Assembly: GCA_963846215.1 (NCBI GenBank)
Contig: CAWJVC010000007.1
Location: forward strand, 27,402 to 91,401
DNA from: an uncultured Acidobacteriaceae bacterium
Lineage (GTDB): Bacteria > Acidobacteriota > Terriglobia > Terriglobales > Acidobacteriaceae
DNA: 64,000 nucleotides
Direction: 5' to 3'
Shown here: piece after piece, positions 1 to 64,000 of the stretch
Layout: each line of letters begins with the position of its first letter
Position numbering within the stretch: position 1 is the stretch's first letter
Made by a program: the position numbers and the translations under genes
The notes under the pieces: generated by a model
Databases searched by the model: none
Told to the model about the DNA's origin: nothing
What the model saw: the letters and a program-made list of their open reading frames with translations, nothing else

Positions 1-1065
1 GCATACTTCTCGGCCGGCGGAATGCGAGGCTTCTATGCGCTCCCGCTCATCGACGACCAGGGGCGTCTCGGCATCCTGTCGTTTGAGAGCAGCGATCCCG
101 ACTTCCTCACCGTGGCGCATCTCGAAATCATTAAGGTGCTGGCCGGTCAGGCCACCGTCGCCTTGCGCAATGCGTCGCTCTATCGGGAAGTCCCGTTCAT
201 CAACCTTCTGGAACCCTTGCTGCAACGGAAGAAGCGTTTTCTCGCGATGGAAAAACGTCGGCGCGGATTCATGATCGCTCTTGCCGCTGCCGCGGGGCTT
301 TTCCTCATCTTTTGCCCATTGCCCATGCGCGTGGTTGGAGACGCTACCATAGCGTCGGCACGCTCTGCGCAAGTGTCCGCTGGCGTCGACGGCGTGGTCA
401 AAAGTGTATACGTCCGAGAGGGCGATTTTGTGAAGCAAGGGACCGTTTTAGCTGACCTTGAAGACTGGAACTACCGCGCAGACTTGGCCGCCGCCGAGGG
501 CAAGTACGAAGAAGCCGTTGCTACGATGAATCGCGCTCTGGCTCAAAATGACGGCGCTCTGGCAGGAACCGAGCGAGTCAAAGTGGACTACTCCCGAGCG
601 GAAGTGGACCGCGCTCGCGAACAATTGAAGCGCACATCTATTAAAGCCCCGTTTGACGGAGTCGTAACCACACCTCAGGTAGCGAATTCTGTCGGCCGCC
701 GCCTTGCGCACGGCGATACCTTCGCCGAAATCATCGAGATATCTCCCATCACCGCCGATGTTGCCATCCCAGAGGAAGATGCCACGTTGCTGCGGAGTGG
801 GGAACCAGCTTCCATCAAACTCGAGAGCTTTCCCCTGCGAACTTTTCGAGGCGACGTAACCCTCGTCAGTCCGCAAAGTCAGGTGGAGTCCGATCGGCAC
901 GTCTTTGTTGCCCGCGTCAGCGTTCCCAACTCGAACGGCGCAATCCGGCCCGGCATGCAGGGACAAGGGAAAGTGTCAGTCGGCTGGCATCCCGCCGGTT
1001 ACGTATTCTTCCGCGGCGCCGCCATGTGGGTCTGGGGAAAATTGTGGTCTTGGTTTGGGTGGTAG
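1..1065 (+). CDS. GAF-domain + HlyD-family membrane-fusion protein, 5' end outside window
   Basis: Frame 1 is open from base 1 (ORF track 22..1065). The sequence shows the end of a GAF-like fold (GILSFESSDPDFLT...ATVALRNASLY) and one hydrophobic helix (MIALAAAAGLFLIF). HlyD-type segments follow (VREGDFVKQGTVLADLED, IKAPFDGVV, IRPGMQGQGKV). Confidence 0.75.
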   Translation, partial: AYFSAGGMRGFYALPLIDDQGRLGILSFESSDPDFLTVAHLEIIKVLAGQATVALRNASLYREVPFINLLEPLLQRKKRFLAMEKRRRGFMIALAAAAGLFLIFCPLPMRVVGDATIASARSAQVSAGVDGVVKSVYVREGDFVKQGTVLADLEDWNYRADLAAAEGKYEEAVATMNRALAQNDGALAGTERVKVDYSRAEVDRAREQLKRTSIKAPFDGVVTTPQVANSVGRRLAHGDTFAEIIEISPITADVAIPEEDATLLRSGEPASIKLESFPLRTFRGDVTLVSPQSQVESDRHVFVARVSVPNSNGAIRPGMQGQGKVSVGWHPAGYVFFRGAAMWVWGKLWSWFGW

Positions 1066-1093
1066 CAAGATATTGGCTTTTGGGGAGCCCCTT

Positions 1094-2005
1094 ATGCCGA
1101 AATCCTATTCTCTCGTCCGCACTCTACTTGCAATCTGTGGGATAACACTTTCGCTTTGCGGCTGCAGCTCCAATCCTGTTGCCGCCGACGCGGCTGCTCC
1201 CCTCCCTTCAAAGCCTCCCGCCGAGGCGTCCAGTCAGAGTCAGCCGACTCCTTCGGACTACATCGCGTCTGGGCCCATCGTAGTCGAAAATCAAGTCGAG
1301 TTGGCTGCCCAGCGCGACGGCGTCGTGACGCAAGTCTTTGTGGAAGCCGGCGCGGCTGTAAAAAAAGGACAGATTCTGGCCCAACTCGATGACCGTCAGC
1401 TCACCGCCGAGAAGGATGCGGCCGCCGCTAAGGCTCGCAGCACGGACGCTGACCTTAAGAACTGGGAGGCAAGCGCCAGAGTTGCCCAATCGGCGCGCGA
1501 CCGCGCCGAACAATTATGGGCGGCGAACATCATCGCCAAATCCGAAGAAGAAAAAGCTAAGTATCAGTACGATGCTACCGAATTTGAGGTCGAGCGCCAA
1601 CGGGAGGACCTGCAACAATCGCAACAGACACTTCGATCTCTAGAACTCGAACTGGAGAAGACCAAAGTCACCGCGCCCTTTGACGGCGTCGTCGCCCGGC
1701 GCTATCTTCATGCCGGTCAGCAGGTCGCCAAGAATGATCATCTCTTCTGGATCTCGGCCGTCGCGCCCTTGCGCGTGAAATTTTCTCTTCCTGAAGCCTA
1801 CCTCGGCCGCGTGCGCAAGGGAACAGATCTGATTGTAGTCATGCCTTCCTCTCCTGGAGACATCCATCCCGCCAAGGTCATGCTCGTAGGCCCGGTCGTC
1901 GATCCTTCCAGCGATACGATTGACGTGACCGCAGAATTGCAAGGACCGACCGGCACATTGCGGCCGGGAATGACAGCCAATATCCGCCTGAAGAATCCTC
2001 AATGA
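1094..2005 (+). CDS. HlyD-family periplasmic adaptor, probable lipoprotein
   Basis: Internal ATG at 1094 with GGGGAG 7 nt upstream. N-terminus MPKSYSLVRTLLAICGITLSLCGCSS looks like a lipoprotein signal with a lipobox. It has a coiled-coil (TAEKDAAAAKARSTDADLKNWEAS...) and HlyD beta-barrel motifs (VTAPFDGVV, LRPGMTANIRL). Confidence 0.8.
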   Translation: MPKSYSLVRTLLAICGITLSLCGCSSNPVAADAAAPLPSKPPAEASSQSQPTPSDYIASGPIVVENQVELAAQRDGVVTQVFVEAGAAVKKGQILAQLDDRQLTAEKDAAAAKARSTDADLKNWEASARVAQSARDRAEQLWAANIIAKSEEEKAKYQYDATEFEVERQREDLQQSQQTLRSLELELEKTKVTAPFDGVVARRYLHAGQQVAKNDHLFWISAVAPLRVKFSLPEAYLGRVRKGTDLIVVMPSSPGDIHPAKVMLVGPVVDPSSDTIDVTAELQGPTGTLRPGMTANIRLKNPQ

Positions 2006-4146
2006 ATCTCGCCGAAGTCCTCAACGTCGCGCTTCCCGAGCTGCCGGCTCGCCGCATGAAGGGATATCCTCGGCTCCATCCCAAGCTGATCTCCGGCGAG
2101 CAGATGGAAGGCGGTGTCCCCACTGTGGTGGCGATGATCTCAGGAGACACCTCGGTATTCCGCTTCACCCCGGCCCAATGGAAGCTGGTCGAGTTGTTCG
2201 ACGGAGAACGGTCCTATCGCGAAATTGCAGAGATGTACTCGCAAAGGACTGGTTTCTACTACACCGAGGATGACATTCGGACCTTTTCCGACGGCCTCGA
2301 AGACGAAGGATTCTTCTACAAGACCTCCATCGAACTTAACATCACTGCCAGCCAGAAGCTCTCCGAAGAGCGCAAGAAGCGAGTACGGAAAAAGAAGATT
2401 GATCTGGCGGTCATGACATTTTCCACCTGGGATCCCGATGCGTTTCTCACCCGCCTGCACCACTCCGTCCGCTTTATCTATTCGAAATGGTTCACTCTCC
2501 TGACCTTGGGCGCTTTTGCGCTTATGTTCCTCATCTTTCTGAACGGATGGCGTGAGATCTCGCGAGATACCGTTGAGTATTACAGCTTTATCGACAAAGG
2601 AGCTGCCGACCTGGCGGAATTCTGGCTGCTATTTTTCGTGCTGGGATTCTTTCACGAATCTGCTCACGGACTGACCTGTAAACACTTCGGAGGAGCGGTG
2701 CACAGGATGGGATTCATGCTCATCTACCTGGAGCCAGCTTTCTTCGCCGACATCACCGAACTGTGGGTCTACGGTGGTAGGTGGCCGCGCGTAGCCGGCA
2801 TCATTGCCGGAATCTGGGTCGAGCTTATGTTCTGCGCCGTGGGGAGCATTGTCTGGTGGGGTACCCCAGCCGGAAGTCCCGTTCATGACTTTGCCTACAA
2901 GATCATGTTGATCACCGGCGTAGCCGTGATTCTGCTGAACCTCAACCCCTTGATGAAACTCGACGGCTATTATCTTTTGGCCGAATTAGTAGGTGTGACG
3001 GACTTGAAGGAGAGTTCTACCCAGTATCTCTCCAGTTGCGTGAAGCGCAAATGGTTCGGTTTGCCAGTGGAGATACCCTTCATTCCCCGTCGTCGCCGCT
3101 GGCTGTTTGCCAGTTATGCTGCCATCTCGGGTTTGTACAGCTACATAGTGCTGTTTGCCGCCGTAGATTTTTGCTATAACGTCTGCTCCCGTTTCAGCCG
3201 GGAATGGGCTTTCTTACCCGCGCTCGCGCTGGCTTTGACCATCTTTCGTTCCCGGCTGCGTTCACTCTGGAGATTTATGCGAGATTTCTATTTGGATAAA
3301 CAACAGCGAGTCCGGGACTGGTGGTCCAAGCCGCGTAAGGCTTTGGCCGCTGTCTTCGTCCTGCTCCTCCTGTTCGCACCGATTTGGCGAGAAACGGTTA
3401 CAGGGAAGTTCTTTCTTGCGCCGGAGCAGCGCTCAGTCATTCGCGCCACCGTCCCAGGAGAAATTACCAATGTCTACACCACCGAAGGAGCCTCGATCGC
3501 TGCTGGCGCCCCCGTGGTTCGCCTGCGAAGCCTTAGCCTGGAAGAGGATGCCGACAAATCCAAGTCGGATCTAACCACCGCCGAAGCAAACGCTCGTCAT
3601 GCGGAACTGTCCTATAACGACCTCGGGCAGGCGCGGGCCGAAAGGCTTTCTCAGCAAGAGCGCTATAACTCTGTGTCCAAACAAGTTGCAGCACTCCAGC
3701 TCTCCAGTCCCATTGCCGGGGTTGTTGTCACTCCCCGACTCCAGAGCTTGGTGGGTACCGTCGTTCAGGAGGGAACTGAGATAGCGGAAGTTGAGGGCGT
3801 CCAACGTCTTCAAGCGCGCATCTTTGTTCCCGAATTCCAAATCAGCAAGGTTGTACCGGGGGCGGAGGTCTCCCTGAAGTTGGAATCTTTTTTTAAGCCG
3901 ATTCGGGGACTGGTCGCCTCCGTGATGCCTGCATCGGAGAGCATTGCCGCTGGATTGCTGCAGCAAAAACAGTATGAGGGAACTGCGTCCCCAAAGTACT
4001 ACCTCGCTACGGTTTTAGTGTTCAACTCAGGCGGCCAACTGCGCCCCGGTATGTCGGGAGAGGCCAAAATCGCTGTCGTACGCAAGAGTATCGCGGAATT
4101 CGTAGGAAAGAACGTTCGTGAGTTTGTTCAGCGGAAACTCTGGTAG
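2002..4146 (+). CDS. Fusion protein: PqqD/RRE-like N-domain + M50 (site-2-protease type) zinc metalloprotease + HlyD-like C-domain
   Basis: The ATG at 2002 overlaps the upstream stop (ATGA). aa 40-106 resemble a PqqD-type winged helix (FRFTPAQWKLVELFDGERSYREIAEMY...DIRTFSDGLEDEGFFY). The multi-TM core carries HESAH (2653-2667) and NLNPLMKLDG (2938-2967). The C-terminal ~240 aa has a coiled-coil plus SSPIAGVV and LRPGMSGEAKI, as in HlyD. Confidence 0.8.
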   Translation: MNLAEVLNVALPELPARRMKGYPRLHPKLISGEQMEGGVPTVVAMISGDTSVFRFTPAQWKLVELFDGERSYREIAEMYSQRTGFYYTEDDIRTFSDGLEDEGFFYKTSIELNITASQKLSEERKKRVRKKKIDLAVMTFSTWDPDAFLTRLHHSVRFIYSKWFTLLTLGAFALMFLIFLNGWREISRDTVEYYSFIDKGAADLAEFWLLFFVLGFFHESAHGLTCKHFGGAVHRMGFMLIYLEPAFFADITELWVYGGRWPRVAGIIAGIWVELMFCAVGSIVWWGTPAGSPVHDFAYKIMLITGVAVILLNLNPLMKLDGYYLLAELVGVTDLKESSTQYLSSCVKRKWFGLPVEIPFIPRRRRWLFASYAAISGLYSYIVLFAAVDFCYNVCSRFSREWAFLPALALALTIFRSRLRSLWRFMRDFYLDKQQRVRDWWSKPRKALAAVFVLLLLFAPIWRETVTGKFFLAPEQRSVIRATVPGEITNVYTTEGASIAAGAPVVRLRSLSLEEDADKSKSDLTTAEANARHAELSYNDLGQARAERLSQQERYNSVSKQVAALQLSSPIAGVVVTPRLQSLVGTVVQEGTEIAEVEGVQRLQARIFVPEFQISKVVPGAEVSLKLESFFKPIRGLVASVMPASESIAAGLLQQKQYEGTASPKYYLATVLVFNSGGQLRPGMSGEAKIAVVRKSIAEFVGKNVREFVQRKLW

Positions 4147-4172
4147 GCAAGTTCTGGGAACGCAGTACACTG

Positions 4173-4212
4173 AAAAAGGAAAAGAGAGACCGGCTCCCCC
4201 AGCCAGTCTCTC
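4173..4212 (-). terminator. Intrinsic terminator of the repeat-peptide gene (possibly bidirectional)
   Basis: Hairpin GAGAGACCGGCT (4184-4195) / AGCCAGTCTCTC (4201-4212) with one mismatch and a 5-nt loop. On the minus strand it is followed by TTTTCCTTTTT. It sits between the convergent stops at 4146 and 4236. Confidence 0.7.
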
Positions 4213-4235
4213 CATATCCTTTCACGACAGGCGCC

Positions 4236-4535
4236 TTAAATTTTCTTGGCGGTCGTTACATTCGGTCCGCGCTTCGCGGTCGTGATATTCGGTCCACGCT
4301 TGGCAGTCGTGACATTCGGTCCACGCTTGGCAGTCGTTACATTCGGTCCGCGCTTGGCAGTCGTTACATTCGGTCCGCGCTTGGCAGTCATTACATTCGG
4401 TCCGCGCTTGGCAGTAGTTAGTCCGGGCTGTCCTTCGACGGCCTGGAGAGGTTGAGTGGAGGCTACGTTCGTCGCGATGATGGCCTTCTTGGCCGCCGAC
4501 AGGTTACCGATCAAGGATTTCTTCTGAATCGACAT
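4236..4535 (-). CDS. 99-aa basic tandem-repeat peptide (39-aa leader-like region + 6 x TTAKRGPN[V/I] + TTAKKI)
   Basis: The ATG at 4535 has GGAGGA 7 nt upstream, a GG-N10-GC promoter about 50 nt upstream, and a hairpin plus U-tract after the stop. Differences among the repeat units are mostly synonymous, which supports this strand and frame. Confidence 0.8.
   Translation of the reverse strand: MSIQKKSLIGNLSAAKKAIIATNVASTQPLQAVEGQPGLTTAKRGPNVMTAKRGPNVTTAKRGPNVTTAKRGPNVTTAKRGPNITTAKRGPNVTTAKKI
4239..4413 (-). repeat. 27-bp tandem repeat, 6 full units (4252-4413) plus a truncated unit (4239-4251), in-frame within the peptide ORF
   Basis: The unit is gtcgttacattcggtccgcgcttggca. Units 4333-4359 and 4360-4386 are identical, and the others differ at 1-3 positions. 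Confidence 0.95.
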
Positions 4536-4584
4536 TTTGTTTTCCTCCGTTTTAATTTCGTCCTTGCTACTCGGCTCTATCGTT

Positions 4585-4600
4585 AGCATCCTGCGTGCCA
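4585..4600 (-). promoter_or_regulatory. Sigma-54 (-24/-12) promoter of the repeat-peptide gene
   Basis: The minus strand reads TGGCACGCAGGATGCT. GG and GC are separated by exactly 10 nt and TGGCAC matches the -24 consensus. It is about 50 nt upstream of the ATG and directly downstream of a sigma-54 activator gene. Confidence 0.7.
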
Positions 4601-4711
4601 AAGTCGAACCACGTCAGCCCCAATTTCGAAAGGGAGCGATATCAGTCAGTTACGGGAAGTCGCGCTATAAGGAAGGGAAAAGCCTGGCCATTCAAATGTT
4701 TGGGGCGTATT

Positions 4712-4769
4712 AAATATTAATCTAGCGTGGATGATATTTTAATCCTTACCGAAGCCTAGATTAAAATTT
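4712..4769. promoter_or_regulatory. AT-rich inverted repeat, candidate enhancer (UAS) for the sigma-54 activator
   Basis: AAATATTAATCTAG (4712-4725) and CTAGATTAAAATTT (4756-4769) are inverted copies (13/14). A third related half-site, ATATTTTAATCC, lies at 4734-4745. The centre is about 165 nt upstream of the predicted start site. Confidence 0.35.
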
Positions 4770-6169
4770 CACGCTTTCCCTATCCCATACTTCCTGCAAA
4801 GGTAATGCATCTTCTGCTTGTCGACCTGCAGAAGGCGGGCCGCTCCGATTTTGCTTCCGTCCGAGCGCCGGAGCGCCGCCGTCAGGTATGCCACCTCGAT
4901 CTTTGCGATTTCCTCGTCAAAATTGACCCCACCGTCGGGAATCAGCATGGACTCCTGGCTGGTCGCGCTGCTGTAGATCAGGCGTTGCGGCAAGTGTTGG
5001 ACCTTAACCACCGGCCCATCGACCATCAGCACCAGCCGCTGCACCAGATTTTCCAGCTCTCGAACATTGCCCGGCCATGTGTCTTCCTCCAAAATATGTA
5101 TAACTTCCGGGTCCAACCGTTTTAAGGGAACTTTATTGGATTCGCAGTAAGAGCGCAGAAAATGGTCGAGCAGCAAAGGTACATCCCCGGGACGATCTCG
5201 CAGCGCCGGAAGAACGATCGGCACCACATTGATTCGGTAATACAAATCTTCCCGAAATCGTCCTGCCCGTACCAATCCTTCTAGATCCTCGTTGGTCGCC
5301 GCAATCAGGCGAAAGTCAATCTTCTTGGGAGTGTGCCCCCCGATCCGGGTTACCGCCCGATCTTCTAATACGCGCAGGAACTTCGCCTGCAACGCCAGTC
5401 CCAGAGTCGCAATTTCATCCAGCAGCAGCGTGCCGGTGTGCGCCATTTCGATGTGGCCAGCCCGGGCATTCCTCGCATCCGTGAACGCTCCCTTCTCATG
5501 GCCGAATAGTTCCGTCTCGATCAGGTTCTCCGGCAGCGCTGCGCAGTTAAGACTGACGAACGGCTTCTGCGCGCGCGACCCCAGAGCCACGATGGCCCGT
5601 GCCACCAGTTCCTTGCCGGTTCCGCTTTCTCCCCGGATCAGCACCGTGCTCGTGCTCTCGGCAACTCTCCGGATCGCCTCATAGACCCGCCTCATCGGTT
5701 CGCTGCCCCCGATCAACTCGCAGAACGATTCTCGTTCCACTTGCTCGTCCTGCCTCTGCCGGCACTCGATATCAAACGCGCGCTTTTCCAGCGACCGCCT
5801 TAGTACATCCCGCACTTCCTCAAAGTCGATGGGCGCCACAAAATATTCATCGACCTTGGCGGCGGCCGCCTGCAGGCGCAAATTGCGGCTACTCGACCGG
5901 GTCAGTCCTACAATCACCAGGTCCGGTTCCATCTTGCGCAGTTCGATCAGGGCGTCGATTCCATCCTGGCTGCGCTCGCCCACCGTGTCGAGATCTAGCA
6001 GCACAGCGTCCGGCGCGCGCTTGTGCATCGATACCGTCAGTTCATCCCAGGTCTCCAGCACGACGAGATCGTGCTCACTTGCCAGATAGGCCTCAGCCTC
6101 GGGCCTGACTCGTTCATCGGTCGTTACGATAACGACGGCGTATCGCTCTCCTTCTGTGCGTGGAGTCAT
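4769..6169 (-). CDS. Sigma-54-dependent response regulator (NtrC family enhancer-binding protein)
   Basis: It has a receiver-like N-domain (DAVLLDLD), an AAA+ core with GESGTGKE, a GAFTDA loop (GAFTGA variant) and RELENLV, and a C-terminal Fis-type HTH (AARLLQVDKQKMHYLCRKYGI). Confidence 0.9.
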   Translation of the reverse strand: MTPRTEGERYAVVIVTTDERVRPEAEAYLASEHDLVVLETWDELTVSMHKRAPDAVLLDLDTVGERSQDGIDALIELRKMEPDLVIVGLTRSSSRNLRLQAAAAKVDEYFVAPIDFEEVRDVLRRSLEKRAFDIECRQRQDEQVERESFCELIGGSEPMRRVYEAIRRVAESTSTVLIRGESGTGKELVARAIVALGSRAQKPFVSLNCAALPENLIETELFGHEKGAFTDARNARAGHIEMAHTGTLLLDEIATLGLALQAKFLRVLEDRAVTRIGGHTPKKIDFRLIAATNEDLEGLVRAGRFREDLYYRINVVPIVLPALRDRPGDVPLLLDHFLRSYCESNKVPLKRLDPEVIHILEEDTWPGNVRELENLVQRLVLMVDGPVVKVQHLPQRLIYSSATSQESMLIPDGGVNFDEEIAKIEVAYLTAALRRSDGSKIGAARLLQVDKQKMHYLCRKYGIGKA

Positions 6170-6464
6170 GGTCCCTCCCCTTTTGCGGCGGCCCCGATTA
6201 TGTCAAAAATTCGACCCTGCAGGATGAATTATTTATTCTTTTTTCTATCGTGTCAGTGCCCTCGTTGATCGTCATACCGAGCGGACGTTTTTGCGCAACG
6301 TGAAAGCTCGGCCGGCCGCGCGAAGCGGGGCGCTCTCTGCCACGCAATAGCCGGGCATTTGGCTCGTTTCCCGATCAAACGGAGCCGCTCCCAACCCTGT
6401 ATGTACTTGCAAAACCCCGCTCGTTCCCGTAACTTTGGACGCATTCTATCGTCATGCTTCATGC

Positions 6465-6803
6465 ATGACGCCCGGTCCTGCGGAGGAGAGTTTGGACATC
6501 AACGTCCGGAAACGTTCACAAGTGCAGTTGATACAGCTGCGGGGCGCGCTTCGCATGGGGCCTGCCGTCGATACTCTGCGCCAAACCCTGGAGGAGGCCA
6601 TCGCCAATGGGGATACCAACATTGTTATGAACCTGTCGGAAGTTCCCATGGTGGATTCCAGCGGAATTGGCTTGCTGGTGCGCCATCTCGCCTTGATTAA
6701 GCAGAAGGGTGGAAATATCAAGCTGGCGCAGCCCTCTAAATTCGCCGTGCAGACCTTGCGTCTGGTGGGCGTTTTGAACCTGTTTGAGATCTTCGACGAA
6801 TGA
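6465..6803 (+). CDS. STAS-domain anti-sigma-factor antagonist (SpoIIAA/RsbV-like)
   Basis: The motif MVDSSGIGLLV carries the conserved phosphorylatable Ser, and the size is about 112 aa. The start could also be the TTG at 6435. Confidence 0.8.
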   Translation: MTPGPAEESLDINVRKRSQVQLIQLRGALRMGPAVDTLRQTLEEAIANGDTNIVMNLSEVPMVDSSGIGLLVRHLALIKQKGGNIKLAQPSKFAVQTLRLVGVLNLFEIFDE

Positions 6804-6873
6804 CGACTCGGCAGTGGAATCTTTCGCTTAAATCAGATCTCCATGCTTAAAATCGAGAACACTATGAGCCCCT

Positions 6874-7314
6874 ATGTCCGCTGAGTGTGGAAGTAACCCG
6901 GAAAACAGCTCTTTGTCGGAGTTGCTCGACCTGAGCGTTCCCGCCGATTCCGAGGCGATTGCCGCCGTCGTCGATACCGTCTCCGAAACCTTGGAGCGCC
7001 TGCAGGTCCCAGAGCAGAAGCGCTTTGAAATCGCCTTGGCTGTGCAGGAAGCCTTAGCCAACGCAGTCGTCCATGGATGCGGCAACGATCCTGCAAAACA
7101 AGTTCGTTGCCAGTTAAAATCTGACCCACAGGGCCGAATTCTGATTAGCGTCGCCGACCCCGGTCCCGGTTTCAGCCCGGATGTCGTCCCCGACCCTAAG
7201 CGTCGCGAGAGTGTTTATGCCGATCATGGCAGAGGCGTTTACCTCATCCGCCAGCTTATGGATGAGGTTCACTTCGAGCGCAGCGGCAGCGAAATCCGCA
7301 TGTGGAAATATTAG
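6874..7314 (+). CDS. Anti-sigma regulatory factor, Ser/Thr kinase (RsbW/SpoIIAB-like, HATPase_c)
   Basis: N-box-like EALANAVVHG, G1-box DPGPGF, and GRGVYLIRQLMDEV. It sits immediately downstream of the STAS gene. Confidence 0.8.
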   Translation: MSAECGSNPENSSLSELLDLSVPADSEAIAAVVDTVSETLERLQVPEQKRFEIALAVQEALANAVVHGCGNDPAKQVRCQLKSDPQGRILISVADPGPGFSPDVVPDPKRRESVYADHGRGVYLIRQLMDEVHFERSGSEIRMWKY

Positions 7315-7372
7315 AGCTCACACCGGATCGGACGCTACAGTCCATGTATTTGTGCATGAACACGAGGCGAAA

Positions 7373-7768
7373 ATGAAGTTTAATAAACTTACCCCGAATC
7401 TTGTTGTCCGCGACGTAGAAGCGAGTATGAAGTTCTACTGCGACATCCTTGGCTTTCAGCGTGGCATCACCGTCCCGGATGCGCCGCCCTACATCTTCGG
7501 CTCTGTTACAGCGGGTACGGTGGAGATTTTTTTCAACGACCAGCGCACCGTTGCCGAGGAATATCCCGCCCTCGGCATGAAGCCCATCGGTGGCAGTCTC
7601 ACACTATTTATCGAAGTCGACGGGATTGAGGAACTGTTCGAAAACTTGCAACGGCACCGCGTCAAGATAACCATGCCCATGAAAGAACAGTTCTACGGTA
7701 TGCGCGAATGTGCCTTCGAAGATCCCGAAGGCTGGATCATTACTCTAGCTCAGCGCATTGTTCCTTAA
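7373..7768 (+). CDS. VOC / glyoxalase-bleomycin-resistance family protein
   Basis: The internal ATG at 7373 gives MKFNKLTPNLVVRDVEASMKFYCDILGF..., a typical VOC N-terminus, and the protein is about 131 aa. The longer ORF from 7181 overlaps the upstream gene. Confidence 0.7.
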   Translation: MKFNKLTPNLVVRDVEASMKFYCDILGFQRGITVPDAPPYIFGSVTAGTVEIFFNDQRTVAEEYPALGMKPIGGSLTLFIEVDGIEELFENLQRHRVKITMPMKEQFYGMRECAFEDPEGWIITLAQRIVP

Positions 7769-7803
7769 CCCCAACCCGCAGAGCAATTTCGCAAACTGAA
7801 ATG

Positions 7804-7834
7804 GAAAAAGGCCGCGACTCACGCCGCGGCCTTT
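7804..7834. terminator. Bidirectional intrinsic terminator
   Basis: GGCCGCG (7810-7816) pairs with CGCGGCC (7825-7831). The hairpin is flanked by AAAAA upstream and TTT downstream and lies between convergent genes. Confidence 0.6.
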
Positions 7835-7888
7835 CCCCTCCCTGTGCGTCGATTCATCCGATAAAATCGGATTTACTACAGCTCGCTC

Positions 7889-8395
7889 TTATTGAACGTG
7901 GATCATCTTGCCGCTTGCGTCCAATGTTCCGTGCACGCGAACTTTTTTCCCATCATACTGTTTAACCTGATCCTGGTGGTCGATGTCATACGTCTTTCCT
8001 GACTCGTCCTGTAGCACGTACTTATCGCCAGCTTTCATGATCGTTCCGCTGAAGCTTTGTGTACCAGCTGTGGCGCCCGCTGCCGGAGTCTGCGCATCTG
8101 GTGTCGCTTGTCCACCTTGGCTGGGAGTCTGGCTCGGACTCTGGCTGGGCTGAGCCTGAGAATCAGGTGCCTGCTGCCCGGATTGGTCGGCCGTCGGACT
8201 CGTCTGGCTCTGAGGCGTCGTCGCCGGTTGTTGCGCCGTCGGATCGGTTGGTTGCGTGCGTTGTGTCTCTGACGACGAAGCGGGATCGCTCGATGTCGTA
8301 GGCGGCGCCGATTGTGCGTTCAGTGAAACGCCGGCAGTCAGCAGCACAGCAAGTGTGCCAAGGGTCCACATGGACTGAAGTTGCTTTTTCATCAA
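7889..8395 (-). CDS. Secreted protein with a P/T/Q/S-rich disordered region and a small C-terminal beta domain
   Basis: Signal peptide MMKKQLQSMWTLGTLAVLLTAGVSLNAQS. About 90 aa of PTQS-rich low complexity follow, then GTIMKAGDKYVLQDESGKTYDIDHQDQVKQYDGKKVRVHGTLD. Confidence 0.6.
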   Translation of the reverse strand: MMKKQLQSMWTLGTLAVLLTAGVSLNAQSAPPTTSSDPASSSETQRTQPTDPTAQQPATTPQSQTSPTADQSGQQAPDSQAQPSQSPSQTPSQGGQATPDAQTPAAGATAGTQSFSGTIMKAGDKYVLQDESGKTYDIDHQDQVKQYDGKKVRVHGTLDASGKMIHVQ

Positions 8396-8697
8396 AATCC
8401 TCCGGGAGACGTAAACACGTCAGTCATCCTGAGCACTTCTTTAAGCAAACTGTTTGCCAAACCAACCGAGCAACGCTTGACCGGCGCTGCCTTACGTCCC
8501 GACTGTTCAATCTGCAACCTTTAATCTCGTTTCAAAATTATTGCCGTCACCGCGCTACGGAACTCATTGGTGCGACGTACCGGAAAGTCCGTAGCGTCCC
8601 CATTTCACGGGGATGCCCACTTTCACACTCTCCGAGTACATTTTGCCGAATATTTTCTTGCCGCTCTGAGCAAGGTGGGGGCGTCCGCGGCTGCGCT

Positions 8698-9150
8698 TCA
8701 TTTCGTCCGGCGCATGTGCCAGATGAGATAAACGACGATCGCGATATTGAGTGCAAGAACCCCAGCTTTGGAGTAACTCGCATGTCGATAAATTTCGTAA
8801 ACCTCAATCGGCACAAGCGAACTCGTAATGATTACGGTGAGCCACTCTCCCCAGCGCTTTCGCAGCCACAAACCTGTGCCTTCCGCCAAGAATAGCCCCG
8901 CGTAGAGAAAGCTCCCTAATCCAAGTTTCTTGATTTGATCCGGCGTCGCTTTGGTCGCCTTCGCCAGAGCTCGATCGAGAAAGCGGTTTCCCGGATCGAG
9001 CCTCAATGCCTCGCACCAATGCTCGAGCACACCCCCGACGTCTTTGTGAAGAAGTTTGAATAGGCCGATCCCCAGGGCGATCAGCAGGGCGGCCTTAAGA
9101 AATTTAAAAACTGCAATCAGCCGTAGCAATCCGTCGTCTGATGATTTCAT
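8698..9150 (-). CDS. DUF2127-like integral membrane protein
   Basis: It has 4 predicted TM helices, and the N-terminus LLRLIAVFKFLKAALLIALGIGLFKL is typical of that family. Confidence 0.6.
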   Translation of the reverse strand: MKSSDDGLLRLIAVFKFLKAALLIALGIGLFKLLHKDVGGVLEHWCEALRLDPGNRFLDRALAKATKATPDQIKKLGLGSFLYAGLFLAEGTGLWLRKRWGEWLTVIITSSLVPIEVYEIYRHASYSKAGVLALNIAIVVYLIWHMRRTK

Positions 9151-9270
9151 GCAAAGCCATTATGCCTGAAGCGCTTGGGTTCTCTTTTGACTTTGATCTG
9201 ATGCCAATCGACTGCGTTCATTGCTTTTGGCTCTGAGTCAAATCTCACTGGGATCAGCCAAGCCAGAAGC

Positions 9271-9298
9271 CAAAAAGGCCACGACTCTCATCGTGGCC
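9271..9298 (-). terminator. Intrinsic terminator downstream of pnp
   Basis: GGCCACGA (9277-9284) pairs with TCGTGGCC (9291-9298) across a 6-nt loop. A U-tract follows on the minus strand (plus-strand AAAAA at 9272-9276). Confidence 0.7.
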
Positions 9299-9346
9299 CT
9301 TCGTATTTTTACCCGAGCGAATCCGCGTAAATCCGCGACGAAGACT

Positions 9347-11796
9347 TTAGTGCCTTCCTCCGCCGCCCGATCCTCCGCGTCCACCGCGATCTCGTCCGCC
9401 GCCGCCCGGCCTTCCGCCGCGTCCGCCGCGTCCGCGATCCCGCCCTCCACCACCGGGCCTTCCACCGCGTCCACCACGATCTCCGCCATGCGGTCGATCG
9501 CCGTGAGGACGATCTCCACCCACACCAACCGGTGCCGCTCCACCTTCACGATTGAAGTTCGGTTCATCATCCGGGAAATCCCCGCCGCCCTCGATCACCA
9601 TCGATCCAGTCAGCACCGGAGCAGGAGCGGATTCCATCTCGGCGCCTGCGCCGTCCGCCGGCACTGCACCATCTCCGCCGCCCATCTTCGCGCGCTGCTC
9701 TTTCAGAATCGCTTTGCGCGACAAACGTATGCGGTTGCCCTCAACGGCCAGCACCTTCACCAGCACCTGATCGCCTTCTTTCAGTTCGTCGCGAACATCC
9801 GCAATGCGATGCTCTGCCACTTCGCTGATATGCAGCAATCCATCCGTGCCCGGAATGATTTCGACGAACGCGCCGAAATCCGCCAGCCGCGTCACCTTCC
9901 CTAAGTATGTCTTCCCAACTTCCGCCGTCGCCGTCAGGTCTCCGATGATCTGCAGCGCCTTCGCCGCCGACGCCTGATCGCTCGACGCAACTTTCACCAG
10001 CCCGGAATCTTCCACATCGATCTTTACTCCGGTCTGTTCGACGATCGAGCGAATCATCTTTCCGCCCGGCCCGATCAAGTCGCGAATCTTGTCGACCGGA
10101 ATCTGTACGGTGTAGAAGCGCGGAGCGAAATCAGAAATCTTCTCGCGCCCCGATGTAATCACTTCTTCCATCTTTCCGAGAATGTGCAACCGCCCGCGCT
10201 TAGCCTGCGCCAGCGCCTCGCGCATAATCTGCGAAGTGATCCCGGCAACCTTAATATCCATCTGCAGCGCCGTGATTCCATCCTTCGTTCCGGCAACTTT
10301 AAAATCCATGTCGCCGTAATGATCTTCCGCGCCCGCAATGTCGGTAAGGATCGCGTACTGATCGCCTTCCTTCACCAATCCCATCGCCACGCCAGCCACC
10401 GGAGCCTTCAAGGGAACGCCTGCATCCATCAACGAGAGCGACGCTCCACAAACGGTTGCCATCGAGGACGATCCATTCGATTCCAGAATGTCCGATACCA
10501 CGCGCATCGCGTAAGGCCATGACTCTTCCGAAGGCAGCACGCCCGAAATCGCCCGCTCTGCCAGGGCTCCGTGCCCAATCTCTCTACGTCCCGCTCCCCG
10601 CATAAAACCAACTTCACCTACCGAAAATGGCGGGAAGTTGTAATGCAGCATGAAGCGTTTCTTGGCCTCGCCTTCGAAGCCTTCCAGGCGCTGCATGTCG
10701 TCGCTGGTGCCAAGCGTGGTCGTAACCAGCGCCTGCGTTTCGCCGCGCGTAAAGATGGCGCTGCCGTGGGTCCGGGGCAGCACTCCCGCTTCAATCCATA
10801 TATCGCGAACTTCGTCGAAGGCGCGAGCATCGGGACGCCGTTTCTTCTCGAGCACTTTTCGCGGAAAATGCGTTCTCGCAGCGTTTCGAAATATTGCTTG
10901 AACTTCGCCAGCGCTTGCTTCGTCATCTTCCGGGATTTCCGCCTGCAACTTCTTCTTTACATCTTTGACCAGCGCGTAGCTCTCCGCTTTCGGATGCTTC
11001 TTCGTATCGAGAGCGTCCGACAAATCCGCGCCCGCTTTTTTCTTCAGCTGGTCGTAATATTTCTGATCGAATTCCGGCGGCGTGACTTCGCGCTTTTTCT
11101 TGCCGGCCTTCTGGCGCAGTTCGTTGATGGCCGTGCAGATCTTCTTGATTTCGGTGTGTCCGAATTCAATCGCGTCGACCACCACTTCTTCGCTCACTTC
11201 TTTTGCGCCTGACTCGATCATCACAATGCCATCCGCAGTTCCAACGACCATGATGTTCAGCAGGCTCTCGCGCATCTCGTCGTAGGTGGGATTGACCACG
11301 AACTGACCACTGACCTGCCCCACGCGTACCGCGCCCAGCGGACCGAGAAATGGGATATCGGAAATCGTCAGCGCAGCAGGAAGCCGCATTAATGCCCAGC
11401 ACATCCGGATCATTGCTCGCAGTCCGCAGACAGCACGAACGTGATGACTTGCGTCTCGCACTTAAATCCCTCGGCAAACATCGGGCGCACCGGCCGATCG
11501 ATCTGCCGGCTCGTAAGCACTTCGCGTTCGCTCATCCGGCCTTCGCGCTTGATAAAGCCTCCGGGGAATCGTCCGCCGGCGTATGTGTATTCGCGGTAAT
11601 CAACCGTGAGGGGGAAGAAATCAATTCCTTCGCGCGGTTCAGGATTCGCCGTCGCGGTGGCGAGCACCACGTTATCGCCCATTCTTACAACGGCTGCGCC
11701 GTGGGCCTGCTTGGCCAGTTTTCCGGTTTCAAACGACATTTGCTTCCCGCCGGCGAGGTCGACGGTGACACTGCTAACTTCTGGTTTCATATTCAT
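9347..11796 (-). pseudogene. pnp: Polynucleotide phosphorylase, reading frame interrupted (true pseudogene or assembly indels)
   Basis: All domains are recognisable: PH1 ([27 protein letters not shown]), PH2 (LPRTHGSAIFTRGETQALV), KH (IRDLIGPGGKMIRSI) and S1 (GKVTRLADFGAFVEI). They are spread over three frames: 11796-11410, a short [13 protein letters not shown] segment, then 11385-9347. The protein ends in an Arg/Gly-rich tail. Confidence 0.9.
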
Positions 11797-12115
11797 CCTT
11801 ATTTGCTTTGATCAGGAGCGCGGTTGCGCTTTCCAGTTGGCACAGGTAGAGAGGTGGACTGCTTGGATTGATAGGCGCGTAGGCCATGGTGAGCGATTAC
11901 GATGAGCAAGTGCCAACGAGAGCTGCCCATACGTGGGGCTCTCCGAAATCCTTCCGAATGCGCACGGAAAATTGGCTCAATGCTGTACCGGCTTCGTGAG
12001 GAAGGCGGTTCTCATATAGATACGTCTCGGGAAAACGTCTGGACTTCGGCCTGTCCTAGCGCCTCCCGCAATTTCGCAAACCTGCGAAGCACGGGGTACC
12101 AGAATTTTCCCAGGA

Positions 12116-12382
12116 TTACTTGCGGATGCCGAGTTTCCCAATGACCGTCTTATAGCGCTCGGAATCGTATCTCTTGAGGTAGTCGAGCAAGCGACGCCGC
12201 TTGCTGACCAGCATGAGCAGGCCGCGGCGCGAGCCGTGGTCCTTCTGGTGCATTTTGAAGTGATCCGTCAACTGGCCAATGCGTTCACTAATAATGGCGA
12301 TCTGAACCTCCGGACTCCCGGTGTCAGTCGCGTGCGTCTGGTACTGGTCAATGACAGATTTCTTTTGCTCTCTGGCTAGCAC
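12116..12382 (-). CDS. rpsO: 30S ribosomal protein S15
   Basis: 88 aa with [49 protein letters not shown], in the canonical position upstream of pnp. Confidence 0.95.
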
Positions 12383-12511
12383 TAACCTGATGCACTCCTG
12401 TTCTCAGTTTCGATTTATCTTGGTGACAGTAGTGAGGATAACATGTGAGGCGTTCGGGGGTAAAGGCGGGCGGCCAACCATCAGTAAGTCCTCTGAGACT
12501 GCCAGCAGGAT

Positions 12512-12878
12512 TGTCATTCCGAACGGCTTCAGCCGTGAGAGCCTGCCTTGAGCAGAGCCGAAGGGAACCTGCTGTCCCCCTGGACCGGCAATGCTGCGGG
12601 AGCGGGAGTTGTTGGGGTTAGGTCGAATCGCTAAGATTTTGTGCCCGCATAGAGTTTCTTGCACAGGTTGTATGTGACGTCTGCCGCCGCGCGAACTCCA
12701 GCCACGCCCTAAGCTCATGTCATTCCGAACGGCTTCAGCCGTGAGGAACCTGCTGTCCCTTGCAGTGGCAGTCGTAATGGCAGGTTGAGGGGCCGGTAAG
12801 ATTTGCTAGACAGGATTTCTTGCACAGGTCGTACGTGACGTCTGCCGCTGTACAAACTCCAGCCAAGCCCTAAACTCT
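12512..12878 (+). repeat. Two head-to-tail copies (12512-12717, 12718-12878) of a ~160-200 bp repeat unit
   Basis: Both units start with tgtcattccgaacggcttcagccgtgag(g)aacctgctgtcc and contain the ACGGCT-TC-AGCCGT hairpin. Both end with ttcttgcacaggtYgtaYgtgacgtctgccgc...aactccagccaMgccctaaRctc. Copy 1 has a ~25-bp internal insertion. Confidence 0.9.
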
Positions 12879-13353
12879 TGTCATTCCAGCCGTGAGGAGG
12901 AGTGGCAATGGTACAGGAGCGGTGCTATTACGTTTACATCATGGCGAGCAAGAGCCGTGTAATCTACGTCGGCGTGACTGGGTTTCTGATGGCGCGTGTC
13001 TCGCGCCACAAGGCCGGCGAAGGCGGTGCGTTCACACGTAAATATCGCGTGCATCGGTTGGTCTATTACCACTGCTTCTCTAGCGTCGGCGATGCTATCG
13101 CGCGCGAGACTGAGATTAAGGGATGGCGTCGAGAGAAGAAACTAGCGCTGATTCACGCCGACAACCCGACGTGGGAGGATCTTTCGGCTGGCTGGGGCGA
13201 AGCGGCGGTGATGAGGGTGTCTGGAAAAGCAGGTTCCTCACCGCGCTTTCAGCCCGATTCGGAATGACATCCCCTTCAACTTCTTGCACTGATCGCGTGA
13301 GCCATGTGTCGTTGTACAAGTGTCGATGATCCCAGGCCCTCATTATAAATGCA
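12879..13353 (+). mobile_element. Third repeat unit carrying a GIY-YIG nuclease ORF between inverted copies of the repeat head
   Basis: A shortened head lies at 12879-12900 (tgtcattcc-agccgtgaggagg). An inverted head lies at 13229-13269 (gcaggttcctcac...cgattcggaatgaca). The unit tail resumes at 13270-13353 (cttcttgcac...tgtacaa...ggccct). Confidence 0.55.
12908..13267 (+). CDS. GIY-YIG nuclease family protein (small, YhbQ/COG2827-like)
   Basis: YYVYIMASKSRVIYVGVT (GIY...YVG), then RVSRHK, REKKLA and ETEIKGWRREKK. GGAGGAG lies 7 nt upstream of the ATG at 12908, and the GTG at 12902 is also possible. Confidence 0.85.
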   Translation: MVQERCYYVYIMASKSRVIYVGVTGFLMARVSRHKAGEGGAFTRKYRVHRLVYYHCFSSVGDAIARETEIKGWRREKKLALIHADNPTWEDLSAGWGEAAVMRVSGKAGSSPRFQPDSE

Positions 13354-13460
13354 TGTCATTCCGAACGGCTTTATGTGAGGAACCTGCTGTCCGTTGGAGC
13401 GGCAACAGTGTGTGACTTGTGACATCTGACCTTGTGCACGCCTTGAAATCAGCTCAACAT
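13354..13460 (+). repeat. Fourth copy of the repeat head and proximal body
   Basis: tgtcattccgaacggctttatgtgaggaacctgctgtccgttggagcggca... matches the heads at 12512 and 12718. Confidence 0.8.
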
Positions 13461-14024
13461 GGACGAGGCGAAAGTGGTCAAGCAATTTCCCGCCAACGCC
13501 CATAAGTCGTTTGTTGTGTGGATTTTGACTCCTAAGCTCTTTGACATCAAGATTTTGCAGACACTTTTTGCAGACCCCGCGCCAGTCAAGACTTTCAGAG
13601 AGTGGGTGGGAGGGGGTACCCCCGAAAAAGACGCTTAACCAGCATCTTCTGACGAGACAGATGGGAATCGGGATACTCGTCAGCAGCATTATTTCGAGCC
13701 GATATCCACAGAGAACCGTCATTGAAATGTATGCAGACGTTGTGAGTCGTACTGCCCACCCTTGCAGAGGATGCAAGAGTGGGCCTTCCCGCTTGAGGTG
13801 GGCGAACCTGACAGGTGGGAGCTTACCGGTATTTCAGGCGGCGGTCTCCATGTAAGCAAGGGCTGGTCGCAGAGCAGAAACGTTTTTGCCACTGACTTGA
13901 AAACAGCATTCGTCGGAGAGAAAACTGGTGATCAACATGGGCATTCTTCCTGCCTGAATAGTGATCGAGCGAAGAATAGCGTTTCAAAATATTGCGACGT
14001 AGTTAGCGTTGCGACGGTGGGTTG

Positions 14025-14534
14025 ATGAAGAACAAAGACGCCGCGTATTGGATCCAGAGATTAGGGCTCGAAGCGCATCCCGAAGGCGGACATTATCGCC
14101 AGACTTACCGAGCCGATTTGACTTTAGCCAGGAAAAGTTTGCCGACGCAGTTCACCGGGGCGCGGGCAGCCTCGACGGCAATTTATTTCTTGCTTAAGGG
14201 TGATGAATTTTCCGCCCTACATCGCTTGCACTCGGATGAGGTTTGGCATTTTTATGTTGGAAGTTCGCTCGTCGTATCTGTGATCGATGCTGACGGGTGT
14301 TATTCGGAGATTTTGTTGGGCAGTGATCCGGAAGCGGGCGAAGTGTTGCAGGCCGTGGTCAAGGCGGGATGCTGGTTCGGTTCGCGAGTAAAGGATGGGC
14401 ACGGGTTTGCGCTAGTCGGATGCACGGTGGCACCAGGTTTTGATTTTGCAGATTTTGAAATGGGCAAGCGGGCGGAATTAACGCGGAAGTATCCGCAGCA
14501 TCGAAATGTGATTGAGAGCTTGACGCGGGAGTGA
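14025..14534 (+). CDS. Cupin-fold protein (DUF985 / cupin_5-like)
   Basis: WIQRLGLEAHPEGGHYRQTYR...FLLKGDEFSALHRLHSDEVWHFY...GCTVAPGFDFADFE matches that family's pattern. Confidence 0.7.
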   Translation: MKNKDAAYWIQRLGLEAHPEGGHYRQTYRADLTLARKSLPTQFTGARAASTAIYFLLKGDEFSALHRLHSDEVWHFYVGSSLVVSVIDADGCYSEILLGSDPEAGEVLQAVVKAGCWFGSRVKDGHGFALVGCTVAPGFDFADFEMGKRAELTRKYPQHRNVIESLTRE

Positions 14535-14556
14535 GGTAGTCCGCTCGATGCGTTCT

Positions 14557-15855
14557 TTAAGCCCGTGCGGGTGCGGCTTTCTTAGGGAACATTTCGCCGA
14601 TGCGTTTAATTTGGGCGCCGACTGCGCGGAGCTTCTCTTCGATATGTTCGTATCCGCGATCGATGTGATACACGCGGTCGATGATCGTCTCGCCGTCTGC
14701 GACCAGAGCGGCGAGAACGAGCGATGCCGAGGCGCGAAGATCGGAGGCGAGTACGGCGGCGGCGCTGAGTGGAGTCTTCCCGCGGACCACCGCACGGCGG
14801 CCTTCAATTTTGATGTTCGCGCCCATGCGGACCAGTTCCTGAGCGTGCATGAATCGGTTCTCGAAAATATTTTCGGTGACGATAGAAGCGCCTTCGGCTT
14901 GCGTGGCCAGCGCCATGAATTGGGCCTGACAATCGGTGGGAAATCCGGGAAACTCTTCGGTGGACATGTCGGCAGCGTTGAAAGGATTGTCACCCATGAC
15001 GCGAACGCAATCGGCGGTCGTCTTGATTTTGACGCCGACTTCTTTGAGCTTGCTGAGCACGGCGTCGAGGTGAGCGGGATCGCAGCCGGCGATATTGAGA
15101 TCGCCGCCGGTCATGGCTCCGGCAATCAGGAATGTTGCGGCTTCAATGCGGTCGGGAATGATGCGGTGCTTTGCGCCGTTTAATTTGCTGACGCCTTTCA
15201 CATGGATGGTCGCGGTGCCCGCGCCTTCGATTCGGGCTCCCATCTTGTTCAGTAGTGCAGCAAGGTCGGCGACTTCGGGCTCGCGGGCACAGTTAAGGAG
15301 AATGGTTTCGCCTTCGGCGAGTGCGGCGGCCATCAGCAAGTCTTCGGTGCCGGTCACAGTAATTTTGTCGAAAACAATTTCGGTGCCTTTGAGGCGATCG
15401 GCAGTGGCTTCGACGTAGCCGTGGTCTTGCGTGATTTTTGCGCCAAGCTGCTCCAGTCCTTTTATGTGCATGTCGATGGGGCGACTGCCGATGGCGCATC
15501 CGCCGGGCAGCGACACGCGGGCGCGGCCGCAACGGGCGACAAGCGGTCCCAGGACGAGCGTGGAGGCGCGCATCGTCTTAACAAGTTCGTAAGATGCTTC
15601 GGGGCTGGCAAGATTCTTGCAGTGGAGGGTGGTGCGGTGATGAGCGCGTCCATAGCCGAGTTCGACTTCGGCGCCCATGGCAGCGAGCAGGTTGCGCGTA
15701 GTTTGAATATCGCGCACTTGCGGAATGTTTTCGAGGATGACCGGTTCGTCGGTGAGCAGGGCAGCGGCCATGCAGGGAAGGGCGGCGTTCTTTGCGCCGC
15801 TCACGCGCACGGTGCCGAGCAGTGGCTCACCGCCGCGGATGACAAGTTTGTCCAT
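14557..15855 (-). CDS. murA: UDP-N-acetylglucosamine 1-carboxyvinyltransferase
   Basis: The internal ATG at 15855 gives [40 protein letters not shown] carries the catalytic Cys, and the protein ends ...[22 protein letters not shown]. Confidence 0.93.
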
Positions 15856-16041
15856 GAGTTCGGAGTCCTGTTGAAAAACTATTCTAGCGGGGAAGTGGGT
15901 TGGGTGTGGGTAATCGGGAGGGCACGGCCTAGCGGATAGCCGAGCATTGCAGCCGAGGAGCGATTGTGGGTGTCGCATGTGCGGGTACGACGAAGAGCAA
16001 GTCTTTCGAAATATTCCGCGGCTACCATCGAGGCTGTCATC

Positions 16042-16302
16042 TCAGTAGCAGTCAGAGCCAGGACTGTGATGGTTCCCGCAAATGTGACAAGGGGTATGAA
16101 TTCCACAGTCCCATTCGCCGCAGTCACAGCGTGAGCCGAGGTGGGGTTCTCGCATTTTCGGAGCGAGCTCGGCACGAATATGCCGTGGAATCTGTGCCCA
16201 TTTCTTGCTGCGGAAAACCTGGGAAACCTCGGCATCCAGCAGCCACTTTAGCCGCCGGTCGCCAGCAGCATCATCCCACTTGTTCGCCATCAAGCGCTCC
16301 AT
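16042..16302 (-). CDS. Hypothetical small Cys/His-rich protein (uncertain)
   Basis: The 86-aa ORF ends CDCGEWDCGIHTPCHICGNHHSPGSDCY. It has only a weak RBS and no recognisable family. Confidence 0.3.
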   Translation of the reverse strand: MERLMANKWDDAAGDRRLKWLLDAEVSQVFRSKKWAQIPRHIRAELAPKMREPHLGSRCDCGEWDCGIHTPCHICGNHHSPGSDCY

Positions 16303-16541
16303 TTCTCAGCTTGATACAGGCGTATTTGACTAAACCCGGCATTCAACTTAATGGATTTAGCTGGCAGAGTAAGTCAATATGAGTCAGTTGAGGTAACCAA
16401 GGTAACTTGAGGTCTCGGATTGAGACGGACCTGAAAGGTTCGGTCTAGAGCTGAATGAGTTTGGCTCAACGCCGAACGTCGCGGGAGCGGCGTGGAGTCG
16501 GGATGAAAGGTTGCGTGCCCAGGTCAATACGGGACGTCTTA

Positions 16542-18131
16542 CTAGAAGGTTTTGCGGAAAATCCAAAACAAGGAACCGGAGAGCATCATGGCTACGGGCA
16601 AGGTCAGAACCCAAGCCAGAGCAAGGTTGCGGACGGTCGACCATTGAATGCCGGAGTGATTGGCGGCCATCGTTCCGGCAATGCCGGAAGAGAGAACGTG
16701 GGTGGTGCTGACGGGGAGACCGAATCCGTCAGCGGCGCCGATGGTGGCCATGGCGGTGATTTCGGCGACCGCGCCTTGCGCATAGGTAAGATGGCTCTTG
16801 CCGATTTTTTCGCCGACGGTAATCACGATGCGTTTCCATCCAACCATGGTGCCGAGGCCGAGGGCCATCGCTACAGCTACCTTTACCCAAAGAGGAATGA
16901 AACGAGTGGAGTGGTCGATGAGCTTTTTGTAGTTGGCGAGAACCGCGGCATCCGAGGTGGAGAAGGCGGGATTATGGCTTTTCTGCATGAGTCGGATGGC
17001 TTCACTGCAGAGGTACATATCATTGCGGAAGTTGCGCACGCGTTCGTTGGGGATATTTTTTAGTTCTTTGTAGAGCGCAGTCTCGTTGCCGATATCGCTG
17101 ACCAGCGTGCGCAGCGCGAGCATGGTGTTGGGGGTGAAATTCTTATCGCGGATGTATTCGGTGACGTCGTCGTGGGCGTCGCCCACTGCGGCATCGGGGC
17201 TGACATATTTGTCGAGAACGTTCGCGGCTTCTTGGGAGACGGCGATGAAGGTTTGAGAATCGCTGTAGGTGACGGCGTGATTGAGGGCGTATGCGGTCGG
17301 GACGGTGCCGATCAGAATCAGCATGATGAGGCCCATGCCTTTTTGTCCGTCATTGGAGCCGTGGAAAAAGCTGACGCCCGTGCAAGTCAGAACAAGCAGG
17401 CAGCGGATGTAGAAGGGCGGAGGTTCGGTACCTTCTGGAGCCGTATAGAGTTTGGGGTCTTTGATAAGGGCTTTAGCGAGGAGCAGAAAGAGAAAAGCGC
17501 AGCCGAAACCCACGAGCGGGGAAAGCAGGAGCGCCTTGCCGATGTTGGCGGCCTGGCTCCAATCCACACCGCTGGTGCCGCTTCTGCCATTCATGAGTTG
17601 GTTGGCGATACCGACTCCGATCACGGATCCGATCAAGGTATGGGAACTGGAGGCGGGCAATCCGAAATACCAGGTGCCGAGATTCCAGATGATGGCGGCG
17701 ACGAGCAAAGCGAAGACCATGGCGAATCCTGCCTTGCTGCCGACTTGAAGGATGAGTTCAACGGGCAGGAGCGAGACGATGGCAAACGCAACCAATCCGC
17801 TGGAGGCGAGAACGCCGAGGAAGTTCCAAAAACCTGACCATACGACAGCAATGTGTGGCTCGAGCGAATGGGTGTAGATGACCGTGGCGACGGCGTTGGC
17901 CGTGTCATGGAATCCGTTGACGAACTCGAAGCCGAGCGCCACCAGCAACGCGAGACCGAGGAGCAAGTAGGGCAGGAGGGAATCGCTATGAACAAAAGAG
18001 AGATCGTGGATCAGGCTGTGGCCGGCATACGCGACTCCTATGGCTAGCACGACTCCAAAAATGAGCATGCCGATTTTGCCTGGAGAGCGGGAGAGCTTCT
18101 GATCGAGAATGTTAGTCGATGCGGTAGCCAT
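16542..18131 (-). CDS. pitA: Inorganic phosphate transporter, PiT family
   Basis: GFEFVNGFHDTANAVATVIY and a second signature FHGSNDGQKGMGLI, with about 10 TM helices. Confidence 0.9.
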   Translation of the reverse strand: MATASTNILDQKLSRSPGKIGMLIFGVVLAIGVAYAGHSLIHDLSFVHSDSLLPYLLLGLALLVALGFEFVNGFHDTANAVATVIYTHSLEPHIAVVWSGFWNFLGVLASSGLVAFAIVSLLPVELILQVGSKAGFAMVFALLVAAIIWNLGTWYFGLPASSSHTLIGSVIGVGIANQLMNGRSGTSGVDWSQAANIGKALLLSPLVGFGCAFLFLLLAKALIKDPKLYTAPEGTEPPPFYIRCLLVLTCTGVSFFHGSNDGQKGMGLIMLILIGTVPTAYALNHAVTYSDSQTFIAVSQEAANVLDKYVSPDAAVGDAHDDVTEYIRDKNFTPNTMLALRTLVSDIGNETALYKELKNIPNERVRNFRNDMYLCSEAIRLMQKSHNPAFSTSDAAVLANYKKLIDHSTRFIPLWVKVAVAMALGLGTMVGWKRIVITVGEKIGKSHLTYAQGAVAEITAMATIGAADGFGLPVSTTHVLSSGIAGTMAANHSGIQWSTVRNLALAWVLTLPVAMMLSGSLFWIFRKTF

Positions 18132-18335
18132 GGAGTCCTCGCTTGTATGCGAATGAAATTTAATAGGAGTGCTGAAGGGCGTAACTATACGGAAGCATTG
18201 TTACGCCAGTGTGAAAATGGCCGCACTAATTTGGCGCGGCAGATTGAAGTTTTGGGATAACGGTAAAGACGTTTCGTGACATCCAACTTCACGCAACTTA
18301 ACCTTTTAGAATTAAATCGCTCTGAGGAGGAGCCC

Positions 18336-18644
18336 ATGCCTAACGTGAGAGTCGCTTTGCTGGCACGAATTGAAGCGAAACCTGGGAAGGAAGAAGAAGT
18401 GGAGAGCTTCTTACGCAGCGCGCTGTCCCTGGTGGAGGAAGAGCCCGAGACCGTGGAATGGTTTGCGATCAAATTGGGCCCTTCGACCTTTGGAATATTT
18501 GACACGTTTAAACAGGAAGCAGGGCGGCAGGCACACCTGAACGGGCGGGTGGCGGCGGCATTGATGGCAAATGCGGGAACGCTGTTAGCGAAGGCTCCGG
18601 TGATCGAAAAATGCGAGGTGCTGGAATGGAAGCCGGCGAAATAG
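18336..18644 (+). CDS. ABM-domain (antibiotic-biosynthesis-monooxygenase-like) protein
   Basis: The ATG at 18336 is preceded by GAGGAGG. About 102 aa, with a ferredoxin-like pattern VRVALLARIEAKPGKEEEVESFL...WFAIKLGPSTFGIFDTF. Confidence 0.6.
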   Translation: MPNVRVALLARIEAKPGKEEEVESFLRSALSLVEEEPETVEWFAIKLGPSTFGIFDTFKQEAGRQAHLNGRVAAALMANAGTLLAKAPVIEKCEVLEWKPAK

Positions 18645-18781
18645 GGAAAAATTTTGCGCAAATGGGTGCAACTTTTATGTCAACCCCATACTGCAGCGTG
18701 GCAACTAATTATCAGAATGCCAGTAATAAACCCCGCAGCGGCAACGGGTAACCGATGCCCTGCAACAATGGAGGAGTAAAC

Positions 18782-18994
18782 ATGGCAGACGATATGAATA
18801 AAAATAAGCAGCAGGGTGGCCAGTACGGCCAAGGGCAAGGCCAGCAAGGACAAAGCCAACAGGGACAGCCCGGTCAAAAGAGCGGACAAACGGGACAGTC
18901 CGGTCAACAGCAGGGAAATGTTGACCCCAACAAGAAGAACTCCTCTCTGGACGATGAGCAGGAAGATCGCGATCGTCAGCGACGCGCGTCCTAA
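18782..18994 (+). CDS. 70-aa Gln/Gly-rich low-complexity protein
   Basis: The ATG at 18782 has GGAGGAG 5 nt upstream, and a strong terminator follows. The sequence is MADDMNKNKQQGGQYGQGQGQQGQSQQGQPGQKSGQTGQSGQQQGN... with an acidic/basic tail. Confidence 0.65.
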   Translation: MADDMNKNKQQGGQYGQGQGQQGQSQQGQPGQKSGQTGQSGQQQGNVDPNKKNSSLDDEQEDRDRQRRAS

Positions 18995-19017
18995 TTGAGC
19001 GCGTAGCAGTTTCTCAC

Positions 19018-19049
19018 GAGCCCCGGTCATTCGATCGGGGCTCTTTATT
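19018..19049 (+). terminator. Intrinsic terminator
   Basis: GAGCCCCG (19018-19025) pairs with CGGGGCTC (19036-19043), followed by TTTATT. Confidence 0.75.
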
Positions 19050-19201
19050 GTCTGGAACTTGATTAATTGGAATTTGCAGCTGCTTCTCCCCTCACCTGAC
19101 TTCGATCGACGAGCGCCCTCTTCAGAAACCCTCAATGTTTGTGCGACATGTTTATTCAACTTGGCCGAGCAGGCCGATGGGGCTTCGGGTAAAGCTGGCA
19201 A

Positions 19202-21580
19202 TTGTTTAGAATAGGGGATTCGTCTAACCTTGGCAGGGGATTCTTGCGCTGGACGAAATTTGCCTTGGAACAGTCCAATCACAAATCCGACGAGTCGGTT
19301 CGAACGGCGCCAACGGTTTATTGGCGCGTAGAAGGCAGCCTGCTCGATCTCACGGTGGTGAAGCCGGTAGCCTTCTTCACCTGGAACGCTCAGACATTTT
19401 CGGAGCGCTTTCGGCGGCGAGGGCTAATTTTCCTAATGGCGGTGCTGCGTCCTTTTCTTTACTCCACCAATCGGAAGTTCGCGACACGGGTGGTGCATAC
19501 GGCGTTACGGGGGGTAACGCGCGATCGACTGGATCTGCTGGGCGAAGAATATTTCCAGTACAAACTAAAGCCCCAGTTGAAGGCGCGGGGAGTGGAGCGC
19601 GTGCAGGAATTGGTGCGCTCAGGTGCGGATGTGGTGCTGGTCAGCCAGGGACTCGAGCACGTGATGAAGCCTTTGGCGTTGCATCTGGGGGTGAAGCGCA
19701 TCGTTGCAAACCGCCTGGAGTTTCGCGATGGGGTGGCGACCGGAAGGTTGCTGGAGCCGATCATTCGTCCGCGCGGGGCGTTCGCGCCGATTCGCGACCA
19801 AAGTCCCGATGGACGGCGGGCTCCGAAGACGTTGGCTCGGCAATTGGATATCACACTGGAAGAATTGAAGGCCGCGGTGATTGAGTCCGAGCGGGAGTCG
19901 CCGGCGCAGGAACGCCCAATTGTTCATTTCGAAGGCAAGCTACAGGAAGCGGGATTTTCAGTACGACGGGCGCTGGCGGATAAGCACGTGATGTTGATCG
20001 GCGTTACCGGGTTTATCGGGAAGGTGTGGCTGGCCAATACGCTGATGCAATTGCCGAAGATCGGTCGAATTTATTTGCTGATCCGGCGGCAGAAATCGAA
20101 TCCGGCGCAGCGGCGGTTTGAAAAAATTGTAGAGGAGTCGCCAGTCTTCGACCCGCTATTCGAGAAATATGGAATTGGGCTGGCGGAATATTTGCGAGAA
20201 AAAGTTGAGGTGGTTGAAGGGGACGTCACGCGCGAAGAGTTAGGACTGGATGCGGAAGTGGCCAGACGGCTGAAGAGAAATCTGGACTTGGTCATCAATA
20301 GTTCGGGATTAACGGACTTCAATCCTGACTTGCGGGATGCCCTAGCGACCAATACAGACGCGGCGATGAACATTCTGGAATTTCTGCGCGCGACGGATCA
20401 TGCGGGTTTACTGCATCTCTCTACATGCTATGTGGCAGGAGAGCGGGACGGACGTGTACCGGAGAAGGTGATCCCAAATTACACGCCGCATCACGTAGCG
20501 AATTTCGACGCCGAGCAGGAGTGGCGGTCGCTGCAGGAATTAATCGCGAAGGCGGAGGCGAAGGCGGAGGGCGCGGATGTTACGGCGGACTTGCGATCGC
20601 AATCGCTGGCCAAGGAACATGCGTCGAAGGCTTTACAGGGCGCGGCGTTGGAAAATCAGATTCGCAAGAACCGGATTCGCTGGCTGAAGACGTACCTGAC
20701 AGACGAAGGAACGAGGCGTGCCAAGGAATTGGGCTGGCCGAATACTTATACGCTGACGAAGAGCCTTGCGGAATCGCTGATTGTGAAGTATGGCAAAGGG
20801 TTGCCGATTGCCGTGGTACGTCCGGCGATTGTAGAGACTTCGGTGGCCAAGCCGTTCCTGGGCTGGAATGAGGGCATCAATACATCGGCATCCCTCTCGT
20901 ATCTGCTGGGGACATATTTCCGACAGTTGCCCTCGAACGAGAGCAAGCGGCTGGACATTATTCCGGTGGATGCGGTCTGCGACGGAATGACGCTGATTGC
21001 GGCCGCGATTGTGGAGCGGCGGCACGATGAGTTGTATCAGCTGGCGACCTCGGCGACGAATCCTTGTGATATGGGGCGGTCGATTGAGCTGACATCGCTG
21101 GCGCACCGTAAACATTATCGGGCGCAGGAAGGCCTGGAATCATGGCTACGGCTGCGATTCGATGCGATTCCAGTGTCGAAGACGCGCTATCAGCGGATGT
21201 CTGCGCCAGCGCAGAAGGCGATTGTGAAATCGATTCAGCGGATTATGGCTCCGCTTCCTCTGAAAAAGACTCCGCTGGTGAAAGCGGAGAGAAGTCTGGA
21301 GCGGCTGGAAAAGTTAATTGAATTATTTGAGCCGTTCATCCTGTTCAATGAGCACGATTTTGCAGCGGACAATGTGGAAAAATTATCGCATGCGCTGGTC
21401 GAGGACGAGCGGGACGAATTTGGCTACAAGGCTCGCTTGCTGGACTGGTGGGATTACTGGATCAACGTGCATATTCCGGCGTTGCGAAAGTGGACGTATC
21501 CTTTGATCGAAGGCAGGCCGCTGGAAGCGCGTCCGGCGCGGAGTTTGGAGAATGGGGAGACGGTGAAGACTGGAACTTAG
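19202..21580 (+). CDS. Fusion: degenerate HAD-IB-like domain + fatty acyl-CoA/ACP reductase (NAD_binding_4 + FAR C-terminal domain)
   Basis: Rossmann motif GVTGFIGKVWL, active-site region STCYV...YTLTK, and a long FAR-type C-terminal domain. The N-terminal ~220 aa is HAD-like (VLVSQGLEHVMKPLALHLG). The start codon is uncertain (TTG at 19202 in the ORF track). Confidence 0.8.
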   Translation: MFRIGDSSNLGRGFLRWTKFALEQSNHKSDESVRTAPTVYWRVEGSLLDLTVVKPVAFFTWNAQTFSERFRRRGLIFLMAVLRPFLYSTNRKFATRVVHTALRGVTRDRLDLLGEEYFQYKLKPQLKARGVERVQELVRSGADVVLVSQGLEHVMKPLALHLGVKRIVANRLEFRDGVATGRLLEPIIRPRGAFAPIRDQSPDGRRAPKTLARQLDITLEELKAAVIESERESPAQERPIVHFEGKLQEAGFSVRRALADKHVMLIGVTGFIGKVWLANTLMQLPKIGRIYLLIRRQKSNPAQRRFEKIVEESPVFDPLFEKYGIGLAEYLREKVEVVEGDVTREELGLDAEVARRLKRNLDLVINSSGLTDFNPDLRDALATNTDAAMNILEFLRATDHAGLLHLSTCYVAGERDGRVPEKVIPNYTPHHVANFDAEQEWRSLQELIAKAEAKAEGADVTADLRSQSLAKEHASKALQGAALENQIRKNRIRWLKTYLTDEGTRRAKELGWPNTYTLTKSLAESLIVKYGKGLPIAVVRPAIVETSVAKPFLGWNEGINTSASLSYLLGTYFRQLPSNESKRLDIIPVDAVCDGMTLIAAAIVERRHDELYQLATSATNPCDMGRSIELTSLAHRKHYRAQEGLESWLRLRFDAIPVSKTRYQRMSAPAQKAIVKSIQRIMAPLPLKKTPLVKAERSLERLEKLIELFEPFILFNEHDFAADNVEKLSHALVEDERDEFGYKARLLDWWDYWINVHIPALRKWTYPLIEGRPLEARPARSLENGETVKTGT

Positions 21581-21647
21581 GCTTCGGCCAGTTGCGTGGC
21601 GCAGAGCTCTTTCGACTTCGCACAGAAAAAGGGAACGGAATTATTGA

Positions 21648-22778
21648 ATGGCGATATTTTTGACGGGATCGACGGGATACATTGGGGCGCATGTGGCGGC
21701 AAACCTGCTGCGTGACGGCGCCGCGCTGAATGTGCTGGTGCGGGCGGCGGATGTGGGCGAGGCGGAAGCGAGGCTGTGGCAGGCGCTGCAGTTGCATTTG
21801 GAGTTCCCGCAGTTCTACGAGTACTTGCAAACGCGGGTGCGGGTTTTTCGGGGAGATCTGACGGATCCAGGATTTGGGTTGGGTCGAGATGAATATGATC
21901 GGCTCGTGCATACGACCGACTCCGTGATTCATTGTGCGGCATCGCTGAATCGCAAGTCCGAGAAGAGTTGTCTGAATGTGAATCTGCGTGGAACCCTGGA
22001 AGTGCTGACGCTGGCCCGGCAAGCCGAGCATTATCATGGACTGAGTCGCTTCAGCCTGGTCAGTACGGTGGCGGTGGCAGGGAAGCGGGAGAACGAGGTG
22101 GTCAGCGAAGACCGATCGATTGACTGGAATCGCTCGGATTACGATCCTTATGCGCGAACAAAAAAATTCAGCGAACATATGATGCGAGTGTTGTTGCCGG
22201 AAACGCCGAAGACGATTTTCCGGCCCAGCATCGTTCTGGGTGACAGTCGATATGCAGAGACCACCCAGTTCGATATGGTGAAGGCTTTTGTGTTTCTGGC
22301 TGGACTGCCGGTGCTGCCGTTTCGTGCGACGGACAAGATCGATATTGTGAATGTGGATTTTGTGGCCGACGCGATCTCAACTCTGCATCAGAAGGAGCAT
22401 CCGCAATTCGACACCTATCACCTTTCGTCGGGAAGGGAATCCCAGACATTTCGAGAGATTACGAAGGCATTAGCGACGTCGCAGAATAAACGGGCGCCGG
22501 TTTTTGTTCCCGTGGCAGAACGTCCATTTGCAGGGTCGGTGAATTTTCTAGCGAATCGCAAAGGGTCCGTCGGGAAAGGCGCGTCGCTGATGAAGGTTTT
22601 CATGCCATATCTGGTGTGGAACACGGTTTTCGATAATACGAGAGTGACCACTGAGTTGGGAAAGAAGCCGGTACCATTTTCAGAGTACTGCTATCCCCTG
22701 CTGAAATTCAGCACGGAGAATCATTTCGAATACAAATATCGACCGTGGCCCGCGGCGGTGGGAGGGTCGGCGGCATGA
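21648..22778 (+). CDS. SDR-family NAD-dependent reductase (thioester-reductase/epimerase-like)
   Basis: [19 protein letters not shown], and YARTKKFSE provides the YxxxK motif. Confidence 0.8.
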
Positions 22779-24184
22779 TGGATTTTGTTCTAGAGGCATG
22801 GGTGAGCAGTTCGATCGAGCGCGCCAAGGCGTCGTGGATGTTGGGCGGGGGCAAGCGCTGGCAGCCTGGGCAGAAATTGAAGTTGCTTTTTGCGGGCTAT
22901 AACGGAACGCGAAATATGGGCTCGGATGTTCGCGTGGAAGAAATGTTGCGCCAGATTCGTCACATTCTGGGTGCGGAGCGGGTGGAATTCAGCGTGATGA
23001 GCCAGAATTTCGATTTCTCGCGCGGATACTTTGAAGGAACGAGGCAGGTGCATCTGCCTGACATTTTTCCACCATTTCTAGCGCACGAAGTGCCGCAGCA
23101 CGATGGAGTGGTGGCGTGCGAAGGATCGATGTTCAAAAGCAAGTTTGCCAATGCGCTGACCACGATGATGATTGGCTCGCTCGGAATTGCGGCGGCCCAA
23201 AATAAATTGTCTGTGGGGTATGGAGCTGAAGCGGGACACATGGATCCGCTGGTGGCGAAGATGTGTGCGCGCTATTGCAAGAGTTCCTTCGTAATTACGC
23301 GCAATGAGGAGTCGCGCGGAGTGCTGCGCGAGTTGGGTGTACCGACGGAACTAGGAACGGATACGGCTTGGACGTTCGAGCCTCGTCCGCCAGAGTACGG
23401 ACAGAGCGTGCTGAGAAAAGTTGGCTGGGACGGTAAGACGCCGGTGCTGGTGGTGTGTCCGATTAATCCATTTGAGTGGCCGGTGAAGGCGTCAGTGGCG
23501 AAGTACGCGTTGCGGAGTCTGACAGGAGTTTATAAGGACAGCCACTACCGGACGGTCTATTTTCACAATTCGGGTCCGGCCGCCAAGCAGGCATATCAGA
23601 AATATTGGACTTCGATTGCCAATGCGGTCGATGCCTTCCGCAAAAAGAAAAATGTTTTCGTAATTCTGGCCGCTACGGAGCGTCTGGATGCGCGTCCGGC
23701 TCACCGCATTTCCGAGAAGCTGGGCGGGGTGCCGGTTCTGACTTCCGACGATTACAGCATGTATGAACTGGTGAGCGTGCTGCGGGCTTGCCACATGATG
23801 GCATCGTCGCGGTATCACGGGATCGTGACGTCGATGCCGGGGTTGGTGCCATCAGCGGGGATCACGATGGACGAGCGGATTCGCAATTTGATGCGGGAAC
23901 GGGGGCATCAGGATTTACTGATGACGGTAGATGATCCGGAACTGGAAGGAAAGTTATTAGCTGCGCTGGAGAAATTGAGTCGCGAGGGAGAGGCGATCGC
24001 GACTGGTATCGCGCGGACGGTAGTGAAGAATTTAAAGGTGATGGCGCGCATGGGAGTTTATTTCGAGGAAGAAGTGCGAAGAAGATATCCGGAGTTTGAA
24101 ACCCGGCGCGGAGAGTGGAGTTGGGAGGATTATTTGCCGCCCATGAGTAGAGGCTTGCAGGAATTAGTGGCGGCTTATAACTAG
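22775..24184 (+). CDS. Polysaccharide pyruvyl-transferase-family protein
   Basis: The ATG overlaps the upstream stop (ATGA). [22 protein letters not shown] and [13 protein letters not shown] resemble the PS_pyruv_trans signature regions. Confidence 0.6.
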
Positions 24185-24223
24185 CGGCATCAACTCCTTC
24201 AATACAAATTCCTGTTCAGGTTT

Positions 24224-25894
24224 GTGAATACGACACTTCCATTTATCGGAGACATTTTTGCCCAACTGCAGAGGGCCGCGGATAGGCGGATTCTTGCCGA
24301 AATCCGCGATGGGCAGGTAACAGGCGTCACCGGAAGCGAGCTGCTGGAGCTGATCCGCAGAGCGCGGACTTTTATCGCGTCAAAGGGATTGAAAAAGGGT
24401 GACCGGTGCGGACTGCTCGCCGCCAACAGCATTCGCTGGGTAGCAATGGATTTGGCGCTGATGGCAGAGGGACTGATTGTGGTGCCTCTTTATTCGCGGC
24501 AAGCACCCTCGGAACTGGTGGCAATGATGAAAGACTGCACGCCATCGATGCTGTGTTGCGGAGAGGCAGGGCTACGAGATGGAATCGTGCAGGCTTGGGG
24601 TGAAGCGCCTCCACAGTTTTTATTCGACGAGATTTTTGCAGGTGTAGACGGTGTGCAGTTGGAGCGGCCGCAGGTAGGGAATGACGATCCGGTCGCGGTT
24701 ATCTATACCTCGGGAACTTCGGGTGAAGCTAAGGGAGTAGTACTGACAGCGGGGAATGTTGGATTCATGCTGGACCGGACGGCGGAGCGTTTGGACGCTT
24801 TGATGGCCGCTGCGGCGCGCGCCGAGGGCCAGGATCAAATCTTTCACTATTTGCCATTTACGTTTGCGGCGTCGTGGATTGCGTTGCTGACTTTTTTGAA
24901 GCGGCGGAGCCTGGTGACGATCAACATGGATCTGACCAAGATCGCGAGCGACATGCGAACGGTGGCACCAGACTATTTCTTGAACGTCCCGCAACTGTTG
25001 GAGCGTATGAGACGCGCGGTAGACGAACAGTTGTGGCAGACGGGCGGTGTGGCGCAAGCCATTTATTCGCGCGCTAAAGCGGCCTGGGTTCGAAAACAAG
25101 AGAAGCAATCTAAACCCGGGGACGCGTTGTGGCTGGGCCTGGCAAATCGCCTGGTATTTCCGGCAATCCGGAAGAAAATGATCGGCAAAAATCTGCAGGC
25201 GCTGATTTGCGGGTCGGCGCCACTGAGCGCTGAGACACAACTTTATTTCATGATGCTGAGCGTGCGTGTTCTGCAAGTGTACGGTCTGACGGAAACGACA
25301 GCGATCTGCACGATGGATGATCCGAACCAGGTTGAGGTGGGACGAGTGGGACCGGCGATTGCGGGAATGGAAATGCGGCTTGGGGAGAATGATGAAATCC
25401 TGGTGCGCGGACCCAATATTTTTCGGGAATACTGGAATCGCCCGGAGCAAACCGCTGAAGCCTTACGGGATGGATGGTTTCACACGGGAGATCAGGGTGA
25501 AGTGGATGCGTCGGGAAATTGGCGGATCGCGGGGAGGATCAAGAATCTGATTGTTCTTGGGTCAGGGCACAAGATTTCGCCGGAGCCGATCGAGAATACG
25601 ATTGCGAAACTCTTGCCAGAGGCGCAGCAAGTGGTGGTGGTGGGGAATGGACGTGGATACCTGTCGGCGCTGGTGACGGGGACTGTGACAGAGGAAAGAG
25701 TAAAAGCCGTCCTCGATGCGGTGAACCCGAATTTGGCGCATTACAAGCAGGTGCGGGCCTTTTGTGTGCTGCCGCAAGCCTTCTCGGTTGAAAATGGCGC
25801 ACTGACGGTGAACGGGAAGTTGAAGCGCGATGTGATTTCAGCGCGAACGAAAAATGAAATCGAAGACATGTACCGCGTGAAGCAAGCGGTGTAG
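24224..25894 (+). CDS. AMP-dependent synthetase/ligase (long-chain acyl-CoA or acyl-ACP synthetase type)
   Basis: IYTSGTSGEAKGVVLT, YGLTET, WFHTGDQG, and GKLKR at the C-terminus. Confidence 0.88.
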   Translation: MNTTLPFIGDIFAQLQRAADRRILAEIRDGQVTGVTGSELLELIRRARTFIASKGLKKGDRCGLLAANSIRWVAMDLALMAEGLIVVPLYSRQAPSELVAMMKDCTPSMLCCGEAGLRDGIVQAWGEAPPQFLFDEIFAGVDGVQLERPQVGNDDPVAVIYTSGTSGEAKGVVLTAGNVGFMLDRTAERLDALMAAAARAEGQDQIFHYLPFTFAASWIALLTFLKRRSLVTINMDLTKIASDMRTVAPDYFLNVPQLLERMRRAVDEQLWQTGGVAQAIYSRAKAAWVRKQEKQSKPGDALWLGLANRLVFPAIRKKMIGKNLQALICGSAPLSAETQLYFMMLSVRVLQVYGLTETTAICTMDDPNQVEVGRVGPAIAGMEMRLGENDEILVRGPNIFREYWNRPEQTAEALRDGWFHTGDQGEVDASGNWRIAGRIKNLIVLGSGHKISPEPIENTIAKLLPEAQQVVVVGNGRGYLSALVTGTVTEERVKAVLDAVNPNLAHYKQVRAFCVLPQAFSVENGALTVNGKLKRDVISARTKNEIEDMYRVKQAV

Positions 25895-25920
25895 TTGAAA
25901 CGGAATTAGTTGCGAAGAAT

Positions 25921-26760
25921 ATGACGGTAAAAGAAGGAAAATCCGGCGCCGGGTTGGGAAGCTCTTGCGGCGGCACAGCTCTGTCCTGGACGGTCACGGA
26001 CGGGGTGATTGAACTGGCATTGCACCGCGCGCCTTGCAACGAATTGGGGTCCACGTCTCTGGAGCAATTGGAAATTTTCGTGACGGCTTTAGAGAGTATG
26101 CAAAGAGACGCGCACGCTCTCATTATCTATAGCGAGATGAAGCCGGGATTCTGCGCAGGTGCGGATTTACGCGAACTCTATCAGCGATCGCAGGCGATGG
26201 AAAAAGTTGAAGCGGCGCGGGGGGTTCGTGACTTTCTGGAACGCATTCACCGCGTGCTGAATGTGATCGACGCTGCTCCCCTGACCACGATTGCGGCCGT
26301 GCACGGCGTCACATTCGGGGGAGGATTTGAGTTAGCGCTGGCTTGCGATTTAATTATTGCCGACAAGATGGCACGATTTTGTTTTCCGGAACTGAGGTTG
26401 GGATTGATTCCGGGATTTGGCGGAATTCCGCGCTTGAAGCGCGACCTTGGCAATGCCGTGGTGAGGGACCTTTTGCTTACGGGGCGGAGTTTCAATGCGG
26501 CAAAGGCGCAGCAGATTGGACTGGTTAGTCAGGTGGTGGGCGAGGGTGAAGCCTTGCGAGCGGCGCGGGGAACAGCCGCGCAATTGAAGAAATTCGATAG
26601 GGCTACGGCGGCAGCAGCAAAACAATTTATCAAACCGATCCCGCATGAGGAGTTGCGGCGCGAGATTGATCTTTTTTGCGAATTGTTTGCCAAGCCGGCT
26701 GTCGAAGCTGGACTGCGTAAGTTTGTGGAGAGCGCAGACGCGCAACCTTACTTGCCGTAA
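25921..26760 (+). CDS. Enoyl-CoA hydratase/isomerase (crotonase) family protein
   Basis: FCAGADLREL, AAVHGVTFGGGFELALACDLIIA and FPELRLGLIPGFGG. Confidence 0.88.
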   Translation: MTVKEGKSGAGLGSSCGGTALSWTVTDGVIELALHRAPCNELGSTSLEQLEIFVTALESMQRDAHALIIYSEMKPGFCAGADLRELYQRSQAMEKVEAARGVRDFLERIHRVLNVIDAAPLTTIAAVHGVTFGGGFELALACDLIIADKMARFCFPELRLGLIPGFGGIPRLKRDLGNAVVRDLLLTGRSFNAAKAQQIGLVSQVVGEGEALRAARGTAAQLKKFDRATAAAAKQFIKPIPHEELRREIDLFCELFAKPAVEAGLRKFVESADAQPYLP

Positions 26761-26797
26761 GGAGTAGTAAGCGGCGGGTGGCGACCGCGAGTAGAGT

Positions 26798-26824
26798 GAA
26801 TCCTTCGCTTCGCTCAGGATGACA
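26798..26824 (-). repeat. Short interspersed repeat head (GTCATCCTGAGCGAAGCGAAGGATTC)
   Basis: It is related to the gtcattccgaacggc... heads at 12.5-13.4 kb and lies in the 92-bp gap between the crotonase and ACP genes. A 12-nt fragment, gtcatcctgagc, also occurs at 8423-8434. Confidence 0.6.
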
Positions 26825-26852
26825 TGGCATTGAGGGAAGCACAGAACATTTT

Positions 26853-27095
26853 ATGAAGACTGCCGATGAGACGCTGGACGAGATATTGACCCTTGCGGCG
26901 ACGCATTTTAAAGTGCCGCGCGAAAAACTTTCTCCTGACGATGATTTCTTCAAGACGCTGGGAATTGATAGTTTGCAGACTCTCGATCTGCTGACCAAGT
27001 TAGAGCATCATTTTCACGTGGAACTGCCAGATTACGAATTGCAGGGAGTTTCTGATTTCCGAACACTGGCGGGAAGAATTCAGGCGAGGCTGTGA
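26853..27095 (+). CDS. Acyl carrier protein
   Basis: 80 aa, with LGIDSLQTLDL carrying the phosphopantetheine-attachment Ser. Confidence 0.88.
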   Translation: MKTADETLDEILTLAATHFKVPREKLSPDDDFFKTLGIDSLQTLDLLTKLEHHFHVELPDYELQGVSDFRTLAGRIQARL

Positions 27096-27201
27096 CCAAA
27101 ATCGTCCATTGTTGATTGCAGATTCCAGATCGATTCTTGCAGTTGCGCACAAACCTGAGTTGTGAATCGCCAATCGTCACTCTACAATCAGCAATTCTCT
27201 T

Positions 27202-28911
27202 ATGCTTGATCTCCAAAAGTATAGTTGTCTGGGCGCTGCGCTGCGGGACGCGCTGGATCGCTTTCCAGCAGAAACATGCCTGATCGAGGCGGACCGCGAC
27301 CGCGAGAAGACACGCCTGACGTATTCTGATTTTAAAGAGATCAGTCTGCCACTGGCGCGTGCTCTCGAAGACGCGGGCTTCGATGCCGGGGATCGCACAG
27401 CGATTCTGATGACCAACCAGTCGAAATGGCTGATTTCTGCATACGCGATTTTTTATAGTGGCGGCGTCCTCGTCCCCTTAGATTACAAACTGACTGCCGC
27501 TGAACAGTTGCAACTCCTGGAACACTCGCAAGCCAAAGTGCTCGTCGTGGAATATCACTTGTGGCGAGCGATCATGCAGACGCCGGAATTCCACAATATC
27601 AAGACGAAGTTGGTACTGGTGACTGAAGCGCCATTGGGGGCGGACCTGGCCGGCGGATTTCGATGGGAAGACTTCAAGCGGAAAGGCGCGCCGGATTTTG
27701 TGATGCGGCAGCGGGAAGACGTGGCCTGCATCGTATATTCGTCGGGCACAGGCGGCCGGCCAAAAGGATGCGTGCTGACGCACGAGAATTATCTGGAGCA
27801 GTGCCGCGCTTTGACCGCATGGTATCCATTCTGGCCGGGCGTGCGCTATTTGAGCATTCTGCCGACGAATCACGCGATCGATTTCATGGTTGGATTCATC
27901 GGGCCATTCGTATGTGGGGCTTGTGTGGTCCATCTACGGACGCTGCGGCCGGAGTTTGTGCGCGATGCGTTTGTTCGCTATCACATTACGTACGTTTCGC
28001 TGGTGCCCATGATCGTCAAGAACCTGGAGCGCGGACTGAGAGCGAAATTTGATGAGCTGCCGTCATGGAAGCGCACGATTCTGAACCGGCTGATTTCGCT
28101 GAATAGACTGCTGACTCGAGGACGACCCCGCGTAAGGGTGAGCCGAACGTTGTTACCGCAAGTGCATCGCGCGTTTGGTGGAGAGTTGCTGGCGTTAATT
28201 ACAGGCGGGGCTTTTATGGAACCCTCTACCATGCAGTTTTTCTACGATCTGGGGATTCCGGTGGTGAACGGATACGGGCTGACGGAGGCGGGCACAGCAC
28301 TTACATTGAATGACTTGAAACCGTTTCGCGCGGACACGGTGGGCAAGCCGCTGCCGGGAGTGGAGCTGAGAGTCTTGAGCCCGAATGAAGAAGGGATTGG
28401 GGAAATTGCGGCGCGAAGCAAGACGGTGATGTCACATTATCTGAACGATCCGGAGTTGACACTGGAAACGATCGTCGACGGCTGGCTGCTGACGGGCGAT
28501 CTGGGAAAGTTCGATAAGAGCGGCCATCTACAGCTTTTCGGACGCAAGAAAAATATGATCGTTACGGAAGGGGGCAAAAATATCTATCCCGAGGATGTTG
28601 AAGCGGTATTCGACGGATTGCCGGTCAAAGAATATTGCGTATATGCGGCGAACTATGTGTGGGGGCAAAACGGGTCGGGACGGGAAATGTTGATGATAGC
28701 GCTGCGACTCGAACAGAATCAGGCATTCGACAGCACGCTCTTGCAGGAGATTGTGAGTCGCAACCGACGGTTGGCAGATTATAAGCGTGTGGGCGGGTAC
28801 TTGATCTGGGAGAAGGATTTTCCCCGGACTGCTTCAATGAAGATCAAGCGACAGGCGCTGGCGGAAGAAATCGGCAAGACAGTGAAACGGGAAACGGTGA
28901 TCGGACTGTGA
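27202..28911 (+). CDS. AMP-dependent synthetase/ligase (second copy)
   Basis: [30 protein letters not shown], and ASMKIKR at the C-terminus. Confidence 0.88.
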
Positions 28912-28947
28912 TGGCGGCATCGTTGGCGGGAGTAAAGCAAAAAGCGC

Positions 28948-29853
28948 GTGATTGACTCCTATCTAGCCATCGTGAATCCTGCCGCGGGGGGCGGCCGCAG
29001 CCGGAAGATGCTAGGGCCGGCTCTCGAGCGATTGAGAGCAAGCGGATTGGCGGTGGACATCGCGGAGACGCAAGCCGTTGGCGATGCCACGCGGATTGCG
29101 CGAGAAGCGTTTGGCGCGGGTCGACGTAAGTTTATTGCGGTTGGCGGAGACGGGACCTCGTATGAAGTGGTGAATGGGCTTTTTCCTGAGGCTGGCCTTT
29201 CGGGTGAGCGGCCTACGCTCGGGTTCTTGCCATTGGGAACGGGAAATTCTTTTCTGCGTGACTTCAGTGATCGAGGAGTGGAGCATGCCATCGAGTCGCT
29301 CATCGCGCAGCGGAAGCAATCATGCGACGTGTTACGACTGCGCCACCGGTCTGGGGTGATTCATTACATCAATCTGCTGAGCGTGGGATTTCCGGCTGAT
29401 GTGGCTACTTTGAGAGCACGGCGATTCAGCGGTCATGGAGAATTCGGGTACGTCGTTTCAATTTTCCTGGGGCTCGCGCGCTTACGAAGGCGTCCATTTC
29501 CCGTCCGAGTGGAGGACGAAGAGGAGTTCGACCGGCGACGTTGTCTTTTTCTCACATTCAATAACAGCAAGTTCACAGGCGGTACGATGATGATCGCGCC
29601 GAAGGCGGAGGTAAACAGCGGGCTGATTGAATACGTTCGGTGGGGTGCAATCGGACGCATGGGCTTGATGCGCAACTTGCCAGGACTTTACGATGGGACT
29701 CACATCGAGCATCCGTTGGCGGAGAGACGCGCGGTGAGTCGGGTGGAATTCGATTTGAATGAGCCCGTGGATGTGATGGTCGATGGAGAAGTTTTGACGC
29801 TGCAGTGCGAAGAGTTAGACGTAATGCCGGCGGCGCTGAGTGTTGTGGCTTGA
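28948..29853 (+). CDS. Lipid kinase, diacylglycerol-kinase catalytic-domain family (YegS/BmrU-like)
   Basis: NPAAGGG, AVGGDGTSYEVVNG and LPLGTGNSF. Confidence 0.85.
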   Translation: MIDSYLAIVNPAAGGGRSRKMLGPALERLRASGLAVDIAETQAVGDATRIAREAFGAGRRKFIAVGGDGTSYEVVNGLFPEAGLSGERPTLGFLPLGTGNSFLRDFSDRGVEHAIESLIAQRKQSCDVLRLRHRSGVIHYINLLSVGFPADVATLRARRFSGHGEFGYVVSIFLGLARLRRRPFPVRVEDEEEFDRRRCLFLTFNNSKFTGGTMMIAPKAEVNSGLIEYVRWGAIGRMGLMRNLPGLYDGTHIEHPLAERRAVSRVEFDLNEPVDVMVDGEVLTLQCEELDVMPAALSVVA

Positions 29854-29889
29854 GCGGGAGCAAGAGACGGGACACGCGGAAAGGGAATC

Positions 29890-30315
29890 ATGTCTGAGAA
29901 GCGACGGGAGCAGCAGCAAAAACGGATAGGCGTTCAAGAAGCTAAACCTATTTCGCGGAAGATGCTGATGTGGGTGGGCATTGCGGTTTTATTTGCCCTC
30001 GCATGGGCGGGTGGCTGGTACTACAAGAACCATCGCTACGACGGGTTCGCAAAGTGCCTGGCTACGAAACAGGCGAAAATGTATGGCTTGTACTGGTGTC
30101 CGCATTGCGCCGAGCAGAAGGAAATGTTCGGCAAAGCTTTTCAGTATGTGCCGTATGTCGAGTGTGCGATCAAGGGGTCGCGCGAGTTGGCTCCGGCATG
30201 CAAGGCGGCGGGGGTCAAGTTATTTCCTAGTTGGCAGTTTGGCGCGAATCCGCCGAAAGAGGGGGTATTTCCCATGGAAGAACTCTCCGATAAGACGGGA
30301 TGCGCCCTACCTTGA
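29890..30315 (+). CDS. Membrane-anchored thioredoxin-like protein (VKOR partner domain)
   Basis: One TM helix (MLMWVGIAVLFALAWAGGWYY), then YGLYWCPHCAEQKEMFG with a CxxC motif. Confidence 0.75.
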   Translation: MSEKRREQQQKRIGVQEAKPISRKMLMWVGIAVLFALAWAGGWYYKNHRYDGFAKCLATKQAKMYGLYWCPHCAEQKEMFGKAFQYVPYVECAIKGSRELAPACKAAGVKLFPSWQFGANPPKEGVFPMEELSDKTGCALP

Positions 30316-30776
30316 GCATTCCCTCAGATCAAATTGATGCATCTAACTCCAACCCCGCGAAGAGCACTATTCTTTTTGTACTCATCGCGGTCCTGGCGCT
30401 CGCAGGGATGACCGTATCGGCGATATCTCTGCAGAGGCACTACGCCAAATCGGCGTCAGCCTTCTGCGATTTTGGGGAAAGATTCAACTGCGACATCGTG
30501 AATCGCAGCGAGTACTCGAGTCTGATGGGAATTCCGGTGGCTGGAATCGGAGTGGCCGGGTATGGATTGCTTTTGGTCCTGGCTACGGCTTATCGATCGC
30601 GCAGGGAAACGCCGCTTCGCCTTCTACTCGCGGCAATGGCGGGGCTGGGTTTCGCGCTGTACCTGACCTATGTGGAGGGGTACGTGTTGGACACGTGGTG
30701 CATTTTGTGTTTGAGTTCGCTGGCGCTGATCTCGGGGATAACGGTGCTGGCTGCAGTGGTGAAAGTGCGTCAATAA
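30300..30776 (+). CDS. Vitamin K epoxide reductase (VKOR) family protein
   Basis: It overlaps the upstream gene by 16 nt. There is a loop Cys pair (CDFGERFNCD), CILC in the last TM helix, and 4 TM helices. Confidence 0.8.
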   Translation: MRPTLSIPSDQIDASNSNPAKSTILFVLIAVLALAGMTVSAISLQRHYAKSASAFCDFGERFNCDIVNRSEYSSLMGIPVAGIGVAGYGLLLVLATAYRSRRETPLRLLLAAMAGLGFALYLTYVEGYVLDTWCILCLSSLALISGITVLAAVVKVRQ

Positions 30777-30788
30777 TAACGAGCTTGT

Positions 30789-31661
30789 GTGACTGGTTAC
30801 CATTTTTCGATGGCAAGTGCGCAGAAATTCGAGATGCAAGCTGCAGCGGTTGGCGATGTGATTCGCGCAGGCGGGGCGACGGGAGATTTGCGTCTGCATC
30901 ATTTTCGCAGCCGGATATTCAAGAACACTCGATTCCTACGCGTGTGGCTGCCGGCCGGTTACGACGATCCGCAAAATGAGGCCCGGCACTATCCTGTCCT
31001 TTATATGAATGACGGGCAAAATCTGTTTGAATCGTCGACCGCTTTTGGCGGGGTGGAGTGGGGAGTGGACGAGACGGCGGATCGGATGATTCGCGACGGA
31101 GCCATCGCTCCCATGATCATCGTGGGTATTGATAATACGGGAAAAGACCGGATGCGCGAATATATGCCGCACCGATCGATGCACCGGATGATGCTGCGAG
31201 TGCAGGGCCGACATTATCCGGATTTCCTGATCAAAGAAGTAATGCCGTTTGTGGAGGGTACGTATCGGGTGGCCACGAGTCCGGAGAGTACAGGACTGGG
31301 AGGGTCGTCTCTAGGTGCTTTGATTGCTTTATACACGGCGATTGTGCGACCGGGCATCATTGGGCGGCTTCTGCTGGAGAGTCCTTCGCTGTGGGCATCG
31401 AACCGTCAAATTATCAAAGACAGCCGTAAGGCGAGAATTTGGCCGGAGAGGATGTTTCTGGCTGCGGGGACAGCTGAGGCGGGAGACCCGGAACGCAGTC
31501 GCACGGTGGTGGATGATGTGCGAGAACTTTCGGCGATCATGAGGCGGGCTGTGCTTAGCGAAAAGCGATTGCGGATGGTGATTACAGAGGGTGCGGGACA
31601 TACGGAGTCGGCATGGGGCGAGCGCTTCCCAGAAGCGCTGCAGTTTCTCTTCGGCGCGTGA
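30789..31661 (+). CDS. Putative esterase (esterase D / enterochelin-esterase-like alpha/beta hydrolase)
   Basis: YPVLYMNDGQNLF, and GLGGSSLGAL forms the nucleophile elbow. Which ATG is the exact start is uncertain. Confidence 0.7.
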   Translation: MTGYHFSMASAQKFEMQAAAVGDVIRAGGATGDLRLHHFRSRIFKNTRFLRVWLPAGYDDPQNEARHYPVLYMNDGQNLFESSTAFGGVEWGVDETADRMIRDGAIAPMIIVGIDNTGKDRMREYMPHRSMHRMMLRVQGRHYPDFLIKEVMPFVEGTYRVATSPESTGLGGSSLGALIALYTAIVRPGIIGRLLLESPSLWASNRQIIKDSRKARIWPERMFLAAGTAEAGDPERSRTVVDDVRELSAIMRRAVLSEKRLRMVITEGAGHTESAWGERFPEALQFLFGA

Positions 31662-31715
31662 ATGCCGAATACTTCGTCGCAGATTCGCTGCGCCGCGAAG
31701 ATTGCAGAAAAAGAT

Positions 31716-32940
31716 CTAAACGGTCGCTGACTCCCGCCTGATTTTCCAAATCAAATAGAGGGTGGCTGTCATTACGGGGACCGAAAGCTGTACGTGTGTC
31801 CAACGTGCTAGTGGTCCGAGGAGTGGCAGTACGAAGACGAGATAGAGGAAGACCTTGAGCTGAGGAGCTTCCGGAAAACGCGGATGAGCCAGGATGAAAT
31901 CCGCAAGCAATAGGAGTGCAGGGGCAAGTATGACGAGGTCGTAAACAGTGAGGTGTGGCGCGATAAGGACGGTCGCCAGCAGCAGCGCAGAGAATCGCAA
32001 CGAAAGCGCGGTGCGGCCACGCCAGCAAGCGATGGTTAACGCAGAGACCACGACCGCGCTGACGAGGTAGAGCGCGAAAGAAATTGTGGGCGAAGGAACG
32101 AGCATGCTCCAGAATGTGCGCAGGCAGTGCGTTTGATAAGGCTTGGGCTCGAGGCAGCGGAAGGAGATGCGGAGCCTCCATTAGCCTCTTAAACCACTCG
32201 TGAATCGGACGAATCCCGTAGTAAAGAAATGCGGCGAAGAGTTGAGCGGCAGCGGAGAGTGTTGCGCCAGCGATGACCCTCCAGCGAAGAGTGATCAGGA
32301 AGACGAGGGCCGCGGCGAGTGCCAGTTGTGGCTTGAACAGCAGACTTCCGAGAGCAAGGCCGGCAAGGAATTCGCGTTTCGACCGAAAGGCAAAGAAGGT
32401 CAACGTGAAACAGGCGAGAGCTAAAGCGGAAGTTTGTCCCCAGGCGACCAAATGCCAGAAGGCAGGGAAGGCAACCGCGAGAATAAAAACCGTGAGCCAG
32501 TAATTGCGCAGGTTTGGGCAGACACGCCACGCGGCGTAGCAGCACACGGCATACGTGAGCTTGCTCAAAGAGAGCCAGAAAAGCAGAGCCCAGGGATAGG
32601 GCAATCGGGCAAACGGTGCGAAGAAAATTGAAACCTGTGGGGGGTAGAGCGGCAGGTAACGGATGCCAGCGGCGGCCGGAACGCGGTGCGCCGCGAGTTC
32701 TGACTGCGCTTGCATGTTATAAAGATCGGCGCCGCGGTGAGCCAGGGCGAGAGAGCCTAGCGTATAGAAATGAAGGAAGTCCGTGCCTTTGAGGTTGGAG
32801 GAGCGATCAAGCAGGCCGGGCGTGGCCATGTTCCAGATATAGACTGACCACAAGGCGAGTGCGAGGATGATGCCGTGGGCACGCAGGCGTTTCGCGGTCA
32901 TCCACGAACTCGCACGAGTAATCGGCATCGGTTCGCCCAT
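31716..32940 (-). pseudogene. GT-C-type membrane glycosyltransferase (DUF2029/GT87-like) with one frameshift
   Basis: The N-terminal ~270 aa (KGTDFLHFYTLGSLALAHRGADLY...) lies in the frame of ORF 31582..33027. The hydrophobic C-terminus (SFRCLEPKPYQTHCLRTFWSMLVPSPTISFALYL...) lies in the frame of ORF 31716..32105. The junction is near 32130-32160. Confidence 0.65.
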
Positions 32941-33062
32941 GATACGCAAGATGAATCGAAAATACAGGTCCATAGCGTAAAGATAGAGTGGCAGAGTTAA
33001 ACACGATAATCGCCTGTGGCGAACCACATTTTTAATGTTTTGGGTAATTGGTCAGGGAGCCG

Positions 33063-34259
33063 ATGGCAAAGGCCTTAAACGAGGAACGAAGACCGTGGGT
33101 TTGGATGACTCGGCCGGTGTGGATCTTTCTGTTCGCGTTTATTTCGCGTATCGCGGTGATGGGTGTTCTCGCAGCAAACAATAAATTATCGTGGGGAGCC
33201 AACGAATTGGGAGCAATTGCCCGGGCGCTGGTGGAAGGGCATGGATTCTCTTTCGCGTTTCACGATGCAGCCGGACCGACCGCCTGGTTTGCTCCTGGCT
33301 ATCCTGTGTTGCTTGCCTGCGTTTTTCGGATTTTCGGCATCGAAACCAGAATTTCCGCAATGGTGGCAATTTTTCTTAACGTGATTTTCGCCTCCATGAC
33401 GGCATGGATTCTGGTTCAGTTGGGCAAGGAACAATTCGACGAAACCACAGGAGTCGTTGCAGGATGGGCGTGGGCACTGGCACCTCCTCTTTTATTCATG
33501 CCCTGGATACCTTGGGAAACATGCCTTTCAGCCTTGGCGTTTGCCTTTTGTCTTTTGACAATACTTCGACTGGACGCGACTTCCAGTTTGTGGCAATGGA
33601 CAGGTTGCGGGTTCACTTGGGGTGCTGCGGCACTGGTGAATCCGGCGATACTGGCACCACTTCCAGTACTGATTGTGTGTGCCGCAGTTCGAAGTCGCCG
33701 TTGGAAGGGCGTGGCGGTTATGGCCACGGTTTGCACGCTGTGCATTCTGCCTTGGACGGTGAGGAATTTTATGGCACTTGGGCGCGTTGTGCCCGTACGC
33801 AGTAATTTTTGGCCCGAGCTTTATTTCGGAAATGTGGACTTCTCGCTGCATCCGTTAGGTACGAGCATGTTGTATCAACAGGAAGGAGAGGGTCCTTTTA
33901 TTGCCGAGATGAAGGGCCGAGCGCTCAACTTTGTACGAACGAATCCGGGCGCATTCTGGCGGCTCACGGAAAAACGCGCGGTCGCATTCTGGTCGCAGCC
34001 GCCGCAACTGTGGCCGTATCCCTGGGTGCTTTTTCTGATGACGTTGGGAGGTATTGTCGAGAGTGTACGGCGCCGGAAACGGTGGGTAGAATTTTTGTCG
34101 GTATTCTTGCTTTACCCTCCGGCATATTACGTAACTCACGCCTTTTCGCGCTTCCGGTATCCGATTGAGCCACTGATGTATGCATTGGCCGCGTATTTTG
34201 TATGCAGGGGATTGAAGGGAATCTCCGAGCAGAGTTGGCGGCGATTGGACAAAGTGTAA
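33063..34259 (+). CDS. GT-C-type membrane glycosyltransferase (ArnT/PMT, GT39-like)
   Basis: The ATG at 33063 has AGGGAG upstream. The protein is multi-TM, with an N-terminal pattern FISRIAVMGVLAANNKLSWGANELGAIARALVEGHGFSF typical of ArnT-like enzymes. Confidence 0.6.
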   Translation: MAKALNEERRPWVWMTRPVWIFLFAFISRIAVMGVLAANNKLSWGANELGAIARALVEGHGFSFAFHDAAGPTAWFAPGYPVLLACVFRIFGIETRISAMVAIFLNVIFASMTAWILVQLGKEQFDETTGVVAGWAWALAPPLLFMPWIPWETCLSALAFAFCLLTILRLDATSSLWQWTGCGFTWGAAALVNPAILAPLPVLIVCAAVRSRRWKGVAVMATVCTLCILPWTVRNFMALGRVVPVRSNFWPELYFGNVDFSLHPLGTSMLYQQEGEGPFIAEMKGRALNFVRTNPGAFWRLTEKRAVAFWSQPPQLWPYPWVLFLMTLGGIVESVRRRKRWVEFLSVFLLYPPAYYVTHAFSRFRYPIEPLMYALAAYFVCRGLKGISEQSWRRLDKV

Positions 34260-34265
34260 GGGCAG

Positions 34266-35981
34266 TTAGTTTGCAATCGAAGGTTCTTCCAACACAGGCT
34301 TGTCACCATCCAAAAACCAAAGGTGTCGATCGCTAAAATATTGCGCCAACAGTTGGTTTTCAGGTCCGCCCATGTCGCGCGCCCAGACTACTTTCGATGT
34401 ATCAATATTTGCATCGTTGTAAACCCACTCCCAGTCAACATCGTGACCTGGCCGATAGCGAACGATGACGAGTTGTTTTCCTGGAAGCCGTTCAAGCTGT
34501 CGCTTAATTTGCGCTCTCTCCAAATTACCGCGCGGCCATGCAGGCTCAATTTGTACGTGCAGGGCTGCAGCGGTAAGCCGCAGAAACAGCATTGAGCACG
34601 CCAGCACGGGGATTGCCCGAATGAAAGCATGTCCCACGGGGCGACGATAAGGCTGCCAGTGCCACAGTTGGCGCATGCACTGCACCAAGAGGATGTAAAG
34701 TGCACCGGTAGCGGGGGAAAAATAATGGGGGAGAGTCCAAGTCTGCACCGAGAAGCCAACGAGCATGGCGGCGCAAATCGCGACTGGCAGGCGCATTTTT
34801 CGGCGCCGAGCCGCGTAGGGAAGCGCAAGGAGGGGAAGCGTAAGCAAAGGCCCCAAATATACTTGCCACCAGGAGAAGACCTTTTGCCCGGCACGGCGAA
34901 AAAAACCCCTAAGAGTGACATTTTCCTCAAACTGTCGCAACTCCCAGCGATAGAAGTCGCGCATCACAGGATGGTGATAGACCGGTTCAGGGGGGGGTGT
35001 TTGCCATAGAAAATAGGGTGCCGTTGCGTAGGTCGCCCGATTGACCTGATATGTCATCCGAAGAGGGTTTCCAGTGACTCGGAGGTAGTAATAGCTGGTC
35101 GCGAGTGTGCCGCATACAAGAACCATCAGCAGCGGCAGAACCACACGGGTGAGCGTGAGTTTGTAAGGTGGGTGGGATTTGCTTGCAAGCCACCAAAGCA
35201 TACTTACGGCCACAGGTATGCTAAACACCAACCCTTCATAAGGCCGGCTGTTTGCCAAGATGACGAGTCCGCAGCCTAAGATCAGGGCGTCGCGGGATCG
35301 AATACGCTTTTGCAGACGCGGCCAAGCTCCCAATACGAGTGCTCCGCCCAGTGCCGCAACGGAAGCGCACCAGTAAGTATTCATCCAATAGCTCAAGAGT
35401 CCGAGCCGGAGCACGGCCAGCGATGCGCCGAAGAGCGCCCACGGCGGAGGCAACCAGGCTTGCAGCATCCAGCACAGGGCGGAGCACATGAGGGCTGTAA
35501 TCAAAAGTTGCCCGATCCAGGGACTACCCAGCAACTGGCCCGCGGCAAGCACAAGGCCCTGCGCGGGAGGATACATCGACATGTAAGTGGGCTTTTCGAT
35601 GATGTGGAAACTTTCGAAGTGAATCCACATGGGATGAGTCGGATTGGTTATTTTGCCGTGAGCGAAGGTGTCGCCGGCGAGCAAGTAGCTGAACTCGTCA
35701 TTGAAACGGGGTTGAGGGACCCCGAGGACGGGAATCAGCGCGACGCGAATTGTTACGACACTCAGGCCGACGAGGAAAACGGAGAGGCCCTTTCGCTTCG
35801 ATAATTGGCCGAAGCGATATTGAATCGATTGGAGCGCCGAAGGCTGGTCATCGCTCGAATTGCGTCGAGAACTGACCGAGATCAGCAAGATAGCCGAGAG
35901 CAGTAGTACGGCCTCAATCAACGCCACCAGGTAGGGAGCGAGCAGCGAATATAAATTCTGCATTGTGACCGAGCCGGGCAT
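34266..35981 (-). CDS. Large polytopic membrane protein, GT-C-like (uncharacterised)
   Basis: About 13 TM helices, and the first periplasmic loop carries NDEFSYLLAGDTF (acidic DE motif). It has a soluble C-terminal domain. Confidence 0.5.
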   Translation of the reverse strand: MPGSVTMQNLYSLLAPYLVALIEAVLLLSAILLISVSSRRNSSDDQPSALQSIQYRFGQLSKRKGLSVFLVGLSVVTIRVALIPVLGVPQPRFNDEFSYLLAGDTFAHGKITNPTHPMWIHFESFHIIEKPTYMSMYPPAQGLVLAAGQLLGSPWIGQLLITALMCSALCWMLQAWLPPPWALFGASLAVLRLGLLSYWMNTYWCASVAALGGALVLGAWPRLQKRIRSRDALILGCGLVILANSRPYEGLVFSIPVAVSMLWWLASKSHPPYKLTLTRVVLPLLMVLVCGTLATSYYYLRVTGNPLRMTYQVNRATYATAPYFLWQTPPPEPVYHHPVMRDFYRWELRQFEENVTLRGFFRRAGQKVFSWWQVYLGPLLTLPLLALPYAARRRKMRLPVAICAAMLVGFSVQTWTLPHYFSPATGALYILLVQCMRQLWHWQPYRRPVGHAFIRAIPVLACSMLFLRLTAAALHVQIEPAWPRGNLERAQIKRQLERLPGKQLVIVRYRPGHDVDWEWVYNDANIDTSKVVWARDMGGPENQLLAQYFSDRHLWFLDGDKPVLEEPSIAN

Positions 35982-36041
35982 TGCCCGCCAAGATTAAGTT
36001 ATTCGAAGACCGATGAAAAAAGCTGATTGCGCCAACGGCTT

Positions 36042-37100
36042 TTATTTGTCGGCCGACCTTTCGAACAATCCGTCGACGATCTGAATCATTTCGTTATCCA
36101 CAACGCGGTTCTTCGAAATGGCCTCCAGCAACGGAATCGAAACGATTTTGTTGGAGCGGAGTGCGGCCATGCATCCGAACTCGCCGCGGTGGACCATATC
36201 GATTGCGCCCAAGCCGTAGCGCGTGGCCAGAACGCGGTCAAACGCGCTAGGCGAGCCGCCGCGCTGAATGTGTCCGAGGACAACGGCGCGAGTTTCGAAG
36301 CCGGTTCGTTTTTCTATCTCGCGCGCAAGGATGTTGGCGATGCCACCAAGCTTGACGTGGCCGAATTCGTCCTTGCCCATGTCTTGCAGCACGGGCGCTC
36401 CGTGTCCCGGTTCGGAAGAAGAGAATTTTGCCCCTTCGGCGACTACGACAATCGAGAAATAGAGTCCGCGCTCGTGGCGCTGGCGAATTGAGTCTGCAAC
36501 CTTGTCGACGTCAAAAGGACGCTCCGGGATGAGGATGACATCGGCGCCGCCGGCGATGCCGCTATAAAGAGCGATCCAGCCGGCGTCACGGCCCATGACC
36601 TCGACCACCATCACGCGATTGTGCGCTTCGGCCGTGGTGTGGACGCGGTCGAGAGCCTCGCAGACGATGTTGCAGGCGGTGTCGAATCCGAAAGTGTAGT
36701 CGGTGCCACCGAGATCGTTGTCGATGGTTTTAGGAACGCCGACGACCTTGGCGCCACGTTCGTGGAGTTTCTGGGCTACGGAGAGCGTATCGTCCCCGCC
36801 GATGGCGATGATGGCGTCGATCTTATGTTTCTCAAGCGTAGCCATGCAGCGATCAATGCCATCGGGGCGCTTGGAAGGGTTGGTGCGCGAGGTACGCAGG
36901 ATGGTTCCGCCACGCGGCAGGATGCCGCCCACCGCTTCCAAATCGAGAGTCATGGAGTTATCGTCGACCAAACCGCGCCAGCCTTCCAGGAATCCGACAA
37001 ACTCGTCGCCATAGGTGAAAATTCCCTTGCGCACGACCGCGCGAATCACCGCATTCAATCCTGGACAATCGCCACCGCCGGTTAACATGCCGATCTTCAT
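36042..37100 (-). CDS. 6-phosphofructokinase family enzyme (signature residues suggest the PPi-dependent type)
   Basis: The internal ATG at 37100 gives MKIGMLTGGGDCPGLNAVIRAVV. The GGDDT and PKTIDND variants are the residues usually associated with PPi rather than ATP use. Confidence 0.85.
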   Translation of the reverse strand: MKIGMLTGGGDCPGLNAVIRAVVRKGIFTYGDEFVGFLEGWRGLVDDNSMTLDLEAVGGILPRGGTILRTSRTNPSKRPDGIDRCMATLEKHKIDAIIAIGGDDTLSVAQKLHERGAKVVGVPKTIDNDLGGTDYTFGFDTACNIVCEALDRVHTTAEAHNRVMVVEVMGRDAGWIALYSGIAGGADVILIPERPFDVDKVADSIRQRHERGLYFSIVVVAEGAKFSSSEPGHGAPVLQDMGKDEFGHVKLGGIANILAREIEKRTGFETRAVVLGHIQRGGSPSAFDRVLATRYGLGAIDMVHRGEFGCMAALRSNKIVSIPLLEAISKNRVVDNEMIQIVDGLFERSADK

Positions 37101-37264
37101 GGTCCGCTCCCTTAAGAATGATTTCAGATTAAGAAATTCCTTGGAATGCACCCCGGACCCGGGTCGTAAGTTGCAACCCTAAGCACAGGAAATCTGCAGT
37201 CGCCGGGAAGAGATAGATTATCACCAAAGGTCGAGGATGCAGGTAAACAAGCTGCTTCGGAGGA

Positions 37265-37957
37265 TCACGCGTTTTTGGGGAAAAGCGCGTCGATCTTTTC
37301 CAGCAGTGCGGCGCAGGCTTCGCTGGCATCACGGGTGGAGAAATCGCTTCCCAACTCAACTACGGGGAGGCTGGCGCACGCAGTGCGGAAAGCCTGCTGG
37401 GCACTAGAAGAAGCATTAGGGTCGTCGCCCTTAATCAGAAGATCAAAGCGGGTGACCCGCATTAGGAGCAAAGCGTCGCGCAGGTGACTACTGGTGTGGA
37501 CATCGTAGCCGGAGCGACGCAAGAATTCACGCAAGTAAGCGAGCACGTCAGCATTGCTATCCAGGCAAAGCACGCTGCGCCCGGTGAGTGCAGGCGTCTC
37601 GGCGCGAGATCCCGGACGGTAGAAGGAAGCAATGGCGGCTTCTTCCGATTCGTGCCTATCGAACAAACTTGTCAGATGCGAGAGTTCCAGTACTTTGCGT
37701 AGAGGATCCGGGACGTTGCATAGCTTCAAGTCCCCATGAACTTGGCGAGTACTGGTGAGCGCACGGACGAGAGTGCCCAAGCCGCTGCTGTCGACAAAAG
37801 CAACCTCACCTAAGTGCAAAACGATGGAACGGCGGTCGCGCAAAACCCAGGCAACGTGGGAGCGCAGAGATTCGCTTTCGGCGCCGGCAACAATACGGCC
37901 GTTGCAGTGGACGATGGTGACGCGTCCGACTTCACGAGTGTCGAGCGATAGGCGCAA
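37265..37957 (-). CDS. STAS-domain + receiver-like domain fusion protein
   Basis: The N-terminus has EVAFVDSSGLGTLV, the STAS motif. The C-terminus has VLCLDSNADVLAYLREFLRRSGYDVHTSS...FDLLI, which is receiver-like. Confidence 0.7.
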   Translation of the reverse strand: MRLSLDTREVGRVTIVHCNGRIVAGAESESLRSHVAWVLRDRRSIVLHLGEVAFVDSSGLGTLVRALTSTRQVHGDLKLCNVPDPLRKVLELSHLTSLFDRHESEEAAIASFYRPGSRAETPALTGRSVLCLDSNADVLAYLREFLRRSGYDVHTSSHLRDALLLMRVTRFDLLIKGDDPNASSSAQQAFRTACASLPVVELGSDFSTRDASEACAALLEKIDALFPKNA

Positions 37958-38167
37958 GAGCTCTCTGAGCGACCGATTTCAACCTGCGAAGACGCAACAT
38001 TATAACCGGAGGGGCTTCGAACCGGTAGCACCGAGTCAGGTGTTTGCGCCCGGCGCCACGAAGTGGAGCGTCGGTCGGGGTCGAGTTTCGCACAGCAACC
38101 CGACCCGTCGGCACGGAATCAGATATGAGGCTTGAAGATGTAGCCCATAAGAGTCACAGGAGGCGGC

Positions 38168-38734
38168 GTGGACCAGCACCAACTTACCATCCTGATTGCG
38201 GTAGTGGTGGCAGTCGTTGTGATTGCCGCGATTAGCTTCATTCTTTCGCGAAAGCGACGGAGCCAACAGCTGAAAGAGCGATTTGGGCCGGAATACGATC
38301 GAGTGCTCAAGAAGGAAGGCGAGGTACGCCGCGCTGAGGGGGTGCTCGAGATTCGCGCCAAACGGCGGGATAAGTTTCAGATCCGCCCGCTGTCAGCGGC
38401 CAATCGCGCCGATTTTTCGGAGCGCTGGAGAGTGGTGCAATCGCAGTTTGTCGATAGTCCGAAAAACTCTGTATCACGAGCCGACGGGCTGGTAGCTGAA
38501 GTCATGGAGGCCCGGGGATATCCTATGGCCAACTTCGAGCAGCGTGCCGCAGACATCTCTGTCGACTACCCGGTGGTTGTCGAGAATTATCGCGCGGCGC
38601 ATGACATAGCGCTGCGTCACGGCCGAGGCCAGGCCAGCACGGAAGATCTCCGCAAAGCGATGGTGCACTACCGTTCACTGTTTGAAGAGTTGCTCCATGA
38701 TCCAATACCCGAAAGAAAGGAGGCACGAGGATGA
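38168..38734 (+). CDS. Membrane-anchored hypothetical protein (paralog 1)
   Basis: GTG start and one TM helix (ILIAVVVAVVVIAAISFIL). The domain reads RWRVVQSQFVDSPKNSVSRADGLVAEVM...STEDLRKAMVHYRSLFEELL. Confidence 0.6.
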   Translation: MDQHQLTILIAVVVAVVVIAAISFILSRKRRSQQLKERFGPEYDRVLKKEGEVRRAEGVLEIRAKRRDKFQIRPLSAANRADFSERWRVVQSQFVDSPKNSVSRADGLVAEVMEARGYPMANFEQRAADISVDYPVVVENYRAAHDIALRHGRGQASTEDLRKAMVHYRSLFEELLHDPIPERKEARG

Positions 38735-39189
38735 GCGTGCCATTGAGGAAAGAGGAACCAGAATTCGAGGAAAATCTAACCACGGCTGATCTGGCTCAGG
38801 GCAAGCGTCCTGTGGCGGAGGATCGACCGAAACCTGTTCTCGCTGAGCGTCCCATCGCGGATCGTTCAATGGACAGCGAGGATGATAATGTCTCTTCCGA
38901 AGCCAGGAATGCGACGGATAGCACGCCGCTTTTCCCGGCCGGTGAACTGGACGAATTGCGAAGTCGCTGGAGTGATGTTCAAACGGCATTTGTGGATGAA
39001 CCTCGACGAGCTGTGGAGCAAGCCGACGGTCTGGTTGCCTCCGCAATGAAGCGATTGGCCGAAGTTTTTGCAGAGGAGCGGTCAAAGCTGGAGCAGCAAT
39101 GGGATCGCGGCGATAACGTTTCAACCGAGGACCTTCGTATCGCACTGCAGCGCTATCGCACTTTCTTTCACCGCTTGCTTTCAATCTAA
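38731..39189 (+). CDS. Hypothetical protein (paralog 2 of the upstream gene)
   Basis: It has an ATGA overlap with the upstream gene. The same domain pattern is present: RWSDVQTAFVDEPRRAVEQADGLVASAM...STEDLRIALQRYRTFFHRLL. Confidence 0.6.
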   Translation: MSVPLRKEEPEFEENLTTADLAQGKRPVAEDRPKPVLAERPIADRSMDSEDDNVSSEARNATDSTPLFPAGELDELRSRWSDVQTAFVDEPRRAVEQADGLVASAMKRLAEVFAEERSKLEQQWDRGDNVSTEDLRIALQRYRTFFHRLLSI

Positions 39190-39368
39190 GAGATCTCGGG
39201 CGAATCGGACTCGGTCTGGTTCGCCCGTTCCTCTCTCTATCTGCGAGCTCCCCGCCGTCTCGCCACGGACTGTTGAGCAGCGTAAATCTTCGGGCGTACT
39301 GACCGGGAAACGATGGTAACGTTGTTCCAAGCGGTGCGACGTTGCAATATCTCGGCAGAGGCTTCACC

Positions 39369-39941
39369 ATGCGCGTCCGCGGAACGTTGCTCTGTCTTGT
39401 TGTAGCGTTCGCTCTTCAAAGTCGCGCAAGCGGCGCGCCTTTCGTGGTTTTCCCAAAGGCCGCACAATTACCCTCACCGGACGGACGCTTTGTGGTTGTC
39501 AATCGCGATCGGGAAGCTCCGATGAGTCAGTATGTGGGGACGTTTCACTTTCTGGAACTTCTCGAAACAGCGACCGGGCGAACCCGCGAACTGTGCGATT
39601 ACGTTGGCGTCGCCTCGGTCGGCTGGAGCAGCAGTGACAGGATCATTGTGACGCAGTACGTCAGCAAGCGAACTTCGCGGGCGTTGGTTTTCACTGCCAG
39701 CGATTCCCGCGAGCCGGTGGTGATCGACAAATCATTCCTTACTACACTGGTTCCGGTGGAGTTGCGCCCGCACCTTCGAGAGAACGATCGTGTGTTTGTG
39801 GAGGCGTCGCGCGTGGAAGGTGAGATTCTAGCCTTACACGTTTGGGGGTATGGGCAACATGACGCCAATGGATTTAGCTGGAACTGCGACTATAACTTGC
39901 TCAGCGGCGACGCTTCCTGCCAGGAAGAGAAGCGGCAATAG
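39369..39941 (+). CDS. Secreted hypothetical protein
   Basis: Signal peptide MRVRGTLLCLVVAFALQSRASG. No recognisable family. Confidence 0.5.
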   Translation: MRVRGTLLCLVVAFALQSRASGAPFVVFPKAAQLPSPDGRFVVVNRDREAPMSQYVGTFHFLELLETATGRTRELCDYVGVASVGWSSSDRIIVTQYVSKRTSRALVFTASDSREPVVIDKSFLTTLVPVELRPHLRENDRVFVEASRVEGEILALHVWGYGQHDANGFSWNCDYNLLSGDASCQEEKRQ

Positions 39942-40145
39942 CCTGCGATTCCTAACGGCTGAGAAAAACGTACATCTGAATATTCGAAGTGGGGCGCCAA
40001 ATTCAACGCGCAAGGTCGCTGTGGCTTTCCTCTTCTAAGATGACGCTGGTTTATTGGACGGGTTACTGACGTGATCTTTCCCGTCCATTGGAGCAACATT
40101 AGGATCATGGGTTGCTCGCATTAATACTTACGCGTCATAACCAAT

Positions 40146-40490
40146 ATGAAACTTATCCTAAGACGCCAGTGGTGTTGGTTGGCGACGGCAGTTATCGCGT
40201 TCTCGGTCTTTGGGGCTTTTGCGTTGCAGGCTCAAGAGGTTTCCGCTAAACGACGGGTGGTGGAGCGCAGCGTTCCTGCGTATCCGGCCCTGGCGCGAAG
40301 CATGGCGCTGGCAGGGACGGTTCGTGTGGAAGCGCTAGTTTCTCCAAATGGCAGCGTCAAGACGGTGGCTATCAGGGGCGGGCATCCGGTTCTGGCACAG
40401 GCTGCGGTCAATTCCGTGCGCACATGGAAGTGGGAACCGGCCTCGCACGAATCCCGTGAAACGGTCGAACTGAAGTTCGACCCAGAGTAG
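40146..40490 (+). CDS. TonB C-terminal-domain protein
   Basis: An N-terminal hydrophobic segment, then PAYPALARSMALAGTVRVEALVSPNGSVKTVAIRGGHPVLAQAAVNSVRTWKWEP. Confidence 0.75.
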   Translation: MKLILRRQWCWLATAVIAFSVFGAFALQAQEVSAKRRVVERSVPAYPALARSMALAGTVRVEALVSPNGSVKTVAIRGGHPVLAQAAVNSVRTWKWEPASHESRETVELKFDPE

Positions 40491-40495
40491 TTTTT

Positions 40496-42193
40496 TTAAC
40501 TTTTCAGGCCAATCGCAGCCGCTTCCAACTGGTCGTGGACTTCCTCGGCGCGACGAATCGCACTCTGAACGTTGTCGCAGATATTTTGTGCGCCGACCAT
40601 TTCCTCGAACTCCGACTGATGAATCAGAGCAGCGGGCTGCTCGCGAGCGCCGCAAAGAATCAATACCCGGTTCGTAGCCTGTAATGCTCGGGCTACTTCT
40701 TCAATGGCGAATAAGCCTGTGGCATCGAGCGCGGTCATATTACGCAGACGCAGGATTACGACCGGGGGGAGCGCGTGCAAGTTTTCGGTAACGATGGAGA
40801 TTTTGTCCGTCGCGCCGAATAGAAACGGTCCGTGGATGCGGAAGATCGTAGCGTAATAAGGTATGTCCTTGTCCTGAAGAATGTGCATGCGGCCATCCTC
40901 GACGTACTCGTCGGTGACCTGGGAAACCGTAGTCGTGGCGGCAACGCGGCCGATGAAGAGTAAAGCGGCGAGAATCATGCCGGCCTCGACCGCGACTGTG
41001 AGGTCGGCAAAAACAGTGAGGGCCAGGGTGACGAGCCAGACGCTGACGTCTGTCTTAGTGAGCTTCAAAAGTTGTGGGATCTCGCGCCATTCGCCCATGT
41101 TGTAGGCCACGACCATCAATATGCCTGCGAGCACCGCTAGCGGAACATGTGCCACGAGCGGCGCTGCGAACAGCAAAATGCACAGCAGCGTTAGGGCGTG
41201 GATCATGCCTGCGACTGGGGACTGGGCTCCGGCGCGGATGTTGGTTGCTGTGCGGGCGATGGCACCCGTGGCCGGCAGTCCGCCAAACATCGGAGAAATA
41301 ATATTCGCTACACCTTGTCCGAAGAGTTCAACGTTGGGGTTATGGTGGTCGTTGCTCATGCGATCAGAGACCACGGCTGACATCAGCGATTCGATTGCGC
41401 CCAGCATAGCAACGGTGAGAGCGGGACCGAGAAGGCCATGAATCAGATCGGCGCGGAAGTGGGGAATCACGAAGTGAGGCAGCCCCGCTGGAATTCCTCC
41501 AAAACGCGAACCGATGGTGTCTACCGGCAACTTGAACAAAACTACGGCGCCCGTACCGAGGACAAAAACAACTATTGCGCCCGGGATTCGATTGGAAAGT
41601 GCCCGGCACAGGATCATCACAGCTACCGTGCCCGCGGCTAACGCGGTGGCGGTATATGAAAGGGTGTGGAAGCTCGCGGCCAGAGCTTCCATGCGATACC
41701 AGAAGACGCCGGGAACCTTGGCGAGCTGCAATCCAAAGAAATCTTTTACTTGCGTGCTGGCGATCAGGATGGCGATGCCATTGGTGAATCCGATGACCAC
41801 CGGGCGCGGAATGAACTTGACCGCTGTGCCTAAGCCGGCAATGCCCATGATCATCAGCAGAACACCTGCCATCACGGTGCACATGAAGAGTCCGTCTATG
41901 CCGTGAAGGGCGATGATTCCCGAAATAACCACGACGAAGGCGCCCGTCGGCCCGCCAATTTGCGTTTTGGAACCGCCGAGGGCAGAGATCAAGAAGCCGG
42001 TGACGATTGCGCAATAAATTCCGGCCTGGGGTGTGAGACCGGATGCGATCGCGAAGGCCATGGCCAGGGGCAGAGCCACCAGACCCACCGTGATGCCGGC
42101 AATCAGATCATGAAGAAATTTACTTGCATTGTAGTCGCGCAGGCACAGGACAGACTTCGGCAACCAACGTTCTTCGACAAAGGCACGCGCCAT
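40496..42193 (-). CDS. SulP-family anion permease with C-terminal STAS domain
   Basis: The internal ATG at 42193 gives MARAFVEERWLPKS...DLIAGITVGLVALPLAMAFAIASG, and the C-terminal STAS region reads VVILRLRNMTALDATGL. Confidence 0.88.
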   Translation of the reverse strand: MARAFVEERWLPKSVLCLRDYNASKFLHDLIAGITVGLVALPLAMAFAIASGLTPQAGIYCAIVTGFLISALGGSKTQIGGPTGAFVVVISGIIALHGIDGLFMCTVMAGVLLMIMGIAGLGTAVKFIPRPVVIGFTNGIAILIASTQVKDFFGLQLAKVPGVFWYRMEALAASFHTLSYTATALAAGTVAVMILCRALSNRIPGAIVVFVLGTGAVVLFKLPVDTIGSRFGGIPAGLPHFVIPHFRADLIHGLLGPALTVAMLGAIESLMSAVVSDRMSNDHHNPNVELFGQGVANIISPMFGGLPATGAIARTATNIRAGAQSPVAGMIHALTLLCILLFAAPLVAHVPLAVLAGILMVVAYNMGEWREIPQLLKLTKTDVSVWLVTLALTVFADLTVAVEAGMILAALLFIGRVAATTTVSQVTDEYVEDGRMHILQDKDIPYYATIFRIHGPFLFGATDKISIVTENLHALPPVVILRLRNMTALDATGLFAIEEVARALQATNRVLILCGAREQPAALIHQSEFEEMVGAQNICDNVQSAIRRAEEVHDQLEAAAIGLKS

Positions 42194-42395
42194 CCTCTTA
42201 TTATGCAGCACGGAGTGCGGTATTAAAGATAACTGCGCAGGAGCAGACCACTCCAAGGACCATGGCTGGAAGAGAGGCGGAGAACGCCGAGGCTGCGCCG
42301 CAGAGGACGGGCGGAGGCTACCTCGCTTGACGGTATTGCGTCTTGAAGCAGCTTTCGGCACAATTCACAACTAGCTTGGTCAAGCAAAATTTCTT

Positions 42396-44438
42396 ATGCG
42401 TAAGACTCTAATCCTGGCTGGTTGGGCTTTGATCGCCGTTTTCGGGGCGGTGGCGGTGGGAGCGATTGCATTGCATCGCGGTGAGCCGATCAACGCTCTC
42501 TGGTTAGTGGTTGCGGCGACGTGTTGTTACTCGCTCGGTTACCGCTTTTACAGCAAATGCATATCCACGAAGATCCTCGCTTTGGATGGCATGCGCGCGA
42601 CTCCAGCAGAGCGACTAGAGAATGGCCGCGACTTTCTGGTTACCAATAAGTGGGTTGTATTCGGACATCACTTCGCCGCGATTGCCGGACCTGGGCCGCT
42701 CGTGGGGCCGGTGTTGGCGGCGCAATTTGGGTATCTTCCGGGAACCATGTGGGTGCTGGCAGGTGCTGTCTTTGCAGGGTGTGTGCAGGATTTCGTGATC
42801 TTACTGTTCTCGGTAAGACGCGATGGGAAATCGTTAACGGAGATGGCCAAGGACGAAATCGGCCGCGTGGGAGGATTTGTAGCATACGTCGCGGTGATCG
42901 CGATTCTGATTATCTTGCTGGGTGTGGCTGCGCTGATTGTGGTGAACGCCCTGAAAGCAAGTCCGTGGGGAACCTTCACGATTGCGATGACGATGCCGAT
43001 CGCTTTGCTGATGGGGGTTTATCTGCGCCGGATTCGTCCGGGGAAGGTGCTCGAGGTATCTGCGTTGGGTTTCGTACTCGTGATGGCTGCGATTTGGGGC
43101 GGGCAGTATGTTTCCCAGCATGAAGGGTGGGCAAAGTTGTTTACGTTCAGCGCGCCAACGCTGGCAATCATGATTATGGTGTACGGATTTGCCGCGTCGG
43201 CATTGCCGGTGTGGCTGCTACTGGCCCCTCGCGATTATCTCAGCACTTTTGTAAAGCTGGGAACGATTGCGCTTCTGGGGGTGGGAATTGTCGCGCTGCA
43301 TCCCACACTTAACATGCCGGCGTTAACCCGATTTGTGGATGGAAGTGGTCCAGTGTTTGCGGGAAAGATATTTCCATTTGCTTTCATCACCATTGCCTGC
43401 GGAGCGATCAGCGGATTCCATGCGCTGATCTCCAGCGGCACGACACCAAAAATGATTGCGCGAGAAACAGAGACGCGCATGGTTGGCTATGGCGCGATGA
43501 TGGCGGAGTCTGCGGTCGCGGTGATGGCAATCATTGCGGCTTGCGTGATGCAGCCGGGTGTATATTTCGCGATTAATAGTCCTGCGGGGATTGTGGGGCA
43601 GGCGCCAGAAGCGGCGGCGGCAACTATTGCGAGCTGGGGTTTTCCTGTTACTGCGGGAGACATGCAAGCGCTCGCCCATGCGGTCGGGGAGCAAACACTC
43701 TACAACCGAACGGGGGGCGCGCCGGCCTTTGCGGTGGGGATGGCGCACATTTTCTCGCACAGCCTGGGCGGTGAGACTTTGATGGCACTGTGGTATCACT
43801 TCGCGATCATGTTCGAAGCATTATTTATATTGACCATCCTCGATGCGGGGACGCGCGTAGCGCGATTCATGGTGCAGGATGCGCTGGGGCATCTCTATAA
43901 GCCGTTGGGACGAACGAGCTGGTACCCCTCGATATTGGTAACCAGTGCGCTGATCGTAAGTTCGTGGGGATATTTTCTGTGGCAAGGAGTGAAGGATCCG
44001 CTGGGCGGGATCAATTCATTATGGCCGCTGTTTGGGATTGCCAATCAACTGCTGGCGACGGTGGCGTTGTGCGTGGCGACGACGATCATTATCAAGATGC
44101 ATCGGGCGAAGTACGCGGCAGTAACGCTGGTGCCGCTGGCGTGGCTGGTGGCCGTGACCTTCACCGCATCGTGGCACAAGATGTTCGACCCGAATCCGCG
44201 GGTTGGATTTCTCGCGCAGGCGCGCGTGTTGGCCGCGGGACCTATGACGAGCGCGACCGCGCGGGTGATCTTCAACAATCGGCTGGATGCCGTGGTGACT
44301 GCAGTTTTAGTGATTATGGTGACGCTGGTGCTGTTGGAGTCGGCGCGGCAGTGGATTGGAATTGTGAGTGGAGCAAGAGAGGCGCGCGTAAAGGAATCTC
44401 CGTTTGTAAAAACGCGCCTGGTGCAGGAGCGGGGATGA
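42396..44438 (+). CDS. cstA: Carbon starvation protein A (peptide/pyruvate transporter family)
   Basis: 680 aa and polytopic, with [28 protein letters not shown] and [18 protein letters not shown]. Confidence 0.92.
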
Positions 44439-44635
44439 ACATCTCAAGCAAGACACTGCGAGCTCTGATTGTAGAGACAAGCGGCATCCTATGGGCGACA
44501 CTGCGCGAAATCTTCGATGAGGCTGCTTATGCACGATTTCTGAGGCGCGGCGGAATGGTTTCATCAAACGAAGCGTATGCTGCATTTCGCAGGGAATTCG
44601 AAGAGAGCAAAATGCGTCGTCCAAAGTGTTGCTGA
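44435..44635 (+). CDS. ybdD: YbdD/YjiX-family small protein (DUF466)
   Basis: 66 aa with an ATGA overlap with cstA. It ends KMRRPKCC, the usual C-terminus of this cstA-linked family. Confidence 0.8.
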
Positions 44636-44678
44636 CGGGAGAAGCCAGTTCACAATCGTCAAACGACATCGGTAAAGA

Positions 44679-46136
44679 CTAACGTGACTCCGGCGTTTTC
44701 TGGCGCGTAGCACGTTTCGCGCGGGCCCACCCATCCTTCATCACTTGCCGCGAACGTCCGATCGCCAAAGCATTGTCGGGCACGTCATCTGTGATACAAG
44801 AAGCGGCCGCGACGTAGGCTCCTTTGCCCACGCGAACGGGTGCCACCAGAGTGCTGTCACTGCCAATGAAAACATCGTCTTCGATGATGGTGGTGTGCTT
44901 GTGAACGCCATCGTAATTGCAAGTGATCGTGCCGGCCCCGATGTTCACACCCGCTCCGATTTCGGCATCGCCCAGATAGGTGAGATGGTTGGCCTTGGAG
45001 CCTTTCCCCAGCTTGATCTTTTTCGTTTCGACAAAGTTTCCTACATGCGCGCCTTCACCGATCACGCTACCGGGGCGAAGATGGGAATAAGGTCCGAGGA
45101 TGGCTTTGGAACTGATGTGAGCATCGTCCAGGATGCAGCCCGGACGGATGAGAACGCCCTCGCCAACTTCGGAATTCTGAATCACTGAATAAGAACGAAT
45201 ATGGCAGCCGGAACCAATGCGCGAATGGCCAAGAATCTGGACGAAGGGCTCAATCACGGTGTCTGGGGCGATTTCGACTTCGATATCGATCACGCAGCTT
45301 GCGGGATAAAAGATGGTAACGCCTTCGGACATGAGTTCCTGGCACTTGCGCACACGCATCTGATAATCAATGAACGAGAGTTCCGCGCGGGTATTTGCGC
45401 CGAGGACTTCTGCTGAATTTTCCGTCTTCCAGGCGACGACACGCTGCCTATTCTGGCGGAGGACCTGAGCCATGTCGGTAAGGTAGTACTCCGCGTGAGG
45501 ATTAGCGGTGGAAAGTTTCTTAATGAATGCGAATAGCTGAGGCACAGAGAAGGCGTAGAAGCCGGCATTGATCTCGTGGATTTTCTTTTGAGCCGGAGTG
45601 GCGGATTTTTCTTCGACAATCGCTTGCACTTCAGCGCTGCGGGCACTCCTGCGAAGCACGCGGCCGTATCCGGTGGGACGGTCGAGGTCAGCACTGAGAA
45701 GCGTCATCGCGGCTTGTTCATCGAGGTGGAAGTTGAGTAGCCGAGCGATGGTTTGAGGCGTGATTTGAGGAGCGTCGCCAGAAAGCACGATCACATGATC
45801 GTAGCTGGAGAGCGCAGACTGCGCAACCATTAGAGCGTGGCCGGTGCCGCGCTGCTCGGCCTGCAAGACGAACTTTACGCCGGTGGCCGCGAGAGCGGCT
45901 CGGACGCGATCTGCCTCGTGGCCAATGATGGCATACACGTCCTCGGCTGGAACCACGCGAGTAGCGGCGGCAATGACATGCGCGAGCAGAGGTTTGCCGC
46001 CGACCTCATGCAACACTTTGGGCAGCTGAGACTTGAGCCGGGTGCCTTTGCCCGCAGCCATGATGGCGACGGCGACACGTGGCGTGAAGGGAGCTTTCGA
46101 CGAGGCGGCGTTCGTAGATTTCTTCATTTTTCCCAA
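44679..46136 (-). CDS. glmU: Bifunctional GlcNAc-1-P uridyltransferase / GlcN-1-P acetyltransferase
   Basis: AIMAAGKGTRLKS and LSGDAP, with C-terminal hexapeptide-repeat (LbH) segments (GAGVNIGAGTITCNYDG). Confidence 0.92.
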   Translation of the reverse strand: MGKMKKSTNAASSKAPFTPRVAVAIMAAGKGTRLKSQLPKVLHEVGGKPLLAHVIAAATRVVPAEDVYAIIGHEADRVRAALAATGVKFVLQAEQRGTGHALMVAQSALSSYDHVIVLSGDAPQITPQTIARLLNFHLDEQAAMTLLSADLDRPTGYGRVLRRSARSAEVQAIVEEKSATPAQKKIHEINAGFYAFSVPQLFAFIKKLSTANPHAEYYLTDMAQVLRQNRQRVVAWKTENSAEVLGANTRAELSFIDYQMRVRKCQELMSEGVTIFYPASCVIDIEVEIAPDTVIEPFVQILGHSRIGSGCHIRSYSVIQNSEVGEGVLIRPGCILDDAHISSKAILGPYSHLRPGSVIGEGAHVGNFVETKKIKLGKGSKANHLTYLGDAEIGAGVNIGAGTITCNYDGVHKHTTIIEDDVFIGSDSTLVAPVRVGKGAYVAAASCITDDVPDNALAIGRSRQVMKDGWARAKRATRQKTPESR

Positions 46137-46216
46137 TATACCTTGTCACGGAAAGCTACAGAAGCGGCGTGGACCGATTCTGTATCAAGGCAGCTATTTG
46201 GCGCGCCCTTGTGCCG

Positions 46217-46993
46217 CTAAAGCCCGAGTCCACCGTCGACAGCGAGAATCTGACCGGTGATGAATTGCGGAGCGGTAGCGAAGAACAGCACGGCGGCGGC
46301 GATTTCGTCGTCTCTTCCGTTTCGTTGCATGGGAGTTTCTTTGGCCATACGGCGCATGAATGCGGCGGCCGATTTCTCGCCCAGATCGATCATGCCCGGA
46401 GCGACTGCGTTGACTGCAATGTCGGGAGCTAGCGCTTTTGCCATGACTTTCGTCAGCATGTGCAAGGCGGCTTTCGAGGAGCAATAATGCGCATGCGTGG
46501 CCCAGGGACGCAATCCACCCAGCGAGCCCATGTGAATAATTTTCGCCTCAATCTTCTCCGCCCGTGCTGATCCGGTTCGCTTCCGGCGCATCCATTTCAA
46601 CGCTTCCCGAGAAACCAGGAAAGGCCCACGGGTGTTGGAGGCGAACATGGCATCCCACTGACGAACGGTGAGGCGCTCGAAATCTGCGGTTTCGTAGTTG
46701 GCGGCGTTGTTCACGAGAACGTCGATACGTCCAAGTTCGCGTCCGACATCCTTCATCATGGACTTGACGCTGGCTTCGTCGGTGACATCGCAGCGCATGG
46801 CGAAGGCGCGGACGCCAAGGCTGGAAAGATCGACGACGGTGTGTTGCGCTTCGCGAGCGGAATGGAGAAAAGTGATGGCGAGATCTGCGCCGGCTTCGGC
46901 TAAGGCTGTGGCTGAAGCGCGCCCAAGTCGCCGGGCGCCGCCAGTGACCAGGCAGGCCTTGCCGCGCAGAGGCTTGAAATCAGGAGAAAGCAT
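46217..46993 (-). CDS. Short-chain dehydrogenase/reductase
   Basis: CLVTGGARRLGRA, NNAA and YCSSKAAL (YxxxK). Confidence 0.85.
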   Translation of the reverse strand: MLSPDFKPLRGKACLVTGGARRLGRASATALAEAGADLAITFLHSAREAQHTVVDLSSLGVRAFAMRCDVTDEASVKSMMKDVGRELGRIDVLVNNAANYETADFERLTVRQWDAMFASNTRGPFLVSREALKWMRRKRTGSARAEKIEAKIIHMGSLGGLRPWATHAHYCSSKAALHMLTKVMAKALAPDIAVNAVAPGMIDLGEKSAAAFMRRMAKETPMQRNGRDDEIAAAVLFFATAPQFITGQILAVDGGLGL

Positions 46994-47091
46994 GGTGGGA
47001 TTCTACTCCAGCGATTTAGCTCAAGACGATTGTGGGAAGTGGTAAGACCATTGGAGCAGCATGTGCTCGCTTTTTTACTTGCCAGAGGGTG

Positions 47092-47361
47092 ATGCGGCAA
47101 CGATACAATCGCGGCGTGACGGATGCCCGAAAGGTTGTTATTTACTCACGCAAAGGCTGCCACCTTTGCGAAGTGGTCAAGGAGAGTCTAGCGAAATTGT
47201 CCCGCCGCGGCGGTTTCACCTGGCAGGAAGTAGACGTCGATAGCGATAACGAATTGCGGCGACAGTTCAATGATGAAGTGCCCGTCGTTTTCATCGATGG
47301 ACGAAAGGCCTTCAAGTACCGTATGGATGAGCGCGAATTCCTGCGCAAACTGGCGAGCTAG
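47092..47361 (+). CDS. Glutaredoxin-like protein (DUF836/Grx2 family)
   Basis: VVIYSRKGCHLCEVV (CxxC) and VPVVFIDG. The choice of start at 47092 rests on the upstream AGAGGG. Confidence 0.7.
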   Translation: MRQRYNRGVTDARKVVIYSRKGCHLCEVVKESLAKLSRRGGFTWQEVDVDSDNELRRQFNDEVPVVFIDGRKAFKYRMDEREFLRKLAS

Positions 47362-47433
47362 CGCCATTTTCCACCGATACCTCAGTGACGATCCCTCAGA
47401 GACGGCTGCTTTCAGTCGTCCCGTCGGCGCTGT

Positions 47434-50400
47434 TTATTGAGTTGGCAGGGTTACTGTTACAGAGGTTCCGGTCGAACTAGAGCGAATCTCAAACTCTCCA
47501 CGTAACTGACGAACTCGCTCCTGCATACCTTGCACACCGACTCCAACCTTTACTGGTAGATTCTTGGTCGAGTCAAACTGCGCAATTCCTGTGCCTGCAT
47601 CCCGAATCTCCACCCTCACGCGATGTGCGCCGTATTCAACACGGATTTCGGCACTATCGCTTCCGGAATGGCGATGAATGTTGGTAAGTGATTCCTGCAC
47701 GATCCGGAAGATGGCTGTCTCGATCTCCTGAGAAAGTCGTGGCAGCTTCTGATCAATCTGCAAATCCACGGGGATTCCGCTTCTTTCGGCAAAACCTTCT
47801 ATGTACCAGCGCAGAGCGGAAGCTAGTCCGGCCTCGTCCAGCAGGGGCGGATGAAGCAGGTGGGACATGGTGCGAAGTTGTTTAGATAAGTCGTCAACCA
47901 GTGCAACACTGCTAATGGCAACCTTATCCAATTCCGGATCTTTTTTCTGCAGCTGTTGCTCAAGAGAAAATAAATTCATTTTCAGTGCGACCAGAATTTG
48001 TCCGGCGCTGTCGTGCAAATCGCGCGCCAAGCGGCGTCGTTCCTCATCCTGGGCCTGCAAGAGCCTGCTGTTCAGTGCGCGAAGTTTGTGTTCTGCTTCC
48101 TGGAGTTCGGCGGTGCGCTCCTTGACCCGTTCCTCCAATTGAGTGCGCGCCAAAACTTGTTCGGTGACATTGACGACATGCACCAAGATACCTTCAACGT
48201 TTCCCGCCACGTTTCTGACGGCTTGATAGCTGAATGTTACGTAAACGATCTCCTCTTTGCCCTTGCGCTGAAGGAGGAGTTTACGGTCCGTATTAAGAAA
48301 AGGCTCGCCGCTCTCGTAAACCTGATTCAAGAGTTGGAGGAAGCCTTGCTTCTCAACCTCGGGAAGGATATCTTTCACAGTTTTGCCGACGATCTGGGTG
48401 GCGTCCTCGCGTCCGATTAAATCGAGATAAGCGGAGTTCACGAATGTGAAACGATGCTCAGGACCGCTCAGCAGAGCCATTCCAGCTGGAGCCAAAATGA
48501 AGGACTCGCGAAACCGGCCGCGCTCCAAATCGGCCTCGGCCCGCAGCAGGCGCTCCTTTTCGGCAGCTTCCGCGCGCACACGCGCCAATCTCAAGTGAGC
48601 GCCTACACGGGCCAGAAGTTCACGAGCGGTGAAGGGTTTAACCAGGTAATCGTCTGCGCCGGCATGCAGTCCTTCCACTCGTGATTCCTCGCCTGCCCGA
48701 GCCGAAAGTAGAATGACGGGCATCGATTGGGTTTCAGGATCGCTTTTCAAGTCGCGCAAGACTTCGAAGCCGTCCATGCCTGGCATGATCACATCGGTGA
48801 GAACGAGATCGGCGTGCAATTCACGCGCGGCCTTTACCGCAGCAAGTCCGTTGGAAACGGAATGGACCCGGTAGCGCTCACCCAGAAGTCGACGTAAATA
48901 ATCGCGCATGTCGGCGTTGTCATCGGCCAAGACAATCAAAGCGCCTCCGCTATCGAACTCGGAGGATTCCGTTGTGGATCCGGCAAGTGGACGGGATACC
49001 CTAATTTCGTTTGCAGCGACGGGCTCGGTTGAAGATTCGGGTAACCATCGGAGAGCTTCTTCAACGTAACTATCTGCGCGAATAGCGCTCGAAGCGAGAG
49101 TTCGTGCAGCGTCAACCCTCTCCGGGGGAAGGTGGTTTCTTCCTTTCGGGATGGTCACCGAAAAGGTCGTCCCGACCCCTTCTTTGCTGGAGGCTGTGAT
49201 GGTTCCGTGATGGAGTTTGACCAATTCTTGAACCAGAGCCAATCCGATGCCTGTGCCTTCATGGGTTCGGCCCCGGGCTCCTTCCACGCGGTGGAAACGT
49301 TCGAACAAGCGCGGCAGTTCGTGTTCAGCAATTCCGATACCCGTGTCGCTGATCTGTAACTGGACGGAGTCATTGAGAGATTCGAGACGGACCGAAACAC
49401 TTCCTTCAAAAGTAAATTTGAACGCGTTTGAAAGAAGATTCAGGACGATCTTTTCCCACATGTCGCGGTCGATGTAAATCAGCTCTGAGATGGGCTGGCA
49501 TTGAACGTCGAAATGCAAACCTGCGCGATCCATGGCCGAGCGAAATGAACTAGCGAGCTCCGCGGTGAAACTGCTAAGGTCTGTGGGCTGGTAGATGGCC
49601 TCAACCCGACCTGCTTCGATCCGCGAGAAATCAAGGAGCGAGTTCACGAGCTTTAACAAACGCAAGGCGTTGCGGTGGACCACGGTGAGGTGCTCACGGT
49701 TGGGAGCGGATAGGTTCGCGCTCGGGTTGGCGAGCGTATCTTCTAACGGGCCTAAGATCAGGGTTAACGGAGTGCGGAACTCGTGGCTGACATTGCTGAA
49801 GAAAGCAGTCTTGGCTCGATCCAACTCGGCTAAGGCTTCCACGCGCTTCTGTTGGTCCTCGAAGGCGCGAGCATCGGCGATGGCGGCTGCGAGGTTGCGG
49901 GCGACCAAGCCGAAGAACGCAGAATATTTTTCATCGAACGCCCGCCGCGGGCTGATTCCGGCAATTAAAACGCCCGTCGCCTGATTTTCTCCCGCGGCGG
50001 CGATCGGCATCAGCACTACGCTCTTGGCTTTTTGTGGCCAAGGTCCCCCAGGAAGGTTGTCGAGAGGCGCCGCCAAGGTATTCAGGACCAACGCCTCGCC
50101 GGTCGACAAAACCTTAGTCAGCGGCCAGGCAGTTTCCTGGTCTGCCTGAAGTAAGATGCGCTGCGGTGCGGCTTCATGACCTGGTTCAAGATGCATGGCA
50201 GCCACGAGAGTGGCGGACGCGCCATCGCCTTCGAGGAGATAAATAAGCGCGAATGGAATATCCAGAGAGTACTTGGCCAGAACCTCCGCAGCTAATTTGC
50301 AAGCCTGGACCGCGCTGGTGGACGGCGATTGGGAAGCGCCTAATTCTTGTAAAGCGGTTAGCCGGCGCTCGCTCAGAATTTTGTCGGTGGTTTCGGTAAC

Positions 50401-50931
50401 TGCCGTAAAAATGCCGCCCACTTCGCCAGATTCATCCCGAATCGGACTGTAAGAAAAAGTGAAATAACATTCCTCGACGTATCCATTTCGATCCAGCAGG
50501 AGAAGCTGATCTTCCGACCAGGTGGCCTCGCCTTTTTGCAAAACTCCTTCAAGCATCGGGCCGATGACGTCCCAAATTTCCGGCCAACACTCAGCACCCG
50601 CCTGTCCCATAGCGCTGGGGTGCTTCGTGCTTCCCAGGATTACCCGGTAAGCATCGTTGTAAAGCATGAACAACTCGGTGCCCCACCAGATCAGGATGGG
50701 GAACCGCGACTCAAGGCATATGCTGACAGCGGTGCACAAGCTTTGCGGCCACAAGGAGACCGGCCCGAGCGGGTGGGAATGCCAGTTGTAACTCCGCATC
50801 AAGGCGCCCATTTCTCCGCCGGCAGCGAAGCAGTTGATCTTTCCAGTCGCCGTGCCTTGGCCCTTGGAAGAAGATAATTGGGATGGGTGGCTTGGTAGGA
50901 GATCAGGTGAAGTATCGGATTTCACAGGCAC
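47434..50931 (-). CDS. Hybrid sensor kinase with two transmitter modules (PAS-GAF-HisKA-HATPase-REC-PAS-HisKA_3-HATPase)
   Basis: H-box 1 is SHEFRTPLT with DTGIGI/GTGIGL. The receiver has LTDVIMPGMDG and LSARA. H-box 2 is ARDLHDSAGQ (NarX/DesK type), with a second ATPase region (VEIRDAGTGI). Confidence 0.88.
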   Translation of the reverse strand: MPVKSDTSPDLLPSHPSQLSSSKGQGTATGKINCFAAGGEMGALMRSYNWHSHPLGPVSLWPQSLCTAVSICLESRFPILIWWGTELFMLYNDAYRVILGSTKHPSAMGQAGAECWPEIWDVIGPMLEGVLQKGEATWSEDQLLLLDRNGYVEECYFTFSYSPIRDESGEVGGIFTAVTETTDKILSERRLTALQELGASQSPSTSAVQACKLAAEVLAKYSLDIPFALIYLLEGDGASATLVAAMHLEPGHEAAPQRILLQADQETAWPLTKVLSTGEALVLNTLAAPLDNLPGGPWPQKAKSVVLMPIAAAGENQATGVLIAGISPRRAFDEKYSAFFGLVARNLAAAIADARAFEDQQKRVEALAELDRAKTAFFSNVSHEFRTPLTLILGPLEDTLANPSANLSAPNREHLTVVHRNALRLLKLVNSLLDFSRIEAGRVEAIYQPTDLSSFTAELASSFRSAMDRAGLHFDVQCQPISELIYIDRDMWEKIVLNLLSNAFKFTFEGSVSVRLESLNDSVQLQISDTGIGIAEHELPRLFERFHRVEGARGRTHEGTGIGLALVQELVKLHHGTITASSKEGVGTTFSVTIPKGRNHLPPERVDAARTLASSAIRADSYVEEALRWLPESSTEPVAANEIRVSRPLAGSTTESSEFDSGGALIVLADDNADMRDYLRRLLGERYRVHSVSNGLAAVKAARELHADLVLTDVIMPGMDGFEVLRDLKSDPETQSMPVILLSARAGEESRVEGLHAGADDYLVKPFTARELLARVGAHLRLARVRAEAAEKERLLRAEADLERGRFRESFILAPAGMALLSGPEHRFTFVNSAYLDLIGREDATQIVGKTVKDILPEVEKQGFLQLLNQVYESGEPFLNTDRKLLLQRKGKEEIVYVTFSYQAVRNVAGNVEGILVHVVNVTEQVLARTQLEERVKERTAELQEAEHKLRALNSRLLQAQDEERRRLARDLHDSAGQILVALKMNLFSLEQQLQKKDPELDKVAISSVALVDDLSKQLRTMSHLLHPPLLDEAGLASALRWYIEGFAERSGIPVDLQIDQKLPRLSQEIETAIFRIVQESLTNIHRHSGSDSAEIRVEYGAHRVRVEIRDAGTGIAQFDSTKNLPVKVGVGVQGMQERVRQLRGEFEIRSSSTGTSVTVTLPTQ

Positions 50932-51204
50932 TTTAACTCGCTCATTTAAGCTGCTCTTGCTGTCGGAATCTCATTATTTTTGTGCAGCTTGCGGGCTCAC
51001 CTATCAAGCTGCCAGGGTCGGGGAAGAGGAACCCCTCTTTGTAAGGATAATCAGGTCTTTTGTGGATCGCATATACGGTATTTACCCTAGCGACTCGAAA
51101 ATGTGCTAGAGACAGTTGCGCCTAGGGAGCGTCATTGAATCGCATGGTGCCCTGAATATGTACGCGAGTTTAATGCTGCCGCTTCCGCTACAATCATCCC
51201 GCGT

Positions 51205-52806
51205 ATGAAGCGTACTCAGTTATATGGTGACCCCAAGAACGTCTTTGTTCATGAGGCGATTCTGGCTTCATGCGGGAAGCATCCTCAGAAAACAGCACTA
51301 GTCGATACCTCGTGTGGACGGCGGCTCACATACGCGGATTATGGAGAGACGATCGAAGCACTGGCGCGTGGACTGGTTGCGTCCGGAGTGAAGCCGGGTG
51401 AAGTGATAGCGATTTTTCTGCCGAATTCCTGGGAATTCTGCGCCGCTTACCATGCGGCAACGCTGGCAGGTGCCATCCCAACGTTGCTGAATCCGACCTA
51501 TCGTGACCGGGAGGTGCGGTATCAGTTGGAGAATTCCGGCGCGGCACTGCTGATCACTGACGGCCCACAAATCAATGGAATCAATCTGGGCGCGCTACCG
51601 AAGTTGCGGCGAATCTTCTGCACGCGGCAGCAGGGAAGCGCAAGCGAGGATTTCTCCAACCTATTGAAGCCTGTGAGTTCTCCGCTGCCGAGGCCCGCTC
51701 TGAGTTCCGAAGACACTCTGGCGGCACTTCCTTATTCGAGCGGCACGACGGGACTCCCGAAAGGCGTGATGCTCTCGCATCACAACCTAGTGGCGAATGT
51801 TTATCAGCTGCTGGCGCCGAATACGGTGATGATGAAGCCGGAGGACCACTTGCTGTGCTTCCTGCCGCTTTATCACATTTATGGATTAAACGTTGCACTG
51901 AACCCGATTCTGACCCTGGGGGCGACACTGGTCCTGATGCCTCGTTTCAGCGTAGGACACCTGTGCTCGCTGCTGACTGAAGAATCGATTACTACGATGC
52001 CAGTAGTTCCGCCGGCGATGAACGCCCTGTGTCTGGCCGCGGAAGCCGGGCAGTTTCCGAAACAACACAAATTACATTGGGTGAAGTCTGGAGCCGCACC
52101 GCTTGCGCCGGATTTAGCGCGGAGATTCACTGCGCTTACCGGTGTCCTGGTCTGTCAGGGCTATGGCATGACGGAGGCGTCGCCGGTGACGCATGTGGGG
52201 TATCTTGAGCCTCAACTCTATCGGCCGGATTCGATCGGCCATCCCGTGGCGCAGACCGAATGCAGAGTGCTTGGAGCGCAGAATCTGGCGGCTTCGGCGG
52301 AGCTTGTTGAGGAGGTTGCGCCGGGTGAACCGGGAGAATTGGTGATGCGCGGACCACAGTTTATGCGCGGCTACTGGAAAGAGCCGGAGGCTACGGCGGC
52401 GGTGCTCCGGGATGGCTGGTATTTTTCCGGCGATATTGTCACGCGAGACGAAGACGGTTTCTATCGGGTGGTGGATCGGAAAAAGGAGATGATCAAGTAC
52501 AAAGGTTTTCCCGTGGCTCCGGCCGAGGTAGAAGCGGTGCTACTGGAGCATCCGGCGGTGCGCGAGTGCGGCGTGGTAGGGCGGGCGGATGAGGCGGCGG
52601 GAGAGATTCCGGTGGCCTTTATCGCTTTGCGAGATGGGTTTGTGAAGTGCAAGAAAATGGAAAAAGAGCTGTGCGAATTCGTTGGCGAGAGGCTGACCCA
52701 CTACAAGCAGCCGCGAGAGGTGCACTTCATAGAGGCTGTGCCCAAAACTGCCTCAGGGAAAATACTGCGGCGAGAGCTGAGACAGACGATACGCGGGACG
52801 AGTTGA
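51205..52806 (+). CDS. AMP-dependent acyl-CoA ligase (4-coumarate/long-chain type)
   Basis: LPYSSGTTGLPKGVMLSH, GYGMTEA, WYFSGDIV, and SGKILRR at the C-terminus. Confidence 0.88.
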   Translation: MKRTQLYGDPKNVFVHEAILASCGKHPQKTALVDTSCGRRLTYADYGETIEALARGLVASGVKPGEVIAIFLPNSWEFCAAYHAATLAGAIPTLLNPTYRDREVRYQLENSGAALLITDGPQINGINLGALPKLRRIFCTRQQGSASEDFSNLLKPVSSPLPRPALSSEDTLAALPYSSGTTGLPKGVMLSHHNLVANVYQLLAPNTVMMKPEDHLLCFLPLYHIYGLNVALNPILTLGATLVLMPRFSVGHLCSLLTEESITTMPVVPPAMNALCLAAEAGQFPKQHKLHWVKSGAAPLAPDLARRFTALTGVLVCQGYGMTEASPVTHVGYLEPQLYRPDSIGHPVAQTECRVLGAQNLAASAELVEEVAPGEPGELVMRGPQFMRGYWKEPEATAAVLRDGWYFSGDIVTRDEDGFYRVVDRKKEMIKYKGFPVAPAEVEAVLLEHPAVRECGVVGRADEAAGEIPVAFIALRDGFVKCKKMEKELCEFVGERLTHYKQPREVHFIEAVPKTASGKILRRELRQTIRGTS

Positions 52807-53021
52807 TGCTGACGAAAACAGGAGGACCGTCCCTCAATCGAACAGTGAAAGTGGCGTTCTCTTACTGGCATCCCGGTGAGACTCCTTCAACGCAGAAGTG
52901 ACAGCAAATTGACAATTCGCTGACAATCCCCCTTGCGACTCATCCCAGACTGATTCCGGTGCAGTTGCGGTTTTCGGACGCCGACCTTCCTTACCCCAAC
53001 CCGCATTTACAGGAGGATCCT

Positions 53022-54209
53022 ATGAGTCGATTTTACAAAGTCAAAGCCTGTGCTGTTGTCATCGTGCTGGTTACTTCTTTTAACTTGTTGGCCAACGGGC
53101 AGGGAAGCAGCTTGCATGCATCAGGCATTAGCGTCGTTGCGTCCACCGTTCCGTCCAATGGCGACTTGAATCCGTACGGCGTGGCGCGTGTTCCTGAAAG
53201 CTCAGGGACCTTGGTCCAAGGAAATATTCTGGTAAGTAATTTCAATAACAGCGCGAACCTTCAAGGCACAGGGACAACGATCGTGCAGATTGCGCCCGAT
53301 GGAACCAGCAGCTTGTTCGCCCAGATTGATGCCACGAATCTTCCGGGTCCGTGTCCCGGGGGAGTCGGCTTGACGACGGCTCTGGCGGCGCTGCGCACGG
53401 GATGGGTGATTGTGGGCAGCCTGCCGACCACGGACGGCACGTCGGCAACGGCTCAGGCGGGATGTCTGCTGGTGTTGGACAGTTACGGGAATGTTGCCGA
53501 GACGTTCTACGGTTCGCTGATCAACGGTCCGTGGGACATGACGGCATTGGACTCAGGAAGCACAGTGAATTTGTTCGTTACGAATGTTCTGAACGGAACT
53601 CAAGCGGGCGGCGGGAAAGTGGTGCATGGTGGGACGGTAGTGCGGTTGACGCTGAATGTGACGCTTCGCTCATGCCTAGTTTGGAATCGATGACTGTGAT
53701 TGGATCGGGTTTTGCCGAGCGCACCGATCCGGCGGCACTGGTGATCGGGCCGACCGGGTGTGGGCATTAGCGGCAACGCGTCGATACTTTACGTGGCCGA
53801 TAGTCTGAACAATCGCATCGCCGCGATTCCGAACCCTGTCTTCCGCAACACGTCGGCTGGAACAGGCGCAACCGTCTCCCAAGGCGGCAGCTTGAATGAT
53901 CCACTCGGCTTGGCGGTCGCGCCGGACGGCAATATCCTGACGGTGAATGGGAACAATGGATATCTGGTTACAACGACTCCGGAGGGGAACCAGACCGGCA
54001 AGGTTTTGCTGGATAGCAGCGGTAATCCTCCAGGTGCTGGCGCGCTGTTTGGATTGGTCCCGGTGCCAGGCCAGGGACTCTACTATGTGGACGATGCCAC
54101 CAACACTTTGAATTTGTTTCAACTGACAGGCGCGAACGCTTGCGTAACATCTAAGCCCACCTTCTGCAATTTTCTGGAGGGTGGGTTTCTTGTTGGTGGA
54201 TTGATTTAA
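53022..54209 (+). pseudogene. Secreted NHL/beta-propeller-like repeat protein with two frameshifts
   Basis: The SD sequence GGAGGA is followed by signal peptide MSRFYKVKACAVVIVLVTSFNLLANG. The sequence continues in frame 2 (SLMPSLESMTVIGSGFAERTDPAALVIGPTG, ~53660-53760) and then returns to the first frame (GISGNASILYVADSLNNRIAAIP...). Confidence 0.6.
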
Positions 54210-54291
54210 GAATTTGATTCAAGCTATAGATTTCTTAATAGCTTTATTCCCCATTGCTATGCGGTCGTGCTTGCGGTAGTATCGCTGCCCC

Positions 54292-55047
54292 ATGTTCCGA
54301 ATCTTGCTGCTGTTCTTGCGGCGGTTGTGGCTGCCGCTGGTGGTGTTCGCCGGATTCAGCCTGATGTGTGTGCTGGTGTACCGGCGGCTGGAGGGTCTGA
54401 GCTGGCAGGACGCTCTTGTTCTGGATGATCCAGCCGCACGCGATCGATGCGAAGCGGGTTCACAATGCGACCAAGCTGTTCTCAATTTTTGTTTACTGCG
54501 GGCGTGTTTGCGTTTCAGATCTGGGTGGCGGAACGGGTGGCGGTTACGATCTTCAACCGGCAGGGGATGGAGGCCTGGAGAACTATGGTGAACGACGTCA
54601 GCATCGAAAAACTACGCGATCACTTCATCATCTGTGGCTACGGGCAAGTGGGCCGGACGGTGGTGGATCAACTGAACCGGCTGAAGATTCCTTTTGTGCT
54701 GATCGAGACCAACGAAGGGTTGTGCCGCGAGCTGCTGAAGGAAAAGGTGCTGACCATTCAGGGAGACGCTAAGCGGCACGACGTGCTGCAGTCCGCCGGA
54801 ATCGAGCGGGCGCGCGGGGTGTGCATTGTGATCGACAACGATGCCGACAATCTTTACATCACGGTGACGGCGAAGGCGATGAATCCGAAAGCGCGCATCA
54901 TTACGCGGGCCGGGCAGTCGCGCTACGCGCAGGCCATGCGAAATTCGGGTGCAGACGAGGTGATCATTCCGGAATACGAAGGCGGATCTGATGACGGGAC
55001 GGATGATTGCCAAGTTCTATCCCGGACGCACATCCAGCCTGGCGTAA
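54292..55047 (+). pseudogene. TrkA-N/RCK-domain membrane protein (Kch-like), at least 3 frameshifts
   Basis: The N-terminal TM segment starts at 54292 (frame 1). It continues in frame 2 (~54416) and frame 3 (54447 onward, with IICGYGQVGRTVV as the Rossmann motif). The C-terminus LMTGRMIAKFYPGRTSSLA is back in frame 1, ending at the TAA at 55045-55047. Confidence 0.7.
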
Positions 55048-56222
55048 GGGTGCCAGTTATTTTTCGGCTGCCGCTTTCGGCCGCGAATTTTCTCGGTGGC
55101 CAGAAAGTTCCAGATGGTTTCGTTGGCGTTGATGGCATTGCTGGTTTTGCCAACTTCTTTTTCGCTCATGTACTGCTCGCCGCCGGGCCAGGTATTGCCG
55201 CCATCCTTTACGCTGTAGAGCACGACCTGAGCGTTGTCCTGGCAGCCGCTGTAGGTGAAGGTTTTAGTTTCCTTGCCGCCTTTTTGCGAAGGCGGAACTT
55301 TGTCCTGAGCGGGCTTTTCGTCGCAGCGGTCGAACTTGGCCCAGGTCTTGGCGCTGTCTTCGGCGGAGAGCACGTGGAACCGGCCCGGTTTGTAAGTGCC
55401 GCCGTTGTAGGGAACGATGGGGTCATCCGTGCCATTGATGAAAACCGCGGGAACGGGCGCGAGCCGGAAGGCAGATCATGGTTTTCGGCATGGCTGCGCC
55501 GACGGGAGCAATTGCGGCGACGCGATCCGCCATATTGCAGCCCACTGCGCAAGCGCCATGAAGCCGCCATCGCCCAAGCCGGTGGCGTAGATGCGGTGAG
55601 TGTCGACCGAGTACTTGAGAGCGAGCTGGTCGAGCATCTGGTTCAGAAAAGCAACATCATCCGCCGGCTCGGATCTGTTATTGTTCTGGTCGGGATTCTG
55701 TCCTCCCTGCCCCTGTCCCTGTCCTTGACCACCGCCAGGATAGCCGCCGCCACCGCCCGGATATCCTCCACCCCCGCCGGGGTAGCCACCTCCGCCACCG
55801 GGATATCCTCCGCCGCCACCCTCCGCGACGGCCTTGGCCACCGCGGCGGGGCATGCTCTCCGACGCCTGCTCAGCGTGCACTCCAATATTCCACCGCCCG
55901 CGCGTGGCGTTTGGATAGACGGCAATGATGCCAGTCTTTGTCGGCAAGCTGGTTGAAGTGCGTAAGGCGCGCCATGTCGTCGGCGTCCTGATATTGGCCA
56001 TGCAAGAGAATGACAACTGGATAACGCTGCTGTTGGTCGTAGCCTTTTGGCAGATGCACGACGTAGCTGCGGGAAACGTCGTCGACGTCGACTTTTCGTG
56101 GACGTCCTGGCCGAGCAGAGGGAGTCGGAATAGCAATTCCCGACGAGGCCAACTGCCGACGAATATGCGAACGGAGACGAGCCTGGGAAACGAAGATTGG
56201 GCGGCGAGACTTTCAACCTCAT
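55017..56222 (-). pseudogene. PHB-depolymerase-family esterase (LpqC-like), multiple frameshifts
   Basis: Fragments lie in three frames: SYVVHLPKGYDQQQRYPVVILLHG, DGIIAVYPNATRGRWNIG, RIYATGLGDGGFMA, MADRVAAIAPVGAAMP, PAVFINGTDDPIVPYNGG, and WPGGEQYMSEK. The nucleophile elbow reads GLGDG rather than GxSxG. Confidence 0.6.
55700..55822 (-). repeat. Low-complexity coding repeats: (GQ)n followed by 4 x 21-bp GGGGGYP units
   Basis: The minus strand translates to GGGGGYPGGGGGYPGGGGGYPGGGGGYPGGGQGQGQGQGGQ, inside the esterase remnant. Confidence 0.85.
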
Positions 56223-56462
56223 TCGTGCAATGCCTTTGTAAGTTTCGTGAGTGGTTAAGACTTATGGCCAGCCTGCACTGGCCAATCTGCGTAAGAACCC
56301 CAAGCGTCTGCGGGTTGCTAAGGGAGGGCGAGGGATTGCAAAGTTTTGTAAGCGAAATTCGCCAAGGCGGACGGAACTTTTTCTCGAGGCCTTCGTAACT
56401 ATGAGTGTTCGAACTAACGCAACGACAGAGCGCTGCGATCAACCGCGCTCACGGGAGGATTT

Positions 56463-56816
56463 ATGGACGGAAATTTCGTGGGACTGGCAGCGGTGGTAAT
56501 GATTTTCGGGATCCCCATGGCGGCGATGTACACGTTTTTCCGGGTGCGCAAACTGCGCAGCGAAGAGCGCTTGGCGGCGATTGCGCGAGGAGTCGAAGTG
56601 CCGATGCAGCCGGAACTTTCGGAGGCGGCACGTTCGCGGCGGTCGGGAATTCTGTTGGTGGCGGGGGCGATCGGATATATCGCGACGTTCATTCTGATCG
56701 GACGCGTTGAACCTGATGCGATGATTGCGGCGACGTTCGGCGTGATTCCGCTGGCGGTGGGAATCGGTTTTTTTGTCGATCACGCGTTGATCCGGCGTGA
56801 CGCTAACGCGCAATGA
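56463..56816 (+). CDS. Small 3-TM membrane protein, hypothetical
   Basis: An intact 117-aa ORF with three hydrophobic helices and an R/K-rich loop (RVRKLRSEERLAAIARG). Confidence 0.55.
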   Translation: MDGNFVGLAAVVMIFGIPMAAMYTFFRVRKLRSEERLAAIARGVEVPMQPELSEAARSRRSGILLVAGAIGYIATFILIGRVEPDAMIAATFGVIPLAVGIGFFVDHALIRRDANAQ

Positions 56817-57212
56817 AGATTGGTACGACTTATGACCCGAGAGATGAATTGTGCCTGAGCGTCGGTCAAGGGCACGACGCTGAGCCTTCCTTGCCGCACC
56901 AGGGGCGAGTCGGCAAATAGTTTGTTGGCTTTCATCTCGGCCAGCGTCACTGGCTTGGCCAATGGCTTGCCGACTTTAATCTTCACCTGCGGATTCTTGG
57001 GGTCGCCGACGTCCACTGAGACGACGGTGGCGGTTCCGACGGCGCTCTTCTCGTCGCCGGTGTGATAGATGATCAGATGTCGTCCGGCTTCATGCCGCGC
57101 AGATTCTTCAGGGCGACGGGATTGGTGACTCCGTCCCAAATCGTCGTGTCTGCTCGCGTTGCAGATCGGCGAAAGAATAAACCGTGGGTTCGGTTTTTAG
57201 AAGGTAGGTCAT
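56780..57212 (-). pseudogene. EVE (PUA-like) domain protein, two frameshifts
   Basis: MTYLLKTEPTVYSFADLQREQ is in frame a, from the ATG at 57212. DTTIWDGVTNPVALKNLRGMKP is in frame b. HLIIYHTGDEKSAVGTATVVSV...LVRQGRLSVVPL is in frame c. The 3' end is uncertain. Confidence 0.65.
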
Positions 57213-57260
57213 GGGCAAGATTTTACTCGCCGAGGGCCCGGATTCACACTGGTCCTGTCG

Positions 57261-59744
57261 CTAGTCCTGATCGTCCCCGATCGGCTGCCCGGGAGGAATG
57301 GGACATCGCTTGCCGGCGTGAACTTCTCCGGATCTTTCTCGAATGCATCAATGCGCGCGATGGCGGCGGCTCGCAAGGCCTTTTCTTCGGAGATTCGGCG
57401 CCTGCGTTGCTGGAGATCCAGGACCGCAAGAGACAAAGCTTCGGCGCGTGCTTGAGCGCGCAGCTTCCGGCGAAGCGCTATGGTTCGCCGCCAGCGCAAG
57501 CAAGATGTTCCAGCGCTGGAACTTTCGGTGATGCGCTGCATTTCGCTCCCCAACCCGGTGGCGCGCGGCGCCTTCCAGGTGGACTTGGAACAAGCTTCGA
57601 TCACCTTGAGTAAGAGCTGGGATTGGCGGCATTGCGGGCGTGATATTCGACCAGCCGCGAGGCACGTTCCGGATCAAGAAGCAGTTTGAGCGTGAGAGCG
57701 GCGGCCGACTCCGCCGCTCCGCCTGGATCAAAGGTCAGGCCGGTGTGTCCGCCGAACGATTCGACGGTCCTGGGATAGCCGAAGCGCGCGAGGCGGCAGG
57801 ATGCGCAGCAGCGACTCAGGCAGGGTCAGGGTTTCAGGGGCAGAGCGTTTTCAGCACAGCCGTCGAGAGCCTTTTGCTGATCTGCCGGATCGACAATCTT
57901 TGGTTACGAGTTCTGCCGTCGCCGCGAAGCGCATAGCGATAGTCGAGGCCTCCGATTTCCTTTGGCGGCGGCTTCGGTCTGATAGCGATGCAGCAAATAA
58001 AGAGGGACCAGCGTGTCTTCCAGCTCGGCCATGGGCTGATCGAGGCGGAATCGCATTTTCGCCGAAACGCGCCAAGGCCGCGGCGCGAATCTTGAGGATG
58101 CGATCGAGTTCCGCCGCCGGGTCCGGGCCATTATCCCAGAGATGCGCATGCGGATGGGCGCTGCCGAGCGGTCGCGCATCCTCGTCGGTGATGAAATAAA
58201 GGCCGCTGTGCCTGAGCCGTGCTCAGGATGTTGTCGAGGGCCGCGCGCTCATCAGTGCCCGGCATCGAATTGCGAATAGCCGTATTGGATCGATACTTTA
58301 TCCCAGGCGCCGATCCCGGTGGCGTAGGCTTTCGAGAGATCGGGCCGGCCGCTGGCATCGAGCGTGATCCAGGGATGGGGATAGTCCATGACCGAGGTGC
58401 CCGGCGCGATGGAACTGGCGGCGAAGTTGTGGGCGAGGCCTAGAGTGTGACCGACTTCATGGGCGGCGAGTTGCCGAAGCCGGGCCAGCACCATCTGCTG
58501 CATCTCCGGTGATGACGGGCTTGCCTTTTTCGTAGGGCGAGAGCAATGCTTCGGCGATCATGTAGTCCTGGCGGGCGCGCAGCGAGCCGAGAGTGACGCG
58601 GCCTTGAATAATTTCGCCGGTGCGAGGATCGGAAACGGTGGTTCCCATCGACCAGCCGCGAGTGGAGCGATGCACCCATTGGATCACGTTGTAGCGCACA
58701 TCCATGGGATCGGCTCCGTGCGGCAGCACTTCGACGCGAAACGCGTTCTTGAAGCCGGCAGCCTCGAATGCCTGGTTCCACCAACTCGCGCCCTCGACCA
58801 GCGCACTGCGAATCGGTTCCGGGGCCCCGGAGTCGACGTAATAGACGATGGGTTTTACGGGCTCGCTCACGGCCGCGTTGGGATCTTTCTTGATCAAGCG
58901 ATGACGCTCGATAAGGCGCACATCAAGCGGTGTGCCGAGAGGCGCGGAATAGTCCCGGTAGGAGATGTCGAAGAAGCCGGAGCGAGGATCGAAGGCGCGC
59001 GGCTGATAGCTTATCGTCGGGCAGTTGGACGAACGAATAATGTTCGCGCAAGCGTGACGAAGTGGGCATCTGGAGTTACGGTCGCGACCAGCGAGTGTTC
59101 GGCTGGGTGTTCGGTGGAGAAAGTCAGAATCGATTCGAATTCTGTGTTGAGCGGGAAAGTTCTTGGTGTTTTCCAGTGCGAACGCGCTGCGGTTTTGGTC
59201 CAGTTTGTATGTGCCCTGCTTGGTGGCTGCAAGCTGTTCGGCCGCGCCCAACGCATCACTCTGCAAGAAAGTCGGTGGCGTCGACCAACACCGCGCCATC
59301 CTCTTCGGCTTCGACTTTGAAACCGGCAAGAACGGACTCCGCAAAGGACTGCCGGACGGCCAGATGTTCCATGGGATTGCGCGGAGGTCGAACGGTATTG
59401 CAGATTCGGCGCGACCAGCAAAACGCGCGGCCCGACGCGGGTAAAATGCACGATCGCGTTCGTGCCCAGCGGCCGCGGTCCAGTCCGATGTCATTCGATC
59501 CCAGGCCGTAAGGCAGGGAAACCACCAGCAGAAAATCCTGGTCGAACTTGTGGATCGTGAGGAAGAGTTGTCCGTTCTTCGCGTCCCAAGCGGTTGGAAA
59601 CAGGCCGTCCGCGGTCTTCATGCCGTTGATGCGATCGTGGATGGTTGGAGTGGATTCCGGATTTTCGGCGGCCAGAAGAAAGTGTGAAAGAAGCACGCAG
59701 ACAGCGGCACAGCACAAAAAGCGGCGGCGGATTGGCATGGTCAT
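57261..59744 (-). pseudogene. Secreted zinc metalloprotease ([13 protein letters not shown] type, DUF5117/DUF4953-like), at least 8 frameshifts
   Basis: The signal peptide MTMPIRRRFLCCAAVCVLLSHFLLA lies at the 59.7-kb end. Conserved blocks are scattered over all three minus frames (ORFs 59256..59777, 59011..59451, 58457..59494, 58252..58503, 58131..58358, 57904..58179, 57209..57604). The end coordinates are approximate. Confidence 0.65.
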
Positions 59745-59847
59745 CTCCAGGCAAGGATCGGAGTATGACACTAACATCTTCGTAATCTAGTTGCGAGAGA
59801 AATTTTATTCAAAGTAACCAGAATTGCGTATGCGAATCAGTCGCCAC

Positions 59848-60305
59848 TCATTGCGGTTTGGCGTTCGGATCGCGGGCGGCGGTGCCTTGTCGTCTTTTTT
59901 CTCTTTTGTCTCCGAGGATGGCCTTGTAAATCGAATACTGGCCTTGAGGACGTTTCAGCTTGACGGTGAAATCCATCTTGGCGCTTATCGATGTCGATAA
60001 TCTTCGCCGAAAGTCTGGAATCCGGAAGCCAGCACCTGCACGCGCAGCTTGCCGTAAGGAACGCCATCAAAGCTGGTCTTGCCGTCGACGTCGGTTTTGA
60101 GTTCGAGTCCGCCCCGTCCCTGCTTGCCGTGCGAGTTTACCGGATGCATGATCACGGCGGCATTGCGAACTGGCTTGCCATTATCGTCTTTGATGACCAG
60201 AAAATTCAGAATCGCGGTTGGTTCTTCGGCCTCGTCCCGCTGCGCGGCGGCGCCGTGAACAGCGTCAGAAGTCGAAAGCACGCAAGCCAGAGTCTTGATC
60301 GTCAT
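59848..60305 (-). pseudogene. Carboxypeptidase-regulatory-like (Ig-fold) domain protein, two frameshifts
   Basis: ILNFLVIKDDNGKPVRNAAVIMHP...DVDGKTSFDGVPYGKLRVQVLASGFQTFGEDY is in one frame. The sequence continues as IDIDK, then MDFTVKLKRPQGQYSIYKAILGDK... in two other frames. Confidence 0.55.
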
Positions 60306-60355
60306 TACCGCGTCTATCAGTTGTCAACCTTCGTCGCGATTTCATATTGGTCATT

Positions 60356-61567
60356 CTAGCGATTGAGAAGGGCTCCGGGGAAGAGCAGGAAAAGAAGAAG
60401 AGGGACAAGCGCTAGGGTTTGGCGGCCGAGCTTGTTCTCGTCGTCTACGCTTGTCGAGTCGGAAAGGAGTTGCACCAGGTCGCTGGCTACGCGGGCGGTA
60501 TTGTGACGAGCGACGCCGGCCTCTTCCAGATAATCTCCAAGAACAGGGATCACGCCGAGAGCTTCGATGGCTTCGAGATCGGCAACGATCTGGCATGCAC
60601 CCTCGAGAGCATACTTAGCCTTGAGTCCATCGGAAACGGGCGTGCGATTGATCAGCGCGTAGTCGAAGATTTGTTGGCCGGCGTGGCGATTGAGAGCGCG
60701 GATGTGATCGGCCGCGGTGAGGCCCAGACTCTCATTAGCCTGAGTCATCAGGTTGCAGATGTAAACCTTGGTTGCCGGCGAGTTGACGATCGCATCGGCG
60801 ATGCCGTGTACCAGCAGGTTAGGGATGAGGCTGGTGAAAAGCGAACCCGGACCGATGCTGATGATATCGGCGCGAGCAATGGCATCGAGCGTCTGGGGCA
60901 GAGGTTCGACATCGGCGGGAACGAGAAAGAGTTCCTGAATACGTACTTTGCTGGCGGTGATCTTGGTCTCTCCGCGCACCCGGGTGCCGTCTTCCATCAG
61001 AGCTTCCAGTTCGATATTGGAAGTGGTTGCGGGATGAATGTGGCCGCGGGTCACCAGAATTTCCGAAGAGAGGCGCACAGCTTCGGAGAAGTCATGGGTG
61101 ATGTGAGTCAGCGCGGCCAGAAAAAGATTGCCGAAGCTGTGACCCTCAAGGCCGGAGCCTTTCTCGAAGCGGTGGCGGAAGAGCTGGGAAAGCAGAGCTT
61201 CATCCTCGCTGAGGGCGACGATGCAGTTGCGAATATCGCCGGGAGGAAGCATGTTGAGTTCTTTGCGCAGGCGTCCGCTGGAGCCGCCGTCGTCGCTGAC
61301 GGTGACCACGGCGCAAAGATCCCGAATGATGGGCGAGCCCGGCGGCGCCGCGGCCAACTCCGCCGGCGTAAGAGCGAAGCGTTTGAGTCCTTTGAGAAGA
61401 GTGGAAAGGCCGGTGCCGCCGCCGATGGCGACGACCCGCAGGCCACGCTCGCGCGTGGCTTCTCCAGGGGCAAGAGATCGGCGATTCTGGTTTCCATCGA
61501 GCTGAGTCTCGATTGCTGTCTGCCTAGAACGATTCGTCTTCCCGGAAAGAGCTTTCCGGCGAAGCAA
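60356..61567 (-). CDS. yvcK: YvcK/CofD-family gluconeogenesis-factor-like protein
   Basis: LRVVAIGGGTGLSTLLKGLK, VTVSDDGGSSGRLR, GHSFGNLFLAAL and IGPGSLFTSLIPNLL. The start is uncertain. There is no ATG in frame near the domain, so the start is either the TTG at 61567 or an ATG at 61497 in another frame with a frameshift. Confidence 0.8.
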   Translation of the reverse strand: MLRRKALSGKTNRSRQTAIETQLDGNQNRRSLAPGEATRERGLRVVAIGGGTGLSTLLKGLKRFALTPAELAAAPPGSPIIRDLCAVVTVSDDGGSSGRLRKELNMLPPGDIRNCIVALSEDEALLSQLFRHRFEKGSGLEGHSFGNLFLAALTHITHDFSEAVRLSSEILVTRGHIHPATTSNIELEALMEDGTRVRGETKITASKVRIQELFLVPADVEPLPQTLDAIARADIISIGPGSLFTSLIPNLLVHGIADAIVNSPATKVYICNLMTQANESLGLTAADHIRALNRHAGQQIFDYALINRTPVSDGLKAKYALEGACQIVADLEAIEALGVIPVLGDYLEEAGVARHNTARVASDLVQLLSDSTSVDDENKLGRQTLALVPLLLFLLFPGALLNR

Positions 61568-62104
61568 GGTCGGCAGCAGGATCCGGGTACAACAGCTCGG
61601 TGAAGCGGGGGTCTTCGGCCAGGTTGTGGAAATCGGAGTCGTTACGCGCCTGGTAGCGCAGGCTGGCATTCAGACGCAGAGCTTCGTCGAGATGCTTGAG
61701 AGAGTCCTCCACGTGGCCGGTAAGACAATCGAGCGCGGCGAGGCCGTAGATGACGAAATCAGTCTTGGGCGACTGCTTGAGCAGCTTCTCGATGTGCTCG
61801 CGGGCGGTGACGTAGTCGCCGACGTTCATGAGAGAGACGGCGTAGTCGAAGTGCTCCTCGACGGTCTTGAACTGCGTGCGTGGTGGAGCGCTCGAGATGC
61901 TGGTTGCAGATGCTGAGATGGATCGCAGCCCGGTCGCTCAGTTCCTTGCTGGCGCCGGCCAGCACCTTCTGAAACAGCGGCTTCGCCTTCTCGAACTTGT
62001 GTTCCTGCAAAGCGCGCAAGCCCGGCCTCGTAGTTCTGCAGGGCCTGAGTGGCGCGCGGATCGTCCGCGATCGATGATTTCTTAGGGGTAGCCTTTTGAG
62101 CCAT
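61524..62104 (-). pseudogene. TPR-like repeat protein, two frameshifts
   Basis: MAQKATPKKSSIADDPRATQALQNYEAGL is in frame a. ALQEHKFEKAKPLFQKVLAGASKELSDRAAIHLSICNQHLER is in frame b. FKTVEEHFDYAVSLMNVGDYVTAREHIEKLL... is in frame c. Confidence 0.6.
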
Positions 62105-62290
62105 GTGGAGAATTTTTCCTGTGCTCGTCGTAATAGGGACTCCTTGCTTGGACTCGAAGAGCCGACCAAGTATCACTCAAAGAGCGGGTATAGGGCAATT
62201 GCGGTGCGGGGCCGGGAGTATCGACTCTGGCAAGGCACTCGACCATGCAACCTGCGTCCGCTGGCCAGAAGACGAGGGCTTGGGTACGCG

Positions 62291-62778
62291 TTAATTCATG
62301 GTAGCGGCAGTTTCAAGGTCGATCTGTTTCCACTCGCCCTTGATGATGCCGGCACGAATCTGAGTAGCGGTCTTGCCAGCTTGATGTTCTTATAAGAGTA
62401 GTAAAGCTCCTTCAGGCAGGTGGCGCAGCGTGCTCCATGCGTGTCTTTCAAAACAGCTGTGCAGGCTGTTGTGGCCCATGCGATCGCAAAACAGTAGCAG
62501 GGCTGCTGGTGGAGAACCGCCGGAATCTTCGCCGCCAGGTCGTAGGCATGAGTCTGGTAGGGATATTGCGCATCCGCTCCCCAAAGCTGGTCCTTGGTAA
62601 GGATGGCAGGTAGCTTGGTTCCTTTCGGCGGAGGCCCGGCGTTGTACGCGGGAATGCCGGTTCCTTCTTCGTCCTGGGGCGCGGCCCAAAGCGACGTCAT
62701 GGTCAGGGTAACAATCAAAAGCAAACCGAGGCTGAGCATGCGGTGAACAATCTTGTGATGAAAAAGGGTCGCTGTCAT
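62291..62778 (-). pseudogene. CYCxC-motif periplasmic protein, three frameshifts
   Basis: A signal/TM segment is followed by ...VLHQQPCYC (frame a), FCDRMGHNSLHSCFE (frame b), THGARCATCLKELYYSYKNIKL (frame a) and GKTATQIRAGIIKGEWKQIDLETAATMN (frame c). The first shift lies in the A4 run at 62488-62491. Confidence 0.55.
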
Positions 62779-63018
62779 CGCTGTCTCCTAGCGCCTATTT
62801 TACATTGCTTTTCGAAGTTGGCGGAAGACGGGCCAATGCTACCCGGCAGATCGCGGATTCGTACAACTAACTGCTGCCGTGACGCGATCTGTATACAATA
62901 GGAATCGCATGCCGGACGTACCCAGCCCAGAAACCAGGATGGCCTCTGTTGCGACGCCTCCTCGCCCCAAACTGGGAGCAGCGAAGGAGCGGGCGTTCGA
63001 CTACGGCCAGCGCTTGGA

Positions 63019-63513
63019 GTGTGGTTACGGGATTTGATTCTTTCGCTGGCAATTTCGGCCTTCATCATCGTCTTCATTTATCAGCCGGTAAAGGTGGAGG
63101 GCACCAGCATGATGCCGTCTCTCGAAGACCAGGAGCGAATCTTCGTCAACAAGTTTGTGTACCGGCTGGAGCCGATTTCGCGGGGAGACATTGTGGTGTT
63201 CCGTTATCCCCGTGACCCTTCGAAGAGCTATATCAAGCGCGTGATCGGGGTGGCAGGAGACCGCATCCGCATCGATGGCGGACAGGTGTATGTGAATGGC
63301 GAGGCGTTGGATGAGGATTACGTTCCGCCCGCCTATGCGGACTCGCGTTCGTATCCTGAAACGGTGGTTCCACCCCAGAGCTATCTCGTACTTGGGGATC
63401 ACCGATCGATGTCGAACGATAGCCGTGATTTCGGACCGGTGAATCAAAGCTACATCTACGGCAAGGCGGTGTTCGGATATTGGCCCATGGATAAGTTGGG
63501 GCGGGTGCGGTAA
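63019..63513 (+). CDS. lepB: Signal peptidase I
   Basis: VKVEGTSMMPSL carries the catalytic Ser, YIKRVIGVAGD the catalytic Lys, and GDHRSMSNDSR is also present. The start is the GTG at 63019. An upstream ATG at 62939 in another frame could be the true start if another indel is present. Confidence 0.9.
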   Translation: MWLRDLILSLAISAFIIVFIYQPVKVEGTSMMPSLEDQERIFVNKFVYRLEPISRGDIVVFRYPRDPSKSYIKRVIGVAGDRIRIDGGQVYVNGEALDEDYVPPAYADSRSYPETVVPPQSYLVLGDHRSMSNDSRDFGPVNQSYIYGKAVFGYWPMDKLGRVR

Positions 63514-63546
63514 CTTCCAGGGCGGTAATTTTCCCAGTCAAGTTCA

Positions 63547-63573
63547 GGAGAAGAAATGCGTTTCTTCTCTTTC
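63547..63573 (+). terminator. Intrinsic terminator after lepB
   Basis: GAGAAGAAA (63548-63556) pairs with TTTCTTCTC (63561-63569) across a 4-nt loop, followed by TTTC. Confidence 0.65.
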
Positions 63574-63635
63574 AACCTCGTGCGGACTTGGCGGCGGGAA
63601 TAAGCCGTAGTCCTCGAGCGCGCTGGCAAATTGCA

Positions 63636-64000
63636 ATGGCTACTGAAACGATTAAACCTCTGGCTTACATCTCTCCTTACAGTTGGATATTCTGGGCTGC
63701 ATTCCTGTTCGCATATGTGCCGGAGTTTCGCCTGATCGCGCGCTCGCGGCCGGCACAAGGCGAGAAGACCGACCGCGGTTCAACCACATTTATTATGTTG
63801 GCGGGATGGTTGGGGATGATGGGCGCGTTTGCGGTAGCAGGGATTCGAGCATTCTTAATCACGCGAGGGCAAATTGCGTGGTTTGTAGCGGGGGTGGTGA
63901 TTCTGGTCTCCGGCAGTCTGCTGCGGCGTCATTGTTGGCGGATGCTCGGCAGGCATTTCACTGGTAATGTGAAGGCTTCCGCGGATCAACCGGTAATCGA
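63636..64000 (+). CDS. Isoprenylcysteine carboxyl / phospholipid methyltransferase-family membrane protein, 3' end outside window
   Basis: The frame is open from the ATG at 63636 to the window end, so it is absent from the ORF track. The sequence is MATETIKPLAYISPYSWIFWAAFLFAYV...LLRRHCWRMLGRHFTGNV, as is typical of ICMT/PEMT proteins. Confidence 0.6.
   Translation, partial: MATETIKPLAYISPYSWIFWAAFLFAYVPEFRLIARSRPAQGEKTDRGSTTFIMLAGWLGMMGAFAVAGIRAFLITRGQIAWFVAGVVILVSGSLLRRHCWRMLGRHFTGNVKASADQPVI

What the first reader, a model, noticed from the sequence alone, without database searches (positions are those of the whole stretch)
12512..13460. Head-to-tail array of four repeat units downstream of rpsO, one carrying a GIY-YIG nuclease gene between inverted termini
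Seen in the sequence: units start at 12512, 12718, 12879 and 13354 with the same ~36-nt head (tgtcattccgaacggcttcagccgtgaggaacctgc, containing an ACGGCT/AGCCGT hairpin). Units 1 and 2 end with the same ~65-nt tail. In unit 3 the head supplies the Shine-Dalgarno sequence of a 119-aa GIY-YIG ORF. The ORF's last codons are an inverted copy of the head (13229-13269), and the unit tail resumes after it. Units 1, 2 and 4 therefore look like empty, MITE-like derivatives of a nuclease-carrying element. A related head (GTCATCCTGAGCGAAGCGAAGG) occurs at 26798-26824, and a fragment occurs at 8423-8434. Inference: this is a small selfish element family mobilised or homed by the GIY-YIG nuclease, inserting repeatedly at its own boundary. 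Tandem nesting of this kind is unusual and, as far as I know, mechanistically undescribed.
Basis: partly seen in the sequence, partly recalled or inferred. Interest (0 to 1): 0.6.

Follow-up and report, generated by a model that had tools for sequence, protein, structure and literature searches.

The report
Ssn-type nuclease cassette with hairpin-repeat array
The repeats and the small nuclease gene are real, but they are an acidobacterial example of the Ssn nuclease and hairpin-repeat pairing published in 2025, here stacked as one intact and three gene-less copies of the same cassette.

Summary
The array lies upstream of rpsO (minus strand), not downstream. Head 3 is truncated and head 4 has lost its hairpin.

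The "head" is one of about 106 dispersed hairpin repeats in this genome. It has the build of the Neisseria NTS/SRM repeat: GTCA tag, TTCC/GGAA stem, CCTG tag. The 119-aa GIY-YIG protein is 39% identical to the NTS-flanked ssnA-like gene of N. gonorrhoeae. This is therefore a member of the Ssn/SRM system (Chenal et al. 2025). This scan has reached the same verdict before, including on another acidobacterial genome.

New details:
- The published SRM search pattern misses these repeats.
Units 1, 2 and 4 are gene-less 5' modules that keep remnants of the ribosome site and start codon.
- Three nuclease paralogs pair with three repeat subtypes.
- Both the cassette and single repeats show presence/absence differences between species.
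- Repeats persist in genomes that have no such nuclease.
- The tagged strand lies on the locally C-rich strand (69 of 84 loci).
- The locus sits on a sharp, conserved, origin-like GC-skew jump.

Whether the nuclease moves the repeats remains unproven.

The parts
12116..12382 (-). rpsO (ribosomal protein S15). It diverges from the array and is not part of the element; it marks the left flank.
   Evidence: PF00312 E=4e-35. pnp lies downstream of it on the minus strand.
12512..12577 (+). Head 1. Composite SRM-like hairpin repeat of TTCC type, with a nested 25-nt second hairpin (AGCCTGCCTTGAGCAGAGCCGAAGG) inserted before the GAACCTGCTG tag.
   Evidence: The same composite build is seen in L004 and at two other sites in the genome.
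12580..12605 (+). Remnant of the cassette's Shine-Dalgarno/start region in module M0 (CTGGACCGGCAATGCTGCGGGAGCGG).
   Evidence: Aligns with the ORF starts of L004 and L001 (alignment A1). Absent after dispersed repeats.
12630..12717 (+). TTTCTTGCACAGG .. GTGACGTC .. GCCGC .. CCCTAAGCTCA.
   Evidence: 88% identical to leader 2. The same leader precedes orthologous cassettes in other genomic contexts.
12718..12759 (+). Head 2. Intact SRM-like hairpin: TGTCA-TTCC-GAA-CGGCT-TCA-AGCCG-TGA-GGAA-CCTGCTGTCC.
   Evidence: Folds as a two-tier hairpin, -7.9 kcal/mol, z=-2.0.
12760..12784 (+). Start-region remnant of module M1 (TTGCAGTGGCAGTCGTAATGGCAGG).
   Evidence: Alignment A1.
12796..12878 (+). Leader copy 2. 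This is the leader of the intact cassette.
12879..12899 (+). Head 3. Truncated repeat (10 nt of the 5' arm and the 3' tag are deleted) fused to the Shine-Dalgarno sequence GGAGG.
12908..13267 (+). 119-aa single-domain GIY-YIG nuclease of the Ssn family. Codons 105-119 are encoded by the inverted repeat.
   Evidence: PF01541. 39% identity to the N. gonorrhoeae ssnA-like frame. dN/dS 0.05-0.22 in the domain.
13223..13269 (-). Inverted, intact SRM-like hairpin that forms the 3' end of the cassette and supplies the TGA stop.
   Evidence: Present at the same place in all orthologs.
13281..13353 (+). Leader copy 3 (diverged), starting a second, gene-less cassette module.
   Evidence: 72% match to the leader core. 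Alignment A1.
13354..13409 (+). Head 4 (distal stem lost) plus start-region remnant TTGGAGCGGCAACAG.
26797..26824 (-). Dispersed repeat of the TCCT subtype between the crotonase-like gene and the ACP gene.
   Evidence: Present in 5-6 same-genus genomes and absent in 5 at this same gap.

Best explanation
The locus is an Ssn-type cassette.

**What it is made of**
- A small single-domain GIY-YIG nuclease gene sits between inverted copies of its cognate DNA hairpin repeat. The repeat is a divergent Ssn-related motif: TGTCA tag, TTCC/GGAA basal stem, variable covarying distal stem, CCTGCTG tag.
- A conserved leader of about 100 nt precedes the gene.
- Three further copies of the cassette's 5' module (leader, hairpin, remnant of the ribosome site and start codon) are stacked head to tail around the intact one. 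Together they resemble a neisserial mosaic (NIME) array.

**How it most likely works (by analogy with SsnA, inferred)**
- The protein binds the folded hairpin on single-stranded DNA and cuts a few bases 5' of the GTCA tag.
- It would do this at its own flanks and at the roughly 50 dispersed cognate copies.

**How the array most likely arose (inferred)**
- The array grows and shrinks by recombination, repair or repeated cassette insertion at these hairpins.
- The gene is lost from all copies but one.

**Shown**: the gene is old, under purifying selection and mostly inherited vertically, but it has changed place within the genus.
For: **Family link**
- The protein is 39% identical (E=7e-20 pairwise) to a GIY-YIG frame in N. 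gonorrhoeae that is surrounded by 8 NTS copies in 1 kb.
- It is 42% identical to a 94-aa protein bracketed by exact inverted NTS copies.
- It scores only 28 bits against the Neisseria UPF0213-type protein.

**Repeats**
- About 106 full copies fall into three subtypes with matching stem covariation and subtype-specific 3' tags.
- The distal stems covary.
- Only 35% of copies lie inside crudely called ORFs, against 85% coding sequence.

**Pairing of nuclease and repeat**
- All 17 loci with proteins at least 69% identical to ours carry TTCC-type repeats. Nearly all of the 16 loci in the 44-53% clade carry TCCT-type repeats.
- The three paralogs of this genome sit beside three different subtypes.

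**Cassette limits**
- Homology between different genomic contexts runs from the leader to the end of the inverted repeat.

**Selection**
- dN/dS is 0.05-0.22 in the domain.
- The last 15 codons have pS about equal to pN, and far lower pS than the domain. They evolve as a DNA element.

**Biochemistry of the family**: PMC11893778.
Against: - The published SRM search pattern matches none of these repeats and is not enriched here: 25 hits against 28-44 in shuffles.
- The biochemically studied N. meningitidis SsnA sequence itself was not available. The N. gonorrhoeae locus was taken to be ssnA from its NTS flanks and size.
- CDD family cd10448 could not be assigned with these tools.
- No cleavage data exist for this protein.
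- The 5' repeat next to the gene is truncated, so the cassette may no longer be intact as a unit.
- Five same-genus genomes without any small GIY-YIG gene keep 11-85 repeat copies. The repeats therefore do not currently depend on the nuclease.
Confidence: 0.72

Rival explanations
1. One reading: an autonomous selfish element. The GIY-YIG nuclease itself mobilises or homes the cassette and its gene-less derivatives. The element inserts repeatedly at its own boundary, and this builds the tandem array.
For: - Cassettes 70-83% identical in protein lie in more than 10 different genomic contexts.
- Only 2 of 28 species carry the cassette upstream of rpsO.
- Single repeats are present or absent at an orthologous gap, with different subtypes at the same site.
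- Module M0 has the composite head of the L004 lineage, while M1 and M2 resemble the L001 lineage. This suggests separate arrivals rather than local duplication.
- A head is present or absent between leader and ORF, with TTG on both sides.
- Arrays are concentrated beside nuclease genes.
Against: - No strand-joining activity is known for GIY-YIG enzymes.
- The gene-less units lack the inverted end.
- No consistent target duplication was found.
- Synonymous sites are near saturation and the rpsO-linked copies are syntenic, which points to mostly vertical descent.
- Repeats are abundant in nuclease-free genomes.
Confidence: 0.22
2. The array is only a by-product of hairpin-prone DNA. Replication slippage and unequal recombination between direct repeats duplicated the region next to the gene, and the nuclease plays no part in building it.
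For: - Short-period arrays of half-hairpins (22-46 nt) occur far from any nuclease gene.
- A 45-nt array of 16.6 copies at 98% identity in G048 looks like recent slippage.
- In G004 the 30-34-nt units break at the hairpin apex.
Against: - Long units that contain the leader and start remnants occur only beside nuclease genes. Two independent paralogs show them.
- Units 1 and 2 differ in head build.
- The units are too diverged for recent slippage.
Confidence: 0.3
3. The repeats are host elements with a function of their own (REP-like: RNA stability, termination, nucleoid binding). The nuclease gene merely lies among them.
For: - Most copies are intergenic.
- They persist in genomes without the nuclease.
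Against: - The pairing of nuclease clade with repeat subtype is strict.
- There is no orientation preference relative to neighbouring genes (53 against 55), which argues against an RNA-level role.
- No T-run follows the hairpin and no terminator-like site was found.
Confidence: 0.1
4. The protein is a UPF0213/Slx1-like repair nuclease unrelated to the repeats.
For: The best solved-structure match is UPF0213 protein BH0048 (1zg2, E=1.4e-7).
Against: - It is much closer to NTS-flanked proteins (72 bits) than to the Neisseria UPF0213-type protein (28 bits).
- It shares the C-terminal motif IK.W.R..K..LI...NP.W.DL with the NTS-flanked proteins.
Confidence: 0.03

Closest known systems
Ssn nucleases with Ssn-related motifs (SsnA/NTS of Neisseria meningitidis; Chenal et al., Nat Commun 2025, PMC11893778)
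   Same: - A single-domain GIY-YIG protein of about 95-120 aa.
- The gene is bracketed by inverted hairpin repeats with a GTCA tag, a TTCC..GGAA stem and a pyrimidine-C tag.
- Tens to hundreds of mostly intergenic copies.
- 39% identity to the NTS-flanked Neisseria gene.
   Different: - The inner stem is GAGCG/CGA, or a long variable stem, instead of CGCG/GCGG, so the published search pattern fails.
- The 3' repeat is translated as the protein's tail and supplies the stop codon.
- A conserved leader precedes the gene.
- Three cognate pairs coexist in one genome.
- The host is a soil acidobacterium, and natural transformation has not been examined in it.
Neisserial intergenic mosaic elements (dRS3 repeats separated by RS elements; PMC1797815)
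   Same: - Arrays of hairpin repeats separated by units of 50-200 bp.
- Repeat number differs between syntenic arrays.
   Different: - Here the spacers are not a dispersed family. They are copies of the nuclease cassette's own leader and start region, found only at this locus in the genome.
- Heads are mostly in direct rather than alternating orientation.
REP/REPIN elements with RAYT genes, and CGTC-tagged REPs (PMC3337134; Di Nocera et al. 2013, PMC3733652)
   Same: - A single-copy gene is flanked by inverted palindromic repeats that are dispersed through the genome.
- Persistence is long and vertical.
- A tagged hairpin gives each repeat an orientation.
   Different: The enzyme is a GIY-YIG nuclease, not an HUH tyrosine transposase. 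No transposition chemistry is known for it.

Membership tests
Ssn nuclease family (Chenal et al. 2025) | Single-domain GIY-YIG protein of about 90-120 residues | tested here: met
   PF01541 covers residues 8-80 and there is no other Pfam or NCBIfam match. The last 15 residues are encoded by the repeat.
Ssn nuclease family (Chenal et al. 2025) | Sequence homology to Neisseria SsnA | tested here: met
   - 39% identity over 85 aa, E=7e-20, to the NTS-flanked frame in N. gonorrhoeae.
- I identified that frame as ssnA from its flanks and size.
- The N. meningitidis protein itself was not compared.
Ssn nuclease family (Chenal et al. 2025) | Assignment to CDD cd10448 (GIY-YIG_unchar_3) | not testable with these tools
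   No CDD search was available.
Ssn nuclease family (Chenal et al. 2025) | Gene flanked on both sides by hairpin repeats | tested here: met
   Heads lie upstream on the plus strand and an inverted head lies at the ORF end. The same holds in all orthologs.
Ssn nuclease family (Chenal et al. 2025) | Repeats fit the published degenerate SRM search sequence | tested here: not met
   None of six tested heads match. The genome count is 25, against 28-44 in shuffles.
Ssn nuclease family (Chenal et al. 2025) | Site-specific cleavage of single-stranded DNA 5' of the repeat, with no activity on dsDNA or RNA | not testable with these tools
   Needs biochemistry.
Neisserial intergenic mosaic elements | Hairpin repeats alternating with 50-150-bp repeat-sequence elements that form dispersed families | tested here: not met
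   Hairpin and spacer do alternate (units of 161-206 nt). But the spacer (leader) has no other copy in the genome.
MITE or insertion sequence with terminal inverted repeats | Both inverted termini present on the gene-less units, plus a target-site duplication | tested here: not met
   Units 1, 2 and 4 have no inverted head. A possible TTG duplication at one polymorphic head is inconclusive.
REP/RAYT (REPIN) systems | HUH Y1 tyrosine transposase as the associated gene | tested here: not met
   The gene is GIY-YIG.
GIY-YIG homing endonucleases (I-TevI type) | A separate DNA-binding domain, and residence in an intron or inside a host gene | tested here: not met
   The protein has a single domain and the gene is intergenic.
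UPF0213 / Slx1-like stand-alone nucleases | Closest similarity to UPF0213 members | tested here: not met
   28 bits against the Neisseria UPF0213-type protein, compared with 72 bits against the NTS-flanked protein. The match to 1zg2 is only E=1.4e-7.

The most novel reading that the evidence does not exclude
Ssn cassettes and their repeats are true single-strand-DNA mobile elements.
- They insert in one orientation relative to whichever strand is more often single-stranded.
- They prefer a small set of conserved, origin-like strand-asymmetry jump points in the chromosome.
- The stacked gene-less modules are footprints of repeated cassette insertion at its own boundary.

This would define a GIY-YIG-driven counterpart of the IS200/IS605-REP world.
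Probability: 0.18. Interest if true: 0.78.

Novelty: new member of a known kind. Interest (0 to 1): 0.4.

Why it matters
**Reach of the family.** The Ssn/SRM pairing extends into soil Acidobacteria in a form that the published search pattern cannot see. Surveys based on that pattern therefore undercount the family.

**A set of enzymes to test.** This locus and its relatives give a natural panel of three nuclease/hairpin pairs in one genome. They can be used to test how such a small enzyme reads its site.

**Bearing on an open question.** Chenal et al. left open whether repeat-gene-repeat units are, or were, mobile. Evidence here that bears on it:
- presence/absence differences between species;
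- conserved cassette limits across different genomic contexts;
- gene-less cassette relics;
- a strand-orientation rule for the repeats.

**Clue to in vivo behaviour.** The orientation rule, and the position on a conserved origin-like skew jump, are not in the paper. If general, they would say how a single-strand nuclease and its sites coexist with chromosome replication.

Tried and rejected
**Searches that found nothing**
- Rfam at E<=1 over 11500-14500 gave no match.
- NCBIfam gave no match.
- The sigma-70 promoter scan found no site in the leader.
- Tandem Repeats Finder called no array in the window.

**Tests that failed or were weak**
- The published SRM pattern failed on all heads.
- My first census by GTCAT+N4 was mis-phased. 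I redid it.

**Attempts to reach Neisseria SsnA**
- The commensals N. lactamica NS19 and N. mucosa hold only a UPF0213-type 91-aa protein and no homolog of ours.
- A homolog search with the NTS-flanked protein L182 returned no Neisseria names.
- The link came instead from N. gonorrhoeae records in the plasmid collection.

**Explanations tested and dropped**
- Gene orientation does not explain the strand bias.
- The bias is not seen in 94 exact-NTS loci from many phyla, although local skew is a weak proxy there.
- The idea that the cassette causes the skew jump was dropped: the jump is present in relatives without the cassette.
- No remnant of the neighbours seen in relatives (Gp49, HTH, PDDEXK_5) was found in 13461-14021.

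**Unavailable**
- The supplements of PMC11893778 are not held.

Full report
**1. What is in the sequence**

Heads start at 12512, 12718, 12879 and 13354.
- Heads 1 and 2 share 28 identical bases.
- Only head 2 is the full 36-42-nt element TGTCA-TTCC-GAA-CGGCT-TCA-AGCCG-TGA-GGAA-CCTGCTGTCC. As single-stranded DNA it folds into a two-tier hairpin (-7.9 kcal/mol, z=-2.0).
- Head 1 carries a nested 25-nt second hairpin.
- Head 3 lacks the 5' arm and the 3' tag.
- Head 4 has lost the distal stem.

An intact inverted head lies at 13223-13269. It overlaps the last codons of a 119-aa GIY-YIG ORF (12908-13267; PF01541, E=6e-13). The complement of its GTCA tag supplies the TGA stop.

The tails of units 1 and 2 are 88% identical over 72 nt.

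rpsO is on the minus strand (12116-12382). The array is therefore upstream of rpsO and divergent from it, not downstream.

Tandem Repeats Finder reports nothing here. The units are old and diverged.

**2. Re-phasing the units**

I aligned orthologous cassettes from other genomes, several of them in unrelated genomic contexts. The conserved unit is, in order:
- a leader of about 100 nt (AAGATTTTG .. TTTTGCACAGG .. GTGACGTC .. GCCGCTG .. CCCTAAACTCTT);
- a plus-strand head;
- GGAG, a 5-nt spacer and the ATG;
- the ORF;
- the inverted head.

Read this way, the window holds four cassette 5' modules:
- M0, about 12455-12654;
- M1, 12655-12815;
- M2, 12816-13271, which carries the ORF;
- M3, 13272-13450.

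Each module has a head followed by a recognisable remnant of the ribosome site, the start codon and the first codons (alignment A1). Dispersed repeats elsewhere in the genome have neither the leader nor this remnant, and the leader has no other copy in the genome. Units 1, 2 and 4 are therefore gene-less relics of the cassette. They lack the inverted end, so they are not MITE-like.

M0 has the composite head seen in the L004 lineage. M1 and M2 resemble the L001 lineage.

A second paralog, at C9:1255816, shows the same design. Six 145-nt units each hold leader, repeat and ATG plus two codons, and the start codon lies inside the repeat's 3' tag.

**3. The repeat family in this genome**

GTCATYCYGA occurs 165 times against about 27 expected. 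About 106 copies have the matching 3' stem. They fall into three main subtypes:

| Subtype | Stem pair | 3' tag | Copies |
|---|---|---|---|
| TTCC | TTCC/GGAA | CCTGCT | 50 |
| TCCT | TCCT/AGGA | CCTATG | 31 |
| TCCC | TCCC/GGGA | CCTTGG | 22 |

Other features:
- Distal stems vary but stay complementary. A stem of at least 4 bp is formed with the copy's own partner in 58% of cases, against 26% with another copy's partner.
- Only 35% of copies lie inside crudely called ORFs, against 85% coding sequence.
- Many loci hold short-period arrays of half-hairpins.

The genome (70% complete) has three small GIY-YIG genes. Each sits beside a different subtype.

**4. The genus**

Distribution of the nuclease:
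- 35 of 41 same-genus genomes have 1-5 such genes.
- In five of the six genomes without one, the only GIY-YIG hit above the Pfam cut-off is UvrC-sized.
- Four of these nuclease-free genomes were counted, and they still carry 11-85 copies of GTCATYCYGAGCG. This genome has 62.

Association with repeats:
- Every nuclease locus examined has heads within about 250 nt.
- All 17 loci whose protein is at least 69% identical to ours carry TTCC-type heads.
- Nearly all of the 16 loci in the 44-53% clade carry TCCT-type heads.

Location of the cassette:
- The clade of our protein lies next to rpsO in four loci and in more than ten other contexts.
- Among 28 species with readable sequence upstream of rpsO, only this genome and G018 have the cassette there.
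- The number and orientation of upstream heads differ between the rpsO-linked copies.

Single repeats: the repeat at 26797-26824 fills a gap that holds repeats of different subtypes in five or six genomes. In five other genomes the same gap is a repeat-free 25-43-nt stretch.

Gain, loss and relocation are therefore shown on the scale of species. Exact insertion boundaries are not shown.

**5. The protein**

- Orthologs are mostly exactly 119 aa.
- The domain (codons 1-104) has dN/dS of 0.05-0.22, with synonymous sites near saturation.
- Codons 105-119 have pS about equal to pN, and far fewer synonymous changes than the domain. They are conserved as DNA, not as protein.
- The best solved relative is a UPF0213 protein (1zg2, E=1.4e-7).
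- The protein is much closer to small GIY-YIG proteins that are flanked by canonical NTS repeats:
  - 42% identity (72 bits) to a 94-aa protein bracketed by exact inverted NTS copies;
  - 39% identity (E=7e-20) to a frame in N. gonorrhoeae surrounded by eight NTS copies in 1 kb.
- It scores only 28 bits against the Neisseria UPF0213-type protein.

**6. What is known**

Chenal et al. (PMC11893778) showed the following:
- SsnA of N. meningitidis is a 94-aa single-domain GIY-YIG enzyme.
- It binds the NTS hairpin (CGTCATTCCCGCGMAVGCGGGAATCYRG) on single-stranded DNA only and cuts just upstream of it.
- Homologs in many phyla are flanked by such repeats.
- The repeat-gene-repeat layout resembles an insertion sequence, possibly a domesticated one.

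Our repeats share the tag, the basal stem and the 3' pyrimidine-C with the NTS. They nevertheless fail the paper's degenerate search pattern, which is not enriched in this genome.

[quoted passage not shown] Their length varies between strains (PMC1797815). Di Nocera et al. (PMC3733652) noted that CGTC-tagged palindromes lack a dedicated transposase.

Earlier follow-ups in this scan reached the same Ssn/SRM verdict on other DNA, including another acidobacterial genome.

**7. Mechanism**

*Shown*
- Homology to the Ssn family.
- Cognate pairing of nuclease clade and repeat subtype.
- Purifying selection on the domain.
- Cassette limits.
- Gene-less relics.
- Presence/absence differences between species.

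*Inferred by analogy*
- The protein cuts single-stranded DNA 5' of the GTCA tag of its own subtype.

*Inferred and weak*
- Arrays arise from repair, recombination or re-insertion at these hairpins, after which the gene is lost from all copies but one.

**8. An unexpected strand rule**

*Orientation of the repeats*
- In 84 independent repeat loci, the GTCA-tag strand lies on the locally C-rich strand 69 times against 15 (±5 kb, repeat excluded, p=2e-9).
- Gene orientation does not explain this: 53 flanking genes are on the same strand and 55 on the opposite strand.
- The same direction is seen in eight other genomes of the genus: 19 against 7.
- It is not seen in 94 exact-NTS loci from many phyla. 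The test is weak there.

*GC-skew jumps*
- The genome has nine sharp jumps in third-codon-position GC skew. All nine are origin-like (minus to plus) and none is terminus-like.
- The skew reaches ±0.4-0.6 regardless of gene strand and decays over 30-50 kb.
- One jump falls exactly at this locus (window about 12.3 kb). Another falls at the paralog that has the six-unit array.
- The jump at pnp-rpsO is conserved in relatives that lack the cassette, and in a genome with no Ssn gene at all. The cassette therefore does not cause it.
- dnaA lies about 12 kb from a further strong skew reversal, seen in the raw 10-kb windows on contig C6.

*Possible meaning*
- If the C-poor strand is the one more often single-stranded, the presumably cleavable strand sits on the protected strand.
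- That would fit either selection against self-cutting or strand-specific insertion.
- The cause of the sawtooth skew pattern is unexplained.

**9. Verdict**

The kind of system is already published, and mobilisation by the nuclease remains unproven.

I file this as a new member of a known kind. Its additions are:
- a repeat variant the published pattern misses;
- arrays made of cassette relics;
- three cognate nuclease/repeat pairs in one genome;
- persistence of repeats without the nuclease;
- the strand rule.

Expression, strain-level polymorphism and read-depth tests were therefore not possible.

Noticed in passing
window about 12000-13500 (G000:C7:39746), plus 8 other sites in the genome: There are nine sharp jumps of GC3 skew, all origin-like (minus to plus) and none terminus-like. 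The skew is independent of gene strand and decays over 30-50 kb. The jump at pnp-rpsO is conserved in relatives without the cassette. The sawtooth resembles multi-origin skew profiles, and its cause is unknown.
   Followed up: partly
whole genome G000 (84 repeat loci): The GTCA-tag strand of the repeats lies on the locally C-rich strand in 69 loci against 15. The split is 19 against 7 in eight relatives. Gene orientation does not explain it, and the Ssn paper does not mention it.
   Followed up: partly
G000:C9:1255039-1256091: A second Ssn-like gene is preceded by six 145-nt tandem units. Each unit holds leader, repeat and ATG plus two codons. The gene's start codon lies inside the repeat's 3' tag, and there is no downstream inverted repeat.
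   Followed up: partly
L001:5656-6255, L002:5378-5959, L004:2710-3402; G000:C9:917873-918262: A PD-(D/E)XK gene (Pfam PDDEXK_5, PF11645) lies next to the cassette in L001, L002 and L004. Flank clustering suggests this holds for up to 9 of 17 loci. The single homolog in this genome sits exactly on another skew jump.
   Followed up: no
L032:665-1411 (G048): A 45-nt array of 16.6 copies at 98% identity, made of a half-repeat plus spacer, lies directly upstream of an orthologous nuclease gene. It looks like a very recent expansion.
   Followed up: no
window 12540-12564; L004:3921-3990; G000:C10:49198 and C12:299462: These are composite repeats. A 25-nt second hairpin (AGCCTGCCYTGAGC..GCCGAAGG) is nested inside a TTCC-type repeat just before its 3' stem.
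   Followed up: no
window 9347-11796 (minus strand): The pnp gene reads as two overlapping ORFs in different frames (11410-11796 and 9347-11461), whereas relatives have one gene of about 818 aa. This is either a frameshift or an assembly error.
   Followed up: no
L190:383-673 (N. gonorrhoeae NZ_CP119142.1): The NTS-flanked ssnA-like frame has no ATG, GTG or TTG start before residue 26 of the printed frame (L190:458). The record is filed as a plasmid but is chromosome-sized at 2.17 Mb.
   Followed up: no
L181:889-3224: An alphaproteobacterial Ssn-like gene sits in an array of 24 exact NTS copies in 2.3 kb, mostly in alternating orientation and with a period of about 160-170 nt. Large arrays beside the gene are therefore not special to Acidobacteria.
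   Followed up: no
window 13461-14021: These 560 bp between the array and the cupin gene have no ORF, no Rfam match and no similarity to the genes that follow the cassette in relatives.
   Followed up: partly

Follow-up and report, generated by a model that had tools for sequence, protein, structure and literature searches.

Genes 1-8 (19202-29853) of an array of co-directional genes in an uncultured acidobacterium probably act together as a single operon that makes a non-canonical lipid. The product would most likely be a reduced, phosphorylated and unusual membrane lipid made from fatty acids. In our reading, a fatty-acid-derived alcohol or diol may be linked by a ketal or an ether to a PEP-derived C3 unit before being phosphorylated. 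If true, this route is a lipid biosynthesis not previously described; our literature search found no paper describing an operon of genes 1-8, the nearest systems on record being the Myxococcus elb operon and the lipid pyruvyltransferase DxpH.

Gene content and layout

The window (the whole 64-kb stretch of DNA analysed) carries 11 same-strand genes at 19202-31661 in its list of open reading frames (Table 1). The original prediction spoke of twelve, but its own list sums to 11; the co-directionality, gaps and overlaps that it described are all present. Reading the sequence places an ATGA overlap at the reductase/transferase junction (22775-22778), which we take as coupling of the two genes and thus as support for one pathway, and a 16-nt overlap at the Trx-like/VKOR junction (30300-30315). 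The remaining intergenic gaps measure 12-106 nt. Pfam and NCBIfam searches backed each domain family named earlier. The start of gene 1 is ambiguous, either TTG 19202 or TTG 19244 preceded by AGGGGA, and alignments with its orthologues begin only at residue 9-40.

Table 1 Genes of the array, with positions in the window and supporting matches
Gene	Feature	Position	Strand	Evidence
1	HAD-IB-like (degenerate)::FAR fusion, C-terminal 'Sterile'	19202..21580	+	PF12710 43.8 bits, PF07993 178 bits, PF03015 37.8 bits
2	Thioester reductase, stand-alone SDR, NAD_binding_4	21648..22778	+	PF07993 148 bits
3	Pyruvyl-transferase-family enzyme, GT-B fold	22775..24184	+	PF04230 (PS_pyruv_trans) 32.6 bits, cut-off 25.3
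4	Ligase 1, acyl-CoA-synthetase-type, FadD11-like, AMP-binding_C_3	24224..25894	+	AMP-binding
5	Crotonase-family enoyl-thioester hydratase	25921..26760	+	ECH_1 145 bits
6	Dedicated acyl carrier protein (ACP)	26853..27095	+	PP-binding 48.7 bits
7	Ligase 2, adenylating	27202..28911	+	AMP-binding
8	YegS/DAGK-family lipid kinase	28948..29853	+	DAGK_cat + YegS_C; TIGR00147 120.7 bits, cut-off 118.65
9	Trx-like protein, membrane-anchored, WCPHC, 141 aa	29890..30315	+	Sequence; no family match (Pfam, NCBIfam)
10	VKOR-family quinone-dependent disulfide oxidoreductase	30300..30776	+	PF07884 88.6 bits
11	Cytoplasmic alpha/beta hydrolase (esterase), CE1/IroE-like	30789..31661	+	PF00756

Conservation of the lipid module

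Genes 1-8 are a real conserved module. Their order in the window is kept in 61 of 63 full-length Terriglobia species loci, and all 11 genes are present in 56 of the 63, with the first eight confirmed in order; because the order recurs so often, the arrangement is far beyond chance. In a phylum-wide sample of 401 genomes, genes 1-5 are kept in 13 of 13 orthologous loci and genes 6-8 in most. Genes 1-5 also occur in each orthologous locus of four more distant acidobacterial families. FAR, thioester reductase, transferase, ligase 1 and crotonase are an inseparable core, within which the transferase, ligase 1 and crotonase genes are adjacent in every orthologous locus. The original prediction had staked its case on synteny in relatives; order proved conserved in the Terriglobia loci and the distant families alike, and its picture of a conserved lipid-type cluster with enzymes for acyl activation, an ACP of its own, a pair of thioester/acyl reductases and a kinase of YegS type held up. 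So did its statement that this is not a sphingolipid cluster, because Pfam and NCBIfam searches found no PLP-dependent serine palmitoyltransferase in it.

Loci of the distant families sometimes gain FabH, DUF4199 and PlsC genes, the FabH and PlsC additions occurring in Blastocatellia plus one other class. The PlsC acyltransferase gene comes after the YegS kinase gene in other classes, adjoining it in two distant loci. All named carriers are MAGs of uncultured peat and soil Acidobacteria, and no cultured ether-producing Acidobacterium is among them.

These patterns bear on a reading that we consider very improbable, in which an 'NRPS-like' A-T-R system makes, in place of a membrane lipid, a diffusible small molecule or secondary metabolite of the fatty aldehyde, alcohol or diol type. 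The module is patchy, found in 15 of 401 sampled Acidobacteriota, as might suit such a metabolite; ligase, carrier and NAD_binding_4 reductase follow the same A-T-R logic as carboxylic acid reductases and NRPS-like clusters, and the sole characterised lipid pyruvyl ketal is on an antibiotic (PMC12964715). However, cross-class identity is very high (transferase 63-70%, ACP 68-82%), the loci compared have a fixed gene content without tailoring diversity, transporter or regulator, and the YegS, PlsC and FabH associates are of phospholipid type. A membrane lipid is our preferred product.

Enzymes of the module

Catalytic motifs are intact throughout genes 1-8, with the exception of the HAD domain. 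Both domains of the predicted HAD-FAR protein were confirmed, but HAD motif I reads WRVEGSL in 14 of 14 orthologues and the domain is catalytically dead because its nucleophile Asp is lost. A search for relatives of this domain returned only fragments of the same HAD::FAR fusion. The FAR part retains GxxGxxG and YxxxK. The thioester reductase carries a YARTK motif and has as its closest solved relatives the MxaA terminal reductase, a PKS TR and the R domains of carboxylic acid reductases. Ligase 1 always lies immediately 3' of the transferase gene; among solved structures it is closest to CoA ligases (malonyl-CoA synthetase, FadD13, FadD5), not to FAALs. Both ligases have an intact P-loop and A10 Lys, all orthologues of the crotonase retain the catalytic Glu pair (GGGFE, FPE), and the kinase has a GGDGT motif. 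The ACP scores under the AcpP equivalog cut-off, and its DSL serine is invariant across orthologues. Ligase 2 adjoins the ACP wherever it is present and is probably its loader; together with the reductase they would make a split A-T-R set resembling a carboxylic acid reductase. Inspection of the lipid-enzyme sequences revealed no membrane or export signals.

The original prediction had treated the pyruvyl-transferase-like enzyme as a decorating activity; it belongs instead to the invariant five-gene core. Its AF2 model is a GT-B fold (pLDDT 88.5), for which the best folds in a viral library are WcaK-like pyruvyl transferases. PDB fold matches are generic GT-B enzymes, and a PDB sequence search gave no match. 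Across the phylum its identity is 63-94%, and residues R176, R346-x-H348 and R368 are invariant. By motif pattern and spacing, not by alignment, they form a putative PEP site like that of CsaB (R148, R306-x-H308, K328; PMC10435577).

Proposed pathway and alternatives

We infer all chemical steps from family membership. Ligase 1 would activate fatty acids to CoA thioesters and ligase 2 would load them onto the dedicated ACP, after which FAR and the MxaA/CAR-type reductase would take the activated chains to alcohols. The transferase would then use PEP to O-link a C3 unit to the reduced chain at its hydroxyl(s), and the YegS-type kinase would phosphorylate a remaining or new hydroxyl, giving a phospholipid-type precursor that PlsC may acylate in some lineages.

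Two chemistries use every core enzyme. The one that we tentatively favour leads to a ketal: the crotonase may provide a 3-hydroxyacyl thioester, which the reductase would convert to a long-chain 1,3-diol; the transferase would close this to a pyruvate ketal, whose carboxylate ligase 1 and FAR may reduce ahead of phosphorylation. Counting against this best explanation, the operon has no acyl-CoA dehydrogenase to furnish the crotonase's enoyl thioester. The ketal route also leaves no free hydroxyl for the PlsC of some lineages; the ether route below accounts for PlsC better.

In the other chemistry, which we regard as unlikely, the FAR alcohol and PEP would yield an enolpyruvyl ether (2-alkoxyacrylate); the ligase would activate its acid, the crotonase hydrate it and the thioester reductase deliver a 2-O-alkylglycerol, to be phosphorylated by YegS and acylated by PlsC. 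All five core genes, the kinase and PlsC would thereby have roles, and the transferase-ligase-crotonase gene order matches consecutive steps. Both reactions have precedent, since MurA and EPSP synthase make PEP-derived enol ethers and crotonase hydrates methacrylyl-CoA, a 2-substituted acryloyl-CoA. Moreover, a search of five carrier genomes (four near-complete, G000 at 70%) found no HGD-D domain of PlsA/Ger type, and hence not the known anaerobic ether route. Against this, we know of no pyruvyl-transferase family member that stops at the enol ether. The family's only demonstrated lipid chemistry is a ketal (DxpH, PMC12964715), and the proposal departs from the current model of bacterial ethers, ester reduction by Ger/PlsA (PMC13274423). 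It also predicts sn-2 monoethers, and the absence of cultured ether producers among the named carriers speaks against it too. The broader idea of an ether lipid is compatible with the data, and a tie to the known ether or membrane-spanning lipids of Acidobacteria, which the original prediction raised, is conceivable.

A different ether, of 1-O-alkyl type, would result if ligase 2, ACP and reductase (with an acyltransferase in other lineages) were a split ElbD, the HAD-like domain were ElbB and the transferase had an accessory or non-PEP role. In the summary given by PMC9131029, elbA-E of Myxococcus xanthus comprise ElbD (FAR-like, acyl-CoA synthetase, ACP and AGPAT), HAD-like ElbB, and ElbA/E of the NAD-dependent epimerase/dehydratase family. 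Compared with that description, our domain inventory fits ElbD, ElbB and ElbA/E; elb-like clusters are reported with elbD in split form and with DAG kinases as neighbours (bioRxiv 10.64898/2026.06.23.733905), and the PlsC genes beside the kinase in distant loci agree. Nevertheless, we give this reading little credence: the window's operon has no acyltransferase, and neither a pyruvyl transferase nor a crotonase nor a second ligase figures in elb as summarised, yet all three are invariant core here. The ketal route is the one we retain.

Downstream genes

Bacterial VKOR with a thioredoxin-like partner substitutes for DsbB/DsbA. VKOR occurs in 33 of 41 genomes of the window's family, often in two copies. 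Linkage of Trx/VKOR and the esterase to the operon is limited to this family. We take the pair for a general periplasmic disulfide-forming module, a downstream neighbour of the operon in the window's family. The esterase, found in 56 of the 63 close loci, directly follows YegS in one relative (L025) that has no Trx/VKOR, and is missing from operons of other classes; it appears to be an optional accessory of uncertain role.

The original prediction had counted all three as operon members of a lipid pathway, and we weighed a single eleven-gene pathway in which redox chemistry would come from VKOR/Trx and remodelling of the lipid from the esterase. A functional tie is conceivable because genes 9-11 are conserved downstream in the same 56 loci at short gaps (12-36 nt, with one 16-nt overlap); in addition, several carriers encode another, more distant VKOR elsewhere, and the linked copy could be specialised. 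We nonetheless find such a pathway quite unlikely. The Trx/VKOR pair is separable: some genomes of the same family (L124-L128, L141) carry it but none of the lipid genes, and in Blastocatellia and three other families the operon has no such pair. Median identity among the 63 close loci is 65-68% for Trx, VKOR and esterase versus 71-88% for the lipid genes. The anchored Trx-like protein and polytopic VKOR belong to the membrane/periplasm side, unlike the signal-free lipid enzymes, and no lipid link was found for the esterase, a CE1/IroE-like hydrolase. Genes 9-11 are thus neighbours, not proven parts, of the lipid module.

Comparison with known systems

The transferase shares PF04230, the GT-B fold and an N-terminal GY.G..N.G.D motif with the sugar ketal-pyruvyltransferases CsaB, Pvg1p and WcaK, and with CsaB also the Arg / Arg-x-His / basic-residue pattern assigned there to PEP binding (PMC10435577). 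Unlike these enzymes, it has no glycosyltransferase, flippase or polymerase nearby and is ~470 aa long, with an extra C-terminal helical region; it also falls far under the CsaB equivalog cut-off (61 bits versus 213, E = 1e-16). By family and context it is likened to DxpH, another PS_pyruv_trans protein in a fatty-acyl, not polysaccharide, setting, which in vitro uses PEP to close a 1,3-dioxane pyruvate ketal on the diol of a lipid chain (PMC12964715). DxpH, however, tailors a finished PUFA-NRPS lipopeptide (dioxanopeptin biosynthesis) in Proteobacteria, whereas our operon lacks a PUFA synthase/NRPS and couples the transferase to reductases, ligases and a kinase.

Ligase 2, ACP and reductase share A-T-R logic with carboxylic acid reductases (NF041592) and MxaA-type terminal reductases; in contrast to carboxylic acid reductases, the operon splits it over three proteins and adds a eukaryote-like, FAR-type second reductase. 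Genes 9-10 resemble bacterial VKOR/thioredoxin systems in pairing a polytopic VKOR bearing CxxC with a WCPHC protein held by a TM anchor, but here they are two overlapping genes, Trx first, behind a lipid operon.

As far as elb is described in PMC9131029, both systems are lipid operons in which adenylating ligase, carrier protein, NAD(P)H acyl reductase and HAD-like module come together, with an AGPAT-type acyltransferase in some of our lineages. By domain description, the activities united in ElbD lie here on separate proteins, and the HAD-like module, unlike ElbB, is fused to FAR and has no catalytic Asp. The second ligase, crotonase, kinase and pyruvyl-transferase-family enzyme are found in our operon and not in that description of elb.

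A conserved, predicted lipid operon of eight genes

We find at this locus eight conserved genes that form a predicted lipid operon not described before, with a core enzyme of the PEP-transferase family; behind it lie an unrelated-looking disulfide module and a putative accessory hydrolase. ORF listing, Pfam and NCBIfam bore out the gene layout given in the original prediction, returning co-directional genes with the domains it had named between 19202 and 31661. They number eleven rather than the twelve it had claimed, and its own list of genes also sums to eleven. The two overlaps it had described, ATGA at 22775 and 16 nt at 30300, could be read directly in the sequence, and the remaining intergenic gaps measure 12-106 nt. 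Upstream of the operon, a strong hairpin with a T-run closes the preceding small gene. Scanning the cluster itself for promoter- and terminator-like sites gave no excess over shuffled expectation, leaving this upstream hairpin as the only strong one. The HAD-FAR gene has two candidate starts, the annotated TTG at 19202 and a second TTG at 19244. No ribosome-binding site is visible before 19202, 19244 lies a few bases after AGGGGA, and alignment with orthologues begins only at residue 9-40, so translation probably starts further downstream than 19202.

At its 3' end, the operon converges with a GT87-like polytopic ORF that overlaps the end of the esterase gene by 80 nt. This ORF and two further GT-C-like genes are found near the operon in many relatives, in varying combinations. 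EPSP synthase, an enolpyruvyl transferase that serves aromatic amino-acid synthesis, is encoded 3 kb upstream; its gene is probably unrelated to the operon, since it occurs only in the flanks of the closest relatives. Completeness of the genome that contains the window is only 70%.

Features of the locus and of related loci (L-numbers are loci in other genomes, with their own coordinates)
Feature	Position	Strand	Assignment
EPSP synthase gene	14557-15978	-	enolpyruvyl transferase
Hairpin and T-run	19018-19043		end of preceding small gene
Gene cluster	19202-31661	+	eleven genes
Gene 1	start 19202 or 19244	+	HAD-like::FAR fusion; PF12710, PF07993, PF03015
Gene 2	21648-22778	+	stand-alone NAD_binding_4 thioester reductase
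Gene 3	22775-24184	+	PS_pyruv_trans-family protein (transferase)
Gene 4		+	ligase 1, ACSL/FadD11-like
Gene 5		+	crotonase
Gene 6		+	carrier protein (ACP), 80 aa
Gene 7		+	ligase 2
Gene 8		+	YegS/DAGK kinase; TIGR00147, barely over cut-off
Genes 9 and 10, as a pair	29890-30776	+	Trx-like/VKOR pair
Gene 9		+	thioredoxin-like WCPHC protein, 141 aa, membrane-anchored; no family match
Gene 10		+	VKOR
Gene 11		+	alpha/beta hydrolase (esterase), PF00756
GT87-like ORF	31582-33027	-	polytopic
GT-C-like gene	33048-34259	+	
GT-C-like gene	34266-35981	-	
Operon extras, Blastocatellia and class f2	L023 4154-4660 and 10096-11100; L028 13306-14130; L029 14281-15141		DUF4199, FabH, PlsC/AGPAT
Shortened operon, window's family	L019 12402-14742		ends after ligase 2
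Five-gene operon version, family f83	L026 10084-17398		GlgC-like and PilZ genes after the crotonase

Distribution and synteny

The survey of the operon in relatives took the pyruvyl-transferase-like protein as its anchor. This protein is present in 15 of 401 Acidobacteriota species genomes sampled evenly, so the operon is accessory and patchy. Within the window's own family, 7 of the 33 other genomes carry it, and none of 13 in one well-assembled genus. Scanning 185,579 species genomes gave at least 586 carriers. The named ones are all MAGs, mainly from peat, bog and soil, and belong to Ca. Sulfotelmatobacter, Ca. Acidoferrum, Terriglobales and Blastocatellia.

Gene order is strongly conserved where the operon occurs. 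Genes 1-5 stand in unchanged order at all 13 orthologous loci of the 401-genome sample, followed in most by the ACP, ligase 2 and the kinase. Among the best 80 of the at least 586 carriers, 63 loci were full-length. All eight lipid genes keep the window's order in 61 of these 63, and in 56 genes 9-11 are present as well. This result favours the original prediction, which had named a lack of synteny in relatives as grounds for refutation. Median identity to the window is 71-88% for lipid genes 1-8 and 65-68% for the last three genes.

Several loci depart from this pattern. At L019, two phage-integrase-family genes replace the kinase, Trx-like, VKOR and esterase genes, and the operon may have been truncated by a mobile element. 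In the five-gene version (L026 and L024), genes for a GlgC-like nucleotidyl transferase and a PilZ protein come after the crotonase, and a gene of the PEP synthase/PPDK type is found ~5 kb downstream on the opposite strand; its link to PEP use may be coincidence. Two distant transferase paralogues (L030 and L031, 35-40% identity) have unrelated neighbour genes and are uninformative. The operon also appears at 86-88% identity in two MAGs labelled as Verrucomicrobiia by NCBI (L061, DATKQB010000148.1) and as Candidatus Binatus (L055, DATHQJ010000139.1). The genome collection places both within Acidobacteriota, since the same acidobacterial genomes return as their phylum mates, and their labels or bins look wrong. 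We therefore count neither as a carrier from another phylum.

A separable disulfide module and lineage-specific lipid genes

The original prediction had assigned the whole gene set to lipid synthesis. This interpretation is supported in part, for the eight conserved genes; the Trx/VKOR pair is an unrelated-looking disulfide module, and the esterase is a putative accessory. All three genes are missing at the loci of distant carriers, comprising Blastocatellia and three further families. The Trx-like/VKOR pair also occurs without adjoining lipid genes (L124-L128 and L141), and one such genome (G062) scored transferase-negative. Because it is absent at distant loci and stands alone elsewhere, we conclude that Trx/VKOR is a separable disulfide-bond module located behind the lipid operon in the window's family. 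VKOR occurs in 33 of 41 genomes of this family, often in two copies, and falls into at least two lineages. The first is the Trx-like/VKOR pair, 47-81% identical to that of the window and placed behind the operon or alone. The second is more distant (~40%) and has no Trx partner. Second VKOR copies occur in G158, G401, G412-G415, G418 and G421, and several carriers hold both lineages. At L025, which has no Trx/VKOR pair, the esterase directly follows the kinase. Among solved structures, the esterase is closest to hydrolases of the feruloyl/CE1 and IroE-like types.

Some distant loci also contain added genes. A DUF4199 membrane protein follows the FAR, FabH separates the crotonase from the ACP, and a PlsC/AGPAT-type acyltransferase comes directly after the kinase. 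The operon-encoded FabH is full-scoring, at 419 bits against a cut-off of 249.

The core transferase

The 469-aa transferase scores 32.6 bits against PF04230 (cut-off 25.3), a match that covers only profile positions 110-267 and was identical on the genome. Against the CsaB equivalog it reaches 61 bits, under the cut-off of 213, and is therefore not a CsaB orthologue. Identity is 92-94% within the genus, across hundreds of metagenomic variants, and 63-70% between classes. An AlphaFold model from 15 sequences (pLDDT 88.5, pTM 0.88) has a GT-B fold. Its two best matches in the viral structure library BFVD are WcaK-like pyruvyl transferases (E = 6e-11), and its fold matches in the PDB are generic GT-B enzymes at TM ~0.5. 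The alignment contains an invariant N-terminal G-Y/F-x-G-x-R-N-x-G-x-D motif as well as invariant R176, R346-x-H348 and R368. In CsaB, a mutational study assigned PEP binding to R148, R306-x-H308 and K328 (PMC10435577). Searches against PDB sequences with the profile or a single sequence gave no match to the transferase, even at E = 10. Compared with CsaB by motif pattern, the invariant residues of the transferase agree in order and spacing, which is no more than suggestive of a PEP site.

We considered whether this enzyme might mark a polysaccharide pyruvylation locus and ruled this out: the operon has no GT, flippase or polymerase gene, and the downstream GT-C genes vary in strand and between genomes.

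Integrity of the lipid enzymes

The remaining lipid enzymes retain their diagnostic residues. The FAR is recognised by PF07993 (178 bits) and PF03015 (37.8 bits, cut-off 35.4) and contains GVTGFIGK and YTLTK, in keeping with its family; both reductases keep GxxGxxG and YxxxK. The stand-alone reductase has YARTK and scores 130 bits against TIGR01746, under the cut-off of 213. Because its nearest solved relatives are MxaA and the R domains of carboxylic-acid reductases, ligase 2, the ACP and this reductase together resemble an A-T-R unit divided among three proteins. The P-loop and the A10 lysine are intact in both ligases, which are nearest to CoA ligases, not FAALs. The crotonase scores 145 bits against ECH_1, and all 12 sequences compared have its two catalytic glutamates, in GGG(F/L)E and FPE, as expected of a crotonase-type enoyl-CoA hydratase. 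The DSL serine of the ACP is kept in all orthologues. The kinase, at 120.7 bits against TIGR00147 (cut-off 118.65), keeps GGDGT, which reads AVGGDGT.

The HAD-like domain differs from an active HAD-IB phosphatase, an assignment we ruled out from the loss of the nucleophilic Asp. At the motif I position, the window and 13 orthologues read WRVEGSL (14 of 14), and the same 14 HAD-FAR sequences show no motif IV acidic pair ahead of the reductase domain. With DxD replaced throughout and motif IV absent, the domain is conserved yet non-catalytic. When isolated as a query, it returned no stand-alone ElbB-type relative, only fragments of the same HAD-FAR fusion.

A sphingolipid cluster is ruled out, as had been predicted: Pfam and NCBIfam detected no aminotransferase/PLP family in the eleven genes or their flanks, and hence no PLP-dependent serine palmitoyltransferase.

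Candidate products

The conserved genes encode enzymes for activating and reducing fatty acyl groups, all with intact motifs, together with a crotonase, a carrier protein, a member of the PEP-transferase family and a lipid kinase; certain lineages add FabH and PlsC. Beyond this conserved, intact enzyme set, we infer every step. Two routes employ every core enzyme, one through a ketal and one through an ether. In the ketal route, the crotonase would supply a 3-hydroxyacyl thioester, from which the MxaA-like reductase would make a long-chain 1,3-diol. On this diol the transferase, whose gene is translationally coupled to that of the reductase, would close a pyruvate ketal; its new carboxylate may be reduced by ligase 1 and the FAR, and the kinase would phosphorylate the resulting product. 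Such a ring closure has a precedent in DxpH, the one characterised lipid-acting family member, which in vitro uses PEP to convert the diol of a lipid into a 1,3-dioxane (PMC12964715). However, the ketal route leaves the enoyl thioester without a source and PlsC without an acceptor.

The ether route would explain more of the genes. A fatty alcohol from the FAR would be converted by the transferase to an enolpyruvyl ether; ligase 1 would activate this ether, the crotonase hydrate it and the reductase convert it to a 2-O-alkylglycerol, which the kinase and PlsC would turn into a phosphatidate analogue. Crotonase hydrates methacrylyl-CoA, which can serve as a model for the hydration step. The transferase step nevertheless requires chemistry not known for the PS_pyruv_trans-type family, and we consider this route unlikely.

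In the current model, bacterial ethers and brGDGTs arise through ester reduction by Ger/PlsA (PMC13274423; PMC13159169). Among five carrier genomes, of which four are near-complete, we detected no HGD-D domain of the PlsA/Ger type. Enzymes of the known anaerobic ether route are therefore not found there, a result on gene content that does not show ether production. It is conceivable, if distinctly improbable, that the first five genes make ether lipids de novo and without oxygen, by a route that does not start from an ester. The pyruvyl-transferase-like enzyme would join a fatty alcohol to PEP, and activation, hydration and reduction of the 2-alkoxyacrylate would give a 2-O-alkylglycerol with its backbone drawn from PEP. 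Peat Acidobacteria in which no PlsA/Ger-type domain is found would in this way obtain the sn-2 ether bonds of tetraether (brGDGT-type) lipids. We offer the link to ether lipids as a possibility, not a result.

Significance and relation to known systems

The synthesis of unusual membrane lipids in aerobic and peat Acidobacteria is still an open problem, and so is the origin of the ether bonds in brGDGTs, the lipids used as climate proxies. To our knowledge, the established bacterial ether enzymes are only PlsA/Ger and the poorly understood elb/AGPS systems, and the PEP-dependent transferase family is known almost only from sugar pyruvylation. The operon would put this family at the centre of lipid synthesis. 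It occurs in uncultured peat lineages (Ca. Sulfotelmatobacter and relatives) and, being compact, highly conserved and open to experiment, is a candidate for the synthesis of unusual acidobacterial membrane lipids. Whether or not an ether lipid is formed, expression of genes 1-8 in a laboratory host should bring to light a new class of lipid and a new activity of the transferase family.

Full-text literature searches turned up no description of these genes in combination. Among described operons, elbA-E of Myxococcus xanthus comes nearest, and the two inventories overlap. In elb, ElbD combines FAR-like, ACS, ACP and AGPAT domains, ElbB is HAD-like, and ElbA/E belong to the NAD-dependent epimerase/dehydratase family (PMC9131029). 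Clusters resembling elb, with a split elbD and neighbouring DAG kinases, have been described in Acidobacteriota and Poribacteria (bioRxiv 10.64898/2026.06.23.733905). The operon studied here has its activities on separate proteins in place of a multidomain ElbD. Pfam and NCBIfam found no acyltransferase domain anywhere in 19202-31661, and a separate PlsC occurs only in the distant loci. The HAD-like domain of gene 1, a possible counterpart of ElbB, forms one protein with the FAR and has lost the nucleophile. Because a multidomain ElbD is absent, and because the pyruvyl-transferase-like enzyme, the crotonase and a second ligase are found in the window's operon and none is described for elb, we do not file the system as an elb member; its shared inventory suggests that it works like elb in part.
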